A DNA stretch of 64,000 nt from Gemmatimonadales bacterium. Its GTDB lineage: Bacteria > Gemmatimonadota > Gemmatimonadetes > Gemmatimonadales > GWC2-71-9. Numbering within the stretch: the first letter of the stretch is position 1; each line of letters begins with the position of its first letter. The stretch lies in contig DATMDQ010000016.1 of the NCBI GenBank assembly GCA_035557715.1, positions 568-64,567 on the forward strand, given 5' to 3'. Both the position numbers and the translations under genes were made by a program. Of the stretch, positions 1 to 64,000 are shown in pieces. The notes beneath the pieces are model-generated. The model made no database searches and was not told the origin of the DNA. It saw only the letters and a program-made list of their open reading frames with translations.

Positions 1-590
1 CCCGCATTTCCAGTCGGTTTGCGGAGCAGTTCGGAGCCACGACCTGCGCCTTGACCGCGGCTGGTGCCGCGTACTGCTGGGGCGGCAACTTCCAGGGCCA
101 AACCGGCAATGGTGGAGTGGAGACAGAGTATCTCACACCGGTGCCCGTGGCCGGCGGCCATACCTTTGTAGATCTCAGCGCCGGGGGATCCTATTCGTGT
201 GGTGTCGACCCGGCCGGCGACGCCTGGTGTTGGGGCTCATATAGTGATGATGGAAGCACCCCGGTTCTGGTGCCTGGGGGAATCCAGTGGCAATCGATCA
301 GCGTCCTGGCCGACCACTCCTGCGGAGTCGCGACATCCGGCGCGGCCTACTGCTGGGGCGACAATGCCACGGGCCAGCTCGGCGATGGCACTAACACCGC
401 AAGCGGGATAGATCCGGTCCCCGTCTCCGGCGGACTGACCTTCCAGTCCGTCTCGGCAGCGCTGGGTTTTACCTGCGGCCGAACGGTAGCAGGAGTCGTC
501 TACTGCTGGGGCGAAGGCTCGTCGGGGCAGCTGGGACAGAACAGCCTCGAGACCCAGCTGAGCCCGGTACCGATCGTAGGGCAGCCATGA
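1..590 (+). CDS. RCC1-repeat beta-propeller protein, C-terminal part (5' end upstream of window)
   Basis: Frame is open from nt 3. Repeated units carry an AYCWG.N..GQ.G.G-type signature (AYCWGGNFQGQTGNG, DAWCWGS, AAYCWGDNATGQLGDG, VVYCWGEGSSGQLG). Stop overlaps the next start (ATGA at 587-590). Confidence 0.8.
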   Translation, partial: RISSRFAEQFGATTCALTAAGAAYCWGGNFQGQTGNGGVETEYLTPVPVAGGHTFVDLSAGGSYSCGVDPAGDAWCWGSYSDDGSTPVLVPGGIQWQSISVLADHSCGVATSGAAYCWGDNATGQLGDGTNTASGIDPVPVSGGLTFQSVSAALGFTCGRTVAGVVYCWGEGSSGQLGQNSLETQLSPVPIVGQP

Positions 591-1765
591 TGCCTTTCCG
601 TCGCTTCCGAGAAGTGAGCATCGGCTTGCTGGTGGGGCTCACCGCCTGCGGAACCGAACCGCCGGCGCCTACGACCGGTACCGTCCAGGTCGTCGCCCAC
701 ACCAACGGGCTCGGCCTCGATCTCGACGGCTACACGGTGCACCTGGACCAGGCATTGTCGCAGTCCCTGGCCGCCAATGGCACAACACACTTCAGCGATG
801 TCGCACCCGGCCCGCATGAGGTGCAGCTCGCGGGAATAGCCGACAACTGCGCTCTCGCACCCGCCGACCTCGCGGTCACCGTCTCAGTTGGTGACACGAG
901 TGTGGTGGACCTGAGCTTGGTGTGCCACATCGATCTTCATGGCCGCCTCGTGTTCATGAGTGAGGCCTACGACAACAACCTCCCTCAACTGCTCGTCATG
1001 TATCCGGACGGAACCGGCCGCTACCGCCTCTTCGTGGATCAGGACGGAAACGGCACGCCGGCCATCTTTCCCGGAGGCTCAGCGGTCGTCTATGGCAGCG
1101 CTCGCAGCAGTGCATGGCGCCTCTTCAGATTCGAGGTCGCCACGGGATCGATCACACCGCTGCCCCACGTCGGTGCCATGGAATTCCAGCCGACCATCTC
1201 TCCCGACGGAACCCAGATCGCGTTCGAAGTGATGGCGAACGACCAGGCGTCCCGGATCTGGGTCATGGGTGCCAACGGGGAGAACCCGACGGCACTGACG
1301 ACCGGCCCGGTGTCCCAGCCATCCGACTTCGCCCCGGCCTGGTCGCCCGATGGACAGTGGATCGTGTTCGCCAGGAACGGCACGCTGCACCGGATCCGTC
1401 CGAACGGGACCATGCTGACCCCGATCCCATGCCCACAGGAACCGTGCAACCATCCCTCGTGGTCGCCCGAAGGCAGTTCCCTCGCCTACACCGGCCTGTC
1501 GGACGATTCCGGCGACGGGATCGGTGACAACTACGATATCTATGTAATGGACCTCGGCACGGGAGGTTCCCAGCGTTTGACCGCGTCGCCTGACCAGGAG
1601 GATACGCCCCGGTGGTCGCCGGATGGCTCGGCCATCGCCTATCAGCGAGTAGTGGGCGGGACCCGCATTCAACTGTTTCGGATGCAGGCAGATGGGTCCG
1701 GAGCAGTGAACTTGACCAATCAGCCGGTCACGGAAGGGCAGCCCGCCTGGGGTCCTGTTCCCTAG
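587..1765 (+). CDS. TolB-like PD40/WD40-like beta-propeller lipoprotein
   Basis: Lipobox-like LVGLTAC near the N-terminus. Repeated PD40 motifs: ISPDGTQIAF, WSPDGQWIVF, WSPEGSSLAY, WSPDGSAIAY. Confidence 0.8.
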   Translation: MMPFRRFREVSIGLLVGLTACGTEPPAPTTGTVQVVAHTNGLGLDLDGYTVHLDQALSQSLAANGTTHFSDVAPGPHEVQLAGIADNCALAPADLAVTVSVGDTSVVDLSLVCHIDLHGRLVFMSEAYDNNLPQLLVMYPDGTGRYRLFVDQDGNGTPAIFPGGSAVVYGSARSSAWRLFRFEVATGSITPLPHVGAMEFQPTISPDGTQIAFEVMANDQASRIWVMGANGENPTALTTGPVSQPSDFAPAWSPDGQWIVFARNGTLHRIRPNGTMLTPIPCPQEPCNHPSWSPEGSSLAYTGLSDDSGDGIGDNYDIYVMDLGTGGSQRLTASPDQEDTPRWSPDGSAIAYQRVVGGTRIQLFRMQADGSGAVNLTNQPVTEGQPAWGPVP

Positions 1766-1880
1766 CCGAGGGAGGGTCATGTCACAATCGAGTGAAGGGC
1801 GCAACCATTTACGGCCGGCGCCCGTCTGATCCTGTGGGACGGAAATGCATTTGCTTACCCCACAGGTGAAAGGATCAGGT

Positions 1881-2450
1881 ATGGTTGTCAAGAATATCGT
1901 TTCCGCTGCGGTTACCGGTCTCTTCCTGAGTGCTGCAGTGGGTCTGGCGCCGGCGGCCGCGCAACAGCCGAAATCGCTGGCCTCCGACAGCGTCTTCATT
2001 ACCAGGACCGGCAGCGCTGGTCTGCTCCAGGTGAAACTCGGGAAGCTGGCGGAAAAGAAGGGGACCAGCACGGCCGTGGTGGAGTTCGGCAAGGGGATGG
2101 CAACCCACTACTCGAAGGCCAACGAAGAGCTCAAAACTGCGGCGAAGGCAGCGGGATTTCCAGCGCCGTCCCTGACGAGACAGGACCAGCTTAGCTTCGA
2201 CCGATTCAATTCGATGGGGCGGGGCTCGTTCGACAAGGCCTACATGACCGAGATGGTCGAGCGTCAGAATGAGGAGTTGCGGCTGTCCAAGGAGGAGTCC
2301 GCCGGTGGGCGGGTGCAGTCGCTGAAGCAGTTGGCATCGAGGATGCTGCCCGACACGGAGCAGCGTCTGAGCCTTGCCAGGCAGACGGGAGGGTCGGTTG
2401 GGGTAAACGTATCGACCTCACAAGCAAGTGAGGCGTCGGCCACCTACTAG
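1881..2450 (+). CDS. DUF4142 domain-containing secreted protein
   Basis: ATG at 1881 is preceded by AAAGGA. Signal-like N-terminus. Motifs LLQVKLGKLAEKKG...FGKGMATHYSKANEEL...FDKAYMTEMVERQNEEL are typical of DUF4142. The ORF-track start at 1845 is probably too early. Confidence 0.8.
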   Translation: MVVKNIVSAAVTGLFLSAAVGLAPAAAQQPKSLASDSVFITRTGSAGLLQVKLGKLAEKKGTSTAVVEFGKGMATHYSKANEELKTAAKAAGFPAPSLTRQDQLSFDRFNSMGRGSFDKAYMTEMVERQNEELRLSKEESAGGRVQSLKQLASRMLPDTEQRLSLARQTGGSVGVNVSTSQASEASATY

Positions 2451-2476
2451 AGCAGGGCAGAAATCTCCGATCTAGG

Positions 2477-2512
2477 AACCGCCGCCGACAGTCGCGACTA
2501 TCGGCGGCGGTT
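2477..2512 (+). terminator. GC-rich hairpin downstream of the DUF4142 gene (possible terminator, no U-tract)
   Basis: Perfect 12-bp stem AACCGCCGCCGA (2477-2488) / TCGGCGGCGGTT (2501-2512) with a 12-nt loop. It is followed by cagcttcc, so there is no T-run. Confidence 0.4.
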
Positions 2513-2577
2513 CAGCTTCCCTCCTTCCGCGGGCGTGATCTCTATCGCCCGACGGCAGCTCCCCGCATCTTGATCCG

Positions 2578-5500
2578 ATGCCATCGAGAGTCGTCATCGT
2601 TGCCGGGATCGCCGTGATTGCGGTGGCGATCGCCGCCTGGCTGTCTCCCCGCGCCGTTCCGTTCGTCACCCTCCAGCAGACACTCACCCGCGACGTCGCT
2701 CTCGCCCGGGCCGACTCGTTCTTTCGCGCGCACGCCCTGACCACACCCTACGCGCGAACCGCGGTCCAGTTCCGGGGCGACGACTCCCTCCGCACCTTTG
2801 TCGAGCTGGCGGGTGGAGGGCTCGATTCCCTCAACGCACTGGTTCGAGGCGACGACGTCGCCCCCTTCGCCTGGTTCGTCCGCGCGTTCGTGCCCGACGA
2901 TCCGCGGGAAGCGCGCGTTGTGTTCGCGCCCGACGGCCGTATCATCGGATTCACCCGCAGACTCGCCGAGGCGGACGCCCGGCCCGCGGTGACCGCCGAC
3001 TCGGGCAGGCGACTGGCGGAGCAGGTGCTGGACAGCTGGATCGACGACCGGATCGATCGCTGGAAGCTGGTCACATCGTCGTACGAGACGAAGAAGGTCA
3101 GCGGTCGTATTGACCGGAGCTATACCTTCGAGCGCACCGACCGGCGCATCGGAGATGCCCCCATCCGCACCGAGGTCGTCATCGCCGGCGACACTCCGAC
3201 TCGGCTGCGTCCCTACGTTGAGATTCCCCAGTCATTCCAGCGGCGCTATGCCGAGATGCGATCCTGGAACGATCTTCTTGCGCTGCTCGCCAGTCTCGGC
3301 ATCGCGGGCATGACCGCGATCGGGATCGTCGCGCTCCTGCGATACGCCCGTGAGCGCCAGGTGCGCTGGCGCCAGCCGATCCTGGTCGGGTCGGTGATCG
3401 GCGCGCTGTCGCTCGCCGCCGCCGTCAATCAGATGCCGGGAAACTGGTTCGAGTACGACACGGCCATGTCGGCGGGTACCTTCACGGCGATGCAGGTCCT
3501 GTTCGCGCTGCTGGCCGGCGTGAGTACGACTCTGCTCCTCGGCGTCACGCTCGCCGCGGCCGAAGCGGCCACTCGGCACGCCTTCCCCCGGCATCTCGAT
3601 TGGTGGAAGCTCTGGCGCTATCGCGGCACCAGAGAGGTCGCGTCTCGAGTCGGCGGTGGCTACGCCGTCGCCGCGATCGCCTTCGCCTATGTCGCAGTGT
3701 TCTATGTGGTGACCCGCACCCTGTTCGGCTGGTGGGTGCCGAGTGCGCTGCTCGACGATCCCAACCAGATCGCGTCGCCGATGCCATGGATCACCGGGAT
3801 CGCGATGTCGGCGAATGCCGCCGTCTGGGAAGAAGCGCTCTTCCGGGCGCTGCCGCTGTCGCTCCTCTCCCTGTGGATTGGGCCGCGGCCGAACCGCCGG
3901 TGGTGGATGGCGGCCGGCGTGGTCGCATCCGCGCTCATCTTCGGATTTGCCCATTCGAACTACGAATCGTGGCCGCCCTATTCGCGCGGCGTCGAGATCT
4001 TTCTCGATGCGTGCTTCTGGGCCGTCCTGTTCCTTCGGTTCGGACTGGTCGTCACCGTCGTCGCTCACTTCGTGTACAACGCAGTGCTGTTCGGGCTCTT
4101 CGCCGGAGCGGGAAACGCCGTAGAGTATCGGGTCACCGCCGCGATCCTGGCGGTGGCCCTGCTCGCGCCGGCGCTCGCCGTCCTTTGGCGGGCCGTTCGC
4201 CAGCGTGGGTTCATCCCGGCTCCGGAAGACGCGCGATTCTCGGCCTGGACGCCTCTCGCCGAACAGGAGCGACCGCGACCGGATCGTCCCAGGGAGGCCG
4301 CCACTGCGTTGACCCGGCCCGCGCGTCGTCTCGCGGTGGCGGCCGCTGTCGCTGGCCTCCTGGTCTCAGTGGGTCGGCCCCCCGAGCCGACATTGGGTCC
4401 GGAGTTCACGGCACCGCGCGGTCGCGTCATTCAGACGGCCGACTCGATGCTGCGCGCGTGGGGAGGCGATCCTGCAGGCTGGACCCGACTGACGACGATC
4501 GACAGTGAGACCCGCGGGACATGGTCGCGCTTTCTGCAGGAGCACGACATCACCGCCGAGGCTGAGCGCCTGGCATCGAGCTACGAGCCTCCGACGTGGT
4601 GGGAGGTGCGCTACGTCCACACCGGGGGTACCACCGCCGAGCGCGCCGAGGAGTGGGCGGTCTACCTCGGGCCGGGCGGGCGGCCGCTCGAGTCGCGTCA
4701 CATCCTGCCGGATTCCGCCCCCCGTGGATCCGCGGATAGCACGGCGATTCGGCGCATCGCCGCTGACGCTCTCGCGCGCGACCGGCTCGATGCATCCACG
4801 CTGAAGGAAACGGAGTACCGGGAGCGGGCTCGCCCGGCTCGGCTGGACGTCCGGGTGACGTATACCGATACCGCAGTGAAGCTGCCGGCCGGAGCGGCTG
4901 CAAGGGTATGGATAGTCGTCGCGGGCGACGAGGCGCTTGGCGTGCGCCGGGGAGTGGAGCTGCCAGAGGCGTTTCTCCGGGCCGATCGGGCGCGGCAGAC
5001 GAACCGGATGGTGATGGGGGTGGTCGCCGTCCTCCTGCTGGTCGGGTTCCTGATCACGGGCGCGCTCGTTGTGAAGCGCCGTCTCTCCCCCGCGGTACAC
5101 GATCGGCTGCTCGATCGGAGAACCAGCCTCAGGCTCCTGGGTGGGCTCTTCGTGCTCGCGACCCTGAGCAGCCTCAACTCCCTGCCGTCCCAGCTCTCCT
5201 CCTATGACACGGCGGAGCCCTGGAGCACCTTCGTCGGCACCCGCGCGCTCGGCTTCATCGAGGCCATCGTCTTCCCGCTATTTCTCATCGCCCTGTTGGG
5301 TGTGCTCGATGCACTGCGACGCCGCGTGGGAATCCCGATGGTGGCGGCCGCGCCCTCGAGATCGGCCCGAACCGACGTGTTGATCGTGGGCCTCGGGCTT
5401 GCCGGGCTTATCTACGTGGCCACTGGGCTCGACGCGCTCATTCCGCCCGGCGGAATGCCGTCCACACCCTCCACCGACCTCAACGATATCGTTCCACTTC

Positions 5501-5955
5501 TCGCCGGCATCCCGGACATCCCGGGGAATGCGATTGGGGTCGTCTCCATACTGGGGATCCCGATCCTCATTGTGGCGGGACTCACCTCCCGTCGCAGCTG
5601 GAGAGCCCTCCTTGCGGTGGCCATGGTGACGCTCGTTGCCGCAGTCGCGTGGTCATTCACGCCCCCGGCTGACGTGGATCCCGCCGGGCTGGCGCTGCTC
5701 ACGGTGAGCCTGGTGGTGGCGGCAGTCGGGATCAGGATCTTCGGTGCGCGATCCGCATGGGCCTGGTTCGTCGCGGCTCTCTTCTATGAGGGTCTGGAGG
5801 GGTTGCGAGGCGCAGTGTATGGCCCCGAGTGGCAGGCACGAGTCGCCGGCGCCCTCATCGTGCTCGTCGCGATCGCGCTGATCGCACTCATCATGCGTCG
5901 TGCCGTGCGTCAACCGGCTCAGGATTCATCGATGGAACCAACATCCGACGCTTAG
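2578..5955 (+). CDS. Very large polytopic membrane protein with a CPBP (CAAX/Abi) intramembrane metalloprotease core
   Basis: 1125-aa ORF with CPBP motifs EEALFRALPLS, FGFAHSNY and HFVYN. Multiple hydrophobic segments flank two soluble-looking domains. Confidence 0.8.
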   Translation: MPSRVVIVAGIAVIAVAIAAWLSPRAVPFVTLQQTLTRDVALARADSFFRAHALTTPYARTAVQFRGDDSLRTFVELAGGGLDSLNALVRGDDVAPFAWFVRAFVPDDPREARVVFAPDGRIIGFTRRLAEADARPAVTADSGRRLAEQVLDSWIDDRIDRWKLVTSSYETKKVSGRIDRSYTFERTDRRIGDAPIRTEVVIAGDTPTRLRPYVEIPQSFQRRYAEMRSWNDLLALLASLGIAGMTAIGIVALLRYARERQVRWRQPILVGSVIGALSLAAAVNQMPGNWFEYDTAMSAGTFTAMQVLFALLAGVSTTLLLGVTLAAAEAATRHAFPRHLDWWKLWRYRGTREVASRVGGGYAVAAIAFAYVAVFYVVTRTLFGWWVPSALLDDPNQIASPMPWITGIAMSANAAVWEEALFRALPLSLLSLWIGPRPNRRWWMAAGVVASALIFGFAHSNYESWPPYSRGVEIFLDACFWAVLFLRFGLVVTVVAHFVYNAVLFGLFAGAGNAVEYRVTAAILAVALLAPALAVLWRAVRQRGFIPAPEDARFSAWTPLAEQERPRPDRPREAATALTRPARRLAVAAAVAGLLVSVGRPPEPTLGPEFTAPRGRVIQTADSMLRAWGGDPAGWTRLTTIDSETRGTWSRFLQEHDITAEAERLASSYEPPTWWEVRYVHTGGTTAERAEEWAVYLGPGGRPLESRHILPDSAPRGSADSTAIRRIAADALARDRLDASTLKETEYRERARPARLDVRVTYTDTAVKLPAGAAARVWIVVAGDEALGVRRGVELPEAFLRADRARQTNRMVMGVVAVLLLVGFLITGALVVKRRLSPAVHDRLLDRRTSLRLLGGLFVLATLSSLNSLPSQLSSYDTAEPWSTFVGTRALGFIEAIVFPLFLIALLGVLDALRRRVGIPMVAAAPSRSARTDVLIVGLGLAGLIYVATGLDALIPPGGMPSTPSTDLNDIVPLLAGIPDIPGNAIGVVSILGIPILIVAGLTSRRSWRALLAVAMVTLVAAVAWSFTPPADVDPAGLALLTVSLVVAAVGIRIFGARSAWAWFVAALFYEGLEGLRGAVYGPEWQARVAGALIVLVAIALIALIMRRAVRQPAQDSSMEPTSDA

Positions 5956-6057
5956 GCCGCCCTCATAGCGGGCAGCGAGGACATGTCGATTCCGCCCACT
6001 CTCGTTCGATGCATAGATAGAGCAGGCATCGCAGTCACACGAGACAGGAGATCTACG

Positions 6058-6417
6058 ATGAAGTATCTGATGCTCATCAAGCACTCGGAGAGCTACCGCA
6101 ACCAGGCCATCCCCCAGGCATTGATGGATGCGATGGGCGAGTTCGTCGGCGAAGGACTCAAGAGCGGCGTCCTGAAGGACACGGCCGGGCTCAGGCCCAC
6201 CTCCGAGGGCTTCCGGGTTCGCTCCAGCAAGAACCGGCTCAAGGTGACGGATGGACCGTTCACCGAGACGAAGGAGATCATCGGTGGTTATGCCCTGATC
6301 GAGGTGGCCTCCCGGGAAGAGGCGCTGAAGACCGCCCGGCAGTTCATGGAGCTGCATCGGGTCCACTGGCCGGAATTCGAGGGGGAGTGCGAAGTGCGCC
6401 CGTTAGAGGGCATGTAA
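6058..6417 (+). CDS. YciI/DGPF-family protein
   Basis: ATG at 6058 is preceded by AGGAG. MKYLMLIKH...DGPFTETKEIIGGYALIEVASREEAL is characteristic of YCII-related proteins. Confidence 0.85.
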   Translation: MKYLMLIKHSESYRNQAIPQALMDAMGEFVGEGLKSGVLKDTAGLRPTSEGFRVRSSKNRLKVTDGPFTETKEIIGGYALIEVASREEALKTARQFMELHRVHWPEFEGECEVRPLEGM

Positions 6418-6656
6418 GGCGGTAAGGCGCCAGAGGAGGAACCTCCCCACGGTCTACTGGGGAGGGGAAGCGGCAGAAGTGGACTCTCTGGAGCGGACGT
6501 CAGTGAGCGGATGTCTGGACTTGTGATCTGAATGGCTCGCGCGAACTGCAGTCCGTGGAAGAGAGCCACTCTGCCGCTGGGAGGGGTGGCTCACCAGCCG
6601 GAGCTTATCGCCGGCGTTCTGGGGAACCCTTCCCGCGGTCGGCAGGTTTCCTAACC

Positions 6657-7775
6657 ATGACACATATCGAACTAGGCCTGGACACGTTCGGCGACGTCAC
6701 CGTCGACGCCGAAGGACGCCCGAAATCACACGCACAGGTCCTCCGCAACGTCGTTACCGAAGCCGAGCTGGCCGACCGGGTCGGCGTTGACTTCTTTGGC
6801 GTCGGCGAGCACCATCGCCCCGACTTTGCCATCAGCGCCCCCGAAGTGCTCCTTGGCGCCATCGCCGGGCGCACCGAGCGCCTCCGCCTCGGCACCGCCG
6901 TCACCGTCCTCAGCTCCGACGACCCGATCCGGGTCTACCAGCGTTTCTCCACCCTCAACGCCGTCTCGAACGGGCGGGCCGAGGTGATCCTGGGCCGGGG
7001 CTCGTTCACCGAATCGTTTCCGCTGTTCGGCTACTCGCTGGACGATTACAACGTCCTCTTCGACGAGAAGCTCGCGATCTTCGCGGCACTGCGGGATGCC
7101 GACCGCAACGGCCAGCCGGTCGGGTGGAAGGGAACCGTGCGTCCGCCAATCGAGGGTGTGCGAGTCTATCCGCCGGTGGAGAATCCGCCGCTCAGCACCT
7201 GGGTGGGAGTCGGAGGCAGCCCGGAGTCGGTGGTCCGCGCCGCGCGCTACGGCTTTCCGCTGACGCTCGCCATCATCGGCGGTGACCCGCGGCGGTTCAA
7301 GCCCTACGTCGAGCTCTACCACCGGGCCCTCGCTCAGCTAGGGCATGGAACGCTGCCGGTGGGCATTCACTCGCCGGGGCACATCGCGGAAACGGATGCC
7401 CAGGCGCGCAAGGAGCTGTGGCCGGCCTACCAGGTCATGCGCAACAGAATTGGTGCCGAGCGGGGGTGGCCCCCGACCAGCCGGGCCGAGTTCGACCACG
7501 AGATCGCCGAGGGGTCACTGTATGTTGGGTCGCCCGAGACCGTGGCCCGCAAGATGGCCGCGACGGTGCGCGCCCTGGGCGCGTCCCGGTTCGATCTCAA
7601 GTACAGCGCAGGGACGCTGGGACACGACCTGCTGCTGCGGAGCATCGAGCTGTATGGACGGGAAGTCATACCTCGCGTGCGGCAGTTGCTGGGGGAAGCG
7701 AGTCATCCCGAGCAGAGCGCTCGAAATTACTCACGGTTGCCTTCAGCGCCACCACTGCGCGCTCCTTCGCCTTAG
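6657..7775 (+). CDS. LLM-class (luciferase-like) flavin-dependent oxidoreductase
   Basis: MTHIELGLDTFGD...FFGVGEHH...LGTAVTVLSS...GRGSF are typical of the luciferase-like monooxygenase family. Start chosen at 6657. The 3' end converges on and overlaps uvsE. Confidence 0.85.
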   Translation: MTHIELGLDTFGDVTVDAEGRPKSHAQVLRNVVTEAELADRVGVDFFGVGEHHRPDFAISAPEVLLGAIAGRTERLRLGTAVTVLSSDDPIRVYQRFSTLNAVSNGRAEVILGRGSFTESFPLFGYSLDDYNVLFDEKLAIFAALRDADRNGQPVGWKGTVRPPIEGVRVYPPVENPPLSTWVGVGGSPESVVRAARYGFPLTLAIIGGDPRRFKPYVELYHRALAQLGHGTLPVGIHSPGHIAETDAQARKELWPAYQVMRNRIGAERGWPPTSRAEFDHEIAEGSLYVGSPETVARKMAATVRALGASRFDLKYSAGTLGHDLLLRSIELYGREVIPRVRQLLGEASHPEQSARNYSRLPSAPPLRAPSP

Positions 7776-8688
7776 CCTCGACATCCACCGTGATGGTCCG
7801 ATCCAGCCAGAACTCGGGAAAGTCCGCCGGATCGATGTAGTCGGCATGGGCCCTCGGGTTGGGCGACTCCCACCCGTCCCTGGGTGACGAGATGTGCGTG
7901 TACGGCTCGCGGTCTCCCCAGGTGGCAAACGACTGCTCGGTTGCCTCTTCGACGGAGAGCCCGTCGCCCAGGCAGCGGTGATGATGGACGTCGTAGACCA
8001 GCGGCACGCCGGAGCGCCGGCACAGCGGCAACAAGTTTCGGGGTGTGAAGCACCGGTCGTCGTTCTCCAGAGCCAGCCGCCCACGAGCCCTCGGTGACAG
8101 GAGCTCGAGTCCCCGTTCCAGTCGCTCCACCGCAGCCGGAACTCCTCCGCCCGCACCTCCCGCATGCACCACGATCACGTCCGCCCCGACCAGCTCGGCC
8201 ACCTCCGCCTGCAGCTCCAGCTCCTGCACCGCTGACTTCACCACCGGCTCCCGCTCGGAGTTGAGCACCACGAACTGGTCGGGATGAAGACTGAGCCGCA
8301 CATCGTAGGCTCGCGCCAGCGCACCGGCCCATTCATATGCTCCGGCGATCCCACCCGAGCGATCGAGATCGTCCAGGGTGTATCCGCTTTGGGGGTGAGT
8401 GGCGAGTGGCAGTATCTGACTGGTCATGCGAAAGGCGCCGATGCCCAGCTCGTGGCAGCGCTCTACGGCCGCAGCCAGGGCACCGGCGTTATGGCCGGCT
8501 ATATCCGCCAGATAAGCTCGGCGGTCTTCCGGCTCGAGTGTGGCGACATACCGATGAGTCGCCGCCCTGAACTGGATGGGTGAGTCGAGGAACTGACAGC
8601 AGAGGCCCCATCGGAGTCGGGAGTCGGGAGTCGGGAGCTGGGAGTCTCGAGCAGAAGCCAAGCGAAGGGCGTGCCCCGAGCTTGCCAA
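7666..8688 (-). CDS. uvsE: UV damage endonuclease UvsE/UvdE
   Basis: WGLCCQF...LSLHPDQFVVLNS...VVHAGG...LALENDD...VYDVHHHRC match the UvdE TIM-barrel family. The only in-frame canonical start upstream of the conserved core is TTG at 8688, so the first ~25 codons are encoded by the GGGAGTC repeat array. Confidence 0.85.
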   Translation of the reverse strand: MASSGHALRLASARDSQLPTPDSRLRWGLCCQFLDSPIQFRAATHRYVATLEPEDRRAYLADIAGHNAGALAAAVERCHELGIGAFRMTSQILPLATHPQSGYTLDDLDRSGGIAGAYEWAGALARAYDVRLSLHPDQFVVLNSEREPVVKSAVQELELQAEVAELVGADVIVVHAGGAGGGVPAAVERLERGLELLSPRARGRLALENDDRCFTPRNLLPLCRRSGVPLVYDVHHHRCLGDGLSVEEATEQSFATWGDREPYTHISSPRDGWESPNPRAHADYIDPADFPEFWLDRTITVDVEAKAKERAVVALKATVSNFERSARDDSLPPATAAREV

Positions 8689-8764
8689 ACGAATCTCTAC
8701 CTGTGGAATGACACCCTCCTCGACTTCGTGACCCCTAGCTCCTGACTCCCGACTCCCGACTTCC
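8612..8764. repeat. Inverted arrays of a tandem heptamer (GGGAGTC x~5 at 8612-8650; GACTCCC x~3 at 8737-8764)
   Basis: Read directly: cggagtcgggagtcgggagtcgggagctgggagtc ... agctcctgactcccgactcccgacttcc. The arms are reverse complements (~24/26) separated by ~90 nt. Confidence 0.9.
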
Positions 8765-9891
8765 TAGAGCAGCTTGACGATCCGCTCTCCCACGAAATAG
8801 CCGATCACGGCCACGCCCAGCCCGACCAGGAACATGTCCAGGCCACTCCGGAACACGCCGCGTCCGGTGAAGAAGCTGCGGGCGGCACCGACCCCGAAGT
8901 GGGAGATCATTGCCAGGGTGAACGAGGCCCAGATCGCCCACGGTCCGGTATCGAACAGGAAGGGGGCGACGGGGATGAACGCCCCGATGGCGGTGGCGGT
9001 CCCCGTGATCCAGGCTTCGCGCATCGGCGTGCTGGTCGCTTCACCGATCTTGAGCTCGTCCCGCACCTGCTCCTCCAGCGCCTTGGCCGGGTCCAGCATC
9101 ACCTGGGCAGCGATGGAATCGGCCTGCGTCGCCGGAATGCCCTTGGCCTGGTAAAGGAGGCTCAGCTCCTCCCGCTCGAGCTCCGGCATGAGCCTGATCT
9201 CCTCTTTCTCCATCGCAATCTCGTGCTCGAAGACCTCCCGCTCGCTTTTGGCCGCCAGGTAGCCCGAAGACCCCATGGACAGCGCGTCGGCGACCATTCC
9301 CGCCAGCCCGGCCACCACGACCGCGTGCTCCGCCGCCTGGAGATTTCCCTGGGCGCCGATCATCCCGGCCACCAAACCGAAGTTGGCGGTCAGTCCATCG
9401 TTGAAGCCGTAGACCAGGTTCCGGAGGAAGCCGCCGGCCCCCGTCTTGTGCCATGGCTCGCCCGAGGTCCCGCTCATCTGGGTCAGGGTTTCCGCGTGCT
9501 CTTTCGACTCCTTGGCCAGCCGGAGAGCGGTAGGCCCTACCGCCCCGTCGGGCTCGCTCTGGTACAGGTTCAGGTAGCCTTTGACCTCACGACCCTCCTC
9601 CTGGAGCAGCATCGGAAGAAGGACGCCGCTGCCCAGCCGGCGGGCCAGCCAGGCCCTGAACCGGGCTCCCCGGGTGGGCGAGGGCACCGCCAGGGCGTGT
9701 CCGTTCTCGGCCAGGAGCTTCCGCCACATCTCGACGTGACGATCTTCCACCGAGGCCAGCTTCCGGTAGATGTCCGCCTTCCCCGGGTCTCGCTCGGCCC
9801 GGGCCAGCTCCCGGTACAGGAAGGCTGCGTCGGCCTCATCCTCCAGGTGGTGGAGCCAGGTATGCGGGGGGGACGGGGGGGCTGAGGTCAT
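8764..9891 (-). CDS. VIT1/CCC1-family iron/manganese transporter with N-terminal ferritin-like domain
   Basis: N-terminal ferritin-like helix pair (FLYRELARAE...EDRHVEMW). C-terminal VIT1 motifs FNDGLTANFGLVAGM and membrane helices. Confidence 0.85.
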   Translation of the reverse strand: MTSAPPSPPHTWLHHLEDEADAAFLYRELARAERDPGKADIYRKLASVEDRHVEMWRKLLAENGHALAVPSPTRGARFRAWLARRLGSGVLLPMLLQEEGREVKGYLNLYQSEPDGAVGPTALRLAKESKEHAETLTQMSGTSGEPWHKTGAGGFLRNLVYGFNDGLTANFGLVAGMIGAQGNLQAAEHAVVVAGLAGMVADALSMGSSGYLAAKSEREVFEHEIAMEKEEIRLMPELEREELSLLYQAKGIPATQADSIAAQVMLDPAKALEEQVRDELKIGEATSTPMREAWITGTATAIGAFIPVAPFLFDTGPWAIWASFTLAMISHFGVGAARSFFTGRGVFRSGLDMFLVGLGVAVIGYFVGERIVKLL

Positions 9892-9905
9892 GAGGGGAAG
9901 ATAAA

Positions 9906-9989
9906 GGGGGAAGCGGTGAGCGGTGAGCGGTAAGCAGGGACCAGAGAAGAGAGCGAGTCATTGCGAGGTGGCCCCGCTCACCGCTTACC
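9906..9989. repeat. Inverted arrays of a tandem heptamer (GCGGTGA/GCGGTAA at 9906-9938; complement at 9971-9989)
   Basis: gggggaagcggtgagcggtgagcggtaagcaggg ... gccccgctcaccgcttacc. The arms are ~15/16 complementary. Located in the divergent region between VIT1 and the ECF sigma gene. Confidence 0.85.
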
Positions 9990-10040
9990 TTAAATAGACC
10001 CCCGCGACCGTCGGGCGGCCTCCCGCATCCTTAACGCACG

Positions 10041-10595
10041 ATGACTGGGACCCTGCTGATGGATTCCTCGCTGCTCGCTAATGCCGAAGCGGTCGTCGCT
10101 CGAGCCAGAGCGGGCGATACCGAGGCACTGGGCGAGCTGTATCGGGCGTTCGAGGTGCCGGTGTACAACCTGGCCCGCCGGATCTGCCGGACAACCGAGG
10201 ACGCCGAGGACGTGCTGCAGGAAACCTTCTTTGAGGTGTGCCGGAGCATCGGCCGCTACCGGGAAGAGGGTAGCTTGTGGGGCTGGATCCGGACCATCGC
10301 CGCCAGCAAGGCGCTCATGCGTCTCCGGCGCAACAAGTACCGCGAGACCGATGAGCTGCATGACGAAGCGGTAGGCCACAAGCGCGAAGAAACCCACCTC
10401 CGCATGGACCTCGAAGCCGCTCTCGAGCGGCTTTCGGAAACGTCCCGAGCCGTCGTCTGGCTCCACGACGTCGAAGGCTATACCCACGAAGAAATCGCCA
10501 ACATGATGGGCAAGACCCCAAGCTTTTCGAAGTCCCAGTTGTCGCGGGCCCACGCCCGGCTGCGCACCTGGCTCGGCGAGGAGATGATTCCATGA
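10041..10595 (+). CDS. ECF-type RNA polymerase sigma-70 factor
   Basis: Region 2 (DAEDVLQETFFEV...WGWIRTIAASKAL) and region 4 (EGYTHEEIANMMGKTPSFSKSQLSRAHARLR). 4-nt overlap with the downstream anti-sigma gene. Confidence 0.9.
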   Translation: MTGTLLMDSSLLANAEAVVARARAGDTEALGELYRAFEVPVYNLARRICRTTEDAEDVLQETFFEVCRSIGRYREEGSLWGWIRTIAASKALMRLRRNKYRETDELHDEAVGHKREETHLRMDLEAALERLSETSRAVVWLHDVEGYTHEEIANMMGKTPSFSKSQLSRAHARLRTWLGEEMIP

Positions 10596-11191
10596 CTCAT
10601 TTGACAATGGAGGCCCTTGTCGGCCTGCGGGAGCCGGGGACTGAGCCTGGCCAGGCCGCGGCGCGCGAACACCTTAACCAGTGCGCGCATTGTCAGGCCG
10701 AGCTGCAGCGGCTGCACCAGCGGGTGGCCCGGCTGAAGGCGCTCCCCACCCTCCGGCCAAGCCGCGACCGCTGGCCCGAGACCAAGGCCCGGTTCACTGC
10801 CGACCGCCGTCGCCGGCGTACCCGGGTGGCGGGCCTGGGTGGCCTGGCCCTGGCGGCCTCGGTCGCGCTCGCCATTGCGGTGGGCGATCTCGCTCAACCC
10901 CCCGATCCAACTCCCGAACAGCTCAGCCAGGCCATGGAGCGGTCCCACCTGCTCGAAAGCGCCATCAGCGAGTACAACCCGGCCGGTCGAGTGCTGGACG
11001 GCCGGACTGCCCGGATCGCGGGAGAGCTGGAGGATCGTATCGCGCGGGTCGATCGCCAGCTCGAAGCCACCGAGCTGCTCCGGCAACAGCCCGACGATCG
11101 CGACCTGCTGAAGCTCTGGCGGGAGCGGGTTGGACTGCTCGACGCGCTGGTCGATGTGCATGTGACTCGTGCCAGCAACGCAGGGCTCTAG
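10592..11191 (+). CDS. Anti-sigma factor (zf-HC2 type), single-pass membrane protein
   Basis: N-terminal H..(3)C..C motif (HLNQCAHCQAEL). Central TM segment (VAGLGGLALAASVALAIAV). Translationally coupled to the ECF sigma gene. Confidence 0.75.
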   Translation: MTHLTMEALVGLREPGTEPGQAAAREHLNQCAHCQAELQRLHQRVARLKALPTLRPSRDRWPETKARFTADRRRRRTRVAGLGGLALAASVALAIAVGDLAQPPDPTPEQLSQAMERSHLLESAISEYNPAGRVLDGRTARIAGELEDRIARVDRQLEATELLRQQPDDRDLLKLWRERVGLLDALVDVHVTRASNAGL

Positions 11192-11207
11192 CTCGAGGAG
11201 TACCGGT

Positions 11208-12080
11208 ATGTCCCGATCATCCTTTGTCGCAGCGGCCCTCGCACTCGCGGGCACCACACCGCTCCCGGTCTCCCTGATCGCTCAGGAGCCCGTCCGTCCC
11301 AGTGACCCCAGGGTCGAGGTTCGGGGCCGGGGCCCCGAGCGGGCGATGCAGTTTCTCATGGGCCGGCGCGCCCGGCTCGGTCTCAAGGTCAACCTCAGGG
11401 CGCGGGAAACCGATTCCGTCGGTGCCTACGTCGACGCCGTCACCCCGAACGGCCCCGCGGCAAATGCCGGGATCCGCTCGGGCGACGTGATCGTCCGGGT
11501 GGACAACAAGTCGGTGCTGACCGGAGAGGCGGCCTCCCGTGACGACCGGGAGTCGCTGCCCGGCCTTCGCTTGATCGAGCTTGCCGCCGCCCTAGAGCCC
11601 AACGACACCGTTCCGGTCGAGTTCCGCCGAGGCAAGGAGAAGAAGACCGTCACCGTGGTCACCGCTGACGAGCCGACCATCGTGTTCCGCGGACAGCCGG
11701 GGGCGGCGGCCTTCGACTTCCGCTACCCCGCCGAGGGACGCGGCATCTCGCCTAACGGCGAGGATGTGTTCATAGGGCGGTCCTTCCTGTACGGGTCGCC
11801 GCTTGCCAACCTCGAGCTGGCTCCCCTCAATCCGGATCTGGGCCAATACTTCGGGACCACGGCCGGGGTCCTGGTCATCAGCGTACCCCGGGACGTCCAG
11901 CTGGGGCTCAAGGGGGGAGACGTGGTGCTGGCGGTAGACGGCCGCAAGCCAGAGAGCCCTTCGCATCTCCTTCGGATCTTGCGCAGCTACGGGGATTCCG
12001 AGACCTTCAAGCTCGACGTCCTCCGCAACCGGAAGCGCGTGGCCGTCGAGGGCCGGCTGGGAGCACCCTCCGCCGACTGA
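11208..12080 (+). CDS. Secreted PDZ domain-containing protein
   Basis: ATG at 11208 follows GAGGAG. Signal peptide present. Two PDZ-like blocks (GAYVDAVTPNGPAANAGIRSGDVIVRVDN; GVLVISVPRDVQLGLKGGDVVLAVDG). Confidence 0.7.
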   Translation: MSRSSFVAAALALAGTTPLPVSLIAQEPVRPSDPRVEVRGRGPERAMQFLMGRRARLGLKVNLRARETDSVGAYVDAVTPNGPAANAGIRSGDVIVRVDNKSVLTGEAASRDDRESLPGLRLIELAAALEPNDTVPVEFRRGKEKKTVTVVTADEPTIVFRGQPGAAAFDFRYPAEGRGISPNGEDVFIGRSFLYGSPLANLELAPLNPDLGQYFGTTAGVLVISVPRDVQLGLKGGDVVLAVDGRKPESPSHLLRILRSYGDSETFKLDVLRNRKRVAVEGRLGAPSAD

Positions 12081-12155
12081 TCACCATTGTGCTCCCGCTC
12101 ACAGATGCCGGAAGCCCGCGTGTGTATATCTCCGGTTCACCTTGGGGAGGCAACT

Positions 12156-12425
12156 ATGGGTTTCCTGTGGACCTTGATTATCGGATTGGTAGTTGGGGCG
12201 ATTGCCAAGCTGTTGATGCCAGGAAAGGATCCGGGCGGCATTATCGTCACCATGTTGATCGGTGTCGCTGGCGCCCTGTTGGCGGGATTCATCGGCCGGG
12301 CACTCGGTTGGTACTCTGATCCGGGGGCGGGTCCTGGGATCATCGCCTCGATCGTCGGTGCGATCCTCCTGCTGTTACTGTACCGGCTGTTCACGGGTCG
12401 CCGGGGGACCACCACGGTTCCGTAA
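12156..12425 (+). CDS. GlsB/YeaQ/YmgE-family transglycosylase-associated small membrane protein
   Basis: MGFLWTLIIGLVVGAIAKLLMPGKDPGGIIVTMLIGVAGALLAGFIG is the typical family sequence. ATG follows GGGGAGG. Confidence 0.85.
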   Translation: MGFLWTLIIGLVVGAIAKLLMPGKDPGGIIVTMLIGVAGALLAGFIGRALGWYSDPGAGPGIIASIVGAILLLLLYRLFTGRRGTTTVP

Positions 12426-12448
12426 GCGAAAAGTCGGGAAGACGGGAA

Positions 12449-12485
12449 GGGCGGGAAAGAGGTGGGATTCTCTTCCCGCCCTTTT
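12449..12485 (+). terminator. Intrinsic terminator after the glsB-like gene (between convergent genes)
   Basis: Stem GGGCGGGAAAGAG (12449-12461) / CTCTTCCCGCCC (12470-12481, one bulge), 8-nt loop, then TTTT (12482-12485). Confidence 0.55.
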
Positions 12486-12497
12486 CGTGTCCTTCCC

Positions 12498-14240
12498 TTA
12501 CCGCCCCACGGCCTTCAGGCCCGCCCTTCCCGTCCTTCCAGCCTTTCCCGCCTTTCCCGGATGCACCTGCCGCGCCAGCTCCCCGAACATCGCAAAATCG
12601 AGACTCTGGGCCCCGTCGCTCATGGCTGCGGCCGGGTTGGGATGCACCTCCACGATCAGCCCGCAAGCGCCAGCCGCCAGCGCTCCCAGACTGAGCGGAA
12701 TGACGATCGAGCGTATCCCTGCCGCATGGCTGGGGTCGACGATCACGGGCAGGTGGGTCCGCTCGCGAACCAGGGCGACCGCGTTCAGGTCGAGGGTGTG
12801 CCGGGTAGCCCGCTCGAAGGTTCGGATGCCCCGCTCGCACAGTACGACGTTGGGATTGCCTTCGGCCAGGACGTATTCGGCTGCCCCCAGCCATTCCTCG
12901 AAGGTCGCACCCGCACCCCGTTTGAGCAGCACCGGCTTGCCGCTCCGGCTGGCCGCCCGAAGCAGGCTGAAGTTCTGCATGTTGCGGGCGCCGATCTGGA
13001 GCATGTCGGCAAAATGCGCGACCACCGGGACTTCTTCCCAGCTCAACACCTCAGTGACGATCGGTAGCCCGGTCTTGTCCCGGGCGTCGGCCAGGTACCG
13101 GAGTCCTTTGACGCCGAGCCCCTGAAAATCGTAGGGCGACGTTCGAGGCTTGTACGCGCCTCCTCGGAGCATGTCGGCTCCGGCCTGCGCCACCGCCACC
13201 GCCGTCTCGAGGATCATCTCCTCGCTTTCCACCGAGCAGGGCCCGGCGATCAAAACCGGTTCGCCCCCGCCGAATCTCAGGCCCCGAACCTGCACCACCG
13301 TCCCCTCCGGATTCCGGCGGCGGTCCACCAGGGGAACGGAAGGCTTCTCCACCCGGTGGGCCGGTGGCGGCACCGGAGCCGAGAGGCGGGAGCCTTCGGT
13401 CCAGGCCTCGTAGCTCCCCAGCACGATAAGCTTGGCGGCCAGGGCCTCGATCTCCTCCAGGGCCTCCGAGACCCGCGGGTCCTGGGCAGAGCCCTCCACG
13501 TCTACATAGAACCGGTAGGTCCAGGGAGCCGAGCGCTCAGGCCGCGACTGAAGCGCCATCAGGTTGACCCCCCTGGCTCCGAACGCCTGGAGCGTCAGGG
13601 CAAGCATGCCGGGCTTGTGGTCAACCAGGACGATGAGCGAGGTCTTGTACCGGCTCGCCCCGGGTGTCCGGAAGGAGTCGGCGACGTCGGCGCGGGTGAA
13701 GGTGAGAAAGCGGGTCTGATTGGTGGGGTCGTCCTCGATCCGCTCGGCCAGGGCCGCGAGGCCGTGGGCGTCGGCGGCCGGTCTCGCGGCGATAGCAGCC
13801 CAGGCCGGGTTCTTCTCCTGCGCCACTATTTCGGCGCTCCCCGCTGTATCCCAGGCACTGACCAGCTCGGCATCGGGAAGGTGCTCCGATAGCCAGATCC
13901 GGCACTGGCCCAGCGCCACCGGATGGGAGAGGACCCGGCGGATCCCGGAGAGCGGCGCTCCCGGCAGCGCCATGATGGTGTGGTGGACCGGATGGAGGAT
14001 CTCATGCGTCAGGTGGAGCGTGCCGTCGCCGAACGCCTCGTGGAGCAGATCGTAGGTGGTTGTGACCGACCCGATGAGGGAGTTCTCGATCGGTAGACAG
14101 CCGGCCTCGGCGCGGCCCTCGCGAACTGCCGCCACCACGTCCTTCACGTCACGGCAGGGCAGGGCTTCCAGGTCCGGCCAGCGGCGCCGGGCCGCGGCTT
14201 CACTGAAGGATCCGTGAGAACCCTGAATGGCTACACGCAT
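12498..14240 (-). CDS. Fusion protein: prephenate dehydratase (with ACT domain) + type I-beta 3-deoxy-7-phosphoheptulonate (DAHP) synthase
   Basis: Start ATG at 14240 (MRVAIQGSHGSFSE...). PDT catalytic and ACT domains (KTSLIVLVDHKPGML...YRFYVDVEG). DAHPS barrel (VLIAGPCSVESEE...GGAYKPRTSPYDFQGLG...KRG...DPSHA). The C-terminal GKAGKAGRTGRAG tail is encoded by a repeat array. Confidence 0.9.
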   Translation of the reverse strand: MRVAIQGSHGSFSEAAARRRWPDLEALPCRDVKDVVAAVREGRAEAGCLPIENSLIGSVTTTYDLLHEAFGDGTLHLTHEILHPVHHTIMALPGAPLSGIRRVLSHPVALGQCRIWLSEHLPDAELVSAWDTAGSAEIVAQEKNPAWAAIAARPAADAHGLAALAERIEDDPTNQTRFLTFTRADVADSFRTPGASRYKTSLIVLVDHKPGMLALTLQAFGARGVNLMALQSRPERSAPWTYRFYVDVEGSAQDPRVSEALEEIEALAAKLIVLGSYEAWTEGSRLSAPVPPPAHRVEKPSVPLVDRRRNPEGTVVQVRGLRFGGGEPVLIAGPCSVESEEMILETAVAVAQAGADMLRGGAYKPRTSPYDFQGLGVKGLRYLADARDKTGLPIVTEVLSWEEVPVVAHFADMLQIGARNMQNFSLLRAASRSGKPVLLKRGAGATFEEWLGAAEYVLAEGNPNVVLCERGIRTFERATRHTLDLNAVALVRERTHLPVIVDPSHAAGIRSIVIPLSLGALAAGACGLIVEVHPNPAAAMSDGAQSLDFAMFGELARQVHPGKAGKAGRTGRAGLKAVGR

Positions 14241-14260
14241 GAGGGAAACTCCGAAGTGAG

Positions 14261-14296
14261 AAAAGAAAAAAGCCCCGCCGATAGAGTCGGCGGGGC
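14261..14296 (-). terminator. Intrinsic terminator-like hairpin in the 5' leader of the PDT-DAHPS gene (candidate attenuator)
   Basis: Minus strand: GCCCCGCCGA-CUCUA-UCGGCGGGGC (perfect 10-bp stem, 14272-14296) followed by UUUUUUCUUUU (14261-14271). It ends ~20 nt before the ATG at 14240. No upstream same-strand gene is available for it to terminate. Confidence 0.6.
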
Positions 14297-14319
14297 GTCG
14301 ATCGTCCGGGCGGAAAGCG

Positions 14320-14403
14320 CTAACGCACTCTACCGGCACCGGGCGGGCATCGAGCCTCGCCGGCGTTGGTAAAGAGGAACCAGTAACTGCGCACGGACAT
14401 CAT
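14320..14403 (-). CDS. Putative leader peptide M(M)SVRSYWFLFTNAGEARCPPGAGRVR
   Basis: Minus-strand ATG(ATG) at 14403/14400, stop TAG at 14320-14322. Codons 6-10 are Tyr-Trp-Phe-Leu-Phe. It lies directly upstream of the terminator hairpin. No obvious Shine-Dalgarno sequence. Confidence 0.4.
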   Translation of the reverse strand: MMSVRSYWFLFTNAGEARCPPGAGRVR

Positions 14404-15439
14404 GGAGCGAACCTACGGCTCAGCGCGGAGGGTTGTCAAGGGCATGAGAGCTTATCTTTTGCGGATGCCCCGCCGTTGCGTACCATGTCTTCCAGCCCTC
14501 CTGCTGGGGTTGGCGCTGGCCATCCCAGGGCCCGCTCAGGCCCAGGGGCTGCCCGAGTTTGGACCGCTCAACCCTGTGGCCAGCTCGCGCAGCGGGCTCT
14601 ACTTCCACCCGTTCCGCGAACCCGGGCCGGGGCGTTGGCGCCCCGCGGTCGCATTGGATTACGCCAGCCTCATCGAGTACAACCGGCTGGACCAGGCTGA
14701 CTACGTCCTGGACTCCGAGGTTCTCCGGCTGAGCTTCGGGGTCAGTCGGGATCTAGGGCGGCGGACCTTCCTGGCCCTGAGCGCATCGGTGGGCGGTGCC
14801 TATGCCGGATTCCTGGACGGTTTTCTCGACTGGTACCACGCCAGGCTGGGCTTCAGGATGAGCGAGCGGGACGACAGGCCCCAGGACCAGTTCCTTTACT
14901 CTATCGTCCTGCCTGACGGACGAACCGTCAACCGGACCAGACCGGACCTCTTTCTGGGCGATGTTCGGGCGGGGCTTGGGATCCGGCTCAATTCGCATCT
15001 CCAGACTGTTTTCTCGATCACGCTCCCCACGTCAACCGGGCCTGAGGGGTATGGGCGCGGGGTTCCTTCGGCGGCAATCCTGAACACGCTGAAGACTCAG
15101 CTGTCTCCTCGGCTGATCTACGAGGGTAGTGTCGGTTTGGGGGTCACCCCGACGCACGGCCGCATGGCCGATCTTCAGAAGACCGTAATGCTGGCGGTCA
15201 GCTCGGGCCTGAGGCATCGCCTCTGGGGCAACCAGTCGCTCTACGGGAATCTGTTTTATCATTCTCCGTACTACCACGACACCACGCTTCCGGCTCTTGA
15301 CCGGCGGGAGCTGTCGCTGGACTTCGGCTGGACCCTGCAGACGCAGGGTGGGGGAGAGTGGCGGGTTGGGATGACGGAAGACCTCGAGCCCGGAGGGCCG
15401 GGGGTGGATCTGATCTTCAGGCTGGGAAGGACATTCTAG
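14402..15439 (+). CDS. Hypothetical secreted / outer-membrane-like protein
   Basis: Signal peptide (LPALLLGLALAIPGPAQAQ). Alternating beta-strand-like pattern and a C-terminal aromatic residue (RLGRTF). The start may be 14444 or 14465 rather than 14402. Family not recognised with confidence. Confidence 0.6.
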   Translation: MERTYGSARRVVKGMRAYLLRMPRRCVPCLPALLLGLALAIPGPAQAQGLPEFGPLNPVASSRSGLYFHPFREPGPGRWRPAVALDYASLIEYNRLDQADYVLDSEVLRLSFGVSRDLGRRTFLALSASVGGAYAGFLDGFLDWYHARLGFRMSERDDRPQDQFLYSIVLPDGRTVNRTRPDLFLGDVRAGLGIRLNSHLQTVFSITLPTSTGPEGYGRGVPSAAILNTLKTQLSPRLIYEGSVGLGVTPTHGRMADLQKTVMLAVSSGLRHRLWGNQSLYGNLFYHSPYYHDTTLPALDRRELSLDFGWTLQTQGGGEWRVGMTEDLEPGGPGVDLIFRLGRTF

Positions 15440-15681
15440 GAATCGACTTTCGGCGCCGCGAAGAGAAACTGTTCCATGTTGTTGAACAGAAACTCCTTCG
15501 CCTTCGGCTCCCGCAAGTTCAAGCCGTAGTGGTTGATAAGCTGCTGCTGGGTCTTGAGCCATTCACCCCAGCACACTCCGCAAATCTCCTGGAAGGCACG
15601 CCGTCCCAGGTCGTTTTGAAACGGCTGGAAGGCCATCCGTTCCCGGTCCAGCCCGCAACGAGTGCAGTGCAGTGTGCTCAT
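15436..15681 (-). CDS. yggX: Fe(2+)-trafficking / oxidative damage protection protein YggX
   Basis: CTRCG...PFQNDLGRRAFQEICGVCWGEWLKTQQQLINHYGLNLREPKAKEFL closely follows the YggX family pattern. Confidence 0.85.
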   Translation of the reverse strand: MSTLHCTRCGLDRERMAFQPFQNDLGRRAFQEICGVCWGEWLKTQQQLINHYGLNLREPKAKEFLFNNMEQFLFAAPKVDS

Positions 15682-15753
15682 TGGGGCAAGATAGACCTCT
15701 CCCGGAATGTGATCCAGTCTATCGAAGGATCTTGAAGCAACCGTTAGACTGGT

Positions 15754-16035
15754 TCAGGGAGCGAGGCGGCGGTGGTCTCCATTATGATGTCGAAGCATCC
15801 GAGAGCCGCTCGCAGTTCCCAGTCCAGTTCCAATGCCGAACACAACTGCCGTGGGAAGCGTTACAAGTGGCAGAAGAACGGCAGGCCAGGCCAGTACGGC
15901 CGCCACAGTACCCGCCACGATGGGGGCCACCGGGGAGTGGACAGCGTCCACAAACCGGAGCCGGCGGAAGACGAAATTGCGGGCCAGGATGAAGCCTAGG
16001 GCCCCGGCAGCCAACGTGATAATGATTTGCAGCAT
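15754..16035 (-). CDS. Hypothetical small membrane protein
   Basis: 93-aa ORF with three hydrophobic helices. No recognised family. Confidence 0.5.
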   Translation of the reverse strand: MLQIIITLAAGALGFILARNFVFRRLRFVDAVHSPVAPIVAGTVAAVLAWPAVLLPLVTLPTAVVFGIGTGLGTASGSRMLRHHNGDHRRLAP

Positions 16036-16201
16036 ATAGAGTTCCGGATATGAGGGTTGCGCTCCGTTACAGTACGAAACGTTGAGACGAAAGATTCAGG
16101 TTTCCCTGCCAATTCGGGCACCGGACTTTGTGGTATGCGAATCGCGGGCAGAACTACCAATCGTATCCTTGCCTAAGGTCTCTCAGGGAAGGAGCCAAAC
16201 G

Positions 16202-16636
16202 ATGCCTAGACAACATCCGACGGTGCAGGTGCCAAACATCGGCCCTATGGACCACGCGTGGGATTTGCTCGGCGAGTGGCAGGCTGAGTTCGAGCTGCCC
16301 GAGACTGAGTCGCCGGTGCACGGCAAGGTGACGTTCCGGTCATGGACCGATGCCGAGCTGCAGCTTGACCCCATCGAGGCGGCTATCGCGGGGATTCCGT
16401 CGAGCGTGCCGCTCGAGCGGGCCAGCGAGATCCATCTCACCGATGCGGGCGGAGGCGCGCTCCAATGGGTGCTGCACGCGCCCTCCACCAACTGGTCGCT
16501 TCAAGCGACGCTCTGGCCCGGCTCGCTCCACCTGTTCGTCCATGACGCGGACGACGACGAGGAGCAGCTCTACCGGGCCCGCGCGACCCGGGATCAGGAT
16601 TACTACCTAAGGAAGTACCCGCTCGACAACCGCTGA
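16202..16636 (+). CDS. Hypothetical protein
   Basis: ATG at 16202 is preceded by GGAAGGAGC. A strong intrinsic terminator follows the stop. No recognised family. Confidence 0.55.
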   Translation: MPRQHPTVQVPNIGPMDHAWDLLGEWQAEFELPETESPVHGKVTFRSWTDAELQLDPIEAAIAGIPSSVPLERASEIHLTDAGGGALQWVLHAPSTNWSLQATLWPGSLHLFVHDADDDEEQLYRARATRDQDYYLRKYPLDNR

Positions 16637-16650
16637 GTTTCCTGCGATCG

Positions 16651-16686
16651 ACGCCCGTCGGCATTTCGCCGACGGGCGTTTTGCTT
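16651..16686 (+). terminator. Rho-independent terminator
   Basis: Perfect 12-bp stem ACGCCCGTCGGC (16651-16662) / GCCGACGGGCGT (16668-16679), 5-nt loop, then TTTGCTT. Confidence 0.8.
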
Positions 16687-16829
16687 GTGACTGTTATTGT
16701 TAGTTGTTACGGTTCTTCCGTTCTGCGCTGTGTTGTTTTTCGGGCTTTCGTGCTTACGGGCTTTCGTGTTATTCAGTCTCCGTCCGCAGTGAATGCCTGC
16801 AACCCAATTACCTCCTCGAGCAAGCGTGC

Positions 16830-17231
16830 ATGGAAGTCCGATCATTGGAGCTCCCTCTACGAGCATTCGGTGCCGAAACCACGGCAGTCAAGGTAGAGCT
16901 CGATATCCTATCTCCCGCCGACCGTCTCAAACGGGCAGCCCTCATAATCGGAATCAGCCTCGCCGTGGCCATCGTGGCCATCCCGATTCCGCTCGTTCAC
17001 CTGGTGCTGGTTCCAGGGGCGCTGGTGCTGGGGATGATTTTCTCGCTGGTAAAGCTGAGTCAGCATGAGATTTTCCGTACAGTCCGGGGCCGTTGTCCCT
17101 TCTGCGCCACCGAACAGCAGTTCACAGTCATGGGTCGGTTCAAGCTGCCGAAAAGGCTGTATTGCAAGTCCTGTCAGCAGGAGTTGACGCTGGAGGGTCC
17201 TACCACCGCACCGCGGCACTCCCCCACATGA
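16830..17231 (+). CDS. Hypothetical membrane protein with C-terminal zinc-ribbon (CPFC...CKSC)
   Basis: ATG at 16830. Two TM helices (AALIIGISLAVAIVAIPIPLVHLVLVPGALVLGMIF), then CPFCATEQQF...YCKSCQQEL. The 3' end overlaps convergent fabH. Confidence 0.45.
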   Translation: MEVRSLELPLRAFGAETTAVKVELDILSPADRLKRAALIIGISLAVAIVAIPIPLVHLVLVPGALVLGMIFSLVKLSQHEIFRTVRGRCPFCATEQQFTVMGRFKLPKRLYCKSCQQELTLEGPTTAPRHSPT

Positions 17232-18198
17232 AGCCGGACCCGAATGCGGTCATCACCAGAAGGTCTCCCCGCTCCAGCCGGCCGCTCCGCACGCATTCGT
17301 CCAGCGCGATGGGAATGGTGGCGGCGGTGGTGTTTCCGTATCGCATGATGTTGTTGTAGATCTGATCGTCACGCAACTTGAGATCTTTCTGCATGGCCTC
17401 CGCAATCCGGAGATTGGCCTGGTGGGCCAGCAGGAGATCGAGCTCTTCTACCGTATGCCCCGCTGCCGACAGTACGGCTCGCACCGATTCGGGCATGCGA
17501 GCGACTGCGTGGCGGAAGACCTCCCGGCCGTCCATCTGCAGCAGGTGCTGCCCCGCGTCGATCTGCCCGTGAGATACTCTCGGATGGTACATTGATCCCG
17601 GGCTATCTACCCATAGCTTCTCCGCGTGCGCGCCCTCCGAGTGGAGATCGAAGGCCAGAATGCCTCCGTTGTCAGCCCCATCAGCACCCAGGAGAACGGC
17701 TCCGGCCCCATCGGCGAAGATGACCGCCACGTGCCGACCTGCGCTGGACACGTCCAGCCCGGTTGATTGGATCTCCGACCCAACCACCAGAACGCGCCGA
17801 TATTGGCCGCTACGGATCCACGCATCGGCCACCGAAAGAGCGTAGATGAACCCGCTGCACTGCGCCCGAATGTCGAGCGCCGGAACGGTGGAGATGCCGA
17901 GCTGGCGCTGCAGGTACACCCCGTTACCAGGGGCGAAATGATCGGGGCTGGAGGTGGCGTAGACGATGGCGTCGAGCTCGCCCGGGGGCACACCGGCCAT
18001 CTCCAGGGCTCGCACGGTCGCGCGCTGGGCCATGTCGGTTCCGGTCTCGCCTTCGGTCACCCAGTGGCGCTCTTCGATCCCGGTGCGGGTGCGAATCCAC
18101 TCGTCGGTGGTGTCCATGAGCTGCGACAGCTCATCGTTGGTGACGACACGGTCGGGAACGGAGAAACCGGTTCCAAGTATTCGAGAGCGTTGCATCAC
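17200..18198 (-). CDS. fabH: Beta-ketoacyl-ACP synthase III
   Basis: ILGTGFSVPDRVVTNDEL...TDEWIRTRTGIEERH...QCSGFIYAL...HQAN...GNTTAATIP (Cys-His-Asn triad context). Confidence 0.9.
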   Translation of the reverse strand: MMQRSRILGTGFSVPDRVVTNDELSQLMDTTDEWIRTRTGIEERHWVTEGETGTDMAQRATVRALEMAGVPPGELDAIVYATSSPDHFAPGNGVYLQRQLGISTVPALDIRAQCSGFIYALSVADAWIRSGQYRRVLVVGSEIQSTGLDVSSAGRHVAVIFADGAGAVLLGADGADNGGILAFDLHSEGAHAEKLWVDSPGSMYHPRVSHGQIDAGQHLLQMDGREVFRHAVARMPESVRAVLSAAGHTVEELDLLLAHQANLRIAEAMQKDLKLRDDQIYNNIMRYGNTTAATIPIALDECVRSGRLERGDLLVMTAFGSGFMWGSAAVRW

Positions 18199-18277
18199 AT
18201 CATCCGGTGAGAGGCGGTGAGCACGAGAGTTCTATCTTGAGGTGTGAAGATGAGGACCGCAAGCCGACGACGTCCGT

Positions 18278-19531
18278 TCAAGGCGGGCGCGCGGGCAATC
18301 GCGTCCTACGCCGGGGCTGCATGGCCCAGAGCCAGGTCCAGACCAGCCACGCTCCGGTGAGCGCCCATCCCATGCCGCGCCACGTCTCCCAGACCACGCC
18401 CAGCGGGGTGAGCCACATGGGCCACCAGGAGTCGGGACGAAGCCGGTGGCGCTCGATGATTGACACCGCGGGGAAGCCGCTGCGCAGACTTTGAAGAACT
18501 GCCTGACAAGTGTCCGAGGGTCTGTTGTCCGCCGAGTGAACCAGATTCCAGACCATGCTGGTCGCTCCCCACCCATGGCTGTCGCTGACCCCCACCACGA
18601 AGCGGTTGTGAGCGCGGGCCAGCCGAATGACGGAGTCCCGCTCCGCGCGGGGCAGCTCATTGGCCTTGGGTGATGCGTTAACCACCTCGAAGCCATCCAG
18701 CCCCGCAGCGATGAGCCGGTCCAGTCGGTCCCAGTGATTGCGCCGGTATTCCGGAAGCGAGGCTACCGAGAGCGCGCCCAGTCCTGAGTCGCTGGTGGCG
18801 AGCAGGGTAAGCAGCTCCTCGAGTGTGCTATTGTAGCGGCTCCGGTCCACCGGCAGGGTATCGCCCAAGAGCACGATATGGGCCCGCCACGCACTCACTT
18901 CGATGCCGGGGCATCCAACCGTGGAGGCCGTGCTCGACTGGCGACTCGCGACCGGCGACTGAGGACTCCTCACATTGTGGTCGGTAATGAACGTAGCATC
19001 GAAGCCCGCACGCGTGTGCCATCGCAGGTTCGCATCGGTGTCGAAACCGCGCATCCAGGTGTCTTCAACGTCATGCGAGACGTTGGTGTGGCTGTGGAAA
19101 TCCACCACGATGTCACGAGGGTCGGTCCCTCTCAGCGCCAGCATCGGCCGGTGCCACAGCGCCCCGCCCACCAGGAACGCCACCAGCAGCAGTAGCGAAA
19201 CGGCGAGAATGCGGGTCTCCTTCAATAGCGACGCACCCTGGTCAGGCTTGAGCCAGATCACGCGGCCAAGCCGGCATGCCAGGTAGAGCACCACAAGGCC
19301 GACCAGAAAACCCTTGAGCCGGGCCATGCTCAGCATCGATACCCCGTCCCACAGCGTGAAAAGCGGAGCCAGGACCAGGTAGAGCCGGGGCACCGCGAGG
19401 CTGAGCGAAGGCGGAGCCGCTCCGGCCACCGGGTCGGAGAGCGCGGGCACCGATACCAGCCGGGCGCACAGAAGGAGCGCAGTCAGCGCGAGTGGCGCGG
19501 CGAGGCGAGCCATGGTCTGGCGTTGGTTCAT
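18278..19531 (-). CDS. Membrane-anchored PHP-domain metal-dependent phosphoesterase
   Basis: N-terminal TM helices followed by VVDFHSHTNVSHD and later D.HGW motifs typical of the PHP/CehA-McbA-like family. Confidence 0.75.
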   Translation of the reverse strand: MNQRQTMARLAAPLALTALLLCARLVSVPALSDPVAGAAPPSLSLAVPRLYLVLAPLFTLWDGVSMLSMARLKGFLVGLVVLYLACRLGRVIWLKPDQGASLLKETRILAVSLLLLVAFLVGGALWHRPMLALRGTDPRDIVVDFHSHTNVSHDVEDTWMRGFDTDANLRWHTRAGFDATFITDHNVRSPQSPVASRQSSTASTVGCPGIEVSAWRAHIVLLGDTLPVDRSRYNSTLEELLTLLATSDSGLGALSVASLPEYRRNHWDRLDRLIAAGLDGFEVVNASPKANELPRAERDSVIRLARAHNRFVVGVSDSHGWGATSMVWNLVHSADNRPSDTCQAVLQSLRSGFPAVSIIERHRLRPDSWWPMWLTPLGVVWETWRGMGWALTGAWLVWTWLWAMQPRRRTRLPARPP

Positions 19532-19546
19532 CGAGAGGGAGCGAGA

Positions 19547-19792
19547 ATGAGCCTAGACGACGGTGATCTGGATGAGGAGTTCCCCCTGGGCGACGGCACC
19601 GTCGAGACCGGCGCCACGGTGCACTGTCCTTATTGCGGGGAAATCAACGAGATCGCGCTGGATCCCGGGAGTGGGAGCCACCAGGAATATGTGGAGGATT
19701 GCCAGGTTTGCTGTCGACCCTGGCGGGTGACCGTGCATTACCAGCCCGATGGGACTGCCGAAGTCTCCGCCGAGGTGGAAGATCTCGGTTAG
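19547..19792 (+). CDS. CPXCG-motif cysteine-rich protein
   Basis: VHCPYCGEINEIALD...EYVEDCQVCCRPW matches the CPXCG zinc-binding small protein family. ATG at 19547 follows GGGAG. Confidence 0.8.
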   Translation: MSLDDGDLDEEFPLGDGTVETGATVHCPYCGEINEIALDPGSGSHQEYVEDCQVCCRPWRVTVHYQPDGTAEVSAEVEDLG

Positions 19793-20529
19793 ACTCCGCC
19801 GAACCAGGGGTACCCCTGATCCTCCCAGTACCCGCCTGGCCGGTCTCGGGTAAAGGCCAGGCCACTCAGATATTTGGTCAGCTTGTAACCCAGCTTCACC
19901 GGCGAATAGAGGCGCAGGGGCGCGCCGTGGTTCATCCCCAGCGGGCGATCGTTGTATGCGTAGGCCAGGATCGTCTGCGGATGCATGGCGCTGGTGAGGT
20001 CCCAGCCGTTGTAGTATCCGCTGTCGAATGAGTCGAACCGCAGATATCGGGCTTCGGGTTTCGGCTGCACCAAGGCGACGACCGTCGACAAAGGAACACC
20101 GGTCCAGGTGGCGATCGCGGTCCAGCCTTCAACACAGTGATGCTTCACGGTGTAGGTCAGTCTCGGCAGGGTCTCGAGCGCCTGCAGTGAGAGGCGAACC
20201 GGGTTTTTGACCAACCCTCCTATCTCCAGCCTCCAATCGCGAAGATCGCCCAGCACGGGGAACGAACCGGTGCGGTTGTAGGTGATGGAGTACGCCGGGA
20301 AGTTCTGCATCGATGTTCTGGCAGCCACCGGATATTCCCGCGCCATCCGGCGCGGTGAGAACAGGACCTTCTCTCCCACCCAGTCGTTGATCCGGCTGAA
20401 CGCCCTTAGCCTGGGCTCCAGTATCGGGCCCCCATCCCATCCGCAAGCCGCCACGATCGAGGCGGGTCCAGCTACCGCCCCTAACCGGAAGAAGTCACGG
20501 CGGGTGAGCGAGGGGATGCGGTCAGTCAT
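19789..20529 (-). CDS. Periplasmic molybdopterin-dependent oxidoreductase (sulfite oxidase / YedY-like fold), Tat signal
   Basis: Twin-arginine motif (LTRRDFFRLGAV). HHCVEGWTAIATWTGV and GAPLRLYSP.KLGYK motifs of the oxidoreductase molybdopterin-binding domain. Confidence 0.85.
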   Translation of the reverse strand: MTDRIPSLTRRDFFRLGAVAGPASIVAACGWDGGPILEPRLRAFSRINDWVGEKVLFSPRRMAREYPVAARTSMQNFPAYSITYNRTGSFPVLGDLRDWRLEIGGLVKNPVRLSLQALETLPRLTYTVKHHCVEGWTAIATWTGVPLSTVVALVQPKPEARYLRFDSFDSGYYNGWDLTSAMHPQTILAYAYNDRPLGMNHGAPLRLYSPVKLGYKLTKYLSGLAFTRDRPGGYWEDQGYPWFGGV

Positions 20530-21232
20530 GGCTGGGGAACCGCCCCCGATACCAGCCGCTGATCATTCCCCGGAGTGACGCCGGATCCACCAGGAAGACC
20601 AGCGCGACATGGAGTAGAGTAAATCCCACGAAGAGCCAGACCGCGAGGAAGTGCCAGTATCGGGTGAGCTCGTAGCCGCCAAACAGGCTCGTGAGCCAGG
20701 CCAGCTGCACCGGCTGGTAGATGGCGAACCCGGTGAGGGTGGCCAGGGCGCCGAGCACGACGATGAAGGTGTAGGCCGCCTTCTGGAGCGCGTTATGCTT
20801 TCCCTGAGGCGGGTGCTCTTTCCGGAGGCGCAGGTAGTAGAGCTGCATCTGGATCGCTGGCCCGATATCGCGTGGCCGGAACACCAGCGACCTCCATTCG
20901 CCCGAGAGCGCGAGGAAGCCGAGATAGATCAATCCGGTGATGACGAACGGCCAGGCCAGTGCGAAGTGCCAGTTGAGTCCGCCGGCCAGCCACCCGCCGA
21001 GCCGCGCCCATTGTGGAATGGGATTCCCGTCCAGCGGATTGGGCAGGACAAGCGGGTGGCCCCTCAGGCCGAAGTGAGCATAGGCGTTATAGATCTGCAG
21101 CCCACTGGCGATCATGCCCAGGAGAAACACCGCGTTGAGCCAGTGAGCGAGCCGCACGACGCCCGAGTAGCGCTTGACCAGCGGACGCCGGCCCGAAAGG
21201 CCCTCAGCCGGCACCCCCGAAGTGGAGCTCAT
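20522..21232 (-). CDS. Membrane b-type cytochrome (cytochrome b561 / Ni-Fe hydrogenase b-subunit-like) partner of the Mo-oxidoreductase
   Basis: Start ATG at 21232 overlaps the stop of the upstream permease (ATGA). VRLAHWLNAVFLLGMIASGLQIY and later His-bearing helices. The ORF-track start at 21436 lies inside the permease gene. Confidence 0.8.
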   Translation of the reverse strand: MSSTSGVPAEGLSGRRPLVKRYSGVVRLAHWLNAVFLLGMIASGLQIYNAYAHFGLRGHPLVLPNPLDGNPIPQWARLGGWLAGGLNWHFALAWPFVITGLIYLGFLALSGEWRSLVFRPRDIGPAIQMQLYYLRLRKEHPPQGKHNALQKAAYTFIVVLGALATLTGFAIYQPVQLAWLTSLFGGYELTRYWHFLAVWLFVGFTLLHVALVFLVDPASLRGMISGWYRGRFPSHD

Positions 21233-22443
21233 TCGTATCGCAGGGCGACGATGGGATCCAGGCTGGCAGCCCGCCGGGCCGGGTAGATCCCGAAGAAGAG
21301 ACCGACCGCCGCACTGAAGGCAAAGGCGACGCCAACGGCCATAGGCGAGATGAGGGTGTTCCACTGCATCACCCTGGCCAGGAGCATGGCCGTGCCCACG
21401 CCGAGGAGCACGCCGAGCAGGCCGCCCAGGAGACATAGCGTCAGCGCCTCGATCAGGAACTGCATCATGATGTTGAGGCGGGTGGCGCCGAGTGCTTTCC
21501 GGATGCCGATCTCGCGGGTGCGCTCCGTCACCGAGACCAGCATGATGTTCATGATGCCGATTCCCCCGACGAGCAGGCTTACTGCTGCGATGCTGGCGAG
21601 CAGGCTGGTGAACACCTGGGTAGCCTGCTGCTGGGTGGCGAGCACGTCCTGCTGATTGCGGATAGTGAAGTCGTTCTCCGCCCCCGGGCGGATCTTGTGC
21701 TCCCGCCGTAGAACCCGCTCCAGATCGACCATCCCCTGCTCGATCGGCACGTTGTCGGCCACCTGGATCGAGAACGAGCGAATCCGGTTGCTGCCGAAGA
21801 CCCGGTAGCGCGCGGTCTGAAGCGGAATGAGGATCTGCTCGTCCGGATTGCCGAAGCCGCCGGCAGATCCCTTCTCGCCGAGGACCCCGATGACCTGGAA
21901 AGAGATGCCCCGAATCCAGAGGGTCTGATTGATCATCCCCGCAGGATTCCCATTCAGCATCCGGGGCACCGATGCACCCAGTACCGCGTATCGCTGCCGG
22001 GCCTCATCCTCTCCCGGGGTGAACATCCGGCCGTAGGGCACCGTGTAGTTGCGCACGTCGGTGTACTCGGACGTGGTTCCTACGACGTTGACGTTGCTGT
22101 TTTGATTGCCGTACTTGATCTGGAGGGATTGCTGCATCTCGGGCACGACCGCCTTGAGCAACGGCGCGCTCCGCCGGAGGGCATCGTAGTCGTCGGTGCT
22201 CAGGATGGTCCGGTCGGTGATTCTGATGCCGCCCTGGCGCGCCTGACCGGCCATCACGGTGAAGACGTTGGCGCCCAGGGCGGCGATTCTGTCCTGCACC
22301 GCCTTCTGGGCGCCGCTGCCCAGGGCGACCATGGTGATCACGGCGCCGACGCCTATGATGATGCCAAGCATGGTCAGCACCGACCGAAGCATGTTGGCCC
22401 GGATGGATTGCAGGGCCACGGCCACGGTTTCGCCGAGCAGCAT
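21229..22443 (-). CDS. MacB-type ABC transporter permease (FtsX domain)
   Basis: Start ATG at 22443, 3 nt after the adaptor stop. MLLGETVAVALQSIRANMLRSVLTMLGIIIGV..., a large periplasmic domain, and C-terminal ERTREIGIRKALGA. Confidence 0.9.
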   Translation of the reverse strand: MLLGETVAVALQSIRANMLRSVLTMLGIIIGVGAVITMVALGSGAQKAVQDRIAALGANVFTVMAGQARQGGIRITDRTILSTDDYDALRRSAPLLKAVVPEMQQSLQIKYGNQNSNVNVVGTTSEYTDVRNYTVPYGRMFTPGEDEARQRYAVLGASVPRMLNGNPAGMINQTLWIRGISFQVIGVLGEKGSAGGFGNPDEQILIPLQTARYRVFGSNRIRSFSIQVADNVPIEQGMVDLERVLRREHKIRPGAENDFTIRNQQDVLATQQQATQVFTSLLASIAAVSLLVGGIGIMNIMLVSVTERTREIGIRKALGATRLNIMMQFLIEALTLCLLGGLLGVLLGVGTAMLLARVMQWNTLISPMAVGVAFAFSAAVGLFFGIYPARRAASLDPIVALRYE

Positions 22444-22445
22444 GG

Positions 22446-23888
22446 CTACGGCCTCGCGCCGCCCGTAGGCTGGGTAGTCTGTTGTTGCATTCCTGGCACC
22501 GCCCCACCTCCCGTGATCCGGTTCATGCGCTCCCGCGATTCCTGCTGCGACTGCACCAGGCCCGCGCTCGGCAGCACCAGCACCGAGTCGGACGCGGTCA
22601 GCCCCTCGATCACCTCGCTGTAGTCCAGGTCGGTGAGCCCGGTCCGGATCCACACCGGGGTCGGCTTACCACCACGGTTTACAAAGACGATGTAGCGGGC
22701 GCCCATCCCTTGCGGTGTCCTGGCGACCCGCCCTCCCGGGCGCCGGCGCTGGGGGTCACCACCGGCCGCCGGGGCTGCAGCACCCAACGACGCCCGACCG
22801 GCCGTGTCTCGCCGCCCCGCTGCCCCGCTGTCTCGCTGCCCCGCTGCCCCGCTGTCCCGCTGTCCCGCTGCCAGTTGCTGCTGGACCGCGTCAGGAGACA
22901 GCCCCAGCACCTGGGCCGCCGATCCAACATCCCGCTGCGTGCGCAGCGCCGCATTGGGAACGGCCAGCACACTGTCCCGGCGCCCGACATGGACCTCGAC
23001 CTCAGCATTCATTCCCGGGCGGAGGAGGCCGTCCTTGTTGTCGATCCGGACCAGCACCGGAAACATGGTGACGTTCTGCTCGGTGAGGGCCTGAGGCTCG
23101 ATCTTGAGCACCGTGCCCTGAAATGGACGGTTAGGAAAAGCATCCACCGTCACGGTGGCGCGTAGCCCCGGCTGGATCTTGCCGATGTCGGTTTCATCCA
23201 CCAGGGTACGGACCTGGACCAGTCCGAGATCGGCCATCTTGAGCAGCACCGTGCCGCCCCCCACATCGTTGGTGGGCGAAGAAATGACCTGGCCCCGCTC
23301 GACTTGTTTCTCGATGATGGTGCCGCTGATCGGAGCTCGAACGTTGGTGTCGTCCAGCTGGTCCTTGGCGTTGTCGAGCGACACCCGGGCCCGAATGACC
23401 TCGGCATTGGCGTTGGCATAGTCGAGCAGGGCCTGCTCGTGTTCCTGCTCGGTAATCGACTGTGACTTGAACAGCTCGTCGGCGCGGCGCTTCTGGGAGC
23501 CGGCGTTGGTGAGGCGGGCCTGCGCCACCTCGAGGTCGGCCTGGGCCTGCGCCACGGCGTTCTTTGGAATGCGCGGGTCCACCCGGACCATCAGATCGCC
23601 CCGCTTGACGGCCTGGCCGGTTTCCACGGCAAGATCGAGGATTTCGCCCGAGGCCTTGGATTTCACTTCGACGGTGGTGTCTGGCTGGATCGAGCCGGAG
23701 GCCTGGGCGGACACGACGATGTCGCGGTGTACAACGGGAAGGGACTGATAGGTCGGCGGCAGCGTTTCCTTCTTGCACGCTGCCACAAGCACCAGCCCAA
23801 TGACTGTCGTCCTCCGCAACGCGAAGGAGCCGGAACGCGGCTTCGGTCCCTTCGTTCCGCTCAAGGTGACACCCCTATTACAGATCAC
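22446..23888 (-). CDS. macA: Efflux periplasmic adaptor (HlyD/MacA family) lipoprotein with a low-complexity insert
   Basis: Lipobox VLVAAC, a coiled-coil hairpin and a beta-barrel domain. The insert [22 protein letters not shown] is encoded by an octamer repeat. Confidence 0.85.
22815..22870. repeat. In-CDS tandem octamer repeat (YCYCGCTG x7 on the + strand; CAGCGRGR on the coding strand)
   Basis: Read directly: ccccgctg ccccgctg tctcgctg ccccgctg ccccgctg tcccgctg tcccgctg. Three units equal 24 nt, encoding the 8-aa repeat AAGQRDSG. Confidence 0.9.
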
Positions 23889-24640
23889 TCGCGCCCGGCC
23901 GTCTCGAAGTCCCGCTCTACTTTCCCGTCCTTCAAATGCACCTGCCGCCGCGCGTGCTCCGCAATGTCGTGCTCGTGGGTCACGAGGACGATGGTCTGCC
24001 CGCTGACGTGTAGCGCCTTGAACAGGGCCATGATCTCCTCGCCGGTGGCGCTGTCGAGGTTTCCGGTCGGCTCGTCGGCCAGGAGGATGCTGGGCTTGTT
24101 GACCAATGCCCTCGCGATAGCCACCCGCTGACGCTGGCCGCCGGAAAGCTCATTGGGTCGATGGCTCATCCGGTCCTGGAGCCCGACGTGCGTCAACGCT
24201 TCGCTCGCCAGTTGCCGCCGCTCCTTGGCGCCCACCCCGGCATAGACCAGCGGCAGCTCGACGTTGTGGAGACTGGTGGCCCGGGGAAGGAGGTTGAAGG
24301 TCTGAAACACGAAGCCGATCTCCTTGTTCCGGATCCTGGCAAGCTCATCGTCTTCCAGCTCGGACACCCGGTGTCCATTGAGCCAGTACTCTCCCGCCGT
24401 CGGGCTGTCGAGACAGCCGATGAGGTTCATCAGCGTTGACTTGCCGGATCCGGAGGGACCCATCACCGCCACGAACTCGTTCTTCCGGATGGTAACGTCC
24501 ACGCCCCGGAGCGCCCGGACGATTTCGCCTCCCATGTCGTACTCGCGATGGAGGTTCCGGGTGACGATGACCGCGTCCCGGGGGACATCGGCAGGGAGCT
24601 TGGCCATCCGCTCTTCGGTGTTCAGCATGGTGCCGGTCAA
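23885..24640 (-). CDS. ABC transporter ATP-binding protein (MacB/LolD type)
   Basis: Walker [10 protein letters not shown], signature [15 protein letters not shown], Walker [13 protein letters not shown]. Confidence 0.95.
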
Positions 24641-25944
24641 AGGTTCCGTCCGATCAGCGCTTCGATTTGCGCTTTGGCGCGGAGGTAGTCGAAACGGGCG
24701 TTCACCACGTCGACCTCCGCCTGGTTGAGCGCTTCCTGGGAAGTGAGCAGGTCTACGATCGTCGAGACACCGAGGCGGTAGCGTTCCTGCTGCACGCGCA
24801 GATCCTCCGTCGCGGCGGCCACACTGGTCTGGGTAATCTCGGTCCTGGTGCGCGCAGCGTCCAACTCGGCGAGACGGGCAGTAAGCTCCGCCTGCACTTC
24901 GCGCTGGGCATCCGCTGCGGTGGCCTCGGCCAAGTCGAGGTCCGCATCCGCCTGGACGATGGTCAGCTCCCGGTCGAACCCGTCAAAGAGGTTCCACCGC
25001 AGCGACAGGCTGATCTGACGCTCGTTGAAGAGATCGTAGTCGGTGGTGCGGCTTCCGTTCCACCCGGTGCTCCCCGCCAGCGTCAGTGAGGGCCAGTAGG
25101 TGGAGCGGGAGGCCCCAAGCGAGGCGCGTGCAGCCACGGCATTGGCCGCGGCGCTTTGGACCCGGGGAGACTTGGACTCGGCCTCGACTCGGATGGCCTG
25201 CGTGTCGATGGCGGTGGTTAGGCGGTAGAAGGAGGAGTCGTCGGCGGCGCGCACCCGGCCAGCTTCTCCGATCAGTCTTGCCAGATTGGCCTCAGCCGAT
25301 GCGAGCTGGGTCTGGGTCGTGATCTGATCGAGGCGAGCGTTCCCCAGCGTAACCAGCGAGCGCAGCGAGTCGGAACGGGTGGCGGAGCCGGCCCGAAGCT
25401 TGGCCACCGCGGTCTTGAGCTGTTCCTCGGCCCGGCGAACGCTCGCCTCCCTCACCCGAAGCAGCTGGTCGGCGGCCAGGGCATCGAGGAACTGATTGGT
25501 GGTCGTCAGGGCCTGCTCGAAGCGCGCGTCGAGCAAGGAGGCCGCCGCAGCGTCCTCGCCGGCACGAGCCGCCCGCATTTCAGCCCCGCGCCGGAACCCG
25601 GTGAACAGGTCCAGGCTGCCTGACAGGGAGGCGCTGATACTCCGGTTTTTCGAGTTCCCGCTGACGAGCCCGCCGGTAATCGGGTCGACCCGTGCTGGTC
25701 CCTCGGAGAAGAAATCGCCGGCGGAAGAGTTGGCGGACAGGCGGGGCAGGTACGCCCCCCAGGCGTTTCGGCGCCGTGCCCCGGCCGTGCGCACATCCGC
25801 CGTCGCCCGCACCATGGCCGGCTGGACCCGCTCCGCGCGGCGGATGGCTTCGGCAAGCGTGATGGCGGGTGCCTGAGCGGCCACCGCTCCCGCACCCAAA
25901 GGAGAGAGCATCAGAACGGCAACGAGGAGAGGACGCTGCACCAT
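24637..25944 (-). CDS. TolC-family outer membrane efflux protein
   Basis: Start ATG at 25944 with a signal peptide ([20 protein letters not shown]). Two-repeat OEP architecture. 4-nt overlap with the ATPase gene. Confidence 0.85.
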
Positions 25945-26042
25945 GTGTTCGGTCGACGCAATCCGGTTAACGGCGTTAAGTCGAAGAACGAAGGACTTAC
26001 AATAAAGTTTCAAGACGGAACGTTGTGGCGACGCCTCCCTGG

Positions 26043-27446
26043 CTAGCGATCCGCGCGCCGGCGAAAGGCTTCCCGGCCGGCTCCGAGCGCGAACCAGGCA
26101 CACAGCACGGCCAGCGCATATGCCGACGCTTTGGGCAGGGCTACGAACAGCACGCCGAGGACAATGAATATCGCACTGATTGGCCCGAACACGGACCGGC
26201 GGGCATTGCTGGCAATGGCTCGGAGAACCAGGGCGGCCCGATGGCGAGCCTCCCGGCCGCTCCGGCGGTAAATCTCCGGCTCCCCCTCAGGTGGGATCTG
26301 GTGAGTCAGGATCGCAGGGAGGGCCTGGCTGATTCTGCGGGGGCCCCGAACCGGGCGGCTGGCCACCTCGCGGCTCCTAGCCACGTCGCGGCGAAACTGC
26401 GCCTCCATGGCGCCGGCCAGGCCAGGGTCTTCGATGAGCACATCCAGCTCGTAATTCCCCAGAAGACTCGAGGGATTGAGGTTGCTGGATCCGATCCGAA
26501 CCCATCGATCGTCGCAGATGATGGTCTTGGCGTGCAACATCGGCCCGTCCCATTCATAGATCCGCACCCCGCTCCGCAGCAGATCGCGGTAGCCGATGCG
26601 GGTGAGATTCCGGATCAAAGGAAGGTCGCTCGAGCCGGGGACGAGAAGCCGCACGTCCACACCGTCCCGGCCCGCGTCGCGAAGCGCCTGGAAGAGGCGT
26701 GGCGGCGCTACCAGGTAGGCGTCCGTGATCCAGAGCCGCTCGACACTGCCGGCTGCGAGCAGCTCTATCACCCGGTACGCTCGCTCCCGGCCCGGCTCTC
26801 CGCTGATGATGCGCACATCCGCTCCGCCCACCGGCTCCACCACTCCGGCCCTCTGATCGGGCGCCACCTCCGACCCGGTGAGCTCCCAGGCGCTGGCGAA
26901 CGTCTGATCCAGTACCGCGGCCGCGGGGCCACGAATGTCCACCGCGGTATCTCTCCATGGCTGGCTGCCGGTGTGGGTCTCACCAGTCCACTCGCACCCG
27001 ATGCACAATCCGCCGACGACGGCACGGGTGCCGTCTGCGACGACCAGCTTCCGGTGATTGCGAGACACGTTGGCGAGAACATCAACCAGCTGCGGCGGGT
27101 GAAAGGCCCGGACTTCTACGCCGGCCTTCCGGAGATAGCGCCAGAAACCGCGACCGGTAGCGATGGATCCAAACCAGTCGTACAGGACTCGTACCTGGAC
27201 TCCTTCGCGCGCCCGCCCGGCCAGCAGCTCGGCAAACCGCCACCCCGCCGCGTCGCTCCGAATGATGTAATTCTCGAAGTGAACCCAGCGTTGCGCGCCG
27301 GCAATGGCGTCGAGCATGGCGCGGTAGGTATTGGGTCCGTCAATGAGAAGAGTGACCTCATTGCCGGGGACCGGTCGCCCACCCGCTGCACGGTTGATGG
27401 CACAGGCGATCGAATGCTCCGCCCGGACGGGACGCCCTTCCGTCAC
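26043..27446 (-). CDS. cls: Phospholipase D / cardiolipin synthase family protein
   Basis: Two HKD motifs (NHRKLVVADG; LHAKTIICDDRWVRIGSSNLN). C-terminal TM helices. Confidence 0.85.
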   Translation of the reverse strand: MTEGRPVRAEHSIACAINRAAGGRPVPGNEVTLLIDGPNTYRAMLDAIAGAQRWVHFENYIIRSDAAGWRFAELLAGRAREGVQVRVLYDWFGSIATGRGFWRYLRKAGVEVRAFHPPQLVDVLANVSRNHRKLVVADGTRAVVGGLCIGCEWTGETHTGSQPWRDTAVDIRGPAAAVLDQTFASAWELTGSEVAPDQRAGVVEPVGGADVRIISGEPGRERAYRVIELLAAGSVERLWITDAYLVAPPRLFQALRDAGRDGVDVRLLVPGSSDLPLIRNLTRIGYRDLLRSGVRIYEWDGPMLHAKTIICDDRWVRIGSSNLNPSSLLGNYELDVLIEDPGLAGAMEAQFRRDVARSREVASRPVRGPRRISQALPAILTHQIPPEGEPEIYRRSGREARHRAALVLRAIASNARRSVFGPISAIFIVLGVLFVALPKASAYALAVLCAWFALGAGREAFRRRADR

Positions 27447-28024
27447 GGAGCTCCGAGGCCCAGGGTCCGTTCATGCGGTCTGAGTGCGGCCAGCATGAAG
27501 GCGATGTGATCGTCGAGCGGAACGTCCAGCTCTTCAGCACCCCGCACCACATCGTCCCGGCTCACTCCCCGGGCAAACGCCTTGTCCTTGAGCTTCTTCT
27601 TGACGCTGGAGACTTCCAGATCCTGGAGGCTCCGGGATGGGCGGACCAGGGCGCAGGCGACCAGAAAGCCGGCCAGCTCGTCCACGGCAAAGAGCGCCTT
27701 GGCCATCGGCGTGTCACGGGGAACCCCGCTGTAGTTGGCGTGGCCCAGGATGGCCCGCTGCATCGGCTCGGGAAATCCGCCGGCAGCCAGTGTGCGCACG
27801 CCTTCGGCAGGATGGCCTTCTGTGGCGGAGTGTTCGGAGTTGGGAAACCGTTCATAATCGAAGTCGTGCAGCAGGCCGACCAGGCCCCAGCTCTCCGGGT
27901 CCTCGCCGGCCCGCTCCGCCATAGCCCGCATCGCGATCTCCACTGCGTACATGTGCTTTCGGAGGGCATCCGATGGGGTGTATTCGTGCATCAAGGCCAG
28001 GGCGCGGTCGCGGGTCCAGGTCAT
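27443..28024 (-). CDS. HD-domain (HDIG-like) metal-dependent phosphohydrolase
   Basis: LRKHMYAVEIAMRAMAE...GLLHDFDY...H motif arrangement of HD hydrolases. Confidence 0.85.
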   Translation of the reverse strand: MTWTRDRALALMHEYTPSDALRKHMYAVEIAMRAMAERAGEDPESWGLVGLLHDFDYERFPNSEHSATEGHPAEGVRTLAAGGFPEPMQRAILGHANYSGVPRDTPMAKALFAVDELAGFLVACALVRPSRSLQDLEVSSVKKKLKDKAFARGVSRDDVVRGAEELDVPLDDHIAFMLAALRPHERTLGLGAP

Positions 28025-28042
28025 GGTTTTCCTTCTTACCTC

Positions 28043-28456
28043 TTACCTCTCACTTTGAGGCTGCTGTTGTGGATACCCCGCCGTGAGTGCAACCCGGCTG
28101 GCAAGCTCGCCATCGAGGCTGATTTCGAAGGCATAAGGTCCGGGCCGGGGCAGTGGGACATCGAAGACGAGAACCGCCCCAGCTTCGACGTCCACTACGC
28201 CGGCCGGGGGCTCCCCGAACTGAACGGTGCCCTCGCCGCCCATGAGCTCGGTTCCGGCTTCGTCCACGAACCGAATGCGGATGGTGTGGATCCCGATCTC
28301 GGTGCGCCGCCCGCGCACCCGGAGCACCAGATGGGTCCGGGGGTAGACAGCGGGAAAGTTGGAGAGCCAGACGTGCTGAAACATGCCGAGCACGCTGAGC
28401 TTGCCCTGCTGGTCGATCAGGGCGTAATCGGCGACGACCGCGAAATCGAGGTGCAG
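28043..28456 (-). CDS. Hypothetical protein; probable start upstream of the listed GTG (candidate CTG at 28456)
   Basis: The frame remains open and protein-like (HLDFAVVADYALIDQQGKLS) upstream of GTG 28393. There is no ATG/GTG/TTG between the in-frame stop (28481-28483) and 28393. Confidence 0.5.
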   Translation of the reverse strand: MHLDFAVVADYALIDQQGKLSVLGMFQHVWLSNFPAVYPRTHLVLRVRGRRTEIGIHTIRIRFVDEAGTELMGGEGTVQFGEPPAGVVDVEAGAVLVFDVPLPRPGPYAFEISLDGELASRVALTAGYPQQQPQSER

Positions 28457-28457
28457 C

Positions 28458-28910
28458 TCAGCTGACTCGGATGGATGTAATCACGTCGTTCTGCTTGATC
28501 TTGTTGACCACATCCATCCCGTCGGTGACCTGACCAAAAACCGTGTGGACCTTGTCCAGGTGAGGCTGGGGCGAGTGGGTGATGAAGAACTGGCTGCCGC
28601 CCGTGTCCTTCCCGGCGTGCGCCATCGAGAGGGTTCCGGTGGCGTGCTTATGGGTGTTGAGGTGGGTCTCACACTTGATCTTGTAGCCCGGTCCGCCGGT
28701 ACCGACCCGCGGATTGGAAGCATCCTTCGAAAGCGGATCGCCTCCCTGGATCATGAAGTTCGGGATGACGCGATGAAAGCGGGTTCCATCGTAGAACTCG
28801 CTGTTGGCCAGCTTCTCGAAGTTAGAGACGGTGCCCGGCACCTCGGTGTCGAACAATTCCGCCTTGATGGTGCCCTTGCTGGTCTCGATTGTTGCGTTCT
28901 TCTTGGCCAC
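28458..28910 (-). CDS. ppiB: Peptidyl-prolyl cis-trans isomerase (cyclophilin type)
   Basis: [15 protein letters not shown]...[18 protein letters not shown]...LD..HTVFG are canonical cyclophilin motifs. Confidence 0.95.
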
Positions 28911-28955
28911 GGATAACCCTCGGGAAAAATGACGTCCTAATCTAACGGGAAGAGA

Positions 28956-31037
28956 CTATGCCGGAACGCTCGGGCGCAAAGACTCCAGCGTCTCGCGCCA
29001 GGCGGCAGGCTCGTCCGCGGGCTGGGTGCAACTCGCGCCGACGCAGGCATAGCCCCTTGGGAATCGCCCCGCCGCCAGCATCCCGCTCAGCGCCTCCGGG
29101 AGAGGTCGGCTCCCCGCCTCGGCAGGTTTGATATTCTGGACCACTCGGCGCGCCGCGAAGCCCGCCAGCGCGGTCCGGTGCATGGCCTGGGTACTCGGAT
29201 CGGTGGAGTCCCCCACGACCACGAGGTGAGTGGCGGGATTGAGCTGCCAATCCACTGCCAGCAGATAGGCGGCCGCGTAGAGTCCCAGCTCCTGCGCTCG
29301 TCCCGCGAACGCCCGGACGAGCGCTCCACCCCGCTGCTTCCAGCGTGGATCGCCAGTGAGTTCGTGCAGCCGCGCAACGACGATGCCGGCAACGCCGTTG
29401 GGCGATGGGGTCGGTGTGTCCTGGACCGGTTTTGCCCTGGCGGGCAGCAAGCCCTCTTCTGCCGACCGGCTTCTGGCCGTATCGAACAGCCCGCCTTCGT
29501 TGCCGTCCCAGTAGTCGGACCAGACCCGATCCATGAGCCGCTCACTCCACTCGAGCCACTCACGCTTGCCCGTCGTCTCGTAGGCATCGAGTGCCCCCGC
29601 TGCCGTCTGCACCTGATCATCCAGTAGCCCCTGAAGACCACCGGAGGTGTGGGCTACTCTGTCGCCATCCGGGTTTTCCCGTCGGAGGCGCTCCAGCGTC
29701 AGCAGGCCATGGCTCCGGCCCCACTCGTCTCCCAGCACCGCTCCCGCCCGGAGCATAGCCGAGGCCATCATGGCGTTCCAGTTGGTATAGCGGGTGCGAT
29801 CGATGAACGGCGCGGTCCTCTGGGCCCGGGCCGCTCGCAGCTTGTCCTGCGCGGAGCGCAGGACTTTCTCGATGGTCTCCTGACTCTTACCGGTGCGCTG
29901 AGCCAGGCCTGGTACGGTCGCGGAGATGAAGAGCACGTTCTTGCCCGGATCATGGTGCATCTCCCCGGCGGTGCCGATGTCGTAGTACGCGGCGGCAACC
30001 TCAAGCTCGTCGGGACTCAAGACCGCGGCAGCCTCGTCGCGGGTCCAGGTGAAGTAGTCGCCGTCGTCGTCGAGACCCACATCGGCGTCCTGGCTTGCGG
30101 CGTAGCCTCCCTTTGGATCGGCCATCACCTCACGGACCCACCGGACGATCCCTCTGGCCACCTCGGCGTACTCCTCGTTGCCGAAGAGCGCGTGTGCGTC
30201 GAGGTAGGCCTTGAGCAGCTCCGAATTGTCGTAGGACATCTTTTCGAAGTGGGGGACGATCCAGCGGGCGTCGACGCTGTAGCGGTGAAAGCCCCCGGCC
30301 AACTGATCGTACATCCCTCCCCGCGCCATGCCTTGCAGGGTGCGGTCAATGACGGTGCGGATCTGCTCGGAGGGCTGGTCGTACCACCGGTGCAGCAGCA
30401 GCGTGAGGGCTCCCGGATGGGGAAATTTCGGTTGGCTCCCGAATCCGCCGTTTATCGAGTCGAACACCCGAACCATCTGGTCCACGGCCGCGTCCAGCAT
30501 TGGAGGGCCAACCTCGCCCGGCGCACTCTCATCCAGATGTTCCTCCAGCACCCGGCGGATGGCCTGCGCCTGGGCTTGCACCTGCTCGGGCCGGGCTCGG
30601 TACGCGTCGAGGACGCTGGCGAGCACCGACCGGAAGCCCGGCCGCCCATACTGGCCATCAGGCGGGAAATACGTGCCGCCGAAGAAGACCTCTCCCTTGG
30701 GGTTGAGAAACGCCGTCAGCGGCCACCCCCCCTGCTGGGTCAGGGTCTGGACGGCGCGCTGGTAACGCGCGTCCACATCAGGACGCTCGTCGCGATCCAC
30801 CTTGATGCAGACAAAATGCTCGTTCAGGAAGCCGGCGAGCTCGAGGTTCTCGTAGGACTCGCCGTCCATGACATGGCACCAGTGGCACCAGACGGCGCCG
30901 ATGTCGAGCAGCACCGGCTTGTCGGCCGTCTGGGCCGCGGCGAATGCCTCGGGACCCCAGGGGTACCAATGGATCGGCTGATGGGACGCCGATTGGAGAT
31001 AGGCCGAAGCTGAATCGGCCAAGCGGTTCATGGTCAT
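28956..31037 (-). CDS. Thioredoxin-domain protein (DUF255/YyaL family, N-terminal Trx fold + (alpha/alpha)6 domain)
   Basis: WYPWGPEAF...KPVLLDIGAVWCHWCHVM...FV.IKVDREERPD followed by a long alpha-helical domain. Confidence 0.85.
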   Translation of the reverse strand: MTMNRLADSASAYLQSASHQPIHWYPWGPEAFAAAQTADKPVLLDIGAVWCHWCHVMDGESYENLELAGFLNEHFVCIKVDRDERPDVDARYQRAVQTLTQQGGWPLTAFLNPKGEVFFGGTYFPPDGQYGRPGFRSVLASVLDAYRARPEQVQAQAQAIRRVLEEHLDESAPGEVGPPMLDAAVDQMVRVFDSINGGFGSQPKFPHPGALTLLLHRWYDQPSEQIRTVIDRTLQGMARGGMYDQLAGGFHRYSVDARWIVPHFEKMSYDNSELLKAYLDAHALFGNEEYAEVARGIVRWVREVMADPKGGYAASQDADVGLDDDGDYFTWTRDEAAAVLSPDELEVAAAYYDIGTAGEMHHDPGKNVLFISATVPGLAQRTGKSQETIEKVLRSAQDKLRAARAQRTAPFIDRTRYTNWNAMMASAMLRAGAVLGDEWGRSHGLLTLERLRRENPDGDRVAHTSGGLQGLLDDQVQTAAGALDAYETTGKREWLEWSERLMDRVWSDYWDGNEGGLFDTARSRSAEEGLLPARAKPVQDTPTPSPNGVAGIVVARLHELTGDPRWKQRGGALVRAFAGRAQELGLYAAAYLLAVDWQLNPATHLVVVGDSTDPSTQAMHRTALAGFAARRVVQNIKPAEAGSRPLPEALSGMLAAGRFPRGYACVGASCTQPADEPAAWRETLESLRPSVPA

Positions 31038-31110
31038 GAGTAGAAGGTAAACGGCTGGACGGCCCGGCTGGTGATTTCCGACCGGTGTCTAACCGAGCTA
31101 CTCTTCCTCC

Positions 31111-31872
31111 ATGTTCGGACTGGACGAGTGGATTGCAGGCCACGGGGGTAACGGCCTGATGGCGCTGGCGGTGGCCCTCCTGCTGGGTCTCCGGCACGCC
31201 ACCGACCCTGACCACCTCACCGCGGTCTCGACCCTTATCCTGTCGGACCAGCGGGACGGCGCACGTCGGGCTGGATCCCTAGGCCTCGCGTGGGGGCTCG
31301 GCCATGCCACCACATTGCTGGTCTTCGGGCTGCCGGTGGTCTTGTTCCGGCGGTATCTGCCCGACGGGCTGATCCGGGGCGCAGAGGTGGCCATCGGCCT
31401 GGTGATCATCTTCCTCGCGCTCAGGCTCCTGCTCCGCTGGGCGCAGGGCTACTTCCATATCCATCCGCACAGCCACGATGGGGTGAACCACTCGCATCCA
31501 CACGTCCACCAGGGTCGCCAGGCCAGCCACTCGCCTACCGGCCACCGTCACTCGCACGCCGAGGCACTGGGCCGGTCGCCTTTGGCGGCGTTCGGGATCG
31601 GGATGGTACATGGAATCGGCGGTTCGGCGGGGGTGGGAATTCTGGTGGTTGGTGCAGCGTCGAGCCAGATGACCGGGGTGGCGGCGCTGGTGCTCTTTGC
31701 CCTGGCCACCGCGATATCGATGGCCCTGGTCTCATCCTTCTTCGGCTACGCTCTGGCGCGAGGCCCTGTCGCCCGGCGCGCCGCCTCTCTTATCCCTGTG
31801 CTGGCGTTGGCCAGCCTGGCCTTCGGGGTCTGGTACGCGTTCGAGGCCGTGGGCGCTCAGTCCCTCTTCTAA
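31111..31872 (+). CDS. NicO/RcnA-like nickel/cobalt transporter
   Basis: HATDPDHL motif, His-rich loop (HIHPHSHDGVNHSHPHVH...HRHSH), six hydrophobic helices. Confidence 0.8.
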   Translation: MFGLDEWIAGHGGNGLMALAVALLLGLRHATDPDHLTAVSTLILSDQRDGARRAGSLGLAWGLGHATTLLVFGLPVVLFRRYLPDGLIRGAEVAIGLVIIFLALRLLLRWAQGYFHIHPHSHDGVNHSHPHVHQGRQASHSPTGHRHSHAEALGRSPLAAFGIGMVHGIGGSAGVGILVVGAASSQMTGVAALVLFALATAISMALVSSFFGYALARGPVARRAASLIPVLALASLAFGVWYAFEAVGAQSLF

Positions 31873-32300
31873 GACCCCTTCTGACTCAACGAGTGGACGT
31901 ACGCCGCACAGGCTTTGACGTCCTCGTCGCTGAGGGTGGAACCGCCCTTGGGCGGCATCGGGATTCCGCTCTTGGACTCTTCCTTCGGGACCCCGTGAAG
32001 GATCTGCGCTTCGATCTCCGCGAGTGTCCCCTTGCTATGAATCCACTCTGAATCCGTCAGGTTCGGACCGACCAGGCCCTCCCCCTTGCTGCCATGGCAG
32101 GCGTAGCAGTTGCCTGGGCCGTGGAACACCGCGTCTCCCTGGGCGATCAATGCTGAAGAAGAGGCGCCCGGGGGCGCTTCCGAGGTAGCCGGTGGGGTGG
32201 CCGGAGTGGTCGAGGTTTCCGAGGTGGCCTGGGCTGCAGCGGGCACCGCCCCAGCCATTATGAGCGAGGCGAGAACCCCGAGACAGGTCCGCGTGTCCAT
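31869..32300 (-). CDS. Class I c-type cytochrome (secreted)
   Basis: Signal peptide, Ala/Pro/Thr-rich linker, CYACHG haem-binding motif, distal IPMPP Met. Confidence 0.8.
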   Translation of the reverse strand: MDTRTCLGVLASLIMAGAVPAAAQATSETSTTPATPPATSEAPPGASSSALIAQGDAVFHGPGNCYACHGSKGEGLVGPNLTDSEWIHSKGTLAEIEAQILHGVPKEESKSGIPMPPKGGSTLSDEDVKACAAYVHSLSQKGS

Positions 32301-32357
32301 TTCAAGCTCCTGGGGGAGAATACCTTCGCATCAGATATATCCCCCCACGAGAGTTGG

Positions 32358-33884
32358 TCAAGACGGTGCAACCGGCCGGATCTCGATCCTTCGATTCGCG
32401 GCACGCCCCCGCGGCGTTGTATCCGGAGTCCTGGGCATGCTGGACCCGTATCCTCGGGCCACCATCTGCTGGAATGGGACGCCCTTGGCTACGAGGTAGT
32501 TTCGAACCGCCTCCGCCCTCAGGTTCGAGAGGTGCATGTTGTCGGCCGGCGTTCCACCCTCGTCGGTGTGGCCCCCGATCTCAACCCGGAGGTTCGGATT
32601 GGCAGTGAGGACCTTGGCGATAGAATCCAGCTCGATGTACGCCGCGGTCTGAAGACGAGCACTGCCGGTGCCGAACGTCACGCCCTCCAGCACCATTGCC
32701 TGGCTGCCCACCATAGCCGGACCGCTGGGCTGGTTTTGTTGGCGGGGTTGCTGTTGCCGGGCCGCCGAGGTGTCTGCTCGTGACGGCGCTGGTTGCCTGC
32801 CTTGCTGTCCTGCGGCACACCCCGCGGCGTTGACGCTGGCCCCGGTCGGTGTCCTGGGGCAGCGGTCCAGACCATCCAGCGCTCCGTCGCCGTCCTCGTC
32901 ACCCGGGCAACCCAGGGCATCCACGGTGGCGCCTTTGGGCGTATCTGAGCACCGGTCCAGCCCATCCGCGATGCGGTCGCCATCGCTGTCGCGTGGGCAG
33001 CCGTTCGAGTCCACCAGGACACCCGCGGGGGTGTCGGCACATTTATCGATCCCATCCGCGATGTTGTCGCCATCGCTGTCCTGGCTACAGCCGGCCGCGT
33101 CAACCAGGGCGCCCGTCCCGCTGTTGGGGCAGCGATCGACGCCGTTGGGTACGCCATCCCCATCGCTATCGGACGGGCAACCGCTTCCGTCTACCTGCGC
33201 GCCAGCCGGGGTTCCGGCACAGCGGTCCCGGTTATTCAGGATTCCGTCGCCATCGCTGTCCGGAATCGGCTTGCTACCGAGCATCAGGCTGACGCCGACA
33301 TTCACGCCGAAATTGGAGAACTTGATGGTAGTGTCTCTGGCGGGATTCGATCCGGGCACTGTGGTCGTTCCCCGATTGGGATTGATGACCCCCTCGGCCC
33401 GCAGCATGAGCGTCGGGGTCAACCCAATGCGAGCCCCCAGCCCGGCCACGAAGGTGGAGGTGGTGCCACAGAGCTTTCCTTGGAATTCCTGCGCCTGGCA
33501 ATCCGCGGTTGTGCTGGCGCCATATCGAACGCCGCCATAGCCGAGCTTTGCGTACCCCCAGGTCTTCGATCCGAAGAGCACGTTATACAGAACCGAAGCG
33601 GTTGTGGTTCTGACACTCACCGAGGAAGGCTTGGCGATCGACCCCTCCGCCTCGAGTGAGAAATTGAGGGGAAGCCACACCCCAATCCGCGCCAACCCCC
33701 CGGCTCCGCTGCCCAGATGGGTAGAGTCCGCGAACGACTGATACGCCCCCGAGGCACCTACCTCGAAGAGGTAACGCCGCTCCTGCGCCTCGGCGTGTGA
33801 GATGCACGAGAGTGTCAACACAAGAGCGCCCAGGTGCCTGAGCGCCCGGGCTAATCCCCCACCGGGGAACCGATAGGTTCGCAT
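32358..33884 (-). CDS. OmpA-family outer membrane protein with thrombospondin type-3 (Asp-rich Ca-binding) repeats
   Basis: N-terminal beta-barrel. About 8 repeats of D.DGDG..D..D.CP.TP.G. C-terminal OmpA domain (GHTD..G....N..LS..RA.AV..YL). Confidence 0.85.
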   Translation of the reverse strand: MRTYRFPGGGLARALRHLGALVLTLSCISHAEAQERRYLFEVGASGAYQSFADSTHLGSGAGGLARIGVWLPLNFSLEAEGSIAKPSSVSVRTTTASVLYNVLFGSKTWGYAKLGYGGVRYGASTTADCQAQEFQGKLCGTTSTFVAGLGARIGLTPTLMLRAEGVINPNRGTTTVPGSNPARDTTIKFSNFGVNVGVSLMLGSKPIPDSDGDGILNNRDRCAGTPAGAQVDGSGCPSDSDGDGVPNGVDRCPNSGTGALVDAAGCSQDSDGDNIADGIDKCADTPAGVLVDSNGCPRDSDGDRIADGLDRCSDTPKGATVDALGCPGDEDGDGALDGLDRCPRTPTGASVNAAGCAAGQQGRQPAPSRADTSAARQQQPRQQNQPSGPAMVGSQAMVLEGVTFGTGSARLQTAAYIELDSIAKVLTANPNLRVEIGGHTDEGGTPADNMHLSNLRAEAVRNYLVAKGVPFQQMVARGYGSSMPRTPDTTPRGRAANRRIEIRPVAPS

Positions 33885-34023
33885 GGGTCAAATAGATACG
33901 CGAGGAGGGTGGGGCTGACAAGGAGCGGCATCACAGCGGGACGCGTCCCCTTGGCATCCCCCCTCGGCGCCGCTACGATTCGCGGCGGTACGTGCCCCTA
34001 TCTCGTGAAAAGGGTACCCAATA

Positions 34024-34260
34024 ATGCAAGTCACCATTCAGTACTGTGTGGTCTGAAACTACCAGCCCCGAGCCGCCAGTTTGGCGGCTGAGCTGAAGCA
34101 AGCCTACCCCGACGCTGAAGTCAGGTTTATCGAATCCTCGGGTGGTGTCTTTGAAGTGGCGGTAGATGGCCGGCCGGTGTTTTCCAAGAAGGCATCCCGG
34201 CGACATGCCGAGCCCGGAGAGGTTCTCAAGGCGGTCCAGCAGTTGAGAGGTGGTAAGTGA
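34024..34260 (+). CDS. selW: SelW-like (Rdx family) selenoprotein; TGA at 34054-34056 read as selenocysteine
   Basis: ATG 34024. Translation: MQVTIQYCVV-U-NYQPRAASLAAELKQAYPDAEVRFIESSGGVFEVAVDGRPVFSKKASRRHAEPGEVLKAVQQLRGGK. CxxU redox motif, a SECIS-like hairpin just downstream, and stop at 34258-34260, 3 nt before the pfk ATG. Absent from the ORF track because of the in-frame TGA. Confidence 0.8.
34063..34095 (+). promoter_or_regulatory. Bacterial SECIS-like stem-loop
   Basis: Outer stem CAGC (34063-66) / GCTG (34092-95). Upper perfect 7-bp stem AGCCGCC (34071-77) / GGCGGCT (34083-89). Loop AGUUU, with its G-U ~25 nt from the UGA. Confidence 0.6.
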
Positions 34261-34263
34261 CCC

Positions 34264-35343
34264 ATGCGCATTGCCATCTCCACTGGCGGGGGTGACGCCC
34301 CCGGTCTGAACGCGGTGATCCGCGCCGTGGTCCTTTCGGCTCATAACCGCGGATGGCGGTCCTACGGCATCCAGCGTGGCTACGAAGGCCTTCTCAGCTT
34401 CAACGGTGTCGTTCCCCTGGGGCCTGCTGAGGTTCGGGGCATCACCCACCTTGGCGGGACCATCCTGGGCACTACCAACCGCGGCAACCCGTTTCGCTAT
34501 GTGACTCGGGACGCGGAAGGCAACGAGCACGAGACCGATCGCTCCGACGACATGGTGGCCGCGTTTCAGGCCAGCGGGTTCGACGCCCTGGTCTCGATCG
34601 GCGGAGACGGCAGCCTGCAGATCTCCTACGAACTCTGGAAGAAGGGTCTTCCAGTCGTCTGCGTCCCCAAGACCATCGACAACGACGTCAGCGGCACTCA
34701 GCGCACCTTCGGATTCGACACCGCCGTAAGCACCGCCACGGAAGCGATAGACCGGCTGCATTCCACGGCGGAGAGCCATGACCGGGTCATGGTGGTCGAG
34801 CTCATGGGCCGGTATGCGGGCTGGATTGCGCTGTACAGCGGCCTGTCCGGCAGCGCCGACGTCATCCTGTTGCCCGAGATCCCCTTCGACATCGAGAAGG
34901 TCTGCGCCAAGATCCGGGCCCGTGAGGCCGCCGGGCGGCATTTCAGTATCGTGGTGGTGGCGGAGGGTGCGCGGTCAAGGGATGGGGCCATCGAGCTGCT
35001 CGAACGCCGCGGCGCAGGAACGGTGGATCGCCTGGGCGGAATCGGGAGCAAGGTGGCCCGGGCGATCGAGCATGCCACCGGCAAGGAAACCCGGACCCTG
35101 GTGCTGGGGCACCTTCAGCGCGGCGGTTCGCCCACCACCTATGATCGGCTTCTCGCGCTCCGGTTTGGGGCAGCCGCGGTGCGGGCGATCGCGGAGGGTG
35201 CGTTCGGGATGATGGTCGGGCTCAAGGGACCCGGCATCGAGCAGGTGCCGCTGGAGGAGGTCGTCGGCAAATCGAAGAATGTGCCCCTCGACTCGGACAC
35301 GATTGCCACTGCGCGCGAGTTAGGGATCAGTTTAGGGGATTAG
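34264..35343 (+). CDS. pfkA: 6-phosphofructokinase (PfkA family; phosphoryl donor not resolvable)
   Basis: MRIAISTGGGDAPGLNAVIR...SIGGDGS...PKTIDNDV...MGR.AG. Gly at the E. coli-104 position and Lys at the 124 position. Confidence 0.9.
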   Translation: MRIAISTGGGDAPGLNAVIRAVVLSAHNRGWRSYGIQRGYEGLLSFNGVVPLGPAEVRGITHLGGTILGTTNRGNPFRYVTRDAEGNEHETDRSDDMVAAFQASGFDALVSIGGDGSLQISYELWKKGLPVVCVPKTIDNDVSGTQRTFGFDTAVSTATEAIDRLHSTAESHDRVMVVELMGRYAGWIALYSGLSGSADVILLPEIPFDIEKVCAKIRAREAAGRHFSIVVVAEGARSRDGAIELLERRGAGTVDRLGGIGSKVARAIEHATGKETRTLVLGHLQRGGSPTTYDRLLALRFGAAAVRAIAEGAFGMMVGLKGPGIEQVPLEEVVGKSKNVPLDSDTIATARELGISLGD

Positions 35344-35355
35344 TGCCTGAACTGC

Positions 35356-35438
35356 CTCACCACGAAGGACACGATTGAAGAGCGATGAGAGACAGAGCGC
35401 GGGCTTGCTTCGTGTCCTTCGTGCCCTTCGTGGTGAAG
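35356..35438. repeat. Inverted repeat with a tandem 9-mer on one arm (CACCACGAAGGACACG ... CGTGTCCTTCGTG CCCTTCGTGGTG)
   Basis: Perfect 13-bp complement CACGAAGGACACG (35361-35373) / CGTGTCCTTCGTG (35411-35423). The second unit cccttcgtggtg offers alternative pairing with caccacgaag. Confidence 0.85.
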
Positions 35439-35446
35439 TAGTTTGG

Positions 35447-37486
35447 ATGCCTACTTATCCCGATAGTCGTACCACTGACCTGGTCGAAACACTCCACGGC
35501 GAAGAAATTGCTGATCCCTACCGTTGGCTAGAGGACGGGGACTCCACCGAGACGAGACACTGGACCGAGCAACAGAACGCGGTCACTGAGGCCTATCTCG
35601 CCGCGTTTCCCGGCCGGGAACGGATTCGTCGTCGCCTCGAGGAGCTGCTGGGGATCGGAGTGCTCGGGACGCCAACGCCGAAACGCGGCCGCTATTTCTA
35701 TCTTCGCCGCGACGGACACGAGAACCACCCAGTTCTCTACTGGCGGGATGGCGTCGAGGGGGCAGACCGCGTTGCCGTCGATCCGAACGCCTTGAATGAG
35801 GCGGGTACCACTGCTCTGGACTGGTACTACCCCAGCGAGGATGGCCGCCTGCTGGCCTACGGATTGTCGGAAAACGGGAACGAGGAAAGTGTTCTCCACC
35901 TGCTCGAGGTCGGCGTCGGTCGGGACCTGCCCGACCGGATCCCTCGAATGCGGGCCGCCTCAGTCGCCTGGCTCCCCGACAGTACAGGCTTTTACTACAC
36001 CCGCTATCCCGCGCCTGAGGACGTGCCCGAGGGAGAGGAGCAGTACCATCGTGCGCTCTACTTCCATCGGCTCGGCGCCAACCCGGCCACCGATCCGCTG
36101 ATCTTCAAGCCCGCCGCAAAAGAGTACTGGCCCGGCGTAAGCCTGTCACCCGACGGGCGCTGGCTCATTCTCAGCGTGGCTCGGACGTTCGACCAGGTCG
36201 ATCTCTATCTCCAGGACCTCGCATCGGGCGGCGAGCTGGTTCCGGTTGCCCGCGACCTGCCGGCGTCGTTCGAGGGTGAGATTGCCCACGGCCGTCTTTT
36301 CATGCGGACCAACCTCGATGCGCCGACCTACCGATTGTATGCAGTGGATCCCGAGCGGCCCGAGCGCAGCTCCTGGCGTGAGATTGTGCCGCTGAGAGCC
36401 GACGCCGTATTGGAGAGCGTCGCGGTAGCGGGTGACCGGCTGGCTCTCGGCTATCTCGAGCGAGCATCCTCCCGCCTGCGACTCACCGACCTCGACGGTG
36501 GTCTCATTCAGGATGTCGCGCTTCCCGCCTTGGGGAGCCTCTTTGGGTTGGGGGCCGAGTGGGACGGCGGAGAGCTGTTCTACGGTTTCTCATCCTACTC
36601 CGTGCCTCCCAGTGTCTATCGGATCGACCTCGCAATCGGGACCTCCTCGCTCTGGCGGCAGGTCGAGACGACCATCGATCCCACCAGATTCGAGGTCGGG
36701 CAGATCAGCTATCCATCCAGCGATGGCACTCCGATCTCGATGTTTCTGGTGCACCGCAAGGGACTGGTGTGCAATGGTGACAACCCAACCTATCTCACCG
36801 CCTATGGCGGGTTCAACATCAGCATGACTCCCGCCTTCTCCCGCTCGCTGCTGCTGTGGCTGGAACGGGGCGGCGTCGTCGCTGTGCCCAACATCAGGGG
36901 CGGCGGAGAGTATGGTGAGGGATGGCATCAGGCTGGGATCCTGGCAAACAAGCAGAACAGCTTCGACGATTTCATCACCGCCGCCGAATGGCTGATCCGC
37001 GAGCGGTACACTCGGCCCCAGCGTTTGGCGGTGGCCGGAGGTTCCAACGGTGGGCTTCTCATGGGGGCGGCGCTCACGCAGCGCCCCGAACTGTTCCGCG
37101 CGGTGCTGATTCAGGTTCCCCTACTGGATATGCTCCGGTACCACCGGTTTCTGATCGCGCGGCTGTGGATTCCGGAATACGGTTCCGCCGAGGACCCAGA
37201 GCAGTTCCGCTGGCTCCGGGCCTACTCGCCCTACCACCACGTTCAACCGGGTGTGGCCTACCCGGCCGTGCTCCTCGCCACGGCGGAGAGTGATACCCGG
37301 GTGGACCCGATGCACGCCCGGAAGATGGCTGCCCGTCTCCAGGCCGCCACTTCGGCCGAGCGTCCGGTGCTGCTCCGGCTCGAGGCCAAGGCCGGACATG
37401 GAGCCGGCAAGCCGCTCTCAAAGGTCCAGCAGGAGCTGACTGACAGCTGGACGTTTGTCTTTTCGGAGCTAGGGGTCGAGGTTTGA
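35447..37486 (+). CDS. Prolyl oligopeptidase (S9A family)
   Basis: Start ATG 35447 (MPTYPDSRTTD.VE.LHG..I.DPYRWLED). Beta-propeller plus catalytic domain with GGSNGGLLMG (Ser), D and H of the triad. Confidence 0.9.
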   Translation: MPTYPDSRTTDLVETLHGEEIADPYRWLEDGDSTETRHWTEQQNAVTEAYLAAFPGRERIRRRLEELLGIGVLGTPTPKRGRYFYLRRDGHENHPVLYWRDGVEGADRVAVDPNALNEAGTTALDWYYPSEDGRLLAYGLSENGNEESVLHLLEVGVGRDLPDRIPRMRAASVAWLPDSTGFYYTRYPAPEDVPEGEEQYHRALYFHRLGANPATDPLIFKPAAKEYWPGVSLSPDGRWLILSVARTFDQVDLYLQDLASGGELVPVARDLPASFEGEIAHGRLFMRTNLDAPTYRLYAVDPERPERSSWREIVPLRADAVLESVAVAGDRLALGYLERASSRLRLTDLDGGLIQDVALPALGSLFGLGAEWDGGELFYGFSSYSVPPSVYRIDLAIGTSSLWRQVETTIDPTRFEVGQISYPSSDGTPISMFLVHRKGLVCNGDNPTYLTAYGGFNISMTPAFSRSLLLWLERGGVVAVPNIRGGGEYGEGWHQAGILANKQNSFDDFITAAEWLIRERYTRPQRLAVAGGSNGGLLMGAALTQRPELFRAVLIQVPLLDMLRYHRFLIARLWIPEYGSAEDPEQFRWLRAYSPYHHVQPGVAYPAVLLATAESDTRVDPMHARKMAARLQAATSAERPVLLRLEAKAGHGAGKPLSKVQQELTDSWTFVFSELGVEV

Positions 37487-37565
37487 GGGGAGGCTCCATT
37501 CGTCGCGGCTCTCACTGCAAGGGTCCACTTCCATGAGGTCAACAGCCCGGCCTGCACCCGTAACG

Positions 37566-38078
37566 ATGTCTCATCCCGCAGAGTGGCTGGCTGTGCTCCG
37601 GATCGTGGTGGGGCTCTACTTCGTCAAGTCGCTGGTGACCAAGATGACGCTGGTCATGCTCGGTGGCGTGCTACCTGTGCCGGCGGTCTCGCAGCGGTGG
37701 CTCGAGGTCATGCCGAAGATCGTCGCCAAGCAGGCCTCGGAGAATCCGATCGGGTTCTATAAGCACTTTCTTGAAACGACGGTGTTGCCGAACAGCAATC
37801 TCTTCGCGCAGCTGACGGCCTGGGGAGAGACGGTCGTCGGCATCGGGCTAACCCTCGGCTTGCTCACCGGGGTGGCGTCCCTGATTGGATTGGTTCTGGT
37901 GATCAGCTACGGGCTGGCGACGCAGTGGATGTCACCGGGGCAGCAGGGCTTTCACCTGGTCCTGTCTTTTCTCATGCTGGCGTTCTTCTTTGCCCGGGCG
38001 GGACGCACCTGGGGCCTCGACGCCTGGCTTGCCCGGCGGACGCCTGGATCCAGGTTGGCGCGGCGGCCGCTTTCGTAG
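37566..38078 (+). CDS. DoxX-family membrane protein
   Basis: WLAVLRIVVGLYFVKS... four TM helices typical of DoxX/DoxD-like proteins. Start chosen at ATG 37566. Confidence 0.8.
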   Translation: MSHPAEWLAVLRIVVGLYFVKSLVTKMTLVMLGGVLPVPAVSQRWLEVMPKIVAKQASENPIGFYKHFLETTVLPNSNLFAQLTAWGETVVGIGLTLGLLTGVASLIGLVLVISYGLATQWMSPGQQGFHLVLSFLMLAFFFARAGRTWGLDAWLARRTPGSRLARRPLS

Positions 38079-38182
38079 GCGGACGGGCGGACGGGCGGTC
38101 GGACGGTCGGTAAACTGTCCGCCTGTCCGCCCTACCGCCTTCCCGCCTTGCGCCTCATTCCGCCTACCACCCCGTCCGCCTC
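38078..38182. repeat. Inverted arrays of a tandem octamer GGGCGGAC (38078-38110) and its complement GTCCGCCY (38115-38182); family copy 1
   Basis: ggcggacgggcggacgggcggtcggacggtcgg-taaa-ctgtccgcctgtccgccctaccgccttcccgcc... It shares a 21-nt identical string (ggcggacgggcggacgggcgg) and a 15-nt string (gtccgcctgtccgcc) with 50256-50358. Confidence 0.9.
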
Positions 38183-38761
38183 ACAGTGGGCGTCACGGGC
38201 GCTGTAAATCAGACAGAACACCCCATCCGATTTCCACCGATCGTACCAGAGACGCATGGCGATCCGGTCCTGGCCCGAAAACCGGGTCGAAGGCAGATCG
38301 TCGGTGTAGAGTGTGATGTGGGTATGGACGGTTCCGGACCACCGGGGCGGGCCACACTCCTCGACCGAGCCGGTGGCTGAGATTCCCATCGAGTCCGCGT
38401 CCTCCGGCTCGAGCGGCGCGATGGCGGTCACGAAGACGGTGTCGTTGCGGATATGGCTCGCCAGACAGGCGACCCGCTCTTCCCGGGCGGCCAGGCTGTT
38501 CTGCCATAGCTCCCGCAGCCTGTGGCTCGCGTCGGGGCTGAACTGGAACGAGGCGCGGGGGCGGGAGGCTTCGGTTTGCGCCGGTAGCAGCCGGAATGGG
38601 GCAAGGAGGAGGAGTACTACGAACCCAGACCGCAGCAGGATATGCGTCAGTAGCGTGAGCGAGGAAAGAGTACCGCGCCCCGGGGTCCCTCGATTTCGCA
38701 GATGACCTCCTCCGCGCTGTACAGCAGGCAGAAGATTCCGTCCTCTCGCCAACGCTGCCAC
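38132..38761 (-). CDS. Secreted JAB/MPN-like (HxH...SxxD) Cys4 protein, paralog 1; start uncertain
   Basis: ~50% identical to the upstream paralog. Motifs ERVACLAS, CGPPRWSGTVHTHI, FSGQDR. The listed start at 38761 overlaps the paralog-2 gene by 115 nt, so the true start is probably nearer 38646 (no canonical start codon there). Confidence 0.55.
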   Translation of the reverse strand: MAALARGRNLLPAVQRGGGHLRNRGTPGRGTLSSLTLLTHILLRSGFVVLLLLAPFRLLPAQTEASRPRASFQFSPDASHRLRELWQNSLAAREERVACLASHIRNDTVFVTAIAPLEPEDADSMGISATGSVEECGPPRWSGTVHTHITLYTDDLPSTRFSGQDRIAMRLWYDRWKSDGVFCLIYSARDAHCEADGVVGGMRRKAGRR

Positions 38762-39147
38762 CAGAGCATCATGATGCCGCGGTCCGCTCCCGAGAACAGG
38801 GAGTAGGGGTGGCGTCCGTCACGAAGGGCTACGTGGGTGTGCACCGTGCCGCGCCAGCTCGGGGGGCCGCAGGTTTCGAGGGACGCGCCGGCCGACACGC
38901 CGAGCGAATCCGAGGCACCTACCTCGAGCGGAAGCACTCGGGAGATTCGCACGGTGTCGCTATCGATCGAGCCGGCGAGGCAGGCGACGCGTTCCGCCTT
39001 GGCGCTGAGGCTTGCGTCCCAGAGCCGATGGAGCTCGGGCCGGGCGCTGGGCTCGAAACGAAAGGCAGTCGGGACCGAGGCGGCCCCTCCGGCCGCAAGC
39101 AGCAGGGCAACGATTCCAATGCGGAGCGTGCCGCCTAGGAGCGCCAC
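38647..39147 (-). CDS. Secreted JAB/MPN-like (HxH...SxxD) Cys4 protein, paralog 2
   Basis: Signal/anchor peptide (IGIVALLLAAGGAAS). Motifs ERVACLAG, CGPPSWRGTVHTHV, FSGADR, four conserved Cys. Starts 7 nt after the YVTN gene stop. Confidence 0.6.
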   Translation of the reverse strand: MALLGGTLRIGIVALLLAAGGAASVPTAFRFEPSARPELHRLWDASLSAKAERVACLAGSIDSDTVRISRVLPLEVGASDSLGVSAGASLETCGPPSWRGTVHTHVALRDGRHPYSLFSGADRGIMMLWWQRWREDGIFCLLYSAEEVICEIEGPRGAVLFPRSRY

Positions 39148-39154
39148 GGTGCGT

Positions 39155-40249
39155 CTATGAGCCGGAGCCGCCGGCTGAGCCGATGGCCACTCCCCAGGGG
39201 ATCTTCCCAGCCGGGATCTTCTTCACCACTTGCAGCTTCTCGGTATCCACCACGGAGACGTCGTTGGAGGGCCCGTTGGCCGTGTAGAGCTTCCTGCCAT
39301 CGGGCGTGAGTGCAATTCCCCAGGGGCGCTGGCCCACTGGAATCGTGCTGACTACCGCATTGGTTGCGGCATCGATGACCGAGACGGTGCCCCCCCGGCC
39401 ATTGGCCACATAGACTCGCTTGGCGTCGGGCGACACCACTACACCCATTGGCTTCGAATCCTTCGGCAGATCGATGACCTTGATGCGTTTCTTCGTCGGA
39501 ACGTCGATCACCCACACAGTCCCGTCAATCTCGGATGTCACATAGGCCCTGCTGCCGTCGGGGGTAAACGCCAGATCGCGGGGCCGTTTCCCGACGTTGA
39601 TCTGCCCAACGACTTTTCCGGTCTTGGTGTCGATGAGTGTCAAATTGTGATCGGTCTCGCCGGTCACCCAGACCGCCGCCCCATCGGGCTGGAGCCGGAC
39701 CCCTTCCGGCTCCTTTCCCACGGCTACGGTGGACCGGACCTTTCCACTGGCGACGTCCACGATCGATGCGGTGTGGGCATCCTCGTTGGAGACGAACAGG
39801 GTAGACCCGTCCTGGCTGATATCGAACGTCTCCGGGTCGGATCCTCCGGGCAGGATCCGGGTCACCTTTCTGGTGGCCACGTCGACCATGGCAACGCCAT
39901 CCTTGCTCTTGTCGGAGCCGAGCTTTTCGCATTCCTCGTCCGGCATGGTCGGCGGGCACTTGGGCGACCCACTGAGCGCCACGAACACTGTCCTGCCATC
40001 GGGAGCAATGCGTACCCCGCGCGGACGGGTCCCAACCGGAATGGTTGCGACGGTACTATCCGTACGGGTATCGATGACCGTGAGTTCCTGCGAGTCCTCG
40101 TTGCTGACGTAGGCCAGCTCGCCGGCCGGCACAGATGCGGTGGCAGCCGTATCGGCCTGCCCGCCTGGCGAGGGCTGCTCTTTGCCACAAGCGGCAGCGA
40201 GCAGGAGGGCGGCGACCATTGGGGCAGCGGAGGATCTATTTGGACGCAT
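39155..40249 (-). CDS. YVTN-family beta-propeller lipoprotein (PQQ-dependent catabolism-associated type)
   Basis: Start ATG 40249, lipobox LLLAAAC. Repeated ~40-aa units (YV.N......V.VID........I.VG..P.G....PDG). Confidence 0.8.
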   Translation of the reverse strand: MRPNRSSAAPMVAALLLAAACGKEQPSPGGQADTAATASVPAGELAYVSNEDSQELTVIDTRTDSTVATIPVGTRPRGVRIAPDGRTVFVALSGSPKCPPTMPDEECEKLGSDKSKDGVAMVDVATRKVTRILPGGSDPETFDISQDGSTLFVSNEDAHTASIVDVASGKVRSTVAVGKEPEGVRLQPDGAAVWVTGETDHNLTLIDTKTGKVVGQINVGKRPRDLAFTPDGSRAYVTSEIDGTVWVIDVPTKKRIKVIDLPKDSKPMGVVVSPDAKRVYVANGRGGTVSVIDAATNAVVSTIPVGQRPWGIALTPDGRKLYTANGPSNDVSVVDTEKLQVVKKIPAGKIPWGVAIGSAGGSGS

Positions 40250-41096
40250 CGAAAATCGCCTTGTCACGGTTCCGGGCCTGGTCGAGTCCCTTGATCTCGC
40301 TCCGCCCCAGAACACCAGTAAAAATCGCTCCGTCGAGATCGGCCTTGTCCAGCCTGGCACCGGTCAGGTCGGCTCCAGTGAGATCAGTCTGGATCAACTC
40401 GCCGTTTCTGAGGTCGGTCCCAACCAGCCGGGCCTTGGCCAGCGTGGCGTGGGACAGGTCTGCCTTGAAGAGATTGGCTCCCGACAGGTCGGCGCCCGTC
40501 AGATCAGCGCCTACAAAAGTCGCCCGCATGACCCCCATCGACTGGTTGCCCGGGTCGGCGCCCATGTTGGCATTGCGCAGGTTGGTTCCTACCAGTTTGG
40601 CGGACCGCAGGTATCCGATGATTCTGGTGCCCGACAGCTGTGCCCCGCTCAGATCAGCAGCCTCGATGATGGTGGCGAAGAGGCTGGCGCCGGTGAGATC
40701 GGCTCCCTTGAGATTGGCTCGCCGGAGTACGGTGCCGTCGAGATTGGCCTTCGTCAGGTCGGCATCGGTGAGCGTTGCGTCGGTCAGGTCGGAGGTGAAG
40801 AGGTTCGCGCCTGCCAGCTTGGTGCCGATGAGGCGCGCTCCGGTCAAATTGGCCCGCTTGAAGTCTACCCCGTGGAGGTCGAGCCCACTCAGGTCGGTCC
40901 TGGAGAGATCGGGCGCCTTCTCTTCGGTGCCGGCCGCGAGGCGAGCCTTGACCTGCTGCAGGGTCAGCCGCACGGCCGGGCTGTCGGCTTCGAACCGGGC
41001 GGGCGAAACACCGACGCCCGTCCCCTCCGCCATGGTCGCCGTGAGAGCGGCCAGGGTGAGGAGGGGAGCGAGCGTGAGCAACGGAGTCATGTGCAT
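40236..41096 (-). CDS. Secreted pentapeptide-repeat protein
   Basis: Signal peptide, then ~45 consecutive A(D/N)LxG-type pentapeptides (ANLTGARLIGTKLAGANLFTSDLTDATLTDADLTKANLDG...). Confidence 0.85.
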   Translation of the reverse strand: MHMTPLLTLAPLLTLAALTATMAEGTGVGVSPARFEADSPAVRLTLQQVKARLAAGTEEKAPDLSRTDLSGLDLHGVDFKRANLTGARLIGTKLAGANLFTSDLTDATLTDADLTKANLDGTVLRRANLKGADLTGASLFATIIEAADLSGAQLSGTRIIGYLRSAKLVGTNLRNANMGADPGNQSMGVMRATFVGADLTGADLSGANLFKADLSHATLAKARLVGTDLRNGELIQTDLTGADLTGARLDKADLDGAIFTGVLGRSEIKGLDQARNRDKAIFDASK

Positions 41097-41132
41097 TTCC
41101 GGAATGTACTCGCTTTGCGGATGGGACCGAGG

Positions 41133-41573
41133 CTAGGTCCCCGGTTTGAGCGCCGGCCGCCCCGGGGAGAGTTTGGCGTCGCTCCTACCCTTCACGTATG
41201 CGTAGATCTTGTTGATGGTCGCCGGTTCCATGCCGAGCGCGCACCACGACGGCATTCCCTTGTCCGGCCGGCCGGCACAGACGGTCTGCAGGAAGAGCTC
41301 CTTGGTGTTGACCGGACCCTCGGGCTTGAGCGACAGTATCAGGTGTGGGGCAATCGTGGTCCCCTGGACGTCCTCGCCGTGACATCGAGCGCAGTTGAGG
41401 TTGAATTGCTTCCAGCCGTCGTAGATCTCCTGTGATACCGTGTCCCGGGGTGCCTGATGGTACTGATCGCGCAGCTCCTGGGCCTGCACGGTGGAGGCCC
41501 TCGTGCTCAGGCCAAGAATCAGGGTGGCTCCGAGGAACATCCGGCGGGTCAGTGTCGAGATAGGCGTACGCAT
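41133..41573 (-). CDS. c-type cytochrome of the methanol-metabolism-associated 4-Cys type (likely XoxF electron acceptor)
   Basis: Tat/Sec-like signal, CARCHG haem motif plus a second conserved Cys pair (VCAG...WCAL). Lies inside the xox operon. Confidence 0.8.
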   Translation of the reverse strand: MRTPISTLTRRMFLGATLILGLSTRASTVQAQELRDQYHQAPRDTVSQEIYDGWKQFNLNCARCHGEDVQGTTIAPHLILSLKPEGPVNTKELFLQTVCAGRPDKGMPSWCALGMEPATINKIYAYVKGRSDAKLSPGRPALKPGT

Positions 41574-41632
41574 GCTCGCAGCGCGATCCTTTCGTGCGGA
41601 GAGGGATGCTTTGGAGTAGCCTGGTGAGCCTG

Positions 41633-42511
41633 CTAGCGGTTGGCGGCCTGTCCCGAGTCCGGGGGCTGAGCAGCGGGGATGGGGAATGTTGGAATAGCGT
41701 ACTCTTTGAGGATCGCCTGGATCTCCGGCTTCCGTCGATCAAGCACCGTCTGGAGACTGTCGCGCAGCGCCCGGTCGCGCCGCCGCACCGCCATCCCGAT
41801 GTTGAAGCGAAAGGGGAAGTCGGTCGCCGAGTCGCGTTCCGCCAGGGGCTGCAGCGTCAAGGGAACCGGCGACCGTTTGGCGAAGTAGCCCGCGACCGGG
41901 CCCCACACGATACCGACATCGATGTCCTTCTTGGCCACCCCGGTGACGATGTCCTCCGGCCGGATGGTGTCGGTATAGAAGGTGGGGTACCCGGTCAGGT
42001 TGCCCACGACGCCGTAGCGGCTCAGCGCCATGGCGGGCGGCGTGTTCTCCGCGTCGGAATTGAGGATGTTGACTCCTATCTTCAGCTTCTTGAGGCGGGG
42101 ATCAGCCAGCGACTTGATGTTGAGACCGTCGGCCTTTCGCGTCACGAACACGTAGCCCGAGCGAAAATACGGCTTGGTCACCGCGGCCATGTCGAAGTCC
42201 GCGGGAGCCTGTATGGCCACATCGCAGTACCGGCCGTTGAGGGCGCGGGCAAAGAACCCGCGACGGACCGGCCACCAGGCGTACTCGATCTTCGCATTCC
42301 ACTCCTTGGCCACCAGCTCGGCGATCTTCTGCTCGAACCCCTCACCCTTCTGATTCGAGAGCGGCATGTTGTCCGGGTCCGCACAGACCCGAATGACGCC
42401 TGGCTTCTCGAGACCGGGGCGCAGTTGCGCGTGAGCCACCTGAGGAATGGCACCGAGGGTGACGAGGAGGAAACAGCCCGTCAAGCCGAGAAACGATTGC
42501 TGGTAGGTCAT
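41633..42511 (-). CDS. xoxJ: Quinoprotein dehydrogenase-associated periplasmic solute-binding protein (MoxJ/XoxJ family)
   Basis: Start ATG 42511 with a signal peptide. IRVCADPDNMPLSNQKGEGFE.KIAELVAKEW.AKIEY.W...RRGF.R..LN...CDV is the MoxJ-family pattern. Confidence 0.85.
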   Translation of the reverse strand: MTYQQSFLGLTGCFLLVTLGAIPQVAHAQLRPGLEKPGVIRVCADPDNMPLSNQKGEGFEQKIAELVAKEWNAKIEYAWWPVRRGFFARALNGRYCDVAIQAPADFDMAAVTKPYFRSGYVFVTRKADGLNIKSLADPRLKKLKIGVNILNSDAENTPPAMALSRYGVVGNLTGYPTFYTDTIRPEDIVTGVAKKDIDVGIVWGPVAGYFAKRSPVPLTLQPLAERDSATDFPFRFNIGMAVRRRDRALRDSLQTVLDRRKPEIQAILKEYAIPTFPIPAAQPPDSGQAANR

Positions 42512-42677
42512 GGCCTTCAAGTCGGTGGGGGGTCGCCAGCCGGTGGACTCCGCCGGAAGACGGGCTCCGTGGAACGAACGACGCCGGAGCGAGCAGCACC
42601 CCGGCGCCGTTCTCATTCTGAATCTAGCCCGGGTCGAGCTGGAGGGGAGTCCTCGAGCTCGACCGGGTCCTGCCGAG

Positions 42678-44492
42678 TTACTTCGCGAGCGGGGAGTTCT
42701 TCAGCGCGAAGACGGTCAGAACGCCGCCCTGGTTGCTGAAGTTGCCCGCGTCGCCGAAGGCGCCGAGCGCGCCGAGACCGGCGGTCGGATCTTCAGCGCC
42801 GATGCCCGCGGCCACGCCGATGCCGGCCCAGCCACCGATGCCCGAGAGCACGGCCACATACTGTTGGCCATCGGGACCGTTGTAGGTCATCGGGTTACCA
42901 ATGATGCCCGACGGGGTCTTGTACTGCCACAGGCTCTTGCCGGTCTTCTGGTCAAGCGCCTTGAGCCAGCCTTCCATGGTGCCGTAGAATACGACGCCAC
43001 CGGCCGTGGTGAGCGCCCCGCCGTAGGCGGCGAGGTTTTCCTTGTTGGACCACACGGCCTTGCCCTTCATCGGGTCCCAGGCAATGAAGTTGCCACGGTG
43101 TCCGCCGGGGCCGGGGAACATCCGCACGATCGCGCCGACGTACGGCTGACCGGCGGTGTACTTCACTTCGACGCCCTCGTAGTCCATACAGATGTGATTG
43201 GCGGGGACGTAGAAGAGACCGGTCATCGGCGAGTAGGCCGCCGGCTGCTGATCCTTGAAGCCGATCGCCGCGGGGCAGATGCCCTCGGTGTTCTTCTTCG
43301 AGGTGGTGCCATACTTCGGATCCTTCTCCGGCACGCCGGTGGTCAGGTCGACCCGCTTGGCCCAGTTGACCGGACCGTAGGGCTGGGCAACGAGAACCTT
43401 GCCATTGGTGCGGTCGAGGGTATAGCCGAAGCCGTTACGATCGAAGTGCGCCAGCAGCTTCTTCCCGCCGCTCTCGAAGAGGACGTTCTCGTTGACGCCA
43501 TCATAGTCCCACTCATCGTGCGGCGTCATCTGGTAGGCCCACTTCACCTTACCGTTGTCCGGGTTACGAGCGAAAATGGTCATGGACCACTTGTTGTCGC
43601 CCGGCCGCTGGTCAGGATTCCAGCTGCCCGGGTTACCGGTGCTGTAGTAGAAGAGGTTCAGCTCTGGGTCGTAGGAATACCAGCCCCAGGTGGTGCCGCC
43701 GCCACGCTTCCACTCATCACCCTGCCAGGTCGAAACGCCGAGATCCTTGCCCTTGTGTGACGGATAGTTCGCGTTGGCATCGCCTTCGATCAGGACTTCG
43801 CTGTCCGGACCGGTGCTGTACCCGCGCCAAACTTCCTTACCATCGTTGATGTTGTACGCCGTCACGCGGCCGCGGACACCGAACTCACCGCCCGAGATAC
43901 CGGCGATGACGATGTCCTTGATCACGATCGGGGCGTTGGTCATCGTGGAGCCCTGCTTGTAGTCGGCGTTCTTCACCTTCCACAGCTCTTTGCCGGTCTT
44001 GGCATCGAGCGCGAGCAGCTCACCCTGGAGCAGCTGAATGAAGATCTTGCCGCTGGGGTGATACGTGGTCCCACGGTTTACCAGGTCGCAGCACGCGATT
44101 GGAATCGCGTCGGGCGACTGGTTGGGGACGTGCTTCCAGATCAACGGCGCGCCGGCCTTGGAGAGATCCAACGCGTACACGATGTTCGGGAAGGACGTGT
44201 GCACGTACATCACGTTGCCGATCACGAGCGGGTTGCCCTCGTGTCCCCGAAGCGTCCCGGTCGAGAACGACCAGACGGGCCGGAGCTCGGCCACGTTCGC
44301 CGTCGTGATCTGCTTCAACGGGCTGAACCGCTGGAGGCTGTGATCACGACCGGGCATGTGCCATTCGCCCTCGGGCGCATTCTGGGTCCAAACCCCAGAC
44401 CGCGCCTGCTGGGCATCGGCTGACAACGCTACGGCTGCTGATAGACCCGCGGCGAGCCCGCCGGACACCACTTTCTGCGCAAAACGGTTCAT
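42678..44492 (-). CDS. xoxF: PQQ-dependent methanol/alcohol dehydrogenase, XoxF type (lanthanide-signature)
   Basis: Start ATG 44492 (GAGG 8 nt upstream) with a signal peptide. Vicinal Cys (PIACCDLVNRG). PGDNKWSMTIFARNPD...PHDEWDYDGVNE has the D-Y-D motif of XoxF rather than D-Y-A of MxaF. Eight-bladed W-motif propeller. Confidence 0.95.
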   Translation of the reverse strand: MNRFAQKVVSGGLAAGLSAAVALSADAQQARSGVWTQNAPEGEWHMPGRDHSLQRFSPLKQITTANVAELRPVWSFSTGTLRGHEGNPLVIGNVMYVHTSFPNIVYALDLSKAGAPLIWKHVPNQSPDAIPIACCDLVNRGTTYHPSGKIFIQLLQGELLALDAKTGKELWKVKNADYKQGSTMTNAPIVIKDIVIAGISGGEFGVRGRVTAYNINDGKEVWRGYSTGPDSEVLIEGDANANYPSHKGKDLGVSTWQGDEWKRGGGTTWGWYSYDPELNLFYYSTGNPGSWNPDQRPGDNKWSMTIFARNPDNGKVKWAYQMTPHDEWDYDGVNENVLFESGGKKLLAHFDRNGFGYTLDRTNGKVLVAQPYGPVNWAKRVDLTTGVPEKDPKYGTTSKKNTEGICPAAIGFKDQQPAAYSPMTGLFYVPANHICMDYEGVEVKYTAGQPYVGAIVRMFPGPGGHRGNFIAWDPMKGKAVWSNKENLAAYGGALTTAGGVVFYGTMEGWLKALDQKTGKSLWQYKTPSGIIGNPMTYNGPDGQQYVAVLSGIGGWAGIGVAAGIGAEDPTAGLGALGAFGDAGNFSNQGGVLTVFALKNSPLAK

Positions 44493-45009
44493 AACTGACC
44501 TCAGGGAAAAGTGTGATTCTCCTGCTCTACAGCTAACTGGTGCGGTGCTGCGGGACTGAAAATCAGAAACACACAGGGGAGGGCTGCGCTCGAATGTTAG
44601 GATCATCGAGCGGTGACTGTTCGCAGCCCTCGAAAGCTGGATGTGACTGGGTTGGGAGGAAGAGGACGAGCTGGAAGGATACAGGGACCTGCAATTTGGC
44701 ATGGACGAGACATGAGCAGGCCAGCGCACTTCGGGCCACCCGTTGCGCGCGGCATGCGCGGCCGTCGGGTTCACCCTCGATGGAATAGCGCGAGCGAACG
44801 GGAACAAGCCCATCTCATTCCTCAGCAACGTCGCTGAACTACATTGTGCGTCAGAAATAGAATACGCCCGGGGAGACGGAACTGGATTTCCTGATCATGC
44901 CGCCGTCGATATCCCCCAATTTTTCCATCCAGGAAGGGCCGCCCAAGAGGATAGGGCGAAAGCCCTCTAATGCCTGCCAAATCAGCCGGTAAGGTGGGCT
45001 AGGGGGGTC

Positions 45010-45038
45010 AGTATACACCCTGAAAAATGAACTGTCAA
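45010..45038 (-). promoter_or_regulatory. Near-consensus sigma70-type promoter (TTGACA-17 nt-TATACT) directed toward xoxF
   Basis: Minus strand: TTGACA (45038-45033), 17-nt spacer, TATACT (45015-45010). The -35 hexamer abuts the stop codon of the RFAP synthase gene. It lies ~510 nt upstream of the xoxF ATG. Confidence 0.4.
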
Positions 45039-46013
45039 TTAGGGTGGTACTAGATATTTACCCCTCCAGACCTGGGCCCCGCGCGCCGCAACCCCCCCCT
45101 CGAAAACGACCCCGCCAGGGGCCATGGTCCGGCGGACTCGCTCGGCCAATTCCTGGCCCGCCTGCTCGGTGTCTACCAGCCCATACGCTGCCGGACCCCA
45201 GGAGCTCTGACCCACCCCTGCGGCACCCCAGGCAGCCATATCCGCCACCAGGCGTTCGGTCGGTCCAGGAGCAAAGACCCCTCCCTGCGACGCCGCGAAC
45301 CAGGCCCCCGTGATGCGCTGGATCGCCGAGAGAGCCTCTCCGAAGCTGGGGAGGTCCGCCTCGACCAACGCCGGCAGTAGCTGCATGAGAACCAGGTGGG
45401 AGACCTGCTCGACCTCCCGATCGGCCGGCGGAGGTAGCTGCTCGAAGGCGCTCGACTCCGCCTCGCCGCTCAGCCCTCGGGGACCGGGCGGAACAGCGAC
45501 GACAAACCGCCAGCTACCGGGCACCGCGAAACGAGCCAGTAATGGGGCGATCTCCTGGCTCCCAACCCGCCGCCCTCCCTCGACGATGAACCCTCCGAGC
45601 GCAAAGGCCCAGGTGCCAATCGCCGAGCGCTTGCCCCGGTCCACCGCCCGGGCCAGCTCGACCGCGTCGCTGGGTAAGCGGTGAAGCTCGGCCAGGGCGC
45701 GCGCCACCGCCAACCCCAGCTGGGTTCCGGAGCCCAGACCGGCATGGCTGGGAATCGCCCGGTGAATGATGATTCGGCCGCCTTCGGGCAGCCGGTGGAA
45801 GGCCAGGAACCGGCGGGCGAATTCGGTCGCACGATCCGCGTCGGGGCCTTCGGCGGTCAGCGTTGTGGCGGGTGCGACTTCCAGGAGCAGCGAAGGGGAG
45901 GGAATTGCGGCCCCGAGCCCACCAAAGTGACGGCCCAGCCTTCCGCCCAGATCGAGTACGCCAAAATGGAGGCGCGCCGGCGCTTCGACCCAGACCCTAC
46001 CGGGACTGGACAT
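45039..46013 (-). CDS. mptG: Beta-ribofuranosylaminobenzene 5'-phosphate (RFAP) synthase, H4MPT biosynthesis
   Basis: GHMP-kinase-like fold. VEAPARLHFGVLDLGG..GR.FGGLG..I..P and HAGLGSGTQL motifs typical of MptG. Confidence 0.85.
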   Translation of the reverse strand: MSSPGRVWVEAPARLHFGVLDLGGRLGRHFGGLGAAIPSPSLLLEVAPATTLTAEGPDADRATEFARRFLAFHRLPEGGRIIIHRAIPSHAGLGSGTQLGLAVARALAELHRLPSDAVELARAVDRGKRSAIGTWAFALGGFIVEGGRRVGSQEIAPLLARFAVPGSWRFVVAVPPGPRGLSGEAESSAFEQLPPPADREVEQVSHLVLMQLLPALVEADLPSFGEALSAIQRITGAWFAASQGGVFAPGPTERLVADMAAWGAAGVGQSSWGPAAYGLVDTEQAGQELAERVRRTMAPGGVVFEGGVAARGAQVWRGKYLVPP

Positions 46014-46542
46014 AGTCCGTCAGGAGTGCCATCGCCTCTTGTTCCCTGGGTCCGGCGGTCTTGTCTACAATGACCTGCAGCCGGGTGTACTCATCGCGGA
46101 TCTGTTCGGCTGGAAGCAGGTGGGTGCGGGTGGCAAGAATCGCCGCTTCCAGTACGGCATGCCTGGCTCGGTTGAAGCCTATGAACTCACGATTGACCCC
46201 CCGATGCACCACCCGGGCCTCGATGCGCGACCGGGGCGGGGTGGCATCAATGGCCAGGACCTCGAGCTCCCGCCAGGAGCACGCGGCCTCGAGCACGGCG
46301 CCCTTCACGACTGCCGAAGGTACCCAGGGAAACTGTGGGCTTGATATGGCGCCCTGAGCGAAGAGCATGACATCGTCAACGAGATTGACTACCGCCGCCC
46401 GGGTGGCGCGCAGGTTGCCAAAGGTGCTGGTCGTCAGAAATGGCTTCAAAACGATGATCTCCTCGTCCCACTCGACCCCCATGGGAGCAAAATTGATGGC
46501 CCCAGCGGCGTCCAGCGTCGTGACGATGGTCTCGAGGATCAC
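45997..46542 (-). CDS. DUF447-family protein (H4MPT-pathway associated, FMN-binding split-barrel-like)
   Basis: GTG start at 46542 overlaps the pabA stop (GTGA). ILETIVTT.D..G..N.APMGV... is typical of DUF447. The longer ORF-track version (to 47055) overlaps pabA in another frame. Confidence 0.8.
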   Translation of the reverse strand: MILETIVTTLDAAGAINFAPMGVEWDEEIIVLKPFLTTSTFGNLRATRAAVVNLVDDVMLFAQGAISSPQFPWVPSAVVKGAVLEAACSWRELEVLAIDATPPRSRIEARVVHRGVNREFIGFNRARHAVLEAAILATRTHLLPAEQIRDEYTRLQVIVDKTAGPREQEAMALLTDYVQSR

Positions 46543-47213
46543 CGGACCAGATCCACCGGTGGTGGGGAGGTGGCGAGAGTGCTCACCTCTGAGCGTTGCG
46601 GGACCAGCACGCCGTCGGCTGCCTGAGGGAGAGCTCGCGGTACGGTGGAGACTCCATGGAGAAAGTGATCGAGCAGGCGATAGCCGTGCTCGGTCAGCAC
46701 CGACTCGGGATGGAACTGCACTCCGTAGACGGGATGCTCGACGTGCTGCACCGCCATGATCTCGCCATCCTCCGACTTGGCCGTGATAGTGAGGGAGGCC
46801 GGCACCGAAGCCGGGGCAATCACCAGCGAGTGATACCTCGTGGCCAGAAACGGGGTGGGCAGGCCGGAAAACAGTCCAGTGCCGACATGATGGATGCGGG
46901 AAGTCTTGCCGTGCATTGGGGCGCCGGCCCGCAGGATCTCCCCGCCGTAGGCGGCGCCGATACACTGGTGACCTAGACAGACGCCGAGAACCGGAATCGA
47001 CGGCCCCAGCTGGCGGACCACCTCGGTCGAGATACCGGCTTCCCTGGGCGAGCACGGCCCGGGGCTGATCACGATGTGGCTGGGCGCCAGGGCGCGAATC
47101 CCGTCGATGTCGATCGCATCGTGGCGGCGGACCAGCGGCGTCTCACCCAGCTCCCGGACGTAGCGGGCGAGGTTGTAGACGAATGAGTCGTAGTTGTCGA
47201 TTAGTAGAATCAT
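46539..47213 (-). CDS. pabA: Glutamine amidotransferase component II of aminodeoxychorismate/anthranilate synthase
   Basis: MILLIDNYDSFVYNLARY...GVCLGHQ...FHPES (Cys-His-Glu triad GATase-1). Confidence 0.85.
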   Translation of the reverse strand: MILLIDNYDSFVYNLARYVRELGETPLVRRHDAIDIDGIRALAPSHIVISPGPCSPREAGISTEVVRQLGPSIPVLGVCLGHQCIGAAYGGEILRAGAPMHGKTSRIHHVGTGLFSGLPTPFLATRYHSLVIAPASVPASLTITAKSEDGEIMAVQHVEHPVYGVQFHPESVLTEHGYRLLDHFLHGVSTVPRALPQAADGVLVPQRSEVSTLATSPPPVDLVR

Positions 47214-47295
47214 CAGAGTCGCCAGTCACCAGCCATGGGTCCCATCACGCAGAGCTCACCTAGACTGGCGACCGGCGACTGGCGACCGCCGACTG
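47214..47295. repeat. Inverted repeat with a tandem heptamer GGCGACY (array 47264-47295; partner 47214-47234)
   Basis: cagagtcgccagtcaccagcc ... gactggcgaccggcgactggcgaccgccgactg. The array spans the pabB stop and encodes its SAVASRRSPV tail. Confidence 0.8.
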
Positions 47296-48816
47296 ATGAC
47301 TCTCCACCAACGTCTCAATCAGCCCACGCGCCTTGTCCAGCGTCTCCCGGTACTCCAACTCTGGGTCGGAATCGGCCACAATGCCGCCGCCGGCCTGGAA
47401 GTATACCTGTCCCCCGAGGGCCAGATACGTCCGGATGACGATGCTGGTATCCATGGCACCGGTGGCGCTCACATAGCCGATCGAGCCGCAATACACCCCT
47501 CGCTGGGTCGGCTCCAGCTCCGCGATGATCTCCATCGCCCGTACCTTGGGTGCTCCGGTGATCGACCCGCCGGGGAAGGTGGCGCGGATGAGCTCCACCG
47601 CTCCCGATCCCGGCTCGATCTCACCCACGACGGTGGAGACCAGGTGATGCACCGTCGGGTGATGCTCCAGTGCGAAGAGCTCGGGAACTCGAACCGAGCC
47701 CGGCCGGCATACCCGCGAGAGATCATTCCGCAACAGGTCTACGATCATCACATTCTCCGCCCGATCCTTCTCACTCTCGGCCAGGGCACGCCCGAGCGCG
47801 GCGTCATGCATCGGCCCCAGGCCGCGGGGCCGGGTTCCCTTGATGGGCCGAGTTTCGATGCGCCGGCGGTCCTCATCCAGACGGAGGAAACGCTCGGGGG
47901 AGGCACTGAGGACCGCTACCTCGTCGAAGCCGAGATAGGCGGCAAACGGCGCGGGGTTCAGGTGTCGGAGTCTCTGGTAGAGCTCGAAGGGAGGCTCGTC
48001 TGACCGGCACTGAAACCGCTGGGAGAGATTGGCCTGAAAGATGTCGCCGGCCAGGATGTACTCCCGCACCCGCGCCACCGCCTCGAGGTAGGCTCGATGG
48101 GTAAAGGTCGAGCGAAGGCCAATCTTCTCCGCCCCCCCGATGCCCATGACCGGGTAAGAAGGGACAGCTGGGCTGCGGGGCAGCGGGGCAGTGCGTGAGG
48201 CCTGTCGCGCCGATGCTGCCTCGCCGCCCACCCGCCCGTGCGCGGGTACCCGCCCCACCGTCCGTCCCCCCAGCCGCTCCCGCACCAGGTCCATTCGCTC
48301 CCGCGCCCGCCGGGCCTGAGCCTCACCGCTCTCGGGAAGGCCAGTCGAGATCAGCCACGCGGTGCCGATCCGATGGTCCCACGCGATCACCCAGTCGTAG
48401 AGGCCGAGCACCACATCGGGAACAGCCAGATCGTCGTACCGGGCGCGGGGAAGTCGCTCCAGCACGGCGCCCCAGTCGTACCCGATGTATCCCGCGATGC
48501 CTCCCTGAAACGGAGGGAGCCCGGGCACCGGCTGGGTCGGCTGAGCAGGGAGCAGCGCCCGGGCGACACCCAAGGCATCGCCCTCTACGGGAGTCCAGTG
48601 ACCGCCTGGGAGGCTCCGGATCTCGGTGTCGGGTCCTTTGCTGCGAACCACCTGCAACGGATCGGCCGCAAGGAAGGAGTACTGGGCATCGGCATGCTGA
48701 GTGGCCGCACTGTCGAGGAACAACACGTAGGGAAGATCGAGAAAGCGAGCGCAGACTTGGGCGGGGTCGTCCGTACGGCCGAGCGGCTCAACCAGCGGCG
48801 GAAAACCTGTGGTCAT
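47260..48816 (-). CDS. pabB: Chorismate-utilising enzyme component I, most likely aminodeoxychorismate synthase
   Basis: Chorismate-binding domain (PIKGTRPRG...ENVMIVDLLRND...FPGGSITGAPK.RAMEII.ELE). PabB versus TrpE cannot be separated by eye. Context (RFAP synthase needs pABA) favours PabB. Confidence 0.75.
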   Translation of the reverse strand: MTTGFPPLVEPLGRTDDPAQVCARFLDLPYVLFLDSAATQHADAQYSFLAADPLQVVRSKGPDTEIRSLPGGHWTPVEGDALGVARALLPAQPTQPVPGLPPFQGGIAGYIGYDWGAVLERLPRARYDDLAVPDVVLGLYDWVIAWDHRIGTAWLISTGLPESGEAQARRARERMDLVRERLGGRTVGRVPAHGRVGGEAASARQASRTAPLPRSPAVPSYPVMGIGGAEKIGLRSTFTHRAYLEAVARVREYILAGDIFQANLSQRFQCRSDEPPFELYQRLRHLNPAPFAAYLGFDEVAVLSASPERFLRLDEDRRRIETRPIKGTRPRGLGPMHDAALGRALAESEKDRAENVMIVDLLRNDLSRVCRPGSVRVPELFALEHHPTVHHLVSTVVGEIEPGSGAVELIRATFPGGSITGAPKVRAMEIIAELEPTQRGVYCGSIGYVSATGAMDTSIVIRTYLALGGQVYFQAGGGIVADSDPELEYRETLDKARGLIETLVESHQSAVASRRSPV

Positions 48817-50312
48817 ACCGGCTCGCGGCCGCTGCCTTGCTTACCGGCTCTCCCGCTTCCCCGCTTCCGCGCTTCCCCGCCTCGCGCCTTCTGCGACCGC
48901 TGGGTCAGCTTCACGTGCTCCGATTTGACATCATCAGGAGGGGTTAGGTAGCCCCAACTGAGGGCGCCCTCCTGCCGGTAGGTCTTCCCCAGGGTGATGG
49001 CAAGCTTGGCCTTCATGAGCTCCCGTCCCAGATAGAAGGCGTGGGTGGCCTCATCGACGCGTAGCTGCGAGAAGATCTCCTGGATGTCCGTCCCCCGGAC
49101 GAAGATCTCATTGTTGAAGACGGTGATCGTCTGCCGGTCGGTGAAGATCCTGAAATTGGGATCCTTGACCTCCGCCTGAAGGCGCCTGAGCTCGGCCTCG
49201 TCGTACTCGAGGATGACGGGATCCTTGACGGTGAGAAGCCGGTCGTCGATGCCCTTGGGAGGAATGCGGTGGGTGAGCGAGTAGTGCATCAGCCGGCGCG
49301 CGATGTCGACCTCGCGCACCGCCCCGCGAGCCCAGTTGATGACCTCAGTCGTGAGGACAGCCCGTACCCCGGTCTCTTCGCAGATCGCCAGCAGCAGCGC
49401 GTTCACCCCGGTGGTGTCGGCGCTGGTCAGCTCGGTGATATTCCCGATCCCCATCAGCTGGGCTCCCGCCGGGTAGCGCCGGTGGATCTCGGTATACCGC
49501 TCCAGGGATGCCATGAACCCGAAGCCGATCGGCTCGATGATGGGGTCGATGAGGTAGCGGACACCCCACCGCTCCAGTGCCTCGATGCTACGGTCGAGTG
49601 TGTCCAGTCCCTCGCCGAAGTCGGGGATCACCACCACACCGCAGTCCGTGCCGGCCAGCTCCTGAGCCACCTCGAGGTTGGAAGAGTTCACACTGAGAAC
49701 CAGCTCGGCACCCGCCTCCACCGCCGCGCGAATCTCTCCTGGGTCAAAAGAGTCCACGCTCACCCGGATCCCGGCCTCTCGCAGCTCACGCACCACCGCG
49801 CCCAGGTCGGGGAAGGGCACCCCCGGAGTACAGCCGATATCGATGAGATCCGCCCCGCTGGCGCGGAAATAATCGGCGCCGGCCCGGATCTCGGCCCGGG
49901 TCAGTTTCGGCGCGTTGTTGATCTCAGCCAGGATCTCGATGGAATAGGAGCCGTAGTCCGGAGCGGCAGCGGCTTGCCCGAAGTAGCGGGGGATCTCCCG
50001 GAGGTCCTTCGGCCCCTTCTCGACCCGCACCCCGAATCGCTCCCGCAATACCATGGTATCCCCTTCGCAGAGGCCGGGAATCAGCACCAGGTCGGTCTCT
50101 GCTGGAACCTCCAGGAAGCGGGCGATCCAGGGAGTGGTCATCAAGGCGGCCACGGTGATTTTCATGACCGCCACGTCCGGCTGAAATGGTGGCTGCATTT
50201 CTTTCAGCACCCGCCGCAGCGCGGGTTCCGCGAGCTTTCCGGTGACGAACAGGACGCGGCGGACGGGCGGACGGGCGGACGGGCGGTCGGAAGACTCGGA
50301 ATCAATCGGCAT
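48813..50312 (-). CDS. Dihydropteroate synthase-like pterin-binding protein (H4MPT biosynthesis type)
   Basis: Start ATG 50312. The N-terminal domain (VLFVTGKLAEPALRRVL) is fused to a pterin-binding TIM barrel (ADLIDIGC...SVDS...). N- and C-terminal tails are encoded by G-rich repeat arrays. Confidence 0.75.
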   Translation of the reverse strand: MPIDSESSDRPSARPPVRRVLFVTGKLAEPALRRVLKEMQPPFQPDVAVMKITVAALMTTPWIARFLEVPAETDLVLIPGLCEGDTMVLRERFGVRVEKGPKDLREIPRYFGQAAAAPDYGSYSIEILAEINNAPKLTRAEIRAGADYFRASGADLIDIGCTPGVPFPDLGAVVRELREAGIRVSVDSFDPGEIRAAVEAGAELVLSVNSSNLEVAQELAGTDCGVVVIPDFGEGLDTLDRSIEALERWGVRYLIDPIIEPIGFGFMASLERYTEIHRRYPAGAQLMGIGNITELTSADTTGVNALLLAICEETGVRAVLTTEVINWARGAVREVDIARRLMHYSLTHRIPPKGIDDRLLTVKDPVILEYDEAELRRLQAEVKDPNFRIFTDRQTITVFNNEIFVRGTDIQEIFSQLRVDEATHAFYLGRELMKAKLAITLGKTYRQEGALSWGYLTPPDDVKSEHVKLTQRSQKARGGEARKRGSGRAGKQGSGREPV

Positions 50313-50358
50313 ATGATCCGCGCTTAAGTTCGGTCCGCCTGTCCGCCTGTCCGCCCGC
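50256..50358. repeat. Inverted arrays of the tandem octamer GGGCGGAC (50256-50290) and its complement (50331-50358); family copy 2
   Basis: gcggcggacgggcggacgggcggacgggcggtcgg ...40 nt... cggtccgcctgtccgcctgtccgcccgc. The 40-nt spacer contains the ATG (50312-50310) of the DHPS-like gene. Confidence 0.9.
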
Positions 50359-50721
50359 TTATTTCGGCTCTCCGGGCCGAACCCATTTGTTCGGGGTGCC
50401 CTCGAGCGCGCCGCCCTGCGGCTTCCACAGGATGACCTCCTCGATCTTCCGGGCCAGCTCGAAGTCCTTGTCCGATATGCCACCGGCAGCGTGATTCTGC
50501 AGCTTCACGATGACTCGTCCCCAGGTCACGCTCAGATCGGGGTGGTGATATGCCGCCTCGGCCAGGTAGCCGATGGCGTTCACCAACATCAGGGTGGTGG
50601 GCCACCCGTCGGTTTTGTACACCCGGCGGATCCAGCCGTCTTCGTAGTACCAGCCGGGCAACGCCTTCAGTCGCTCGGCGATTTCGGTTTCGTTGTAGGT
50701 TCGCTCTTTGGTCGCAGGCAT
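50359..50721 (-). CDS. Pterin-4a-carbinolamine dehydratase (PCD/DCoH)
   Basis: ATG 50721 preceded by GGAGGCAAC. L.GW......I.R.Y.......TL..VN.IG.LAE...HHPDL...WG.V are PCD family motifs. Confidence 0.9.
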   Translation of the reverse strand: MPATKERTYNETEIAERLKALPGWYYEDGWIRRVYKTDGWPTTLMLVNAIGYLAEAAYHHPDLSVTWGRVIVKLQNHAAGGISDKDFELARKIEEVILWKPQGGALEGTPNKWVRPGEPK

Positions 50722-50750
50722 GTTGCCTCCTTGATAGCTAATAGCTCCCT

Positions 50751-51500
50751 TCACATCACTACTCCCCCATTCACCGATATCGTCTGCCCCGTCAGGAAAG
50801 CCGCGTCGTCGGATGCCAGAAAGACCGCTGCAGCGGCCACATCGTCCGGCGTACCCCAGCGTCCCAACGGGGTCAGTTCGATGACGGTCTGGCGGAACTT
50901 TGGATCCGCACCCTCTCCGAAGGCGGTCTCGATGAAGCCGGGGGCAAGAATATTCACTCGAATATCAGGAGCGACGTCGCGGGCGAGCGATTTGCTGAAG
51001 CTGGCGATACCTCCCTTCGCTGCCGAATAGAGCCCCGGATTCTCTCCCTTCATGCCCACCATGACGTGGTCCCAGGCCATGTTGATGATGGCTCCGCCTC
51101 CCTGCACCCGCATCAGATCGGCTGCCGCCCAGGAGGCGAGAATCGTCCCGCGAAGGTCCACATCCAGCACCAGGTCGAGCTTCTGGAGCCGGTCGAGTCG
51201 CCCGCCCTCGCCGGTGAGGATGTCAGCCCCGGCGTTGTTGATCCAGACATCGACTCTCCTGAAGGCTTGCTTGAGGCGCTGAACCAGCGCGTCGATGTCC
51301 TCCCGCCGGCTGATATCGGTCCGGATCACCTCGACCCGGCGTCCGAGCGACCGGATCTCCGCTGCGGTGGCCTCTGCGCCAGCCTGATTCCCCCGGTAAG
51401 TAAGTGCGATGTCGGCCCCGGCGCGCGCGCACCGGAGTGCGATTGCCCGACCGATTCCGCTCGACGCTCCGGTAACCAGGACGACCTTGTGGTCCAGCAC
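50751..51500 (-). CDS. Classical short-chain dehydrogenase/reductase (FabG-like)
   Basis: TGASSGIGRAIA cofactor motif, NNAG, and the S...YSAAK catalytic set. Confidence 0.9.
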   Translation of the reverse strand: MLDHKVVLVTGASSGIGRAIALRCARAGADIALTYRGNQAGAEATAAEIRSLGRRVEVIRTDISRREDIDALVQRLKQAFRRVDVWINNAGADILTGEGGRLDRLQKLDLVLDVDLRGTILASWAAADLMRVQGGGAIINMAWDHVMVGMKGENPGLYSAAKGGIASFSKSLARDVAPDIRVNILAPGFIETAFGEGADPKFRQTVIELTPLGRWGTPDDVAAAAVFLASDDAAFLTGQTISVNGGVVM

Positions 51501-51589
51501 TCCGCCGCCTCCCCTCCGAACCCAGCCGGTGATAACTTCTTAAATCCTAACATATCAGCGCCTTATCGTCTTACCTAGGGAGTCGCTCG

Positions 51590-52417
51590 ATGCAGTTGCT
51601 GGTAAGCGTGAGGTCAGCGGCCGAAGTGGGTTCGGCGCTCAGCGGCGGCGCGGACATCATCGACGCCAAGGAACCGCAGAACGGTTCGCTCGGTCCGGTG
51701 TCGTCGGCCACGCTCGCCGAGATACTCGCCCTGGTCCCTTCCGACTGTTCTTTCAGCATCGCGCTGGGCGATCTGGTCAAGCCCGAAGATGCCGTTACCG
51801 CGATTGCCTCCATCGCGCTGCCGGTCCGAGCTGCGCCGACGTATCTGAAGCTCGGCTTTGCCGGTGTGCGCTCGCCCGAGAGGGTGACCAGAATTCTTGC
51901 GACTGCCGTGGCCGCGCTGGCCGAGAGGGGCTCTCCGGCTCTCGTTGTGGGGGTGGCCTACGCCGACGCGACACGGGCTGGAACCCTGACCCCGGACCTC
52001 ATCCTCGGGCGCGTTCACTCCGCAGGGGCGGCGGGTGTCCTGCTCGATACTTACACGAAAGACGGGATAGGACTCCTGGAATGGATCACCCCCACGGCCC
52101 TTGGTGCCTGGGTAGAGGGTGCCCGTCACGCGGGTCTGCTCACTGCTGTTGCGGGGTCGCTCACGCTGGAAACTCTCGATACCGTCGTGGGGGCCGGGGC
52201 GGATGTGGTGGGGGTGCGCGGAGCCGCGTGCCACGGCGGTCGCCAGGGCCAGGTTCAGACCGATCGGGTACGGGCGCTGAGACGACGACTTGACGGTTTC
52301 GGCTCCTCCTCCGTGAGGGAGGATCTCAGGCGGCGCGGGGCGGATGGCGAAACGCGGGATGGAGCGCCAAATCTACCCCTCGGGACGGTGGCTAAGTTCC
52401 ATAAAGCCAACGCTTAG
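51590..52417 (+). CDS. mfnB: MfnB-like (5-formylfuran-3-yl)methyl phosphate synthase (UPF0264), methanofuran biosynthesis
   Basis: MQLLVSVRSAAEVGSALSGGADIIDAKEP.NGSLG is the family N-terminus. Carries a ~40-aa C-terminal extension. Confidence 0.8.
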   Translation: MQLLVSVRSAAEVGSALSGGADIIDAKEPQNGSLGPVSSATLAEILALVPSDCSFSIALGDLVKPEDAVTAIASIALPVRAAPTYLKLGFAGVRSPERVTRILATAVAALAERGSPALVVGVAYADATRAGTLTPDLILGRVHSAGAAGVLLDTYTKDGIGLLEWITPTALGAWVEGARHAGLLTAVAGSLTLETLDTVVGAGADVVGVRGAACHGGRQGQVQTDRVRALRRRLDGFGSSSVREDLRRRGADGETRDGAPNLPLGTVAKFHKANA

Positions 52418-52502
52418 GGGGGCGTCTCGAAGGGCATGACACTTGCTCGGTACGGGAAGGCTGCGGCCGCGTTGCACCGACCAGCCATTCCACGTGAGCA
52501 AG

Positions 52503-55500
52503 ATGACTCTTCCGTCGACACCACTGCGTAGCAGGTTTGGTCGCCGGCTTCTTTTTCTGTTCGTGGGCTGCGCCTTTGTCCCCATGTTTCTGCTTGCGCT
52601 CCTGTCTTACCGGCACGTCAAACAGCAACTCTACCGCCAGAGTGCGAACCGGCTCCAGCAGGCCAACGTCGCGCTCGGCCAGGCGATCTTCGAACGCCTT
52701 CTGCTCCTCGACGCTACGCTGAAGAGCATCCCTCCCCAGGCCCTACTCCAGCTGGATGTCTCCAAGCGGAAGCCCAAACCGGCTCCCGTGGTGAGGCCTC
52801 CAGCCAAGCCAAGTCTGGGAAACCAGACCCAGACCGGCAACATGGATGGCCGGCTGGCGATGGGCGGGATCGTGCTGGAACGGACTCCCAAGGGAGTTTC
52901 GTCCCGGTCTCCATCGCGTGCGGAGCTGATCGCTGCCAGCCAGGCGCTGATCGCGGGGCTGGACCTGCTCGCACGGCAGCGGTTCGTGGCCGTGGAGTTC
53001 GTGGGCGACGATGGCAAGCGCATCGAGGTCTTCGGCCGTCTGGCCCGGCGGCCCAAGCTGACATCGCGAGATAGCTCCGATCTGAGGCTGGGCCTTCCAT
53101 TGATCGTGACCGAGCACCTTCCCGGCGAGCAGCCGCGGATCTATCTGCTGCGCCGGCTCGTCCGGCGTAATGAAGTGCGGGGCACCTTCGTGGGCGAAGC
53201 AAGCCCGGAGTATCTCTGGGGCACGTTGGACCAGAGCATACCTTCACCGACCACGCGCGTGGCGGTGATGGACGACTCCGGACACGTCATCTTCAGCTCG
53301 GCCAAAACGCTGCCCCTCTCCGCTGCTGGAAACCGCACCCAGGACCCGGGCGTGGTGGCCGACCTGGCTGACCAGTCCTACCTGTCGGCCTCGTCCGAGA
53401 TCAGAATGACCGAAGCCTTCGCCTCGCAACCCTGGCGGGTCTTGCTGTCCGAGTCCAAGGACGAGGTGCTGGACCCGATGGTGGATTTCACCAACACCTT
53501 CCTCATGGTCGTGGGGCTGTCCAGCCTGATCGTCCTGCTGCTCAGCGTGACCCAGATCCGCCGGAGCGTGTTGCCGCTCGAGGAGTTGCAGAAGGGGACC
53601 CGCCGGATTGCGCAGCGCGATTTCACCAGCCAGATCACCGTGAACAGCCGGGACGAATTCGAGCAGCTAGCGGCATCATTCAATACCATGGCCACTCAGC
53701 TGGGCCGTCAGTTCAACGCCCTGGCAACAGCGGCCGAGATCGACCGGGCGGTGCTGTCGGCGACCGATGCCACGGCTATCGTGGACACCATTCTGGCTCG
53801 CATCCGCGATGTGTTCCCCTGCTGCGTGGTCAGCGTGACTGTCGGCGTCCCCGACAGCGCCAAGTCACTCACCAGCGTGATCCAGGATTACACGACCGGC
53901 CTGCGGCATGTCGCCCGCGTCAGCATGCGAGGGCAGGACGTGCAATCCATTCTGACTGGCCCCGAAGTGCTCGAGCTGCGAACCGGCGAGGTCGTGCCGG
54001 GTTATCTCGAGCCGCTGGTGGAGCTCGGAGCCACGTCCTTCGTGATCCTTCCGCTCTCCTACCAGCGCCAGCTGTCCGGCATCATCGCGCTGGGTGAGCG
54101 CTTCGATCTCGTCCCCACCGAGGAAGACCGGGTGCAGATGCGTCGCCTCGCCGACCAGGCGGCGGTAGCGCTGGCCAACGCGCGAATGCTGGATCAGGTG
54201 CGCGAGCTGGCCTACTTCGACAGTCTGACCGGGCTCCCCAATCGACTGTCCTACAAAGAGCGGCTGGCTTACGCCCTGGAGCAGGCGAGCCGGAACCAGA
54301 AGCTGGTGGCCGCGTTCTTCATCGACCTCGACCACTTCAGCCGAATCAACGACACGCTGGGTCACGAGGTCGGCGACCAGCTGCTCCGGCACGTCGCGTC
54401 ACGGCTCCGTTCCTGCTGCCGCGAGCGAGAGGACGAAGTAGGGCCAGCGTTCGCTACTCTGGCTCCGGAGGTGGCGCGCCTGGGTGGTGACGAGTTCACC
54501 GTCATCATGCCGGGTCTGAACGACCCTCAGGACGCGGCGAAGCTCGCCCGGCGAATCATCAGCAGCTTTGCTCATCCGATCCGGGTCAGCACCCACGAGA
54601 TCTTCATCAACGCCAGCATCGGCATCGCCATCTATCCGTTCGATGGCGAGGACCTGGATACGCTGCTGATGCACGCAGACACCGCCATGTACAAGGCCAA
54701 GGAGCAGGGGGGGAACAGCTACCAGACCTACTCCAAGTCCATGACCACGACGGCGCTCCAGCGGCTCACCCTGGAGAACGACCTGCGCCGGGCGCTGGAC
54801 CGAAACGAGTTCGAGGTGCACTTCCAGCCCATTGTCGACGCCTACACCGGTACCGTAGTCGGGGCCGAGGCGCTGCTTCGCTGGCGCCACCCCGAGCTCG
54901 GGCTTCTCCTGCCGTCCGAATTCATCCCCATCGCCGAGGAGAACGGTCTGATCGTTCCCATGGGCGAATGGATTCTCCAGGCCGCCTGCCTGCAGAACCG
55001 GGCCTGGCAGGACGCCGGGTTGCCACGCATCCGGGTTGGAGTGAACCTGTCCAGCCGGCAGCTCAAGCGGCGACTCACCGAGACGGTCAGCCGCGCGCTC
55101 CAGTTGAGTGGGCTCGAGCCTCGTTATCTCAGTCTGGAGCTCACCGAGAGCGTCCTAGTCAATCACCACAAGGAAGGCACCGAGGCCCTGCACGCTCTCC
55201 GGGCCATGGGTCTGCACCTCGCGGTGGACGACTTCGGCACCGGCTACTCGTCGTTCAGCTATTTGAAGCATTTTCCCCTGGACACGCTAAAGATCGACCG
55301 CTCTTTCATCCGGGAGATCGCCATCCATCCGGACGACGCGGCCATCACCACGGCCATCATCGCCATGGGGCACGCGCTGGGGTTGAGAGTGATCGCTGAG
55401 GGAGTTGAGACCGAGGCACATCTGAGCCTGCTGCAGAAACAAGGCTGCGACGAGATCCAGGGTTACCTGGTGGGTCGCCCGGTACCAGCCGATCGTTTCG

Positions 55501-55574
55501 AAGAGCATCTGGCCCGCAAGCGCGGGACGAATGGGGCCGGCGCCCGCCGGCAGCAGCGCTCGCCTAGCCGTTGA
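52503..55574 (+). CDS. Membrane sensor with HAMP-GAF-GGDEF-EAL domains (c-di-GMP turnover)
   Basis: Two TM helices flank a periplasmic region. HAMP (PLEELQKGTRRIAQRDF), GAF-like domain, GGDEF (RLGGDEFTVI), EAL (EALLRW...ELTE...DDFGTGYSS). The start may be 52443 or 52503. Confidence 0.9.
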   Translation: MTLPSTPLRSRFGRRLLFLFVGCAFVPMFLLALLSYRHVKQQLYRQSANRLQQANVALGQAIFERLLLLDATLKSIPPQALLQLDVSKRKPKPAPVVRPPAKPSLGNQTQTGNMDGRLAMGGIVLERTPKGVSSRSPSRAELIAASQALIAGLDLLARQRFVAVEFVGDDGKRIEVFGRLARRPKLTSRDSSDLRLGLPLIVTEHLPGEQPRIYLLRRLVRRNEVRGTFVGEASPEYLWGTLDQSIPSPTTRVAVMDDSGHVIFSSAKTLPLSAAGNRTQDPGVVADLADQSYLSASSEIRMTEAFASQPWRVLLSESKDEVLDPMVDFTNTFLMVVGLSSLIVLLLSVTQIRRSVLPLEELQKGTRRIAQRDFTSQITVNSRDEFEQLAASFNTMATQLGRQFNALATAAEIDRAVLSATDATAIVDTILARIRDVFPCCVVSVTVGVPDSAKSLTSVIQDYTTGLRHVARVSMRGQDVQSILTGPEVLELRTGEVVPGYLEPLVELGATSFVILPLSYQRQLSGIIALGERFDLVPTEEDRVQMRRLADQAAVALANARMLDQVRELAYFDSLTGLPNRLSYKERLAYALEQASRNQKLVAAFFIDLDHFSRINDTLGHEVGDQLLRHVASRLRSCCREREDEVGPAFATLAPEVARLGGDEFTVIMPGLNDPQDAAKLARRIISSFAHPIRVSTHEIFINASIGIAIYPFDGEDLDTLLMHADTAMYKAKEQGGNSYQTYSKSMTTTALQRLTLENDLRRALDRNEFEVHFQPIVDAYTGTVVGAEALLRWRHPELGLLLPSEFIPIAEENGLIVPMGEWILQAACLQNRAWQDAGLPRIRVGVNLSSRQLKRRLTETVSRALQLSGLEPRYLSLELTESVLVNHHKEGTEALHALRAMGLHLAVDDFGTGYSSFSYLKHFPLDTLKIDRSFIREIAIHPDDAAITTAIIAMGHALGLRVIAEGVETEAHLSLLQKQGCDEIQGYLVGRPVPADRFEEHLARKRGTNGAGARRQQRSPSR

Positions 55575-56136
55575 GCCGCGCCGCCAGCTCGTCCATCCGA
55601 TCGCACCCGACAGTGAAGTAGGGCAACCCGACCGGCAGCGTCGTACCGAAATAGGGGTCTACCGGGTCAGACAGCCCGGTTGCCGGCTTGATCAGGATCA
55701 GGCGAGCTGCATCCAGCGCGCCAGCCACGAAAGCCGCGATGCTGTCGCTGGTAACTTCCCAGCTGTGGGGCAAGACATCGGCGGAGCGCATCCAGCGATA
55801 CGGCGCCAGAACAGCCACACCGCTCGATGGCAGCGCCTGGAGCAGAGCTCCGGGCTCCTCGATCAGCGTGGCGCCAGGGATACGCTCGGCGAGCACATGA
55901 GCGTACTGATCCATGGCGAGGATGGCCATCCAGTGTGCGGCGTCAGATGACAAACCCATGGTGCGATCGAATTGCCGTACCGAGTCGGCGAAGGCTCCTC
56001 CACCGGGCACCACCAGTATTCGATGATCACACGCGGACGCCGATACCGCCTGGCATATGCGGTCCAGCGCACCGGGTACCGCCGCGAGCCCTCCGCCGAT
56101 CTTGATCACGCTGAACGGAACCGAGGGTAGGTTCAT
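55564..56136 (-). CDS. Amino-acid-kinase-fold protein of the H4MPT-linked C1 cluster
   Basis: VIKIGGGL... N-terminus and the overall aspartate/glutamate/uridylate kinase pattern. 4-nt overlap with the upstream gene. Confidence 0.7.
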   Translation of the reverse strand: MNLPSVPFSVIKIGGGLAAVPGALDRICQAVSASACDHRILVVPGGGAFADSVRQFDRTMGLSSDAAHWMAILAMDQYAHVLAERIPGATLIEEPGALLQALPSSGVAVLAPYRWMRSADVLPHSWEVTSDSIAAFVAGALDAARLILIKPATGLSDPVDPYFGTTLPVGLPYFTVGCDRMDELAARLNG

Positions 56137-57173
56137 CCACCCGCTTCCATGGTATACCAGAGAAGCCAGGCCACCGCAGCTGCGGGAGCTGTGCGGGCCG
56201 ACTGCCCCAGGCGGTCAGCCAGTCGCACGATGTCCAGTCCCACTGTCTCCGCGGCCTCGGCCGCGATGAAATCGCCCAGCCCAGCCACCACGGCGGTGGT
56301 AATGACGGGCCAACGCTCCAGAATGCGCTCGAGTGCCGCGGCAACGGCACGGACCTGAGCATCGGCGAGAGCGCGGGCGATGGCGTCGAGCGCCGAGTCG
56401 TCCAACATGTCGCGGTCGGCGCACACGGTACGCGCCAGGCGCTCGCCCGCATACTCGCGAGTAGGCGGCCGGCCGTCCGGAGTGCGGCAGGTGTAGTCGC
56501 CGGGACTCAGACGCCCGAGCCAGAGGTGGGCGTCACCGATGAGCGCAAACCCGTCGGCGGAGACACCGGCGCTCCCGCCCCACAGGGGAACCCGGGGCGC
56601 TACCGCTTCTGCCGGGGTCCGAAGGGCGCCGGTGTAGACCAGCTCTCCGCTGAGCAACCGCGCCGGATCGGTGTGTCCCTGCACGACCACCTGGCCGTTC
56701 ACGATCGGGATGAGATCCGCCGAAGTGGTCCCCACGTCGAGGAGGATGCAGGTGGAGACCGATCGAGCCACTAAGCGGGCTGTAGCCGCCCAATTGGCCG
56801 CCCCAACCGACCAGGGTAGTGTTCGCGCCTGCAAAGGCGTGACGAACCGGCCTTCCACGATATAGACGTGGAGCGTGGCCTCCGGGAATGCGACCTCGAG
56901 CGCGTCGAGAACGAATCCGACGCCCTCGCGCTTGGTACGAAAGGCCTGTGAGAGCTCGGCGGTCATGGTGACCGCATGCAGATCGCCGGGAGCGGCACCG
57001 ACCGCTCGTGCGGCCTCGGTCAGTGTCGGCGCCAGGGCGCCTGGGTCATGCTTCAGCTCGAACGGGAGACACATGCTGCGGATTACAGGACCATCGGCGC
57101 CCGCCTCGAGCCGGGTCACCTTGGTGTTGACGCCACCTATGTCCCAGCCAAGAACCGAGGGTGACATGGTCAT
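56133..57173 (-). CDS. Hydantoinase/oxoprolinase-fold protein, H4MPT-linked C1 transfer pathway family
   Basis: LGWDIGGVNTKV...DVGTTSADLIP... is an ASKHA-type ATPase pattern found in methylotroph H4MPT clusters. Confidence 0.8.
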   Translation of the reverse strand: MTMSPSVLGWDIGGVNTKVTRLEAGADGPVIRSMCLPFELKHDPGALAPTLTEAARAVGAAPGDLHAVTMTAELSQAFRTKREGVGFVLDALEVAFPEATLHVYIVEGRFVTPLQARTLPWSVGAANWAATARLVARSVSTCILLDVGTTSADLIPIVNGQVVVQGHTDPARLLSGELVYTGALRTPAEAVAPRVPLWGGSAGVSADGFALIGDAHLWLGRLSPGDYTCRTPDGRPPTREYAGERLARTVCADRDMLDDSALDAIARALADAQVRAVAAALERILERWPVITTAVVAGLGDFIAAEAAETVGLDIVRLADRLGQSARTAPAAAVAWLLWYTMEAGG

Positions 57174-57200
57174 TCATCTCCTGCCGGGCTAGGATCACGC

Positions 57201-58004
57201 ATGCAGATCATTCCCGTGCTGGACCTGGCCGGCGGCGTAGCCGTACACGCCCAGGCGGGTGACCGCAGCAATTACGCGCCACTGACATCTGACCTGGTGC
57301 CGGATCGCACCGGCGACGCGGTTGCATTGCTGCGCGCGTTTCACTCCGTCCTCGGCGTCCATGAGTGCTATGTCGCCGATCTCGATGCCATCCAGGGCGG
57401 GGCACTCCAGCGATCGCTGCTTCGTCAGCTGGCCGAGTTCCACACCGGGTTCGCCGGCGCGCTGCTGGTTGACGCCGGCACCAGCATGCCGGGCGGGGCC
57501 CTCGAAGTGCTTTCCTGCGGTGCCAGCGAGGTGGTGGTGGGCCTGGAGACGCTTCAGGCCTTTTCGGATCTCGCCGCCATCGTCGAGGTGGTCGGCCCAT
57601 CGCGGCTGGTATTCAGCCTCGACCTCCGCCTGGGCAACCCTGTGCTTCACGCCGCCATGCAGGACGCGAGTGGCGTGGGTCCGGACGCCTTGAGCCTGGC
57701 CGCCCAGGCCACTGCGTCCGGCGTGGCGACCCTGCTGCTCCTGGACCTGGGTCGAATCGGCACGGGATGTGGAGTGGACATCGGTCTGCTGGAGACGCTG
57801 CGACGTCGTTTCCCGCGCGTACGGCTCCTGGCGGGAGGTGGCGTCCTTACCCGGCGGGACCTCGAGCGCATGCGGGATGTGGGGTGTGATGGTGCCCTCG
57901 TAGCCAGCGCCCTTCACACGGGAAGGATATCCGCAACCGACCTGTCGGAGCTGTCCGCCCCTGCATCCTGGAACGGTCAGTCGGAGACGAGCGCCTCGCG
58001 GTAA
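57201..58004 (+). CDS. HisA/HisF-related TIM-barrel protein (H4MPT cluster type)
   Basis: MQIIPVLDLAGGVAVHA..GDR..Y...YVADLDAI....VDAG...GGGV resembles HisA/HisF phosphate-binding barrels. Confidence 0.8.
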   Translation: MQIIPVLDLAGGVAVHAQAGDRSNYAPLTSDLVPDRTGDAVALLRAFHSVLGVHECYVADLDAIQGGALQRSLLRQLAEFHTGFAGALLVDAGTSMPGGALEVLSCGASEVVVGLETLQAFSDLAAIVEVVGPSRLVFSLDLRLGNPVLHAAMQDASGVGPDALSLAAQATASGVATLLLLDLGRIGTGCGVDIGLLETLRRRFPRVRLLAGGGVLTRRDLERMRDVGCDGALVASALHTGRISATDLSELSAPASWNGQSETSASR

Positions 58005-58504
58005 GTGGCCGACTGGCCGTAATTCTCCTCCACCTCCAGCTCCAGAAGGGTCAGGTGGCGATAGCCACCGGCCGCGAGCTCCTGGCGCACCTGCACCCCG
58101 AGATATTGGGCCAGCATCTCCGCCGTGCTGTTTGGAATCGGAAGCAAGGCGCAGTCGCGTCGGGGAAAGACGTAGGCCGGCTCGCCGAAGTAGTCGACCG
58201 CCAGGCGCTCGCCCTCCTCGCGGAAAGCGAGCTTGGGATTCAGCGTGGGCAAGAGGACCTTGTGATCAATGGCGTCGACCAGCTTACGGACGATCTGCTT
58301 CAGAATGCTGAAATCGAGCACGAAGAGGCATTCGGAGTCGACCGTGCCCTCGACCGCCACGCCGACACGGTAGTTGTGCCCGTGGAGTGTCTCGCACTGG
58401 TGCCCGCGGAAGGTGATAAAATGAGCCGAGGCGAAGACTAGATAGTCCTTGCTGACCTGGACCCTGAAATTGCTCTGCACGGCAGTTCTCCTCAGCGATC
58501 CCAT
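57977..58504 (-). CDS. 6-pyruvoyl-tetrahydropterin synthase / QueD-family protein
   Basis: FASAHF......CE.LHGHNY.V.V.VEG motif (Zn-binding His set). Confidence 0.85.
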   Translation of the reverse strand: MGSLRRTAVQSNFRVQVSKDYLVFASAHFITFRGHQCETLHGHNYRVGVAVEGTVDSECLFVLDFSILKQIVRKLVDAIDHKVLLPTLNPKLAFREEGERLAVDYFGEPAYVFPRRDCALLPIPNSTAEMLAQYLGVQVRQELAAGGYRHLTLLELEVEENYGQSATYREALVSD

Positions 58505-59340
58505 CCGCCTTCAAGTATAACGACGAACAAAGCAGCGCAGGTCAGGTCGGCGGTCGTGCCCGGATTCCGGCGATTCCGTGGATCTCGCAGCTCGGCATCG
58601 AGCGCTGCCAGGGCCTTCAGCCCAGCGGCCGACTGCGTGCCGCCCGCGGCCCGAACCTGTATAGCCCGGCGGGAGACAGCCTCGGCCTCTGCCGTTCCCA
58701 GCTTGCGCGCGATGTGAGTGTCGGGGGTCGAAGCCAGCAGCGTGAGGTATGCCTCGACCGCGGCTTCGGTCCACCCGAGCCCCTCCTGCCGGCTCGCCCG
58801 AATGGCTGGAACCCCCACCTCGAAAGTGAGGGCAAAGTCGGTAACGTATTCCCGGGCAACAGCGTCTCTGTCGGCCGCGAGGGCCATCGCTTCCCGCAGG
58901 GTGACGGTCGGCGTGTCCGACACGTCCTCCGCCGAGCTTGCTCCCAGCCCCCCCGGACCCGCATGCCTGATGGCGGCGTACATCTGGGCCGCGTCCGCCA
59001 CCGTGGTTCCCGCCAGCACCCGTGTCAGCCGCTCGCGCAGGCTGCCCCCGGATTGCAGCGCGGCCCGCGCCAAGGGCGCGAGCAGGAGTACGATCCCCAG
59101 GTTGGTGTTGGACCTGGTCCAGCGCCGGGTGGCCTCCACCGCGGTGCGGATGGTCGTACCCAGAGGGTGCTTCGCGGCGTCCGAGAGCGCTGGTCCGATG
59201 GCCACTGCGCTGGCCAGGAAGTCCTCGTACCGCGTGTCGTGAAAGTGATGCTCGGGGGACACATTCCCGGGCTTTGGGGCGCTCACCTCCAGCAGGCACG
59301 CGAGCTGGCCTGCGGCCGCTACATCGGCCGGCGTCGTCAC
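58492..59340 (-). CDS. Triphosphoribosyl-dephospho-CoA synthase (CitG/MdcB) family protein
   Basis: ACLLEVSAPKPGNVS...DTRYEDF...TNLGIVLLLAPLA is the CitG-family pattern. Confidence 0.8.
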   Translation of the reverse strand: MTTPADVAAAGQLACLLEVSAPKPGNVSPEHHFHDTRYEDFLASAVAIGPALSDAAKHPLGTTIRTAVEATRRWTRSNTNLGIVLLLAPLARAALQSGGSLRERLTRVLAGTTVADAAQMYAAIRHAGPGGLGASSAEDVSDTPTVTLREAMALAADRDAVAREYVTDFALTFEVGVPAIRASRQEGLGWTEAAVEAYLTLLASTPDTHIARKLGTAEAEAVSRRAIQVRAAGGTQSAAGLKALAALDAELRDPRNRRNPGTTADLTCAALFVVILEGGWDR

Positions 59341-60206
59341 CCGGCCTGGTGGGCGAGAAAGTCCAGCAGCCTGCCGGCAACATCGATCCTGGTTGCCTCT
59401 TGCAGTCCCTTCCAGCCGGGGATCCCATTCACCTCCAGCACATAGACCTTACCGGCGCCGTCGGCCAAAAGATCTACTCCGGCGTAGTCCGCACCCACGG
59501 CAGCGGCAGCCCGCACGGCCAGGGTGCTCCACTCCTCCGACAACACCACGCTGCAAGCGGTGCCTCCCCGCGCCAGGTTGGTCCGCCAACCCGTGGACCG
59601 GCGCTCGATCGCGCCCATCACCCGGCCGCCGATGACGAATGCTCGGACGTCGACCCCCCCATGGTTGATGGTCCGTTGCAGGTAGTACACACCACGAATC
59701 TGCTCGATGGTGCGAAAGACACGGAATGCCATCTCCTCCTCACTCACCCGGACCATCCCCAGTCCCATCGACCCGAACAGCGGCTTGACGATGACATCGC
59801 CGAGAGCCCGGAAGGCGGCCATAGCCTCCTCCGGGTTATCGCACACAACGGTTTCCGGGGTTAGCACACCGCATTGCTCCAGCAGGGTCGAGGTCCAGAA
59901 CTTGTCGACCGTGCGCTCGATGGCTCGAGGTGAGTTCATCACCCGGACACCGCGGTCCTCCAGGCGGTGCAGAGCATCCACCCGGAAGATGATCTGCTCC
60001 AGCGAGCCGGAAGGGATGATACGAGCGAGGACGGCGTCCACCTCGTCGAGCTCGGTGTCGTGGCTGCGAAGGCCAGGGCCCGGCCCAATCCTGGCAACCA
60101 GGCCCTCGTACGGAAGCACTACGGCGTGATGCCCCCGTTCGGCCGCCGCCCTCTCCAGCTCCCTGGTATGCCAGCCGGTCCGGGCGGCGAGGACGGCGAT
60201 TCTCAA
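59337..60206 (-). CDS. RimK-type ATP-grasp ligase (tetrahydromethanopterin:glutamate ligase MptN-like)
   Basis: ATP-grasp motifs (VIVKPLFGSMG.G...; AGVDLL...G..YVLEVNG.PGW.G). Confidence 0.85.
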   Translation of the reverse strand: MRIAVLAARTGWHTRELERAAAERGHHAVVLPYEGLVARIGPGPGLRSHDTELDEVDAVLARIIPSGSLEQIIFRVDALHRLEDRGVRVMNSPRAIERTVDKFWTSTLLEQCGVLTPETVVCDNPEEAMAAFRALGDVIVKPLFGSMGLGMVRVSEEEMAFRVFRTIEQIRGVYYLQRTINHGGVDVRAFVIGGRVMGAIERRSTGWRTNLARGGTACSVVLSEEWSTLAVRAAAAVGADYAGVDLLADGAGKVYVLEVNGIPGWKGLQEATRIDVAGRLLDFLAHQAG

Positions 60207-60207
60207 G

Positions 60208-60987
60208 CTATTTGGTCTCCGCCCCGATAAGGGCGTCGAGTCCCCCGCTGGCGAACTTGCCTAGATCGTCGCTGACCTTCTTGAACGCCGGCGTCGCTAT
60301 GCCTTTCTTGGCCGCGTTCATCGAGGGGAAATACAGCTCCGCCTGGCGGTAGCGGGTGGGCTTGGAGCCGTCGAGGTTGGAGTTGAAGCGGGTGAGCTCG
60401 GCCCGGGTGAAGCCAATCTCGGGCTGACTCGCCACGACCAGCGGCACATGGATCTCGGCGTAGTACTTCTCAAATGCGGCAGTATCCTTGGGCGCCTTGT
60501 AGATCACGGTCACGATGGCCCCTGGCTCGCCCGAGCCTGCTTCGTGGTCGTTGGTGGTCGTTGCCACCATTCCGATGAGGCCGCCCGATGCGAATTTAGG
60601 CAGGTCATCCGCGACCTTCTTGAACCCGGGGGTCGCCACCCCTTTCTGCAGGTCATCCATTGAATCGAAGTAGAGCTCGGCCTGACGGTAGAACGTCGGC
60701 TTCTTGCCGTCGAGGTTAGACTCGAACTTGGTCAGGTCGGCCCGCTTGAACCCGATCTCACCCTGGTTGGCCACCACCAGAGGCACATGGGTTTCGGCAT
60801 AGTACTTCTCGAAGGCCGCCGGATCCTTGGGCGGGTTGTAGATGACCGTCACGATTGCCGCCGGACCCGCGGGGGCCGCGGCGGTGGCCGTGTCCGCTCC
60901 TGGCGTGTCCGCTGCTTTGTCACCGCCTTTGTTGCAGGCGAAGCCAACGATGGAGGCGGCCACCAACAGCCAACTCGAGCGACGCAT
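60208..60987 (-). CDS. Lipoprotein with two tandem EthD-like domains
   Basis: Lipobox VGFAC. Two ~105-aa repeats: IVTVIY(N/K)(P/A)PKD(P/T)AAFEKYYAE(T/I)HVPLVVA...YRQAELYF.SM......(V/I)ATP.FKKV.DDL.KFASGGL. Confidence 0.7.
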   Translation of the reverse strand: MRRSSWLLVAASIVGFACNKGGDKAADTPGADTATAAAPAGPAAIVTVIYNPPKDPAAFEKYYAETHVPLVVANQGEIGFKRADLTKFESNLDGKKPTFYRQAELYFDSMDDLQKGVATPGFKKVADDLPKFASGGLIGMVATTTNDHEAGSGEPGAIVTVIYKAPKDTAAFEKYYAEIHVPLVVASQPEIGFTRAELTRFNSNLDGSKPTRYRQAELYFPSMNAAKKGIATPAFKKVSDDLGKFASGGLDALIGAETK

Positions 60988-61000
60988 GGAAAGCTCCTGG

Positions 61001-61969
61001 TTAGGTGTATAGCGAGGCCTCGAGCACCTCGGGATTCAAACGCCCGGCGTGAAATGTCCGGCCGCTTTCGGTGCTGGTAAGCCACACCTCGGCGGGACTA
61101 AACAACAACGGATCGATCTTGTAGAAGTCTCCCCCGTACCGCTGGAAGATCTCGTAGAATGGTGTGCCATAGTCCCTTGAGGCGGAAGCGGGCACCTGTT
61201 CGGCCAGCTTCTCCAGCTCGGCGTCGGCGGCCTTGATGGTGTACCGGGCCTGACCGCCGTAGAGGATACAGTCATTGGTTCGGCCGATGGCCCGGAGATC
61301 GTTCTTGGCCACGGGGGGAAGCGGCGCGGTCCCCATGGCGGTCACGATCCGCGTCACGTCGAATCCAAGGGTCTCTATCTTGTGGAGGCCGGTCTCGACG
61401 ATCCGGGCCGAGATCTGGACCCCGCCGGCAATGCTTGCCGTCGGTGCAACTACAAAGGTGAGCTGGAGCGGCTGGAGGCGCGCTTTCTCCGCCACCCAGG
61501 CTACGACCTCATCGGTCGGAAGTGAGCGAGTCTCGAGAACCAGCACCCCCTCATCCGCCTGCTCCTCATACCCCAGCTTCTCGAACAGCTCGCGCTCTAC
61601 CCTGGCATGCGCCCGCAATGGGCCCGAGCCCATCGCAAAGAACTTGCCGACCGAGATGGCCCAGCCGGCGTACTGTGAGGCCATGCACGCCACGGCAGGG
61701 TGGTCGGTCCAGACGATCAATCCGGCATGTGATCGCCCGCCGATCTGAAGCGGAGTAAAGCTTACGTTGCCGAGCCCGCCCATGCAGATCTCTGCCAGCG
61801 CGAGTCCGGCCTCGACTCCGCCATCGACCTCAACTCCGGCATCGATTACCCGTGCCCCGCTCGGGAGTCTGAAGCTCTTCACCCGAAGGAGGTCCGCCTG
61901 ATCCGCCATGCTATCGGCGATTTCGCCCGCAGCTTCGTTCATCCGGAGTGAGGTCACTTGCTCGTCCAT
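61001..61969 (-). CDS. mch: Methenyltetrahydromethanopterin cyclohydrolase
   Basis: VIDAGVEV.GG.EAGL.LAEICMGGLG...LYGG.. are typical of Mch. Start is ATG 61969 (overlaps the fhcC end) or ATG 61945. Confidence 0.9.
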   Translation of the reverse strand: MDEQVTSLRMNEAAGEIADSMADQADLLRVKSFRLPSGARVIDAGVEVDGGVEAGLALAEICMGGLGNVSFTPLQIGGRSHAGLIVWTDHPAVACMASQYAGWAISVGKFFAMGSGPLRAHARVERELFEKLGYEEQADEGVLVLETRSLPTDEVVAWVAEKARLQPLQLTFVVAPTASIAGGVQISARIVETGLHKIETLGFDVTRIVTAMGTAPLPPVAKNDLRAIGRTNDCILYGGQARYTIKAADAELEKLAEQVPASASRDYGTPFYEIFQRYGGDFYKIDPLLFSPAEVWLTSTESGRTFHAGRLNPEVLEASLYT

Positions 61970-62715
61970 GCGAGGATCTCTCCCTTGCCTAACTCGGCCA
62001 TGTCGCCGCTGTAGCGGCGATACTGGCCGTTGAGGTGTCGTGGCTGAACCGGCAGTCCATAGCTGGAGCGCAACCGGGTGAGCAGCAGCCGCAGGTACGT
62101 CGGTTGAAAGGTGCAGGCGTAGAAGTACGTCGGCGGCGGGCTTACCTGGCCGAAAGCCACTATTGACCCTCGTTTGGACCACAGGCCGGCATCGGCGCCG
62201 ACGGCGCCGAACACGACGATGGTTCCCGCGATCATCCCCAGCCCCGTCCTGTCACCGGCGGCGCGGAGGATTACGAGGAGGCCTCGCCGCATCCCGCCGC
62301 CGGCCTCGGCTCCAGCTGACCCGCGCACGATCAACTCGCCTCCGGTCATTCCGCGCTTGAACCCGGGCGGGGCAGCGCCGGCGCGGGGACCGGCATCGCC
62401 ATTGATGTCGAGCCTGCCCCCCGCCTGCGCGAGGCCGGCCTCACGACCCACATTGCCCTCGACGATCACCTCACCCTCCGTGAGCACTGCGCCCAGGCGG
62501 TCGGCCTGATCGAGCTGCCCCACGAAGCGGATCCTCCCCTCGGGGCTACCGGCCAGCTCGAAGAGATCGCCGAGGCGCGCGCCGCCGTCACGCTCCAGAT
62601 ACACCCGACGTCCGGAGAGCTCTCTCGCCGAGAGGGTAGCCCAGGAGCCGGCCAGCACCTCGGACAGATCCACTCGTTGACTGAGCGGTCCCTTTAGCTT
62701 GGCGAGAATACTCAC
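61954..62715 (-). CDS. fhcC: Formyltransferase/hydrolase complex subunit C (FwdC-like beta-helix)
   Basis: Gly-rich beta-helix repeats (I.V.GN.G...G..M.GG.I.V.G.AG...G..M.GG.IVV.G). Confidence 0.85.
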   Translation of the reverse strand: MSILAKLKGPLSQRVDLSEVLAGSWATLSARELSGRRVYLERDGGARLGDLFELAGSPEGRIRFVGQLDQADRLGAVLTEGEVIVEGNVGREAGLAQAGGRLDINGDAGPRAGAAPPGFKRGMTGGELIVRGSAGAEAGGGMRRGLLVILRAAGDRTGLGMIAGTIVVFGAVGADAGLWSKRGSIVAFGQVSPPPTYFYACTFQPTYLRLLLTRLRSSYGLPVQPRHLNGQYRRYSGDMAELGKGEILAWTSK

Positions 62716-63614
62716 CCGGACGCTCCGCTCATGATCTTCCGAAGGTAGAAGTGATGAGGGCCAAGCTTGCCGCCGTAGTTCCCCGCGCTGATAGCCACCA
62801 CCCCATCCCGGCAGGCCGCATCGATTCCAGTCTTCATGGCCGAGGCGATCGTATTCGTATCCACTCCGTTGATCACGATCTCGAGCACGGAATTCACACC
62901 TTCAGGTAACGCGCTGGCGGTGACCGCCCGAAGGGTTGGGCAGAAAGCGTCGTTGGTGGAGGCGATCATGGACTTGATCCGGCGCGCGCCCACCTTGCTG
63001 CCGCTCCGAACCACGCCGCCGGGGAAGGGGAGAATGACTCCTGGCCGCGCCGACATCGAATCGGCCGCCGCTTCGGCTGCCTCGAGCGCGGCATCGGCGC
63101 TTCGGGCCAAGATGAGAAAGTTGCCGCCACCTACCCCCTTGAGCATCCCGAACTTCTCCTGGACCAGAAACTCGCCTTCCATGACGGGGATCCGCCAGAA
63201 ACGCTGTCCAGCGATGACCTTGCTGATCTGGAAGCCGTCGCCGAAAAACCGCAGGGCGGATCCCACGCCCACCCGATCCGGCGCCTCGGGCAGGCCATCG
63301 TAGCATGCAGTGGTGGGGCAGGTGAGCACGGTCTGCCCTATGCGTTCGATCAGGCGTTTCCCGAGATCGTCCTTACCCATGGTCATCATCAGAACGCTGA
63401 CACCCGGTCGTCCGTCGGGAGTCTCCTTTGCGGACAGCTCCCGTTCGATGCCGGCCTCGACCTTGCACCCGATCACTGAAGTGGCGAAGCCGGTCAGCTT
63501 GAGCGCCGCGGCACGCACCCAGCGTGCGCTGCGTGCAGTAATGATGATCCGCGCCACCCGCATGGTGAAAGCTTCGGCGAAGGTGTCCTCGATGAAGACC
63601 CCGCGGATCTTCAT
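62712..63614 (-). CDS. fhcD: Formylmethanofuran:tetrahydromethanopterin formyltransferase (Fhc subunit D)
   Basis: Start ATG 63614 (MKIRGVFIEDTFAEAFTMRVARIIITA). Ftr family over the full length. Confidence 0.9.
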   Translation of the reverse strand: MKIRGVFIEDTFAEAFTMRVARIIITARSARWVRAAALKLTGFATSVIGCKVEAGIERELSAKETPDGRPGVSVLMMTMGKDDLGKRLIERIGQTVLTCPTTACYDGLPEAPDRVGVGSALRFFGDGFQISKVIAGQRFWRIPVMEGEFLVQEKFGMLKGVGGGNFLILARSADAALEAAEAAADSMSARPGVILPFPGGVVRSGSKVGARRIKSMIASTNDAFCPTLRAVTASALPEGVNSVLEIVINGVDTNTIASAMKTGIDAACRDGVVAISAGNYGGKLGPHHFYLRKIMSGASG

Positions 63615-63618
63615 GACA

Positions 63619-64000
63619 TCAGACCGCGATGGGCTCATCTGGAATGCCTTGCACCGGATAGTTCTCGAACGCCACGGTCGAGTACGCGTCGAAGTAGCGC
63701 TTGAGATCCGGCAGCAGGGCATTGTCGTACCCGGGCCGGACGTGCAGCCGGCGGCCGACTGGTGCACGCCGCAACTGGCCCTCTTCAACCACGAGGCTGC
63801 CCCCTTTGATCACGTACCGTGGAGTGGCGAACATCTGGGCGATGTCCGCGTTCCGGGCGAAGACGGTTACATCGGCATCCGCTCCCGGCCCCAGGTGGCC
63901 CTTCTGACGGAGACCCAGCAGCCGGGCTGGACCTGCACGGGTTATGATCGCGATCTCGTTCAGGGTGTATTCGCGGGTGAGTCCGTCCGCCAGGGCGGAC
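63619..64000 (-). CDS. fhcA: Formyltransferase/hydrolase complex subunit A (FwdA-like amidohydrolase), C-terminal part; 5' end beyond window
   Basis: The frame is open to the window edge. ...[33 protein letters not shown]...PRYVIKGG is typical of the FwdA/FhcA C-terminus. Confidence 0.85.
   Translation of the reverse strand, partial: SALADGLTREYTLNEIAIITRAGPARLLGLRQKGHLGPGADADVTVFARNADIAQMFATPRYVIKGGSLVVEEGQLRRAPVGRRLHVRPGYDNALLPDLKRYFDAYSTVAFENYPVQGIPDEPIAV

What the first reader, a model, noticed from the sequence alone, without database searches (positions are those of the whole stretch)
42678..44492. XoxF-type (D-Y-D) PQQ methanol dehydrogenase in a non-classical methylotroph-like genomic background
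The 604-aa mature-length product has the vicinal-Cys ring (ACCD) and the sequence PHDEWDYDGVNE. Established comparison of MxaF and XoxF shows that the residue two positions after the catalytic Asp is Ala in Ca-dependent MxaF (DYA) and Asp in lanthanide-dependent XoxF (DYD). No mxaI small subunit is present. Together with the adjacent H4MPT/Fhc genes this predicts lanthanide-dependent methanol (or other alcohol) oxidation feeding formaldehyde to an H4MPT pathway. The surrounding genes otherwise look like a generalist soil heterotroph.
Basis: partly seen in the sequence, partly recalled or inferred. Interest (0 to 1): 0.6.

Follow-up and report, generated by a model that had tools for sequence, protein, structure and literature searches.

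The report
Gemmatimonadales XoxF lanthanide methanol dehydrogenase
This is a real, intact gene for a lanthanide-type (XoxF) methanol dehydrogenase inside a complete methanol-utilisation gene set of a soil Gemmatimonadales bacterium, but the same gene and neighbourhood were already described for this phylum in 2016, so it is an ordinary member of a known kind.

Summary
Window 42678-44492 (-) encodes a 604-aa precursor of a PQQ methanol/ethanol-family dehydrogenase. It scores 685 bits against TIGR03075 (cut-off 480). It has the vicinal Cys134-Cys135, the metal ligands E203, N287 and D329, and the lanthanide-specific D331 (D-Y-D). MxaF controls have Ala at that column.

Its best solved relatives are XoxF enzymes (718-752 bits). 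Ethanol-type PedH/ExaA score about 340-380 bits.

It sits in a cluster xoxF-xoxJ-cytochrome c-pentapeptide protein-beta-propeller, directly downstream of H4MPT biosynthesis genes and near mch and fhcCDAB. Elsewhere the genome (99.7% complete) has:
- pqqABCDE, fae and an mtd homologue
- formate-THF ligase
- a serine-cycle cluster (sga-like, mcl-like, mtkAB, hpr-like, probable ppc by size, gck)

It has no RuBisCO and no RuMP synthase.

The closest homologues (73-97% identity) are all Gemmatimonadales MAGs with the same gene order. One is a MAG named in the style of the Butterfield et al. 2016 samples. That study reported this locus type and found the enzyme to be the most abundant soil protein.

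In my tree the Gemmatimonadota proteins form their own clade (100/100) beside XoxF5+MxaF. Deeper placement is unresolved.

Interest is low.

The parts
42678..44492 (-). xoxF: PQQ- and lanthanide-type methanol dehydrogenase precursor, 604 aa. Signal peptide about residues 1-27. C134-C135 are at codons 44093-44088, D329 at 43508-43506 and D331 at 43502-43500.
   Evidence: TIGR03075 685 bits. PDB 6oc5 752, 4mae 728 and 6dam 718 bits. Active-site columns. Tree.
41633..42616 (-). xoxJ (MoxJ-like periplasmic binding protein). The real start is probably the Met at about 42511, ahead of a signal peptide.
   Evidence: TIGR03871 271 bits, above cut-off 212. Conserved next to xoxF in about 30 Gemmatimonadales loci.
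41133..41573 (-). Secreted c-type cytochrome, 146 aa, one CARCH haem motif plus two further Cys. Candidate XoxG, the electron acceptor.
   Evidence: Weak match to TIGR03874 '4-Cys cytochrome, methanol metabolism-related' (35 bits, cut-off 162) and to PedF. Pfam Cytochrome_CBB3. Motif. Conserved position.
40236..41096 (-). Secreted pentapeptide-repeat protein. A conserved cluster member of unknown role.
   Evidence: NCBIfam pentapeptide families, E 1e-30. Conserved in Gemmatimonadales loci.
39155..40360 (-). YVTN-type beta-propeller protein of the 'PQQ-dependent catabolism-associated' family.
   Evidence: TIGR03866 267 bits, just under cut-off 287. Conserved position.
44493..45038 (-). 546-nt non-coding leader upstream of xoxF, with TTGACA-17 nt-TATACT at 45038-45010.
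   Evidence: Sequence read. No Rfam family matches. Function not tested.
45039..46013 (-). beta-RFAP synthase (first committed step of methanopterin synthesis).
   Evidence: TIGR00144 156 bits, above cut-off 113.5.
45997..50483 (-). DUF447 protein, PabA-like amidotransferase (46539-47213), PabB-like aminodeoxychorismate synthase (47260-48816) and a dihydropteroate-synthase-like H4MPT protein (48813-50483).
   Evidence: Order conserved in relatives.
51590..52417 (+). MfnB-like (5-formylfuran-3-yl)methyl phosphate synthase homologue (methanofuran/H4MPT-pathway cofactor gene).
   Evidence: NF002575 149 bits, below cut-off.
56133..60206 (.). Further C1-cofactor genes: TIGR03123 H4MPT-linked protein (56133-57173 -), HisA/HisF-related (57201-58004 +), PTPS-like (57977-58504 -), CitG-like (58492-59340 -) and MptN-like glutamate ligase (59337-60206 -).
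61001..63788 (-). mch (61001-62182), fhcC (61954-62715) and fhcD (62712-63788). fhcA and fhcB follow just beyond the window on the same contig.
   Evidence: TIGR03120 415 bits, TIGR03122 143 bits, TIGR03119 421 bits. fhcA TIGR03121 678 bits, fhcB TIGR03129 257 bits.

Best explanation
The gene encodes a periplasmic XoxF-type methanol dehydrogenase with a PQQ cofactor and a lanthanide ion in the active site. It belongs to a soil Gemmatimonadales bacterium.

Proposed mechanism:
- The enzyme is exported by a Sec signal peptide.
- It binds PQQ made by the genome's own pqqABCDE genes.
- It holds a light lanthanide through E203, N287, D329 and the extra D331.
- It oxidises methanol, and probably some other small alcohols or formaldehyde.
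- It passes electrons to the adjacent small c-type cytochrome, with XoxJ as accessory protein.
- Formaldehyde is captured by Fae and oxidised to formate through MtdB, Mch and FhcABCD on H4MPT. The H4MPT biosynthesis genes lie directly upstream of xoxF.
- Formate is either oxidised or fed through formate-THF ligase into a serine cycle.

Shown here: gene integrity, family membership, active-site residues, gene context, and presence of the pathway genes. Inferred: metal specificity, substrate, electron acceptor, and actual growth on methanol.
For: Family and residues:
- TIGR03075 scores 685 bits against a cut-off of 480.
- The nearest solved structures are XoxF from M. extorquens (752 bits), Methylacidiphilum SolV (728) and M. 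buryatense (718). MxaF structures score 590-638 and PedH/PedE/ExaA 337-378.
- All six catalytic, PQQ and metal columns match XoxF. Column 331 is Asp in every XoxF row and Ala in the three MxaF controls.

Context:
- xoxJ scores 271 bits, and a 4-Cys cytochrome c follows it.
- H4MPT biosynthesis genes, mch and fhcCDAB are adjacent.

Genome:
- pqqA-E at C126
- fae, 242 bits
- mtd, PF09176, 108 bits
- FTHFS, 858 bits
- Serine-cycle cluster with malate-CoA ligase beta at 706 bits, above its cut-off

Conservation:
- The same gene order occurs in about 30 Gemmatimonadales genomes.
- 54 of 301 sampled Gemmatimonadota genomes have an orthologue at 73% identity or more, and 16 of 17 in the same genus have an XoxF-family match.

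Literature: Butterfield et al. 2016 (PMC5103831) reported the same locus type and found the Gemmatimonadetes enzyme to be the most abundant protein in a soil proteome.
Against: - No biochemical data exist for any member of this Gemmatimonadota clade.
- The cytochrome matches the XoxG family only weakly (35 bits).
- The only mtd copy lies on a 4.1-kb contig (C38). That contig is a diverged duplicate of the ends of C16 (82.6% nt) and C186 (88.8% nt), probably a strain variant binned with the genome.
- No clear glyoxylate-regeneration route was found. ICL hits are weak and ccr is far below its cut-off. Assimilation by the serine cycle is therefore not fully supported.
- The serine-glyoxylate-type aminotransferase scores closest to BhcA and just under that model's cut-off.
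- A crude EF-hand pattern search found no lanmodulin-like protein.
- Lanthanide uptake genes were not examined.
Confidence: 0.85

Rival explanations
1. The enzyme is a genuine Ln-XoxF, but the organism is not a true methylotroph. It uses methanol or formaldehyde oxidation only for energy or detoxification ('methylovory') while growing on other carbon.
For: Neither an isocitrate lyase nor a crotonyl-CoA carboxylase/reductase was found above threshold. There is no RuBisCO and no RuMP hexulose-phosphate synthase. The rest of the window holds ordinary heterotroph housekeeping genes.
Against: A compact serine-cycle cluster is present (sga-like, mcl-like, mtkA over its equivalog cut-off, mtkB, hydroxypyruvate/glyoxylate reductase, a probable PEP carboxylase by size, and glycerate 2-kinase), together with FTHFS. 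Butterfield et al. 2016 inferred full methylotrophy for related MAGs.
Confidence: 0.2
2. It is a lanthanide-dependent alcohol dehydrogenase whose main substrate is ethanol or another alcohol or aldehyde (functionally ExaF/PedH-like), not methanol.
For: XoxF enzymes have broad substrate ranges (literature, PMC6028718). This clade has never been assayed. The genome has two further PQQ-ADH paralogues, so roles could be divided among them.
Against: It scores about half as high against PedH/PedE/ExaA (337-378 bits) as against XoxF (718-752 bits). It branches inside the XoxF/MxaF radiation, away from the ethanol-type outgroup, with 100/100 support. It is physically embedded in H4MPT formaldehyde-oxidation genes.
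Confidence: 0.07
3. It is a calcium-dependent MxaF-type methanol dehydrogenase.
For: It shares the overall fold family and the long C-terminal tail with MxaF. In the best tree the clade sits next to MxaF+XoxF5.
Against: Asp, not Ala, occupies the diagnostic position 331. All three MxaF controls have Ala there. There is no small-subunit gene in the cluster. The companion gene is the MoxJ_2 (xoxJ) type, not the MoxJ equivalog (271 vs 133 bits).
Confidence: 0.02

Closest known systems
Gemmatimonadetes XoxF / H4MPT methanol-utilisation locus of Butterfield et al. 2016 (PeerJ, PMC5103831); also Diamond et al. 2019 and Voutsinos et al. 2024 (PMC10875860)
   Same: - Same phylum.
- Same XoxF with the Ln-type Asp.
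- H4MPT biosynthesis genes immediately upstream of xoxF.
- fae, mtdB, mch and fhc present.
- PQQ synthesis genes and a serine pathway in the genome.
- A MAG named in that study's sample style (13_1_20CM_4_69_16, locus L035) has a 74% identical XoxF with the same flanking genes.
   Different: This is a different species or genus-level lineage. Its nearest relatives (95-97% identity) are other Gemmatimonadales MAGs. Voutsinos et al. label the Gemmatimonadetes XoxF in their genomes XoxF3. In my tree this clade is separate from the putative XoxF3 anchors, although joining them is not rejected (p-AU 0.117).
XoxF1 of Methylorubrum extorquens AM1 (XoxF5 clade; PDB 6oc5/6oc6)
   Same: Best-scoring solved relative (752 bits), aligned over residues 13-599. 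Same C-C, E, N, D, D and R positions. xoxJ and a cytochrome c are adjacent.
   Different: Only about 57-62% identity to the XoxF5 clade. Gene order here is xoxF-xoxJ-cytochrome, whereas proteobacterial XoxF5 loci have xoxF-cytochrome-xoxJ. There are extra conserved pentapeptide and beta-propeller genes. The motif is D-Y-D here and D-F-D in AM1.
XoxF of Methylacidiphilum fumariolicum SolV (XoxF2 clade; PDB 4mae)
   Same: 728 bits. Same D-Y-D motif and metal ligands. Also a non-proteobacterial host.
   Different: SolV branches outside the (Gemmatimonadota + XoxF5 + MxaF) group, which has 99/98 support.
MxaF (Ca-dependent methanol dehydrogenase large subunit)
   Same: Same propeller family and the same C-terminal tail. 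Scores 590-638 bits.
   Different: MxaF has Ala at the position equivalent to D331. It needs the MxaI small subunit, which is absent from this cluster.

Membership tests
XoxF-type lanthanide-dependent methanol dehydrogenase | Eight-bladed PQQ propeller of the methanol/ethanol family | tested here: met
   TIGR03075 685 bits against a cut-off of 480. Pfam PQQ, E 7e-59.
XoxF-type lanthanide-dependent methanol dehydrogenase | Vicinal Cys-Cys ring, catalytic Asp, Glu/Asn metal ligands and PQQ-binding Arg | tested here: met
   C134, C135, E203, N287, D329 and R352 are aligned with 6oc5 and 4mae.
XoxF-type lanthanide-dependent methanol dehydrogenase | Additional Asp two residues after the catalytic Asp (Ala in MxaF) | tested here: met
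   D331. All XoxF rows have Asp and the three MxaF controls have Ala.
XoxF-type lanthanide-dependent methanol dehydrogenase | Phylogenetic position within XoxF/MxaF and not among ExaF/PedH-type enzymes | tested here: met
   100/100 split from the ethanol-type outgroup. PDB scores of 718-752 bits versus 337-378 bits.
XoxF-type lanthanide-dependent methanol dehydrogenase | Assignment to one of the named clades XoxF1-5 | tested here: inconclusive
   The protein forms its own Gemmatimonadota clade (100/100), sister to XoxF5+MxaF in the best tree. The AU test rejects neither union with the putative XoxF3 anchors (p 0.117) nor union with XoxF5 (p 0.2). No XoxF4 reference could be obtained.
XoxF-type lanthanide-dependent methanol dehydrogenase | Companion genes xoxJ and xoxG; no mxaI | tested here: met
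   xoxJ TIGR03871 271 bits. The 4-Cys cytochrome c matches the XoxG family only weakly. No small-subunit ORF lies in the cluster. Genome-wide absence of mxaI was not tested.
XoxF-type lanthanide-dependent methanol dehydrogenase | Lanthanide-dependent methanol oxidation activity | not testable with these tools
   Needs an enzyme assay.
H4MPT-linked formaldehyde oxidation pathway | fae, mtdB, mch and fhcABCD plus H4MPT biosynthesis genes | tested here: met
   fae 242 bits. mtd PF09176 108 bits, but on the strain-variant contig C38. mch, fhcC and fhcD. fhcA and fhcB. beta-RFAP synthase, a DHPS-like protein and an MptN-like ligase.
PQQ biosynthesis | pqqA, B, C, D and E | tested here: met
   PqqC 303 bits. 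PqqB 333, PqqD 78.5 and PqqE 546 bits, all over their cut-offs. PqqA peptide MSWTKPEAEVVAVTMEVTAYVATL with E-x3-Y.
Serine cycle for C1 assimilation | sga, hpr, gck, ppc, mtkAB and mcl plus formate-THF ligase and a glyoxylate-regeneration route | tested here: inconclusive
   The cluster at C111:38.5-48.3 kb has all the core enzymes; ppc is assigned by size only, and mtkA is over its equivalog cut-off. FTHFS is present. ICL is only weak and ccr is below its cut-off.
CBB and RuMP assimilation | RuBisCO large subunit; hexulose-phosphate synthase | tested here: not met
   No PF00016 hit. TIGR03128 reaches only 27 bits against a cut-off of 200.

The most novel reading that the evidence does not exclude
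The Gemmatimonadota enzymes may be a separate, so far uncharacterised XoxF clade rather than XoxF3 or XoxF5. The clade has its own conserved accessory set: gene order xoxF-xoxJ-cytochrome, a secreted pentapeptide-repeat protein, a YVTN propeller and two small paralogous Cys-rich secreted proteins. It might differ from the studied XoxF enzymes in metal handling, maturation or electron transfer.
Probability: 0.25. Interest if true: 0.4.

Novelty: already known. Interest (0 to 1): 0.15.

Why it matters
Gemmatimonadota are abundant in soils. Their XoxF has been reported as the most abundant protein in a grassland soil proteome (PMC5103831), so the enzyme matters for soil methanol turnover and for lanthanide biology. 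This window adds one more near-complete genome (99.7%) that carries the whole module. It shows that the locus architecture is conserved across dozens of Gemmatimonadales species. It does not open a new question. The open points already recognised in the field are biochemical characterisation of this clade, its lanthanide uptake, and glyoxylate regeneration.

Tried and rejected
1. Sequences for clade references: the supplement of PMC10875860 holds only identifiers, no sequences. I built anchors another way instead:
   - PDB alignments gave XoxF5 (6oc5) and XoxF2 (4mae).
   - A Methylocella silvestris paralogue scoring 847 bits to 7o6z served as the XoxF1-type anchor. That 7o6z is XoxF1-type is from my own knowledge.
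   - A Paracoccus gene followed by an annotated moxJ, with two relatives, served as MxaF.
   - The third Methylosinus paralogue and a Mesorhizobium plasmid gene served as putative XoxF3. This rests on the literature and on elimination.
   - No XoxF4 (Methylophilaceae) anchor could be obtained.
2. Azospirillum and Paraburkholderia plasmid genes, which I first suspected to be XoxF3, fall at the base of XoxF5.
3. AU tests did not resolve the deep placement.
4. The '1 TGA/TAA stop inside' flags on many XoxF homologues in the phylum survey looked like possible selenocysteine or readthrough. Five loci checked by tblastn have no internal stop, so the flag is the terminal stop codon.
5. The lanmodulin search by EF-hand pattern found nothing. 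This is a weak test.
6. The Rfam scan of the window found nothing.
8. Structure prediction was not run. About 60% identity to three solved XoxF structures makes it unnecessary.
Full report
**Observation.** The minus strand carries an ORF ending at 42678. Its longest reading starts at a TTG at 44828 (716 aa), and the ATG at 44492 gives 604 aa. Eight close relatives align from residue 1, with M-N-R invariant, and a GAGG lies about 9 nt upstream. The stated coordinates are therefore right. The first about 27 residues (MNRFAQKVVSGGLAAGLSAAVALSADA) look like a Sec signal peptide, so 604 aa is the precursor length. ACCD sits at residues 133-136 and PHDEWDYDGVNE at 324-335.

**What the protein is.** NCBIfam TIGR03075 (PQQ dehydrogenase, methanol/ethanol family) scores 685 bits against a cut-off of 480. 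Pfam PQQ gives E 7.5e-59. Scores against solved structures:
- XoxF of M. extorquens (6oc5): 752 bits
- XoxF of Methylacidiphilum SolV (4mae): 728 bits
- XoxF of M. buryatense (6dam): 718 bits
- MxaF large subunits: 590-638 bits
- PedH/PedE/ExaA and quinohaemoprotein ADHs: at most 378 bits

In a 56-sequence alignment the query has C134, C135, E203, N287, D329, D331 and R352. Column 331 is Asp in every XoxF row. It is Ala in the three MxaF controls: a Paracoccus gene followed by an annotated moxJ, and its Methylosinus and Methylocella relatives. That controls for the diagnostic value of the D-Y-D motif within this data set.

**Phylogeny.** Named references came from four sources:
- one scan of GTDB species genomes
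- plasmid records
- paralogues in four named genomes
- the PDB alignments

The IQ-TREE result has these features:
- The ethanol-type enzymes and this genome's own C17 paralogue form the outgroup (100/100).
- The putative XoxF3 anchors branch first. These are the third Methylosinus paralogue, Mesorhizobium, Methylocella tundrae and others, labelled.
- XoxF2 (SolV) follows, together with an XoxF1-type Methylocella paralogue (847 bits to 7o6z).
- A group with 99/98 support then holds a monophyletic Gemmatimonadota clade (100/100, 17 rows including the query) and its sister, MxaF+XoxF5 (93/82).

AU tests do not reject forcing the Gemmatimonadota clade together with the XoxF3 anchors (p 0.117) or with XoxF5 alone (p 0.2). 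No XoxF4 reference was available. My conclusion is a well-defined Gemmatimonadota XoxF clade inside the XoxF/MxaF radiation whose deeper affiliation is unresolved. This agrees with Butterfield et al. [quoted passage not shown] It is not in firm conflict with the XoxF3 label used by Voutsinos et al. 2024.

**Host.** All homologues at 73-97% identity come from MAGs titled Gemmatimonadales, Gemmatimonadota or Gemmatimonadaceae. One is labelled delta proteobacterium, and it nests inside the clade. The next best hits are alphaproteobacterial XoxF5 at 57-62% identity. The genome is 3.21 Mb in 186 contigs and is estimated 99.7% complete with 0.8% contamination.

**Neighbourhood.**
Downstream on the same strand:
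- xoxJ (TIGR03871, 271 bits)
- a secreted 146-aa cytochrome c with one CARCH motif and four Cys, a weak match to the methanol-related 4-Cys cytochrome family
- a secreted pentapeptide-repeat protein
- a YVTN beta-propeller of the 'PQQ-dependent catabolism-associated' family (267 bits against a cut-off of 287)

Upstream, after a 546-nt leader:
- beta-RFAP synthase
- a DUF447 protein
- PabA- and PabB-like genes
- a dihydropteroate-synthase-like protein
- further on, MfnB-like, TIGR03123, HisA/F-related, PTPS-like, CitG-like and MptN-like genes
- an EthD protein
- mch, fhcC and fhcD
- fhcA and fhcB, just past the window end on contig C16

A tblastn comparison shows the order DHPS-like - pabB - DUF447 - RFAP synthase - xoxF - xoxJ - cytochrome - pentapeptide - propeller in about 30 Gemmatimonadales loci. 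One of them is L035 (MAG 13_1_20CM_4_69_16), named in the sample style of the Butterfield study. Proteobacterial XoxF5 loci instead have the cytochrome before xoxJ and lack the rest.

**Rest of the genome.**
- pqqABCDE lie together on C126. This includes a PqqA peptide with the E-x3-Y motif.
- fae is at the very end of C186.
- The only Mpt_N (mtdA/B) homologue is on the 4.1-kb contig C38. C38 carries mtd, an ATP-grasp gene, fhcB and a partial fhcA. It overlaps the end of C16 at 82.6% nt identity and the end of C186 at 88.8%. It is therefore probably a strain variant of the same locus. It shows that the order is fae-mtd-ATP-grasp-fhcB-fhcA-fhcD-fhcC-mch.
- RuBisCO is absent.
- Hexulose-phosphate synthase is absent.
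- Formate-THF ligase is present.
- C111 has a serine-cycle-like cluster: glycerate 2-kinase, a class-V aminotransferase of the Sga/BhcA type, a malyl-CoA-lyase-like CitE homologue, malate-CoA ligase beta (706 bits, over its equivalog cut-off) and alpha, a glyoxylate/hydroxypyruvate reductase, and a 920-aa probable PEP carboxylase.
- Neither isocitrate lyase (weak) nor crotonyl-CoA carboxylase/reductase (178 bits against 379) is convincingly present. Glyoxylate regeneration is therefore open.

**Distribution.** In an even sample of 301 Gemmatimonadota genomes, 89 have an XoxF-family match at E <= 1e-180. Of these, 54 have an orthologue at 73% identity or more. Within the window's genus, 16 of 17 genomes have a match. 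Many genomes also carry a second XoxF at 50-57% identity.

**Literature.** Butterfield et al. 2016 (PMC5103831) reported the following for soil Gemmatimonadetes:
- an XoxF with the lanthanide-selecting Asp
- the complete H4MPT pathway
- PQQ biosynthesis
- the serine pathway
[quoted passage not shown] Voutsinos et al. 2024 (PMC10875860) and a 2026 preprint extend this to weathered granite. The finding is therefore correct but already known.

**Mechanism, with status of each step.**
- Export and PQQ/lanthanide binding: inferred from the signal peptide and residues.
- Methanol oxidation: inferred from homology and context.
- Electron transfer to the adjacent cytochrome c: inferred, weak family match.
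- Formaldehyde capture and oxidation by Fae, Mtd, Mch and Fhc: genes shown.
- Formate into the serine cycle through FTHFS: genes shown, cycle closure not shown.

**Limits.** There was no XoxF4 anchor.

Noticed in passing
genome contig C17:22954-24645 (-), outside the window: A second PQQ-ADH paralogue of 563 aa. It has the vicinal Cys pair and W-D-Y-D, so it also carries the lanthanide-type Asp. It scores 435 bits on TIGR03075, below the cut-off. It groups with the ethanol-type outgroup on a long branch.
   Followed up: partly
genome contigs C56:1-939 (-) and C54:55-939 (+): These are the two halves of a third PQQ-ADH gene, broken at contig ends. The halves overlap in ...WTTPAYDKDLNAIFVSVGNPSPDLDGSI. 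The motif is W-D-L-D, and the protein is about 42% identical to the C17 paralogue.
   Followed up: partly
genome contig C38 (4098 bp): This contig is a diverged duplicate of the C16 end (82.6% nt over 2.6 kb) and of the C186 end (88.8% over 233 bp). It carries the only mtd homologue. It is probably a strain variant binned with the genome, so the MAG has some strain heterogeneity at this locus.
   Followed up: partly
window 41133-42616, and loci L013-L092: Gene order is xoxF-xoxJ-cytochrome c in Gemmatimonadales, but xoxF-cytochrome c-xoxJ in the proteobacterial XoxF5 loci fetched.
   Followed up: partly
window 38132-39147 (-): Two overlapping-adjacent paralogous small secreted Cys-containing ORFs (166 and 209 aa as called). 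The 209-aa ORF has no Pfam or NCBIfam hit; the 166-aa ORF was not scanned. They lie at the distal end of the xox cluster, and tblastn finds them downstream of the propeller gene in about 10 related loci.
   Followed up: partly
window 44493-45038 (-): A 546-nt non-coding stretch lies before xoxF. A near-consensus TTGACA-17-TATACT sits at its far end (45038-45010), implying a long leader. No Rfam family matches.
   Followed up: no
window 52443-55574 (+): A 1043-aa GGDEF-EAL c-di-GMP protein is inserted among the C1 cofactor genes.
   Followed up: no
window 12498-14339 (-): One 613-aa ORF fuses prephenate dehydratase-ACT with DAHP synthase.
   Followed up: no
phylum survey: Many XoxF homologues were flagged '1 stop inside'. 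Five were checked and have no internal stop, so the flag is the terminal stop reached by alignment overshoot.
   Followed up: yes
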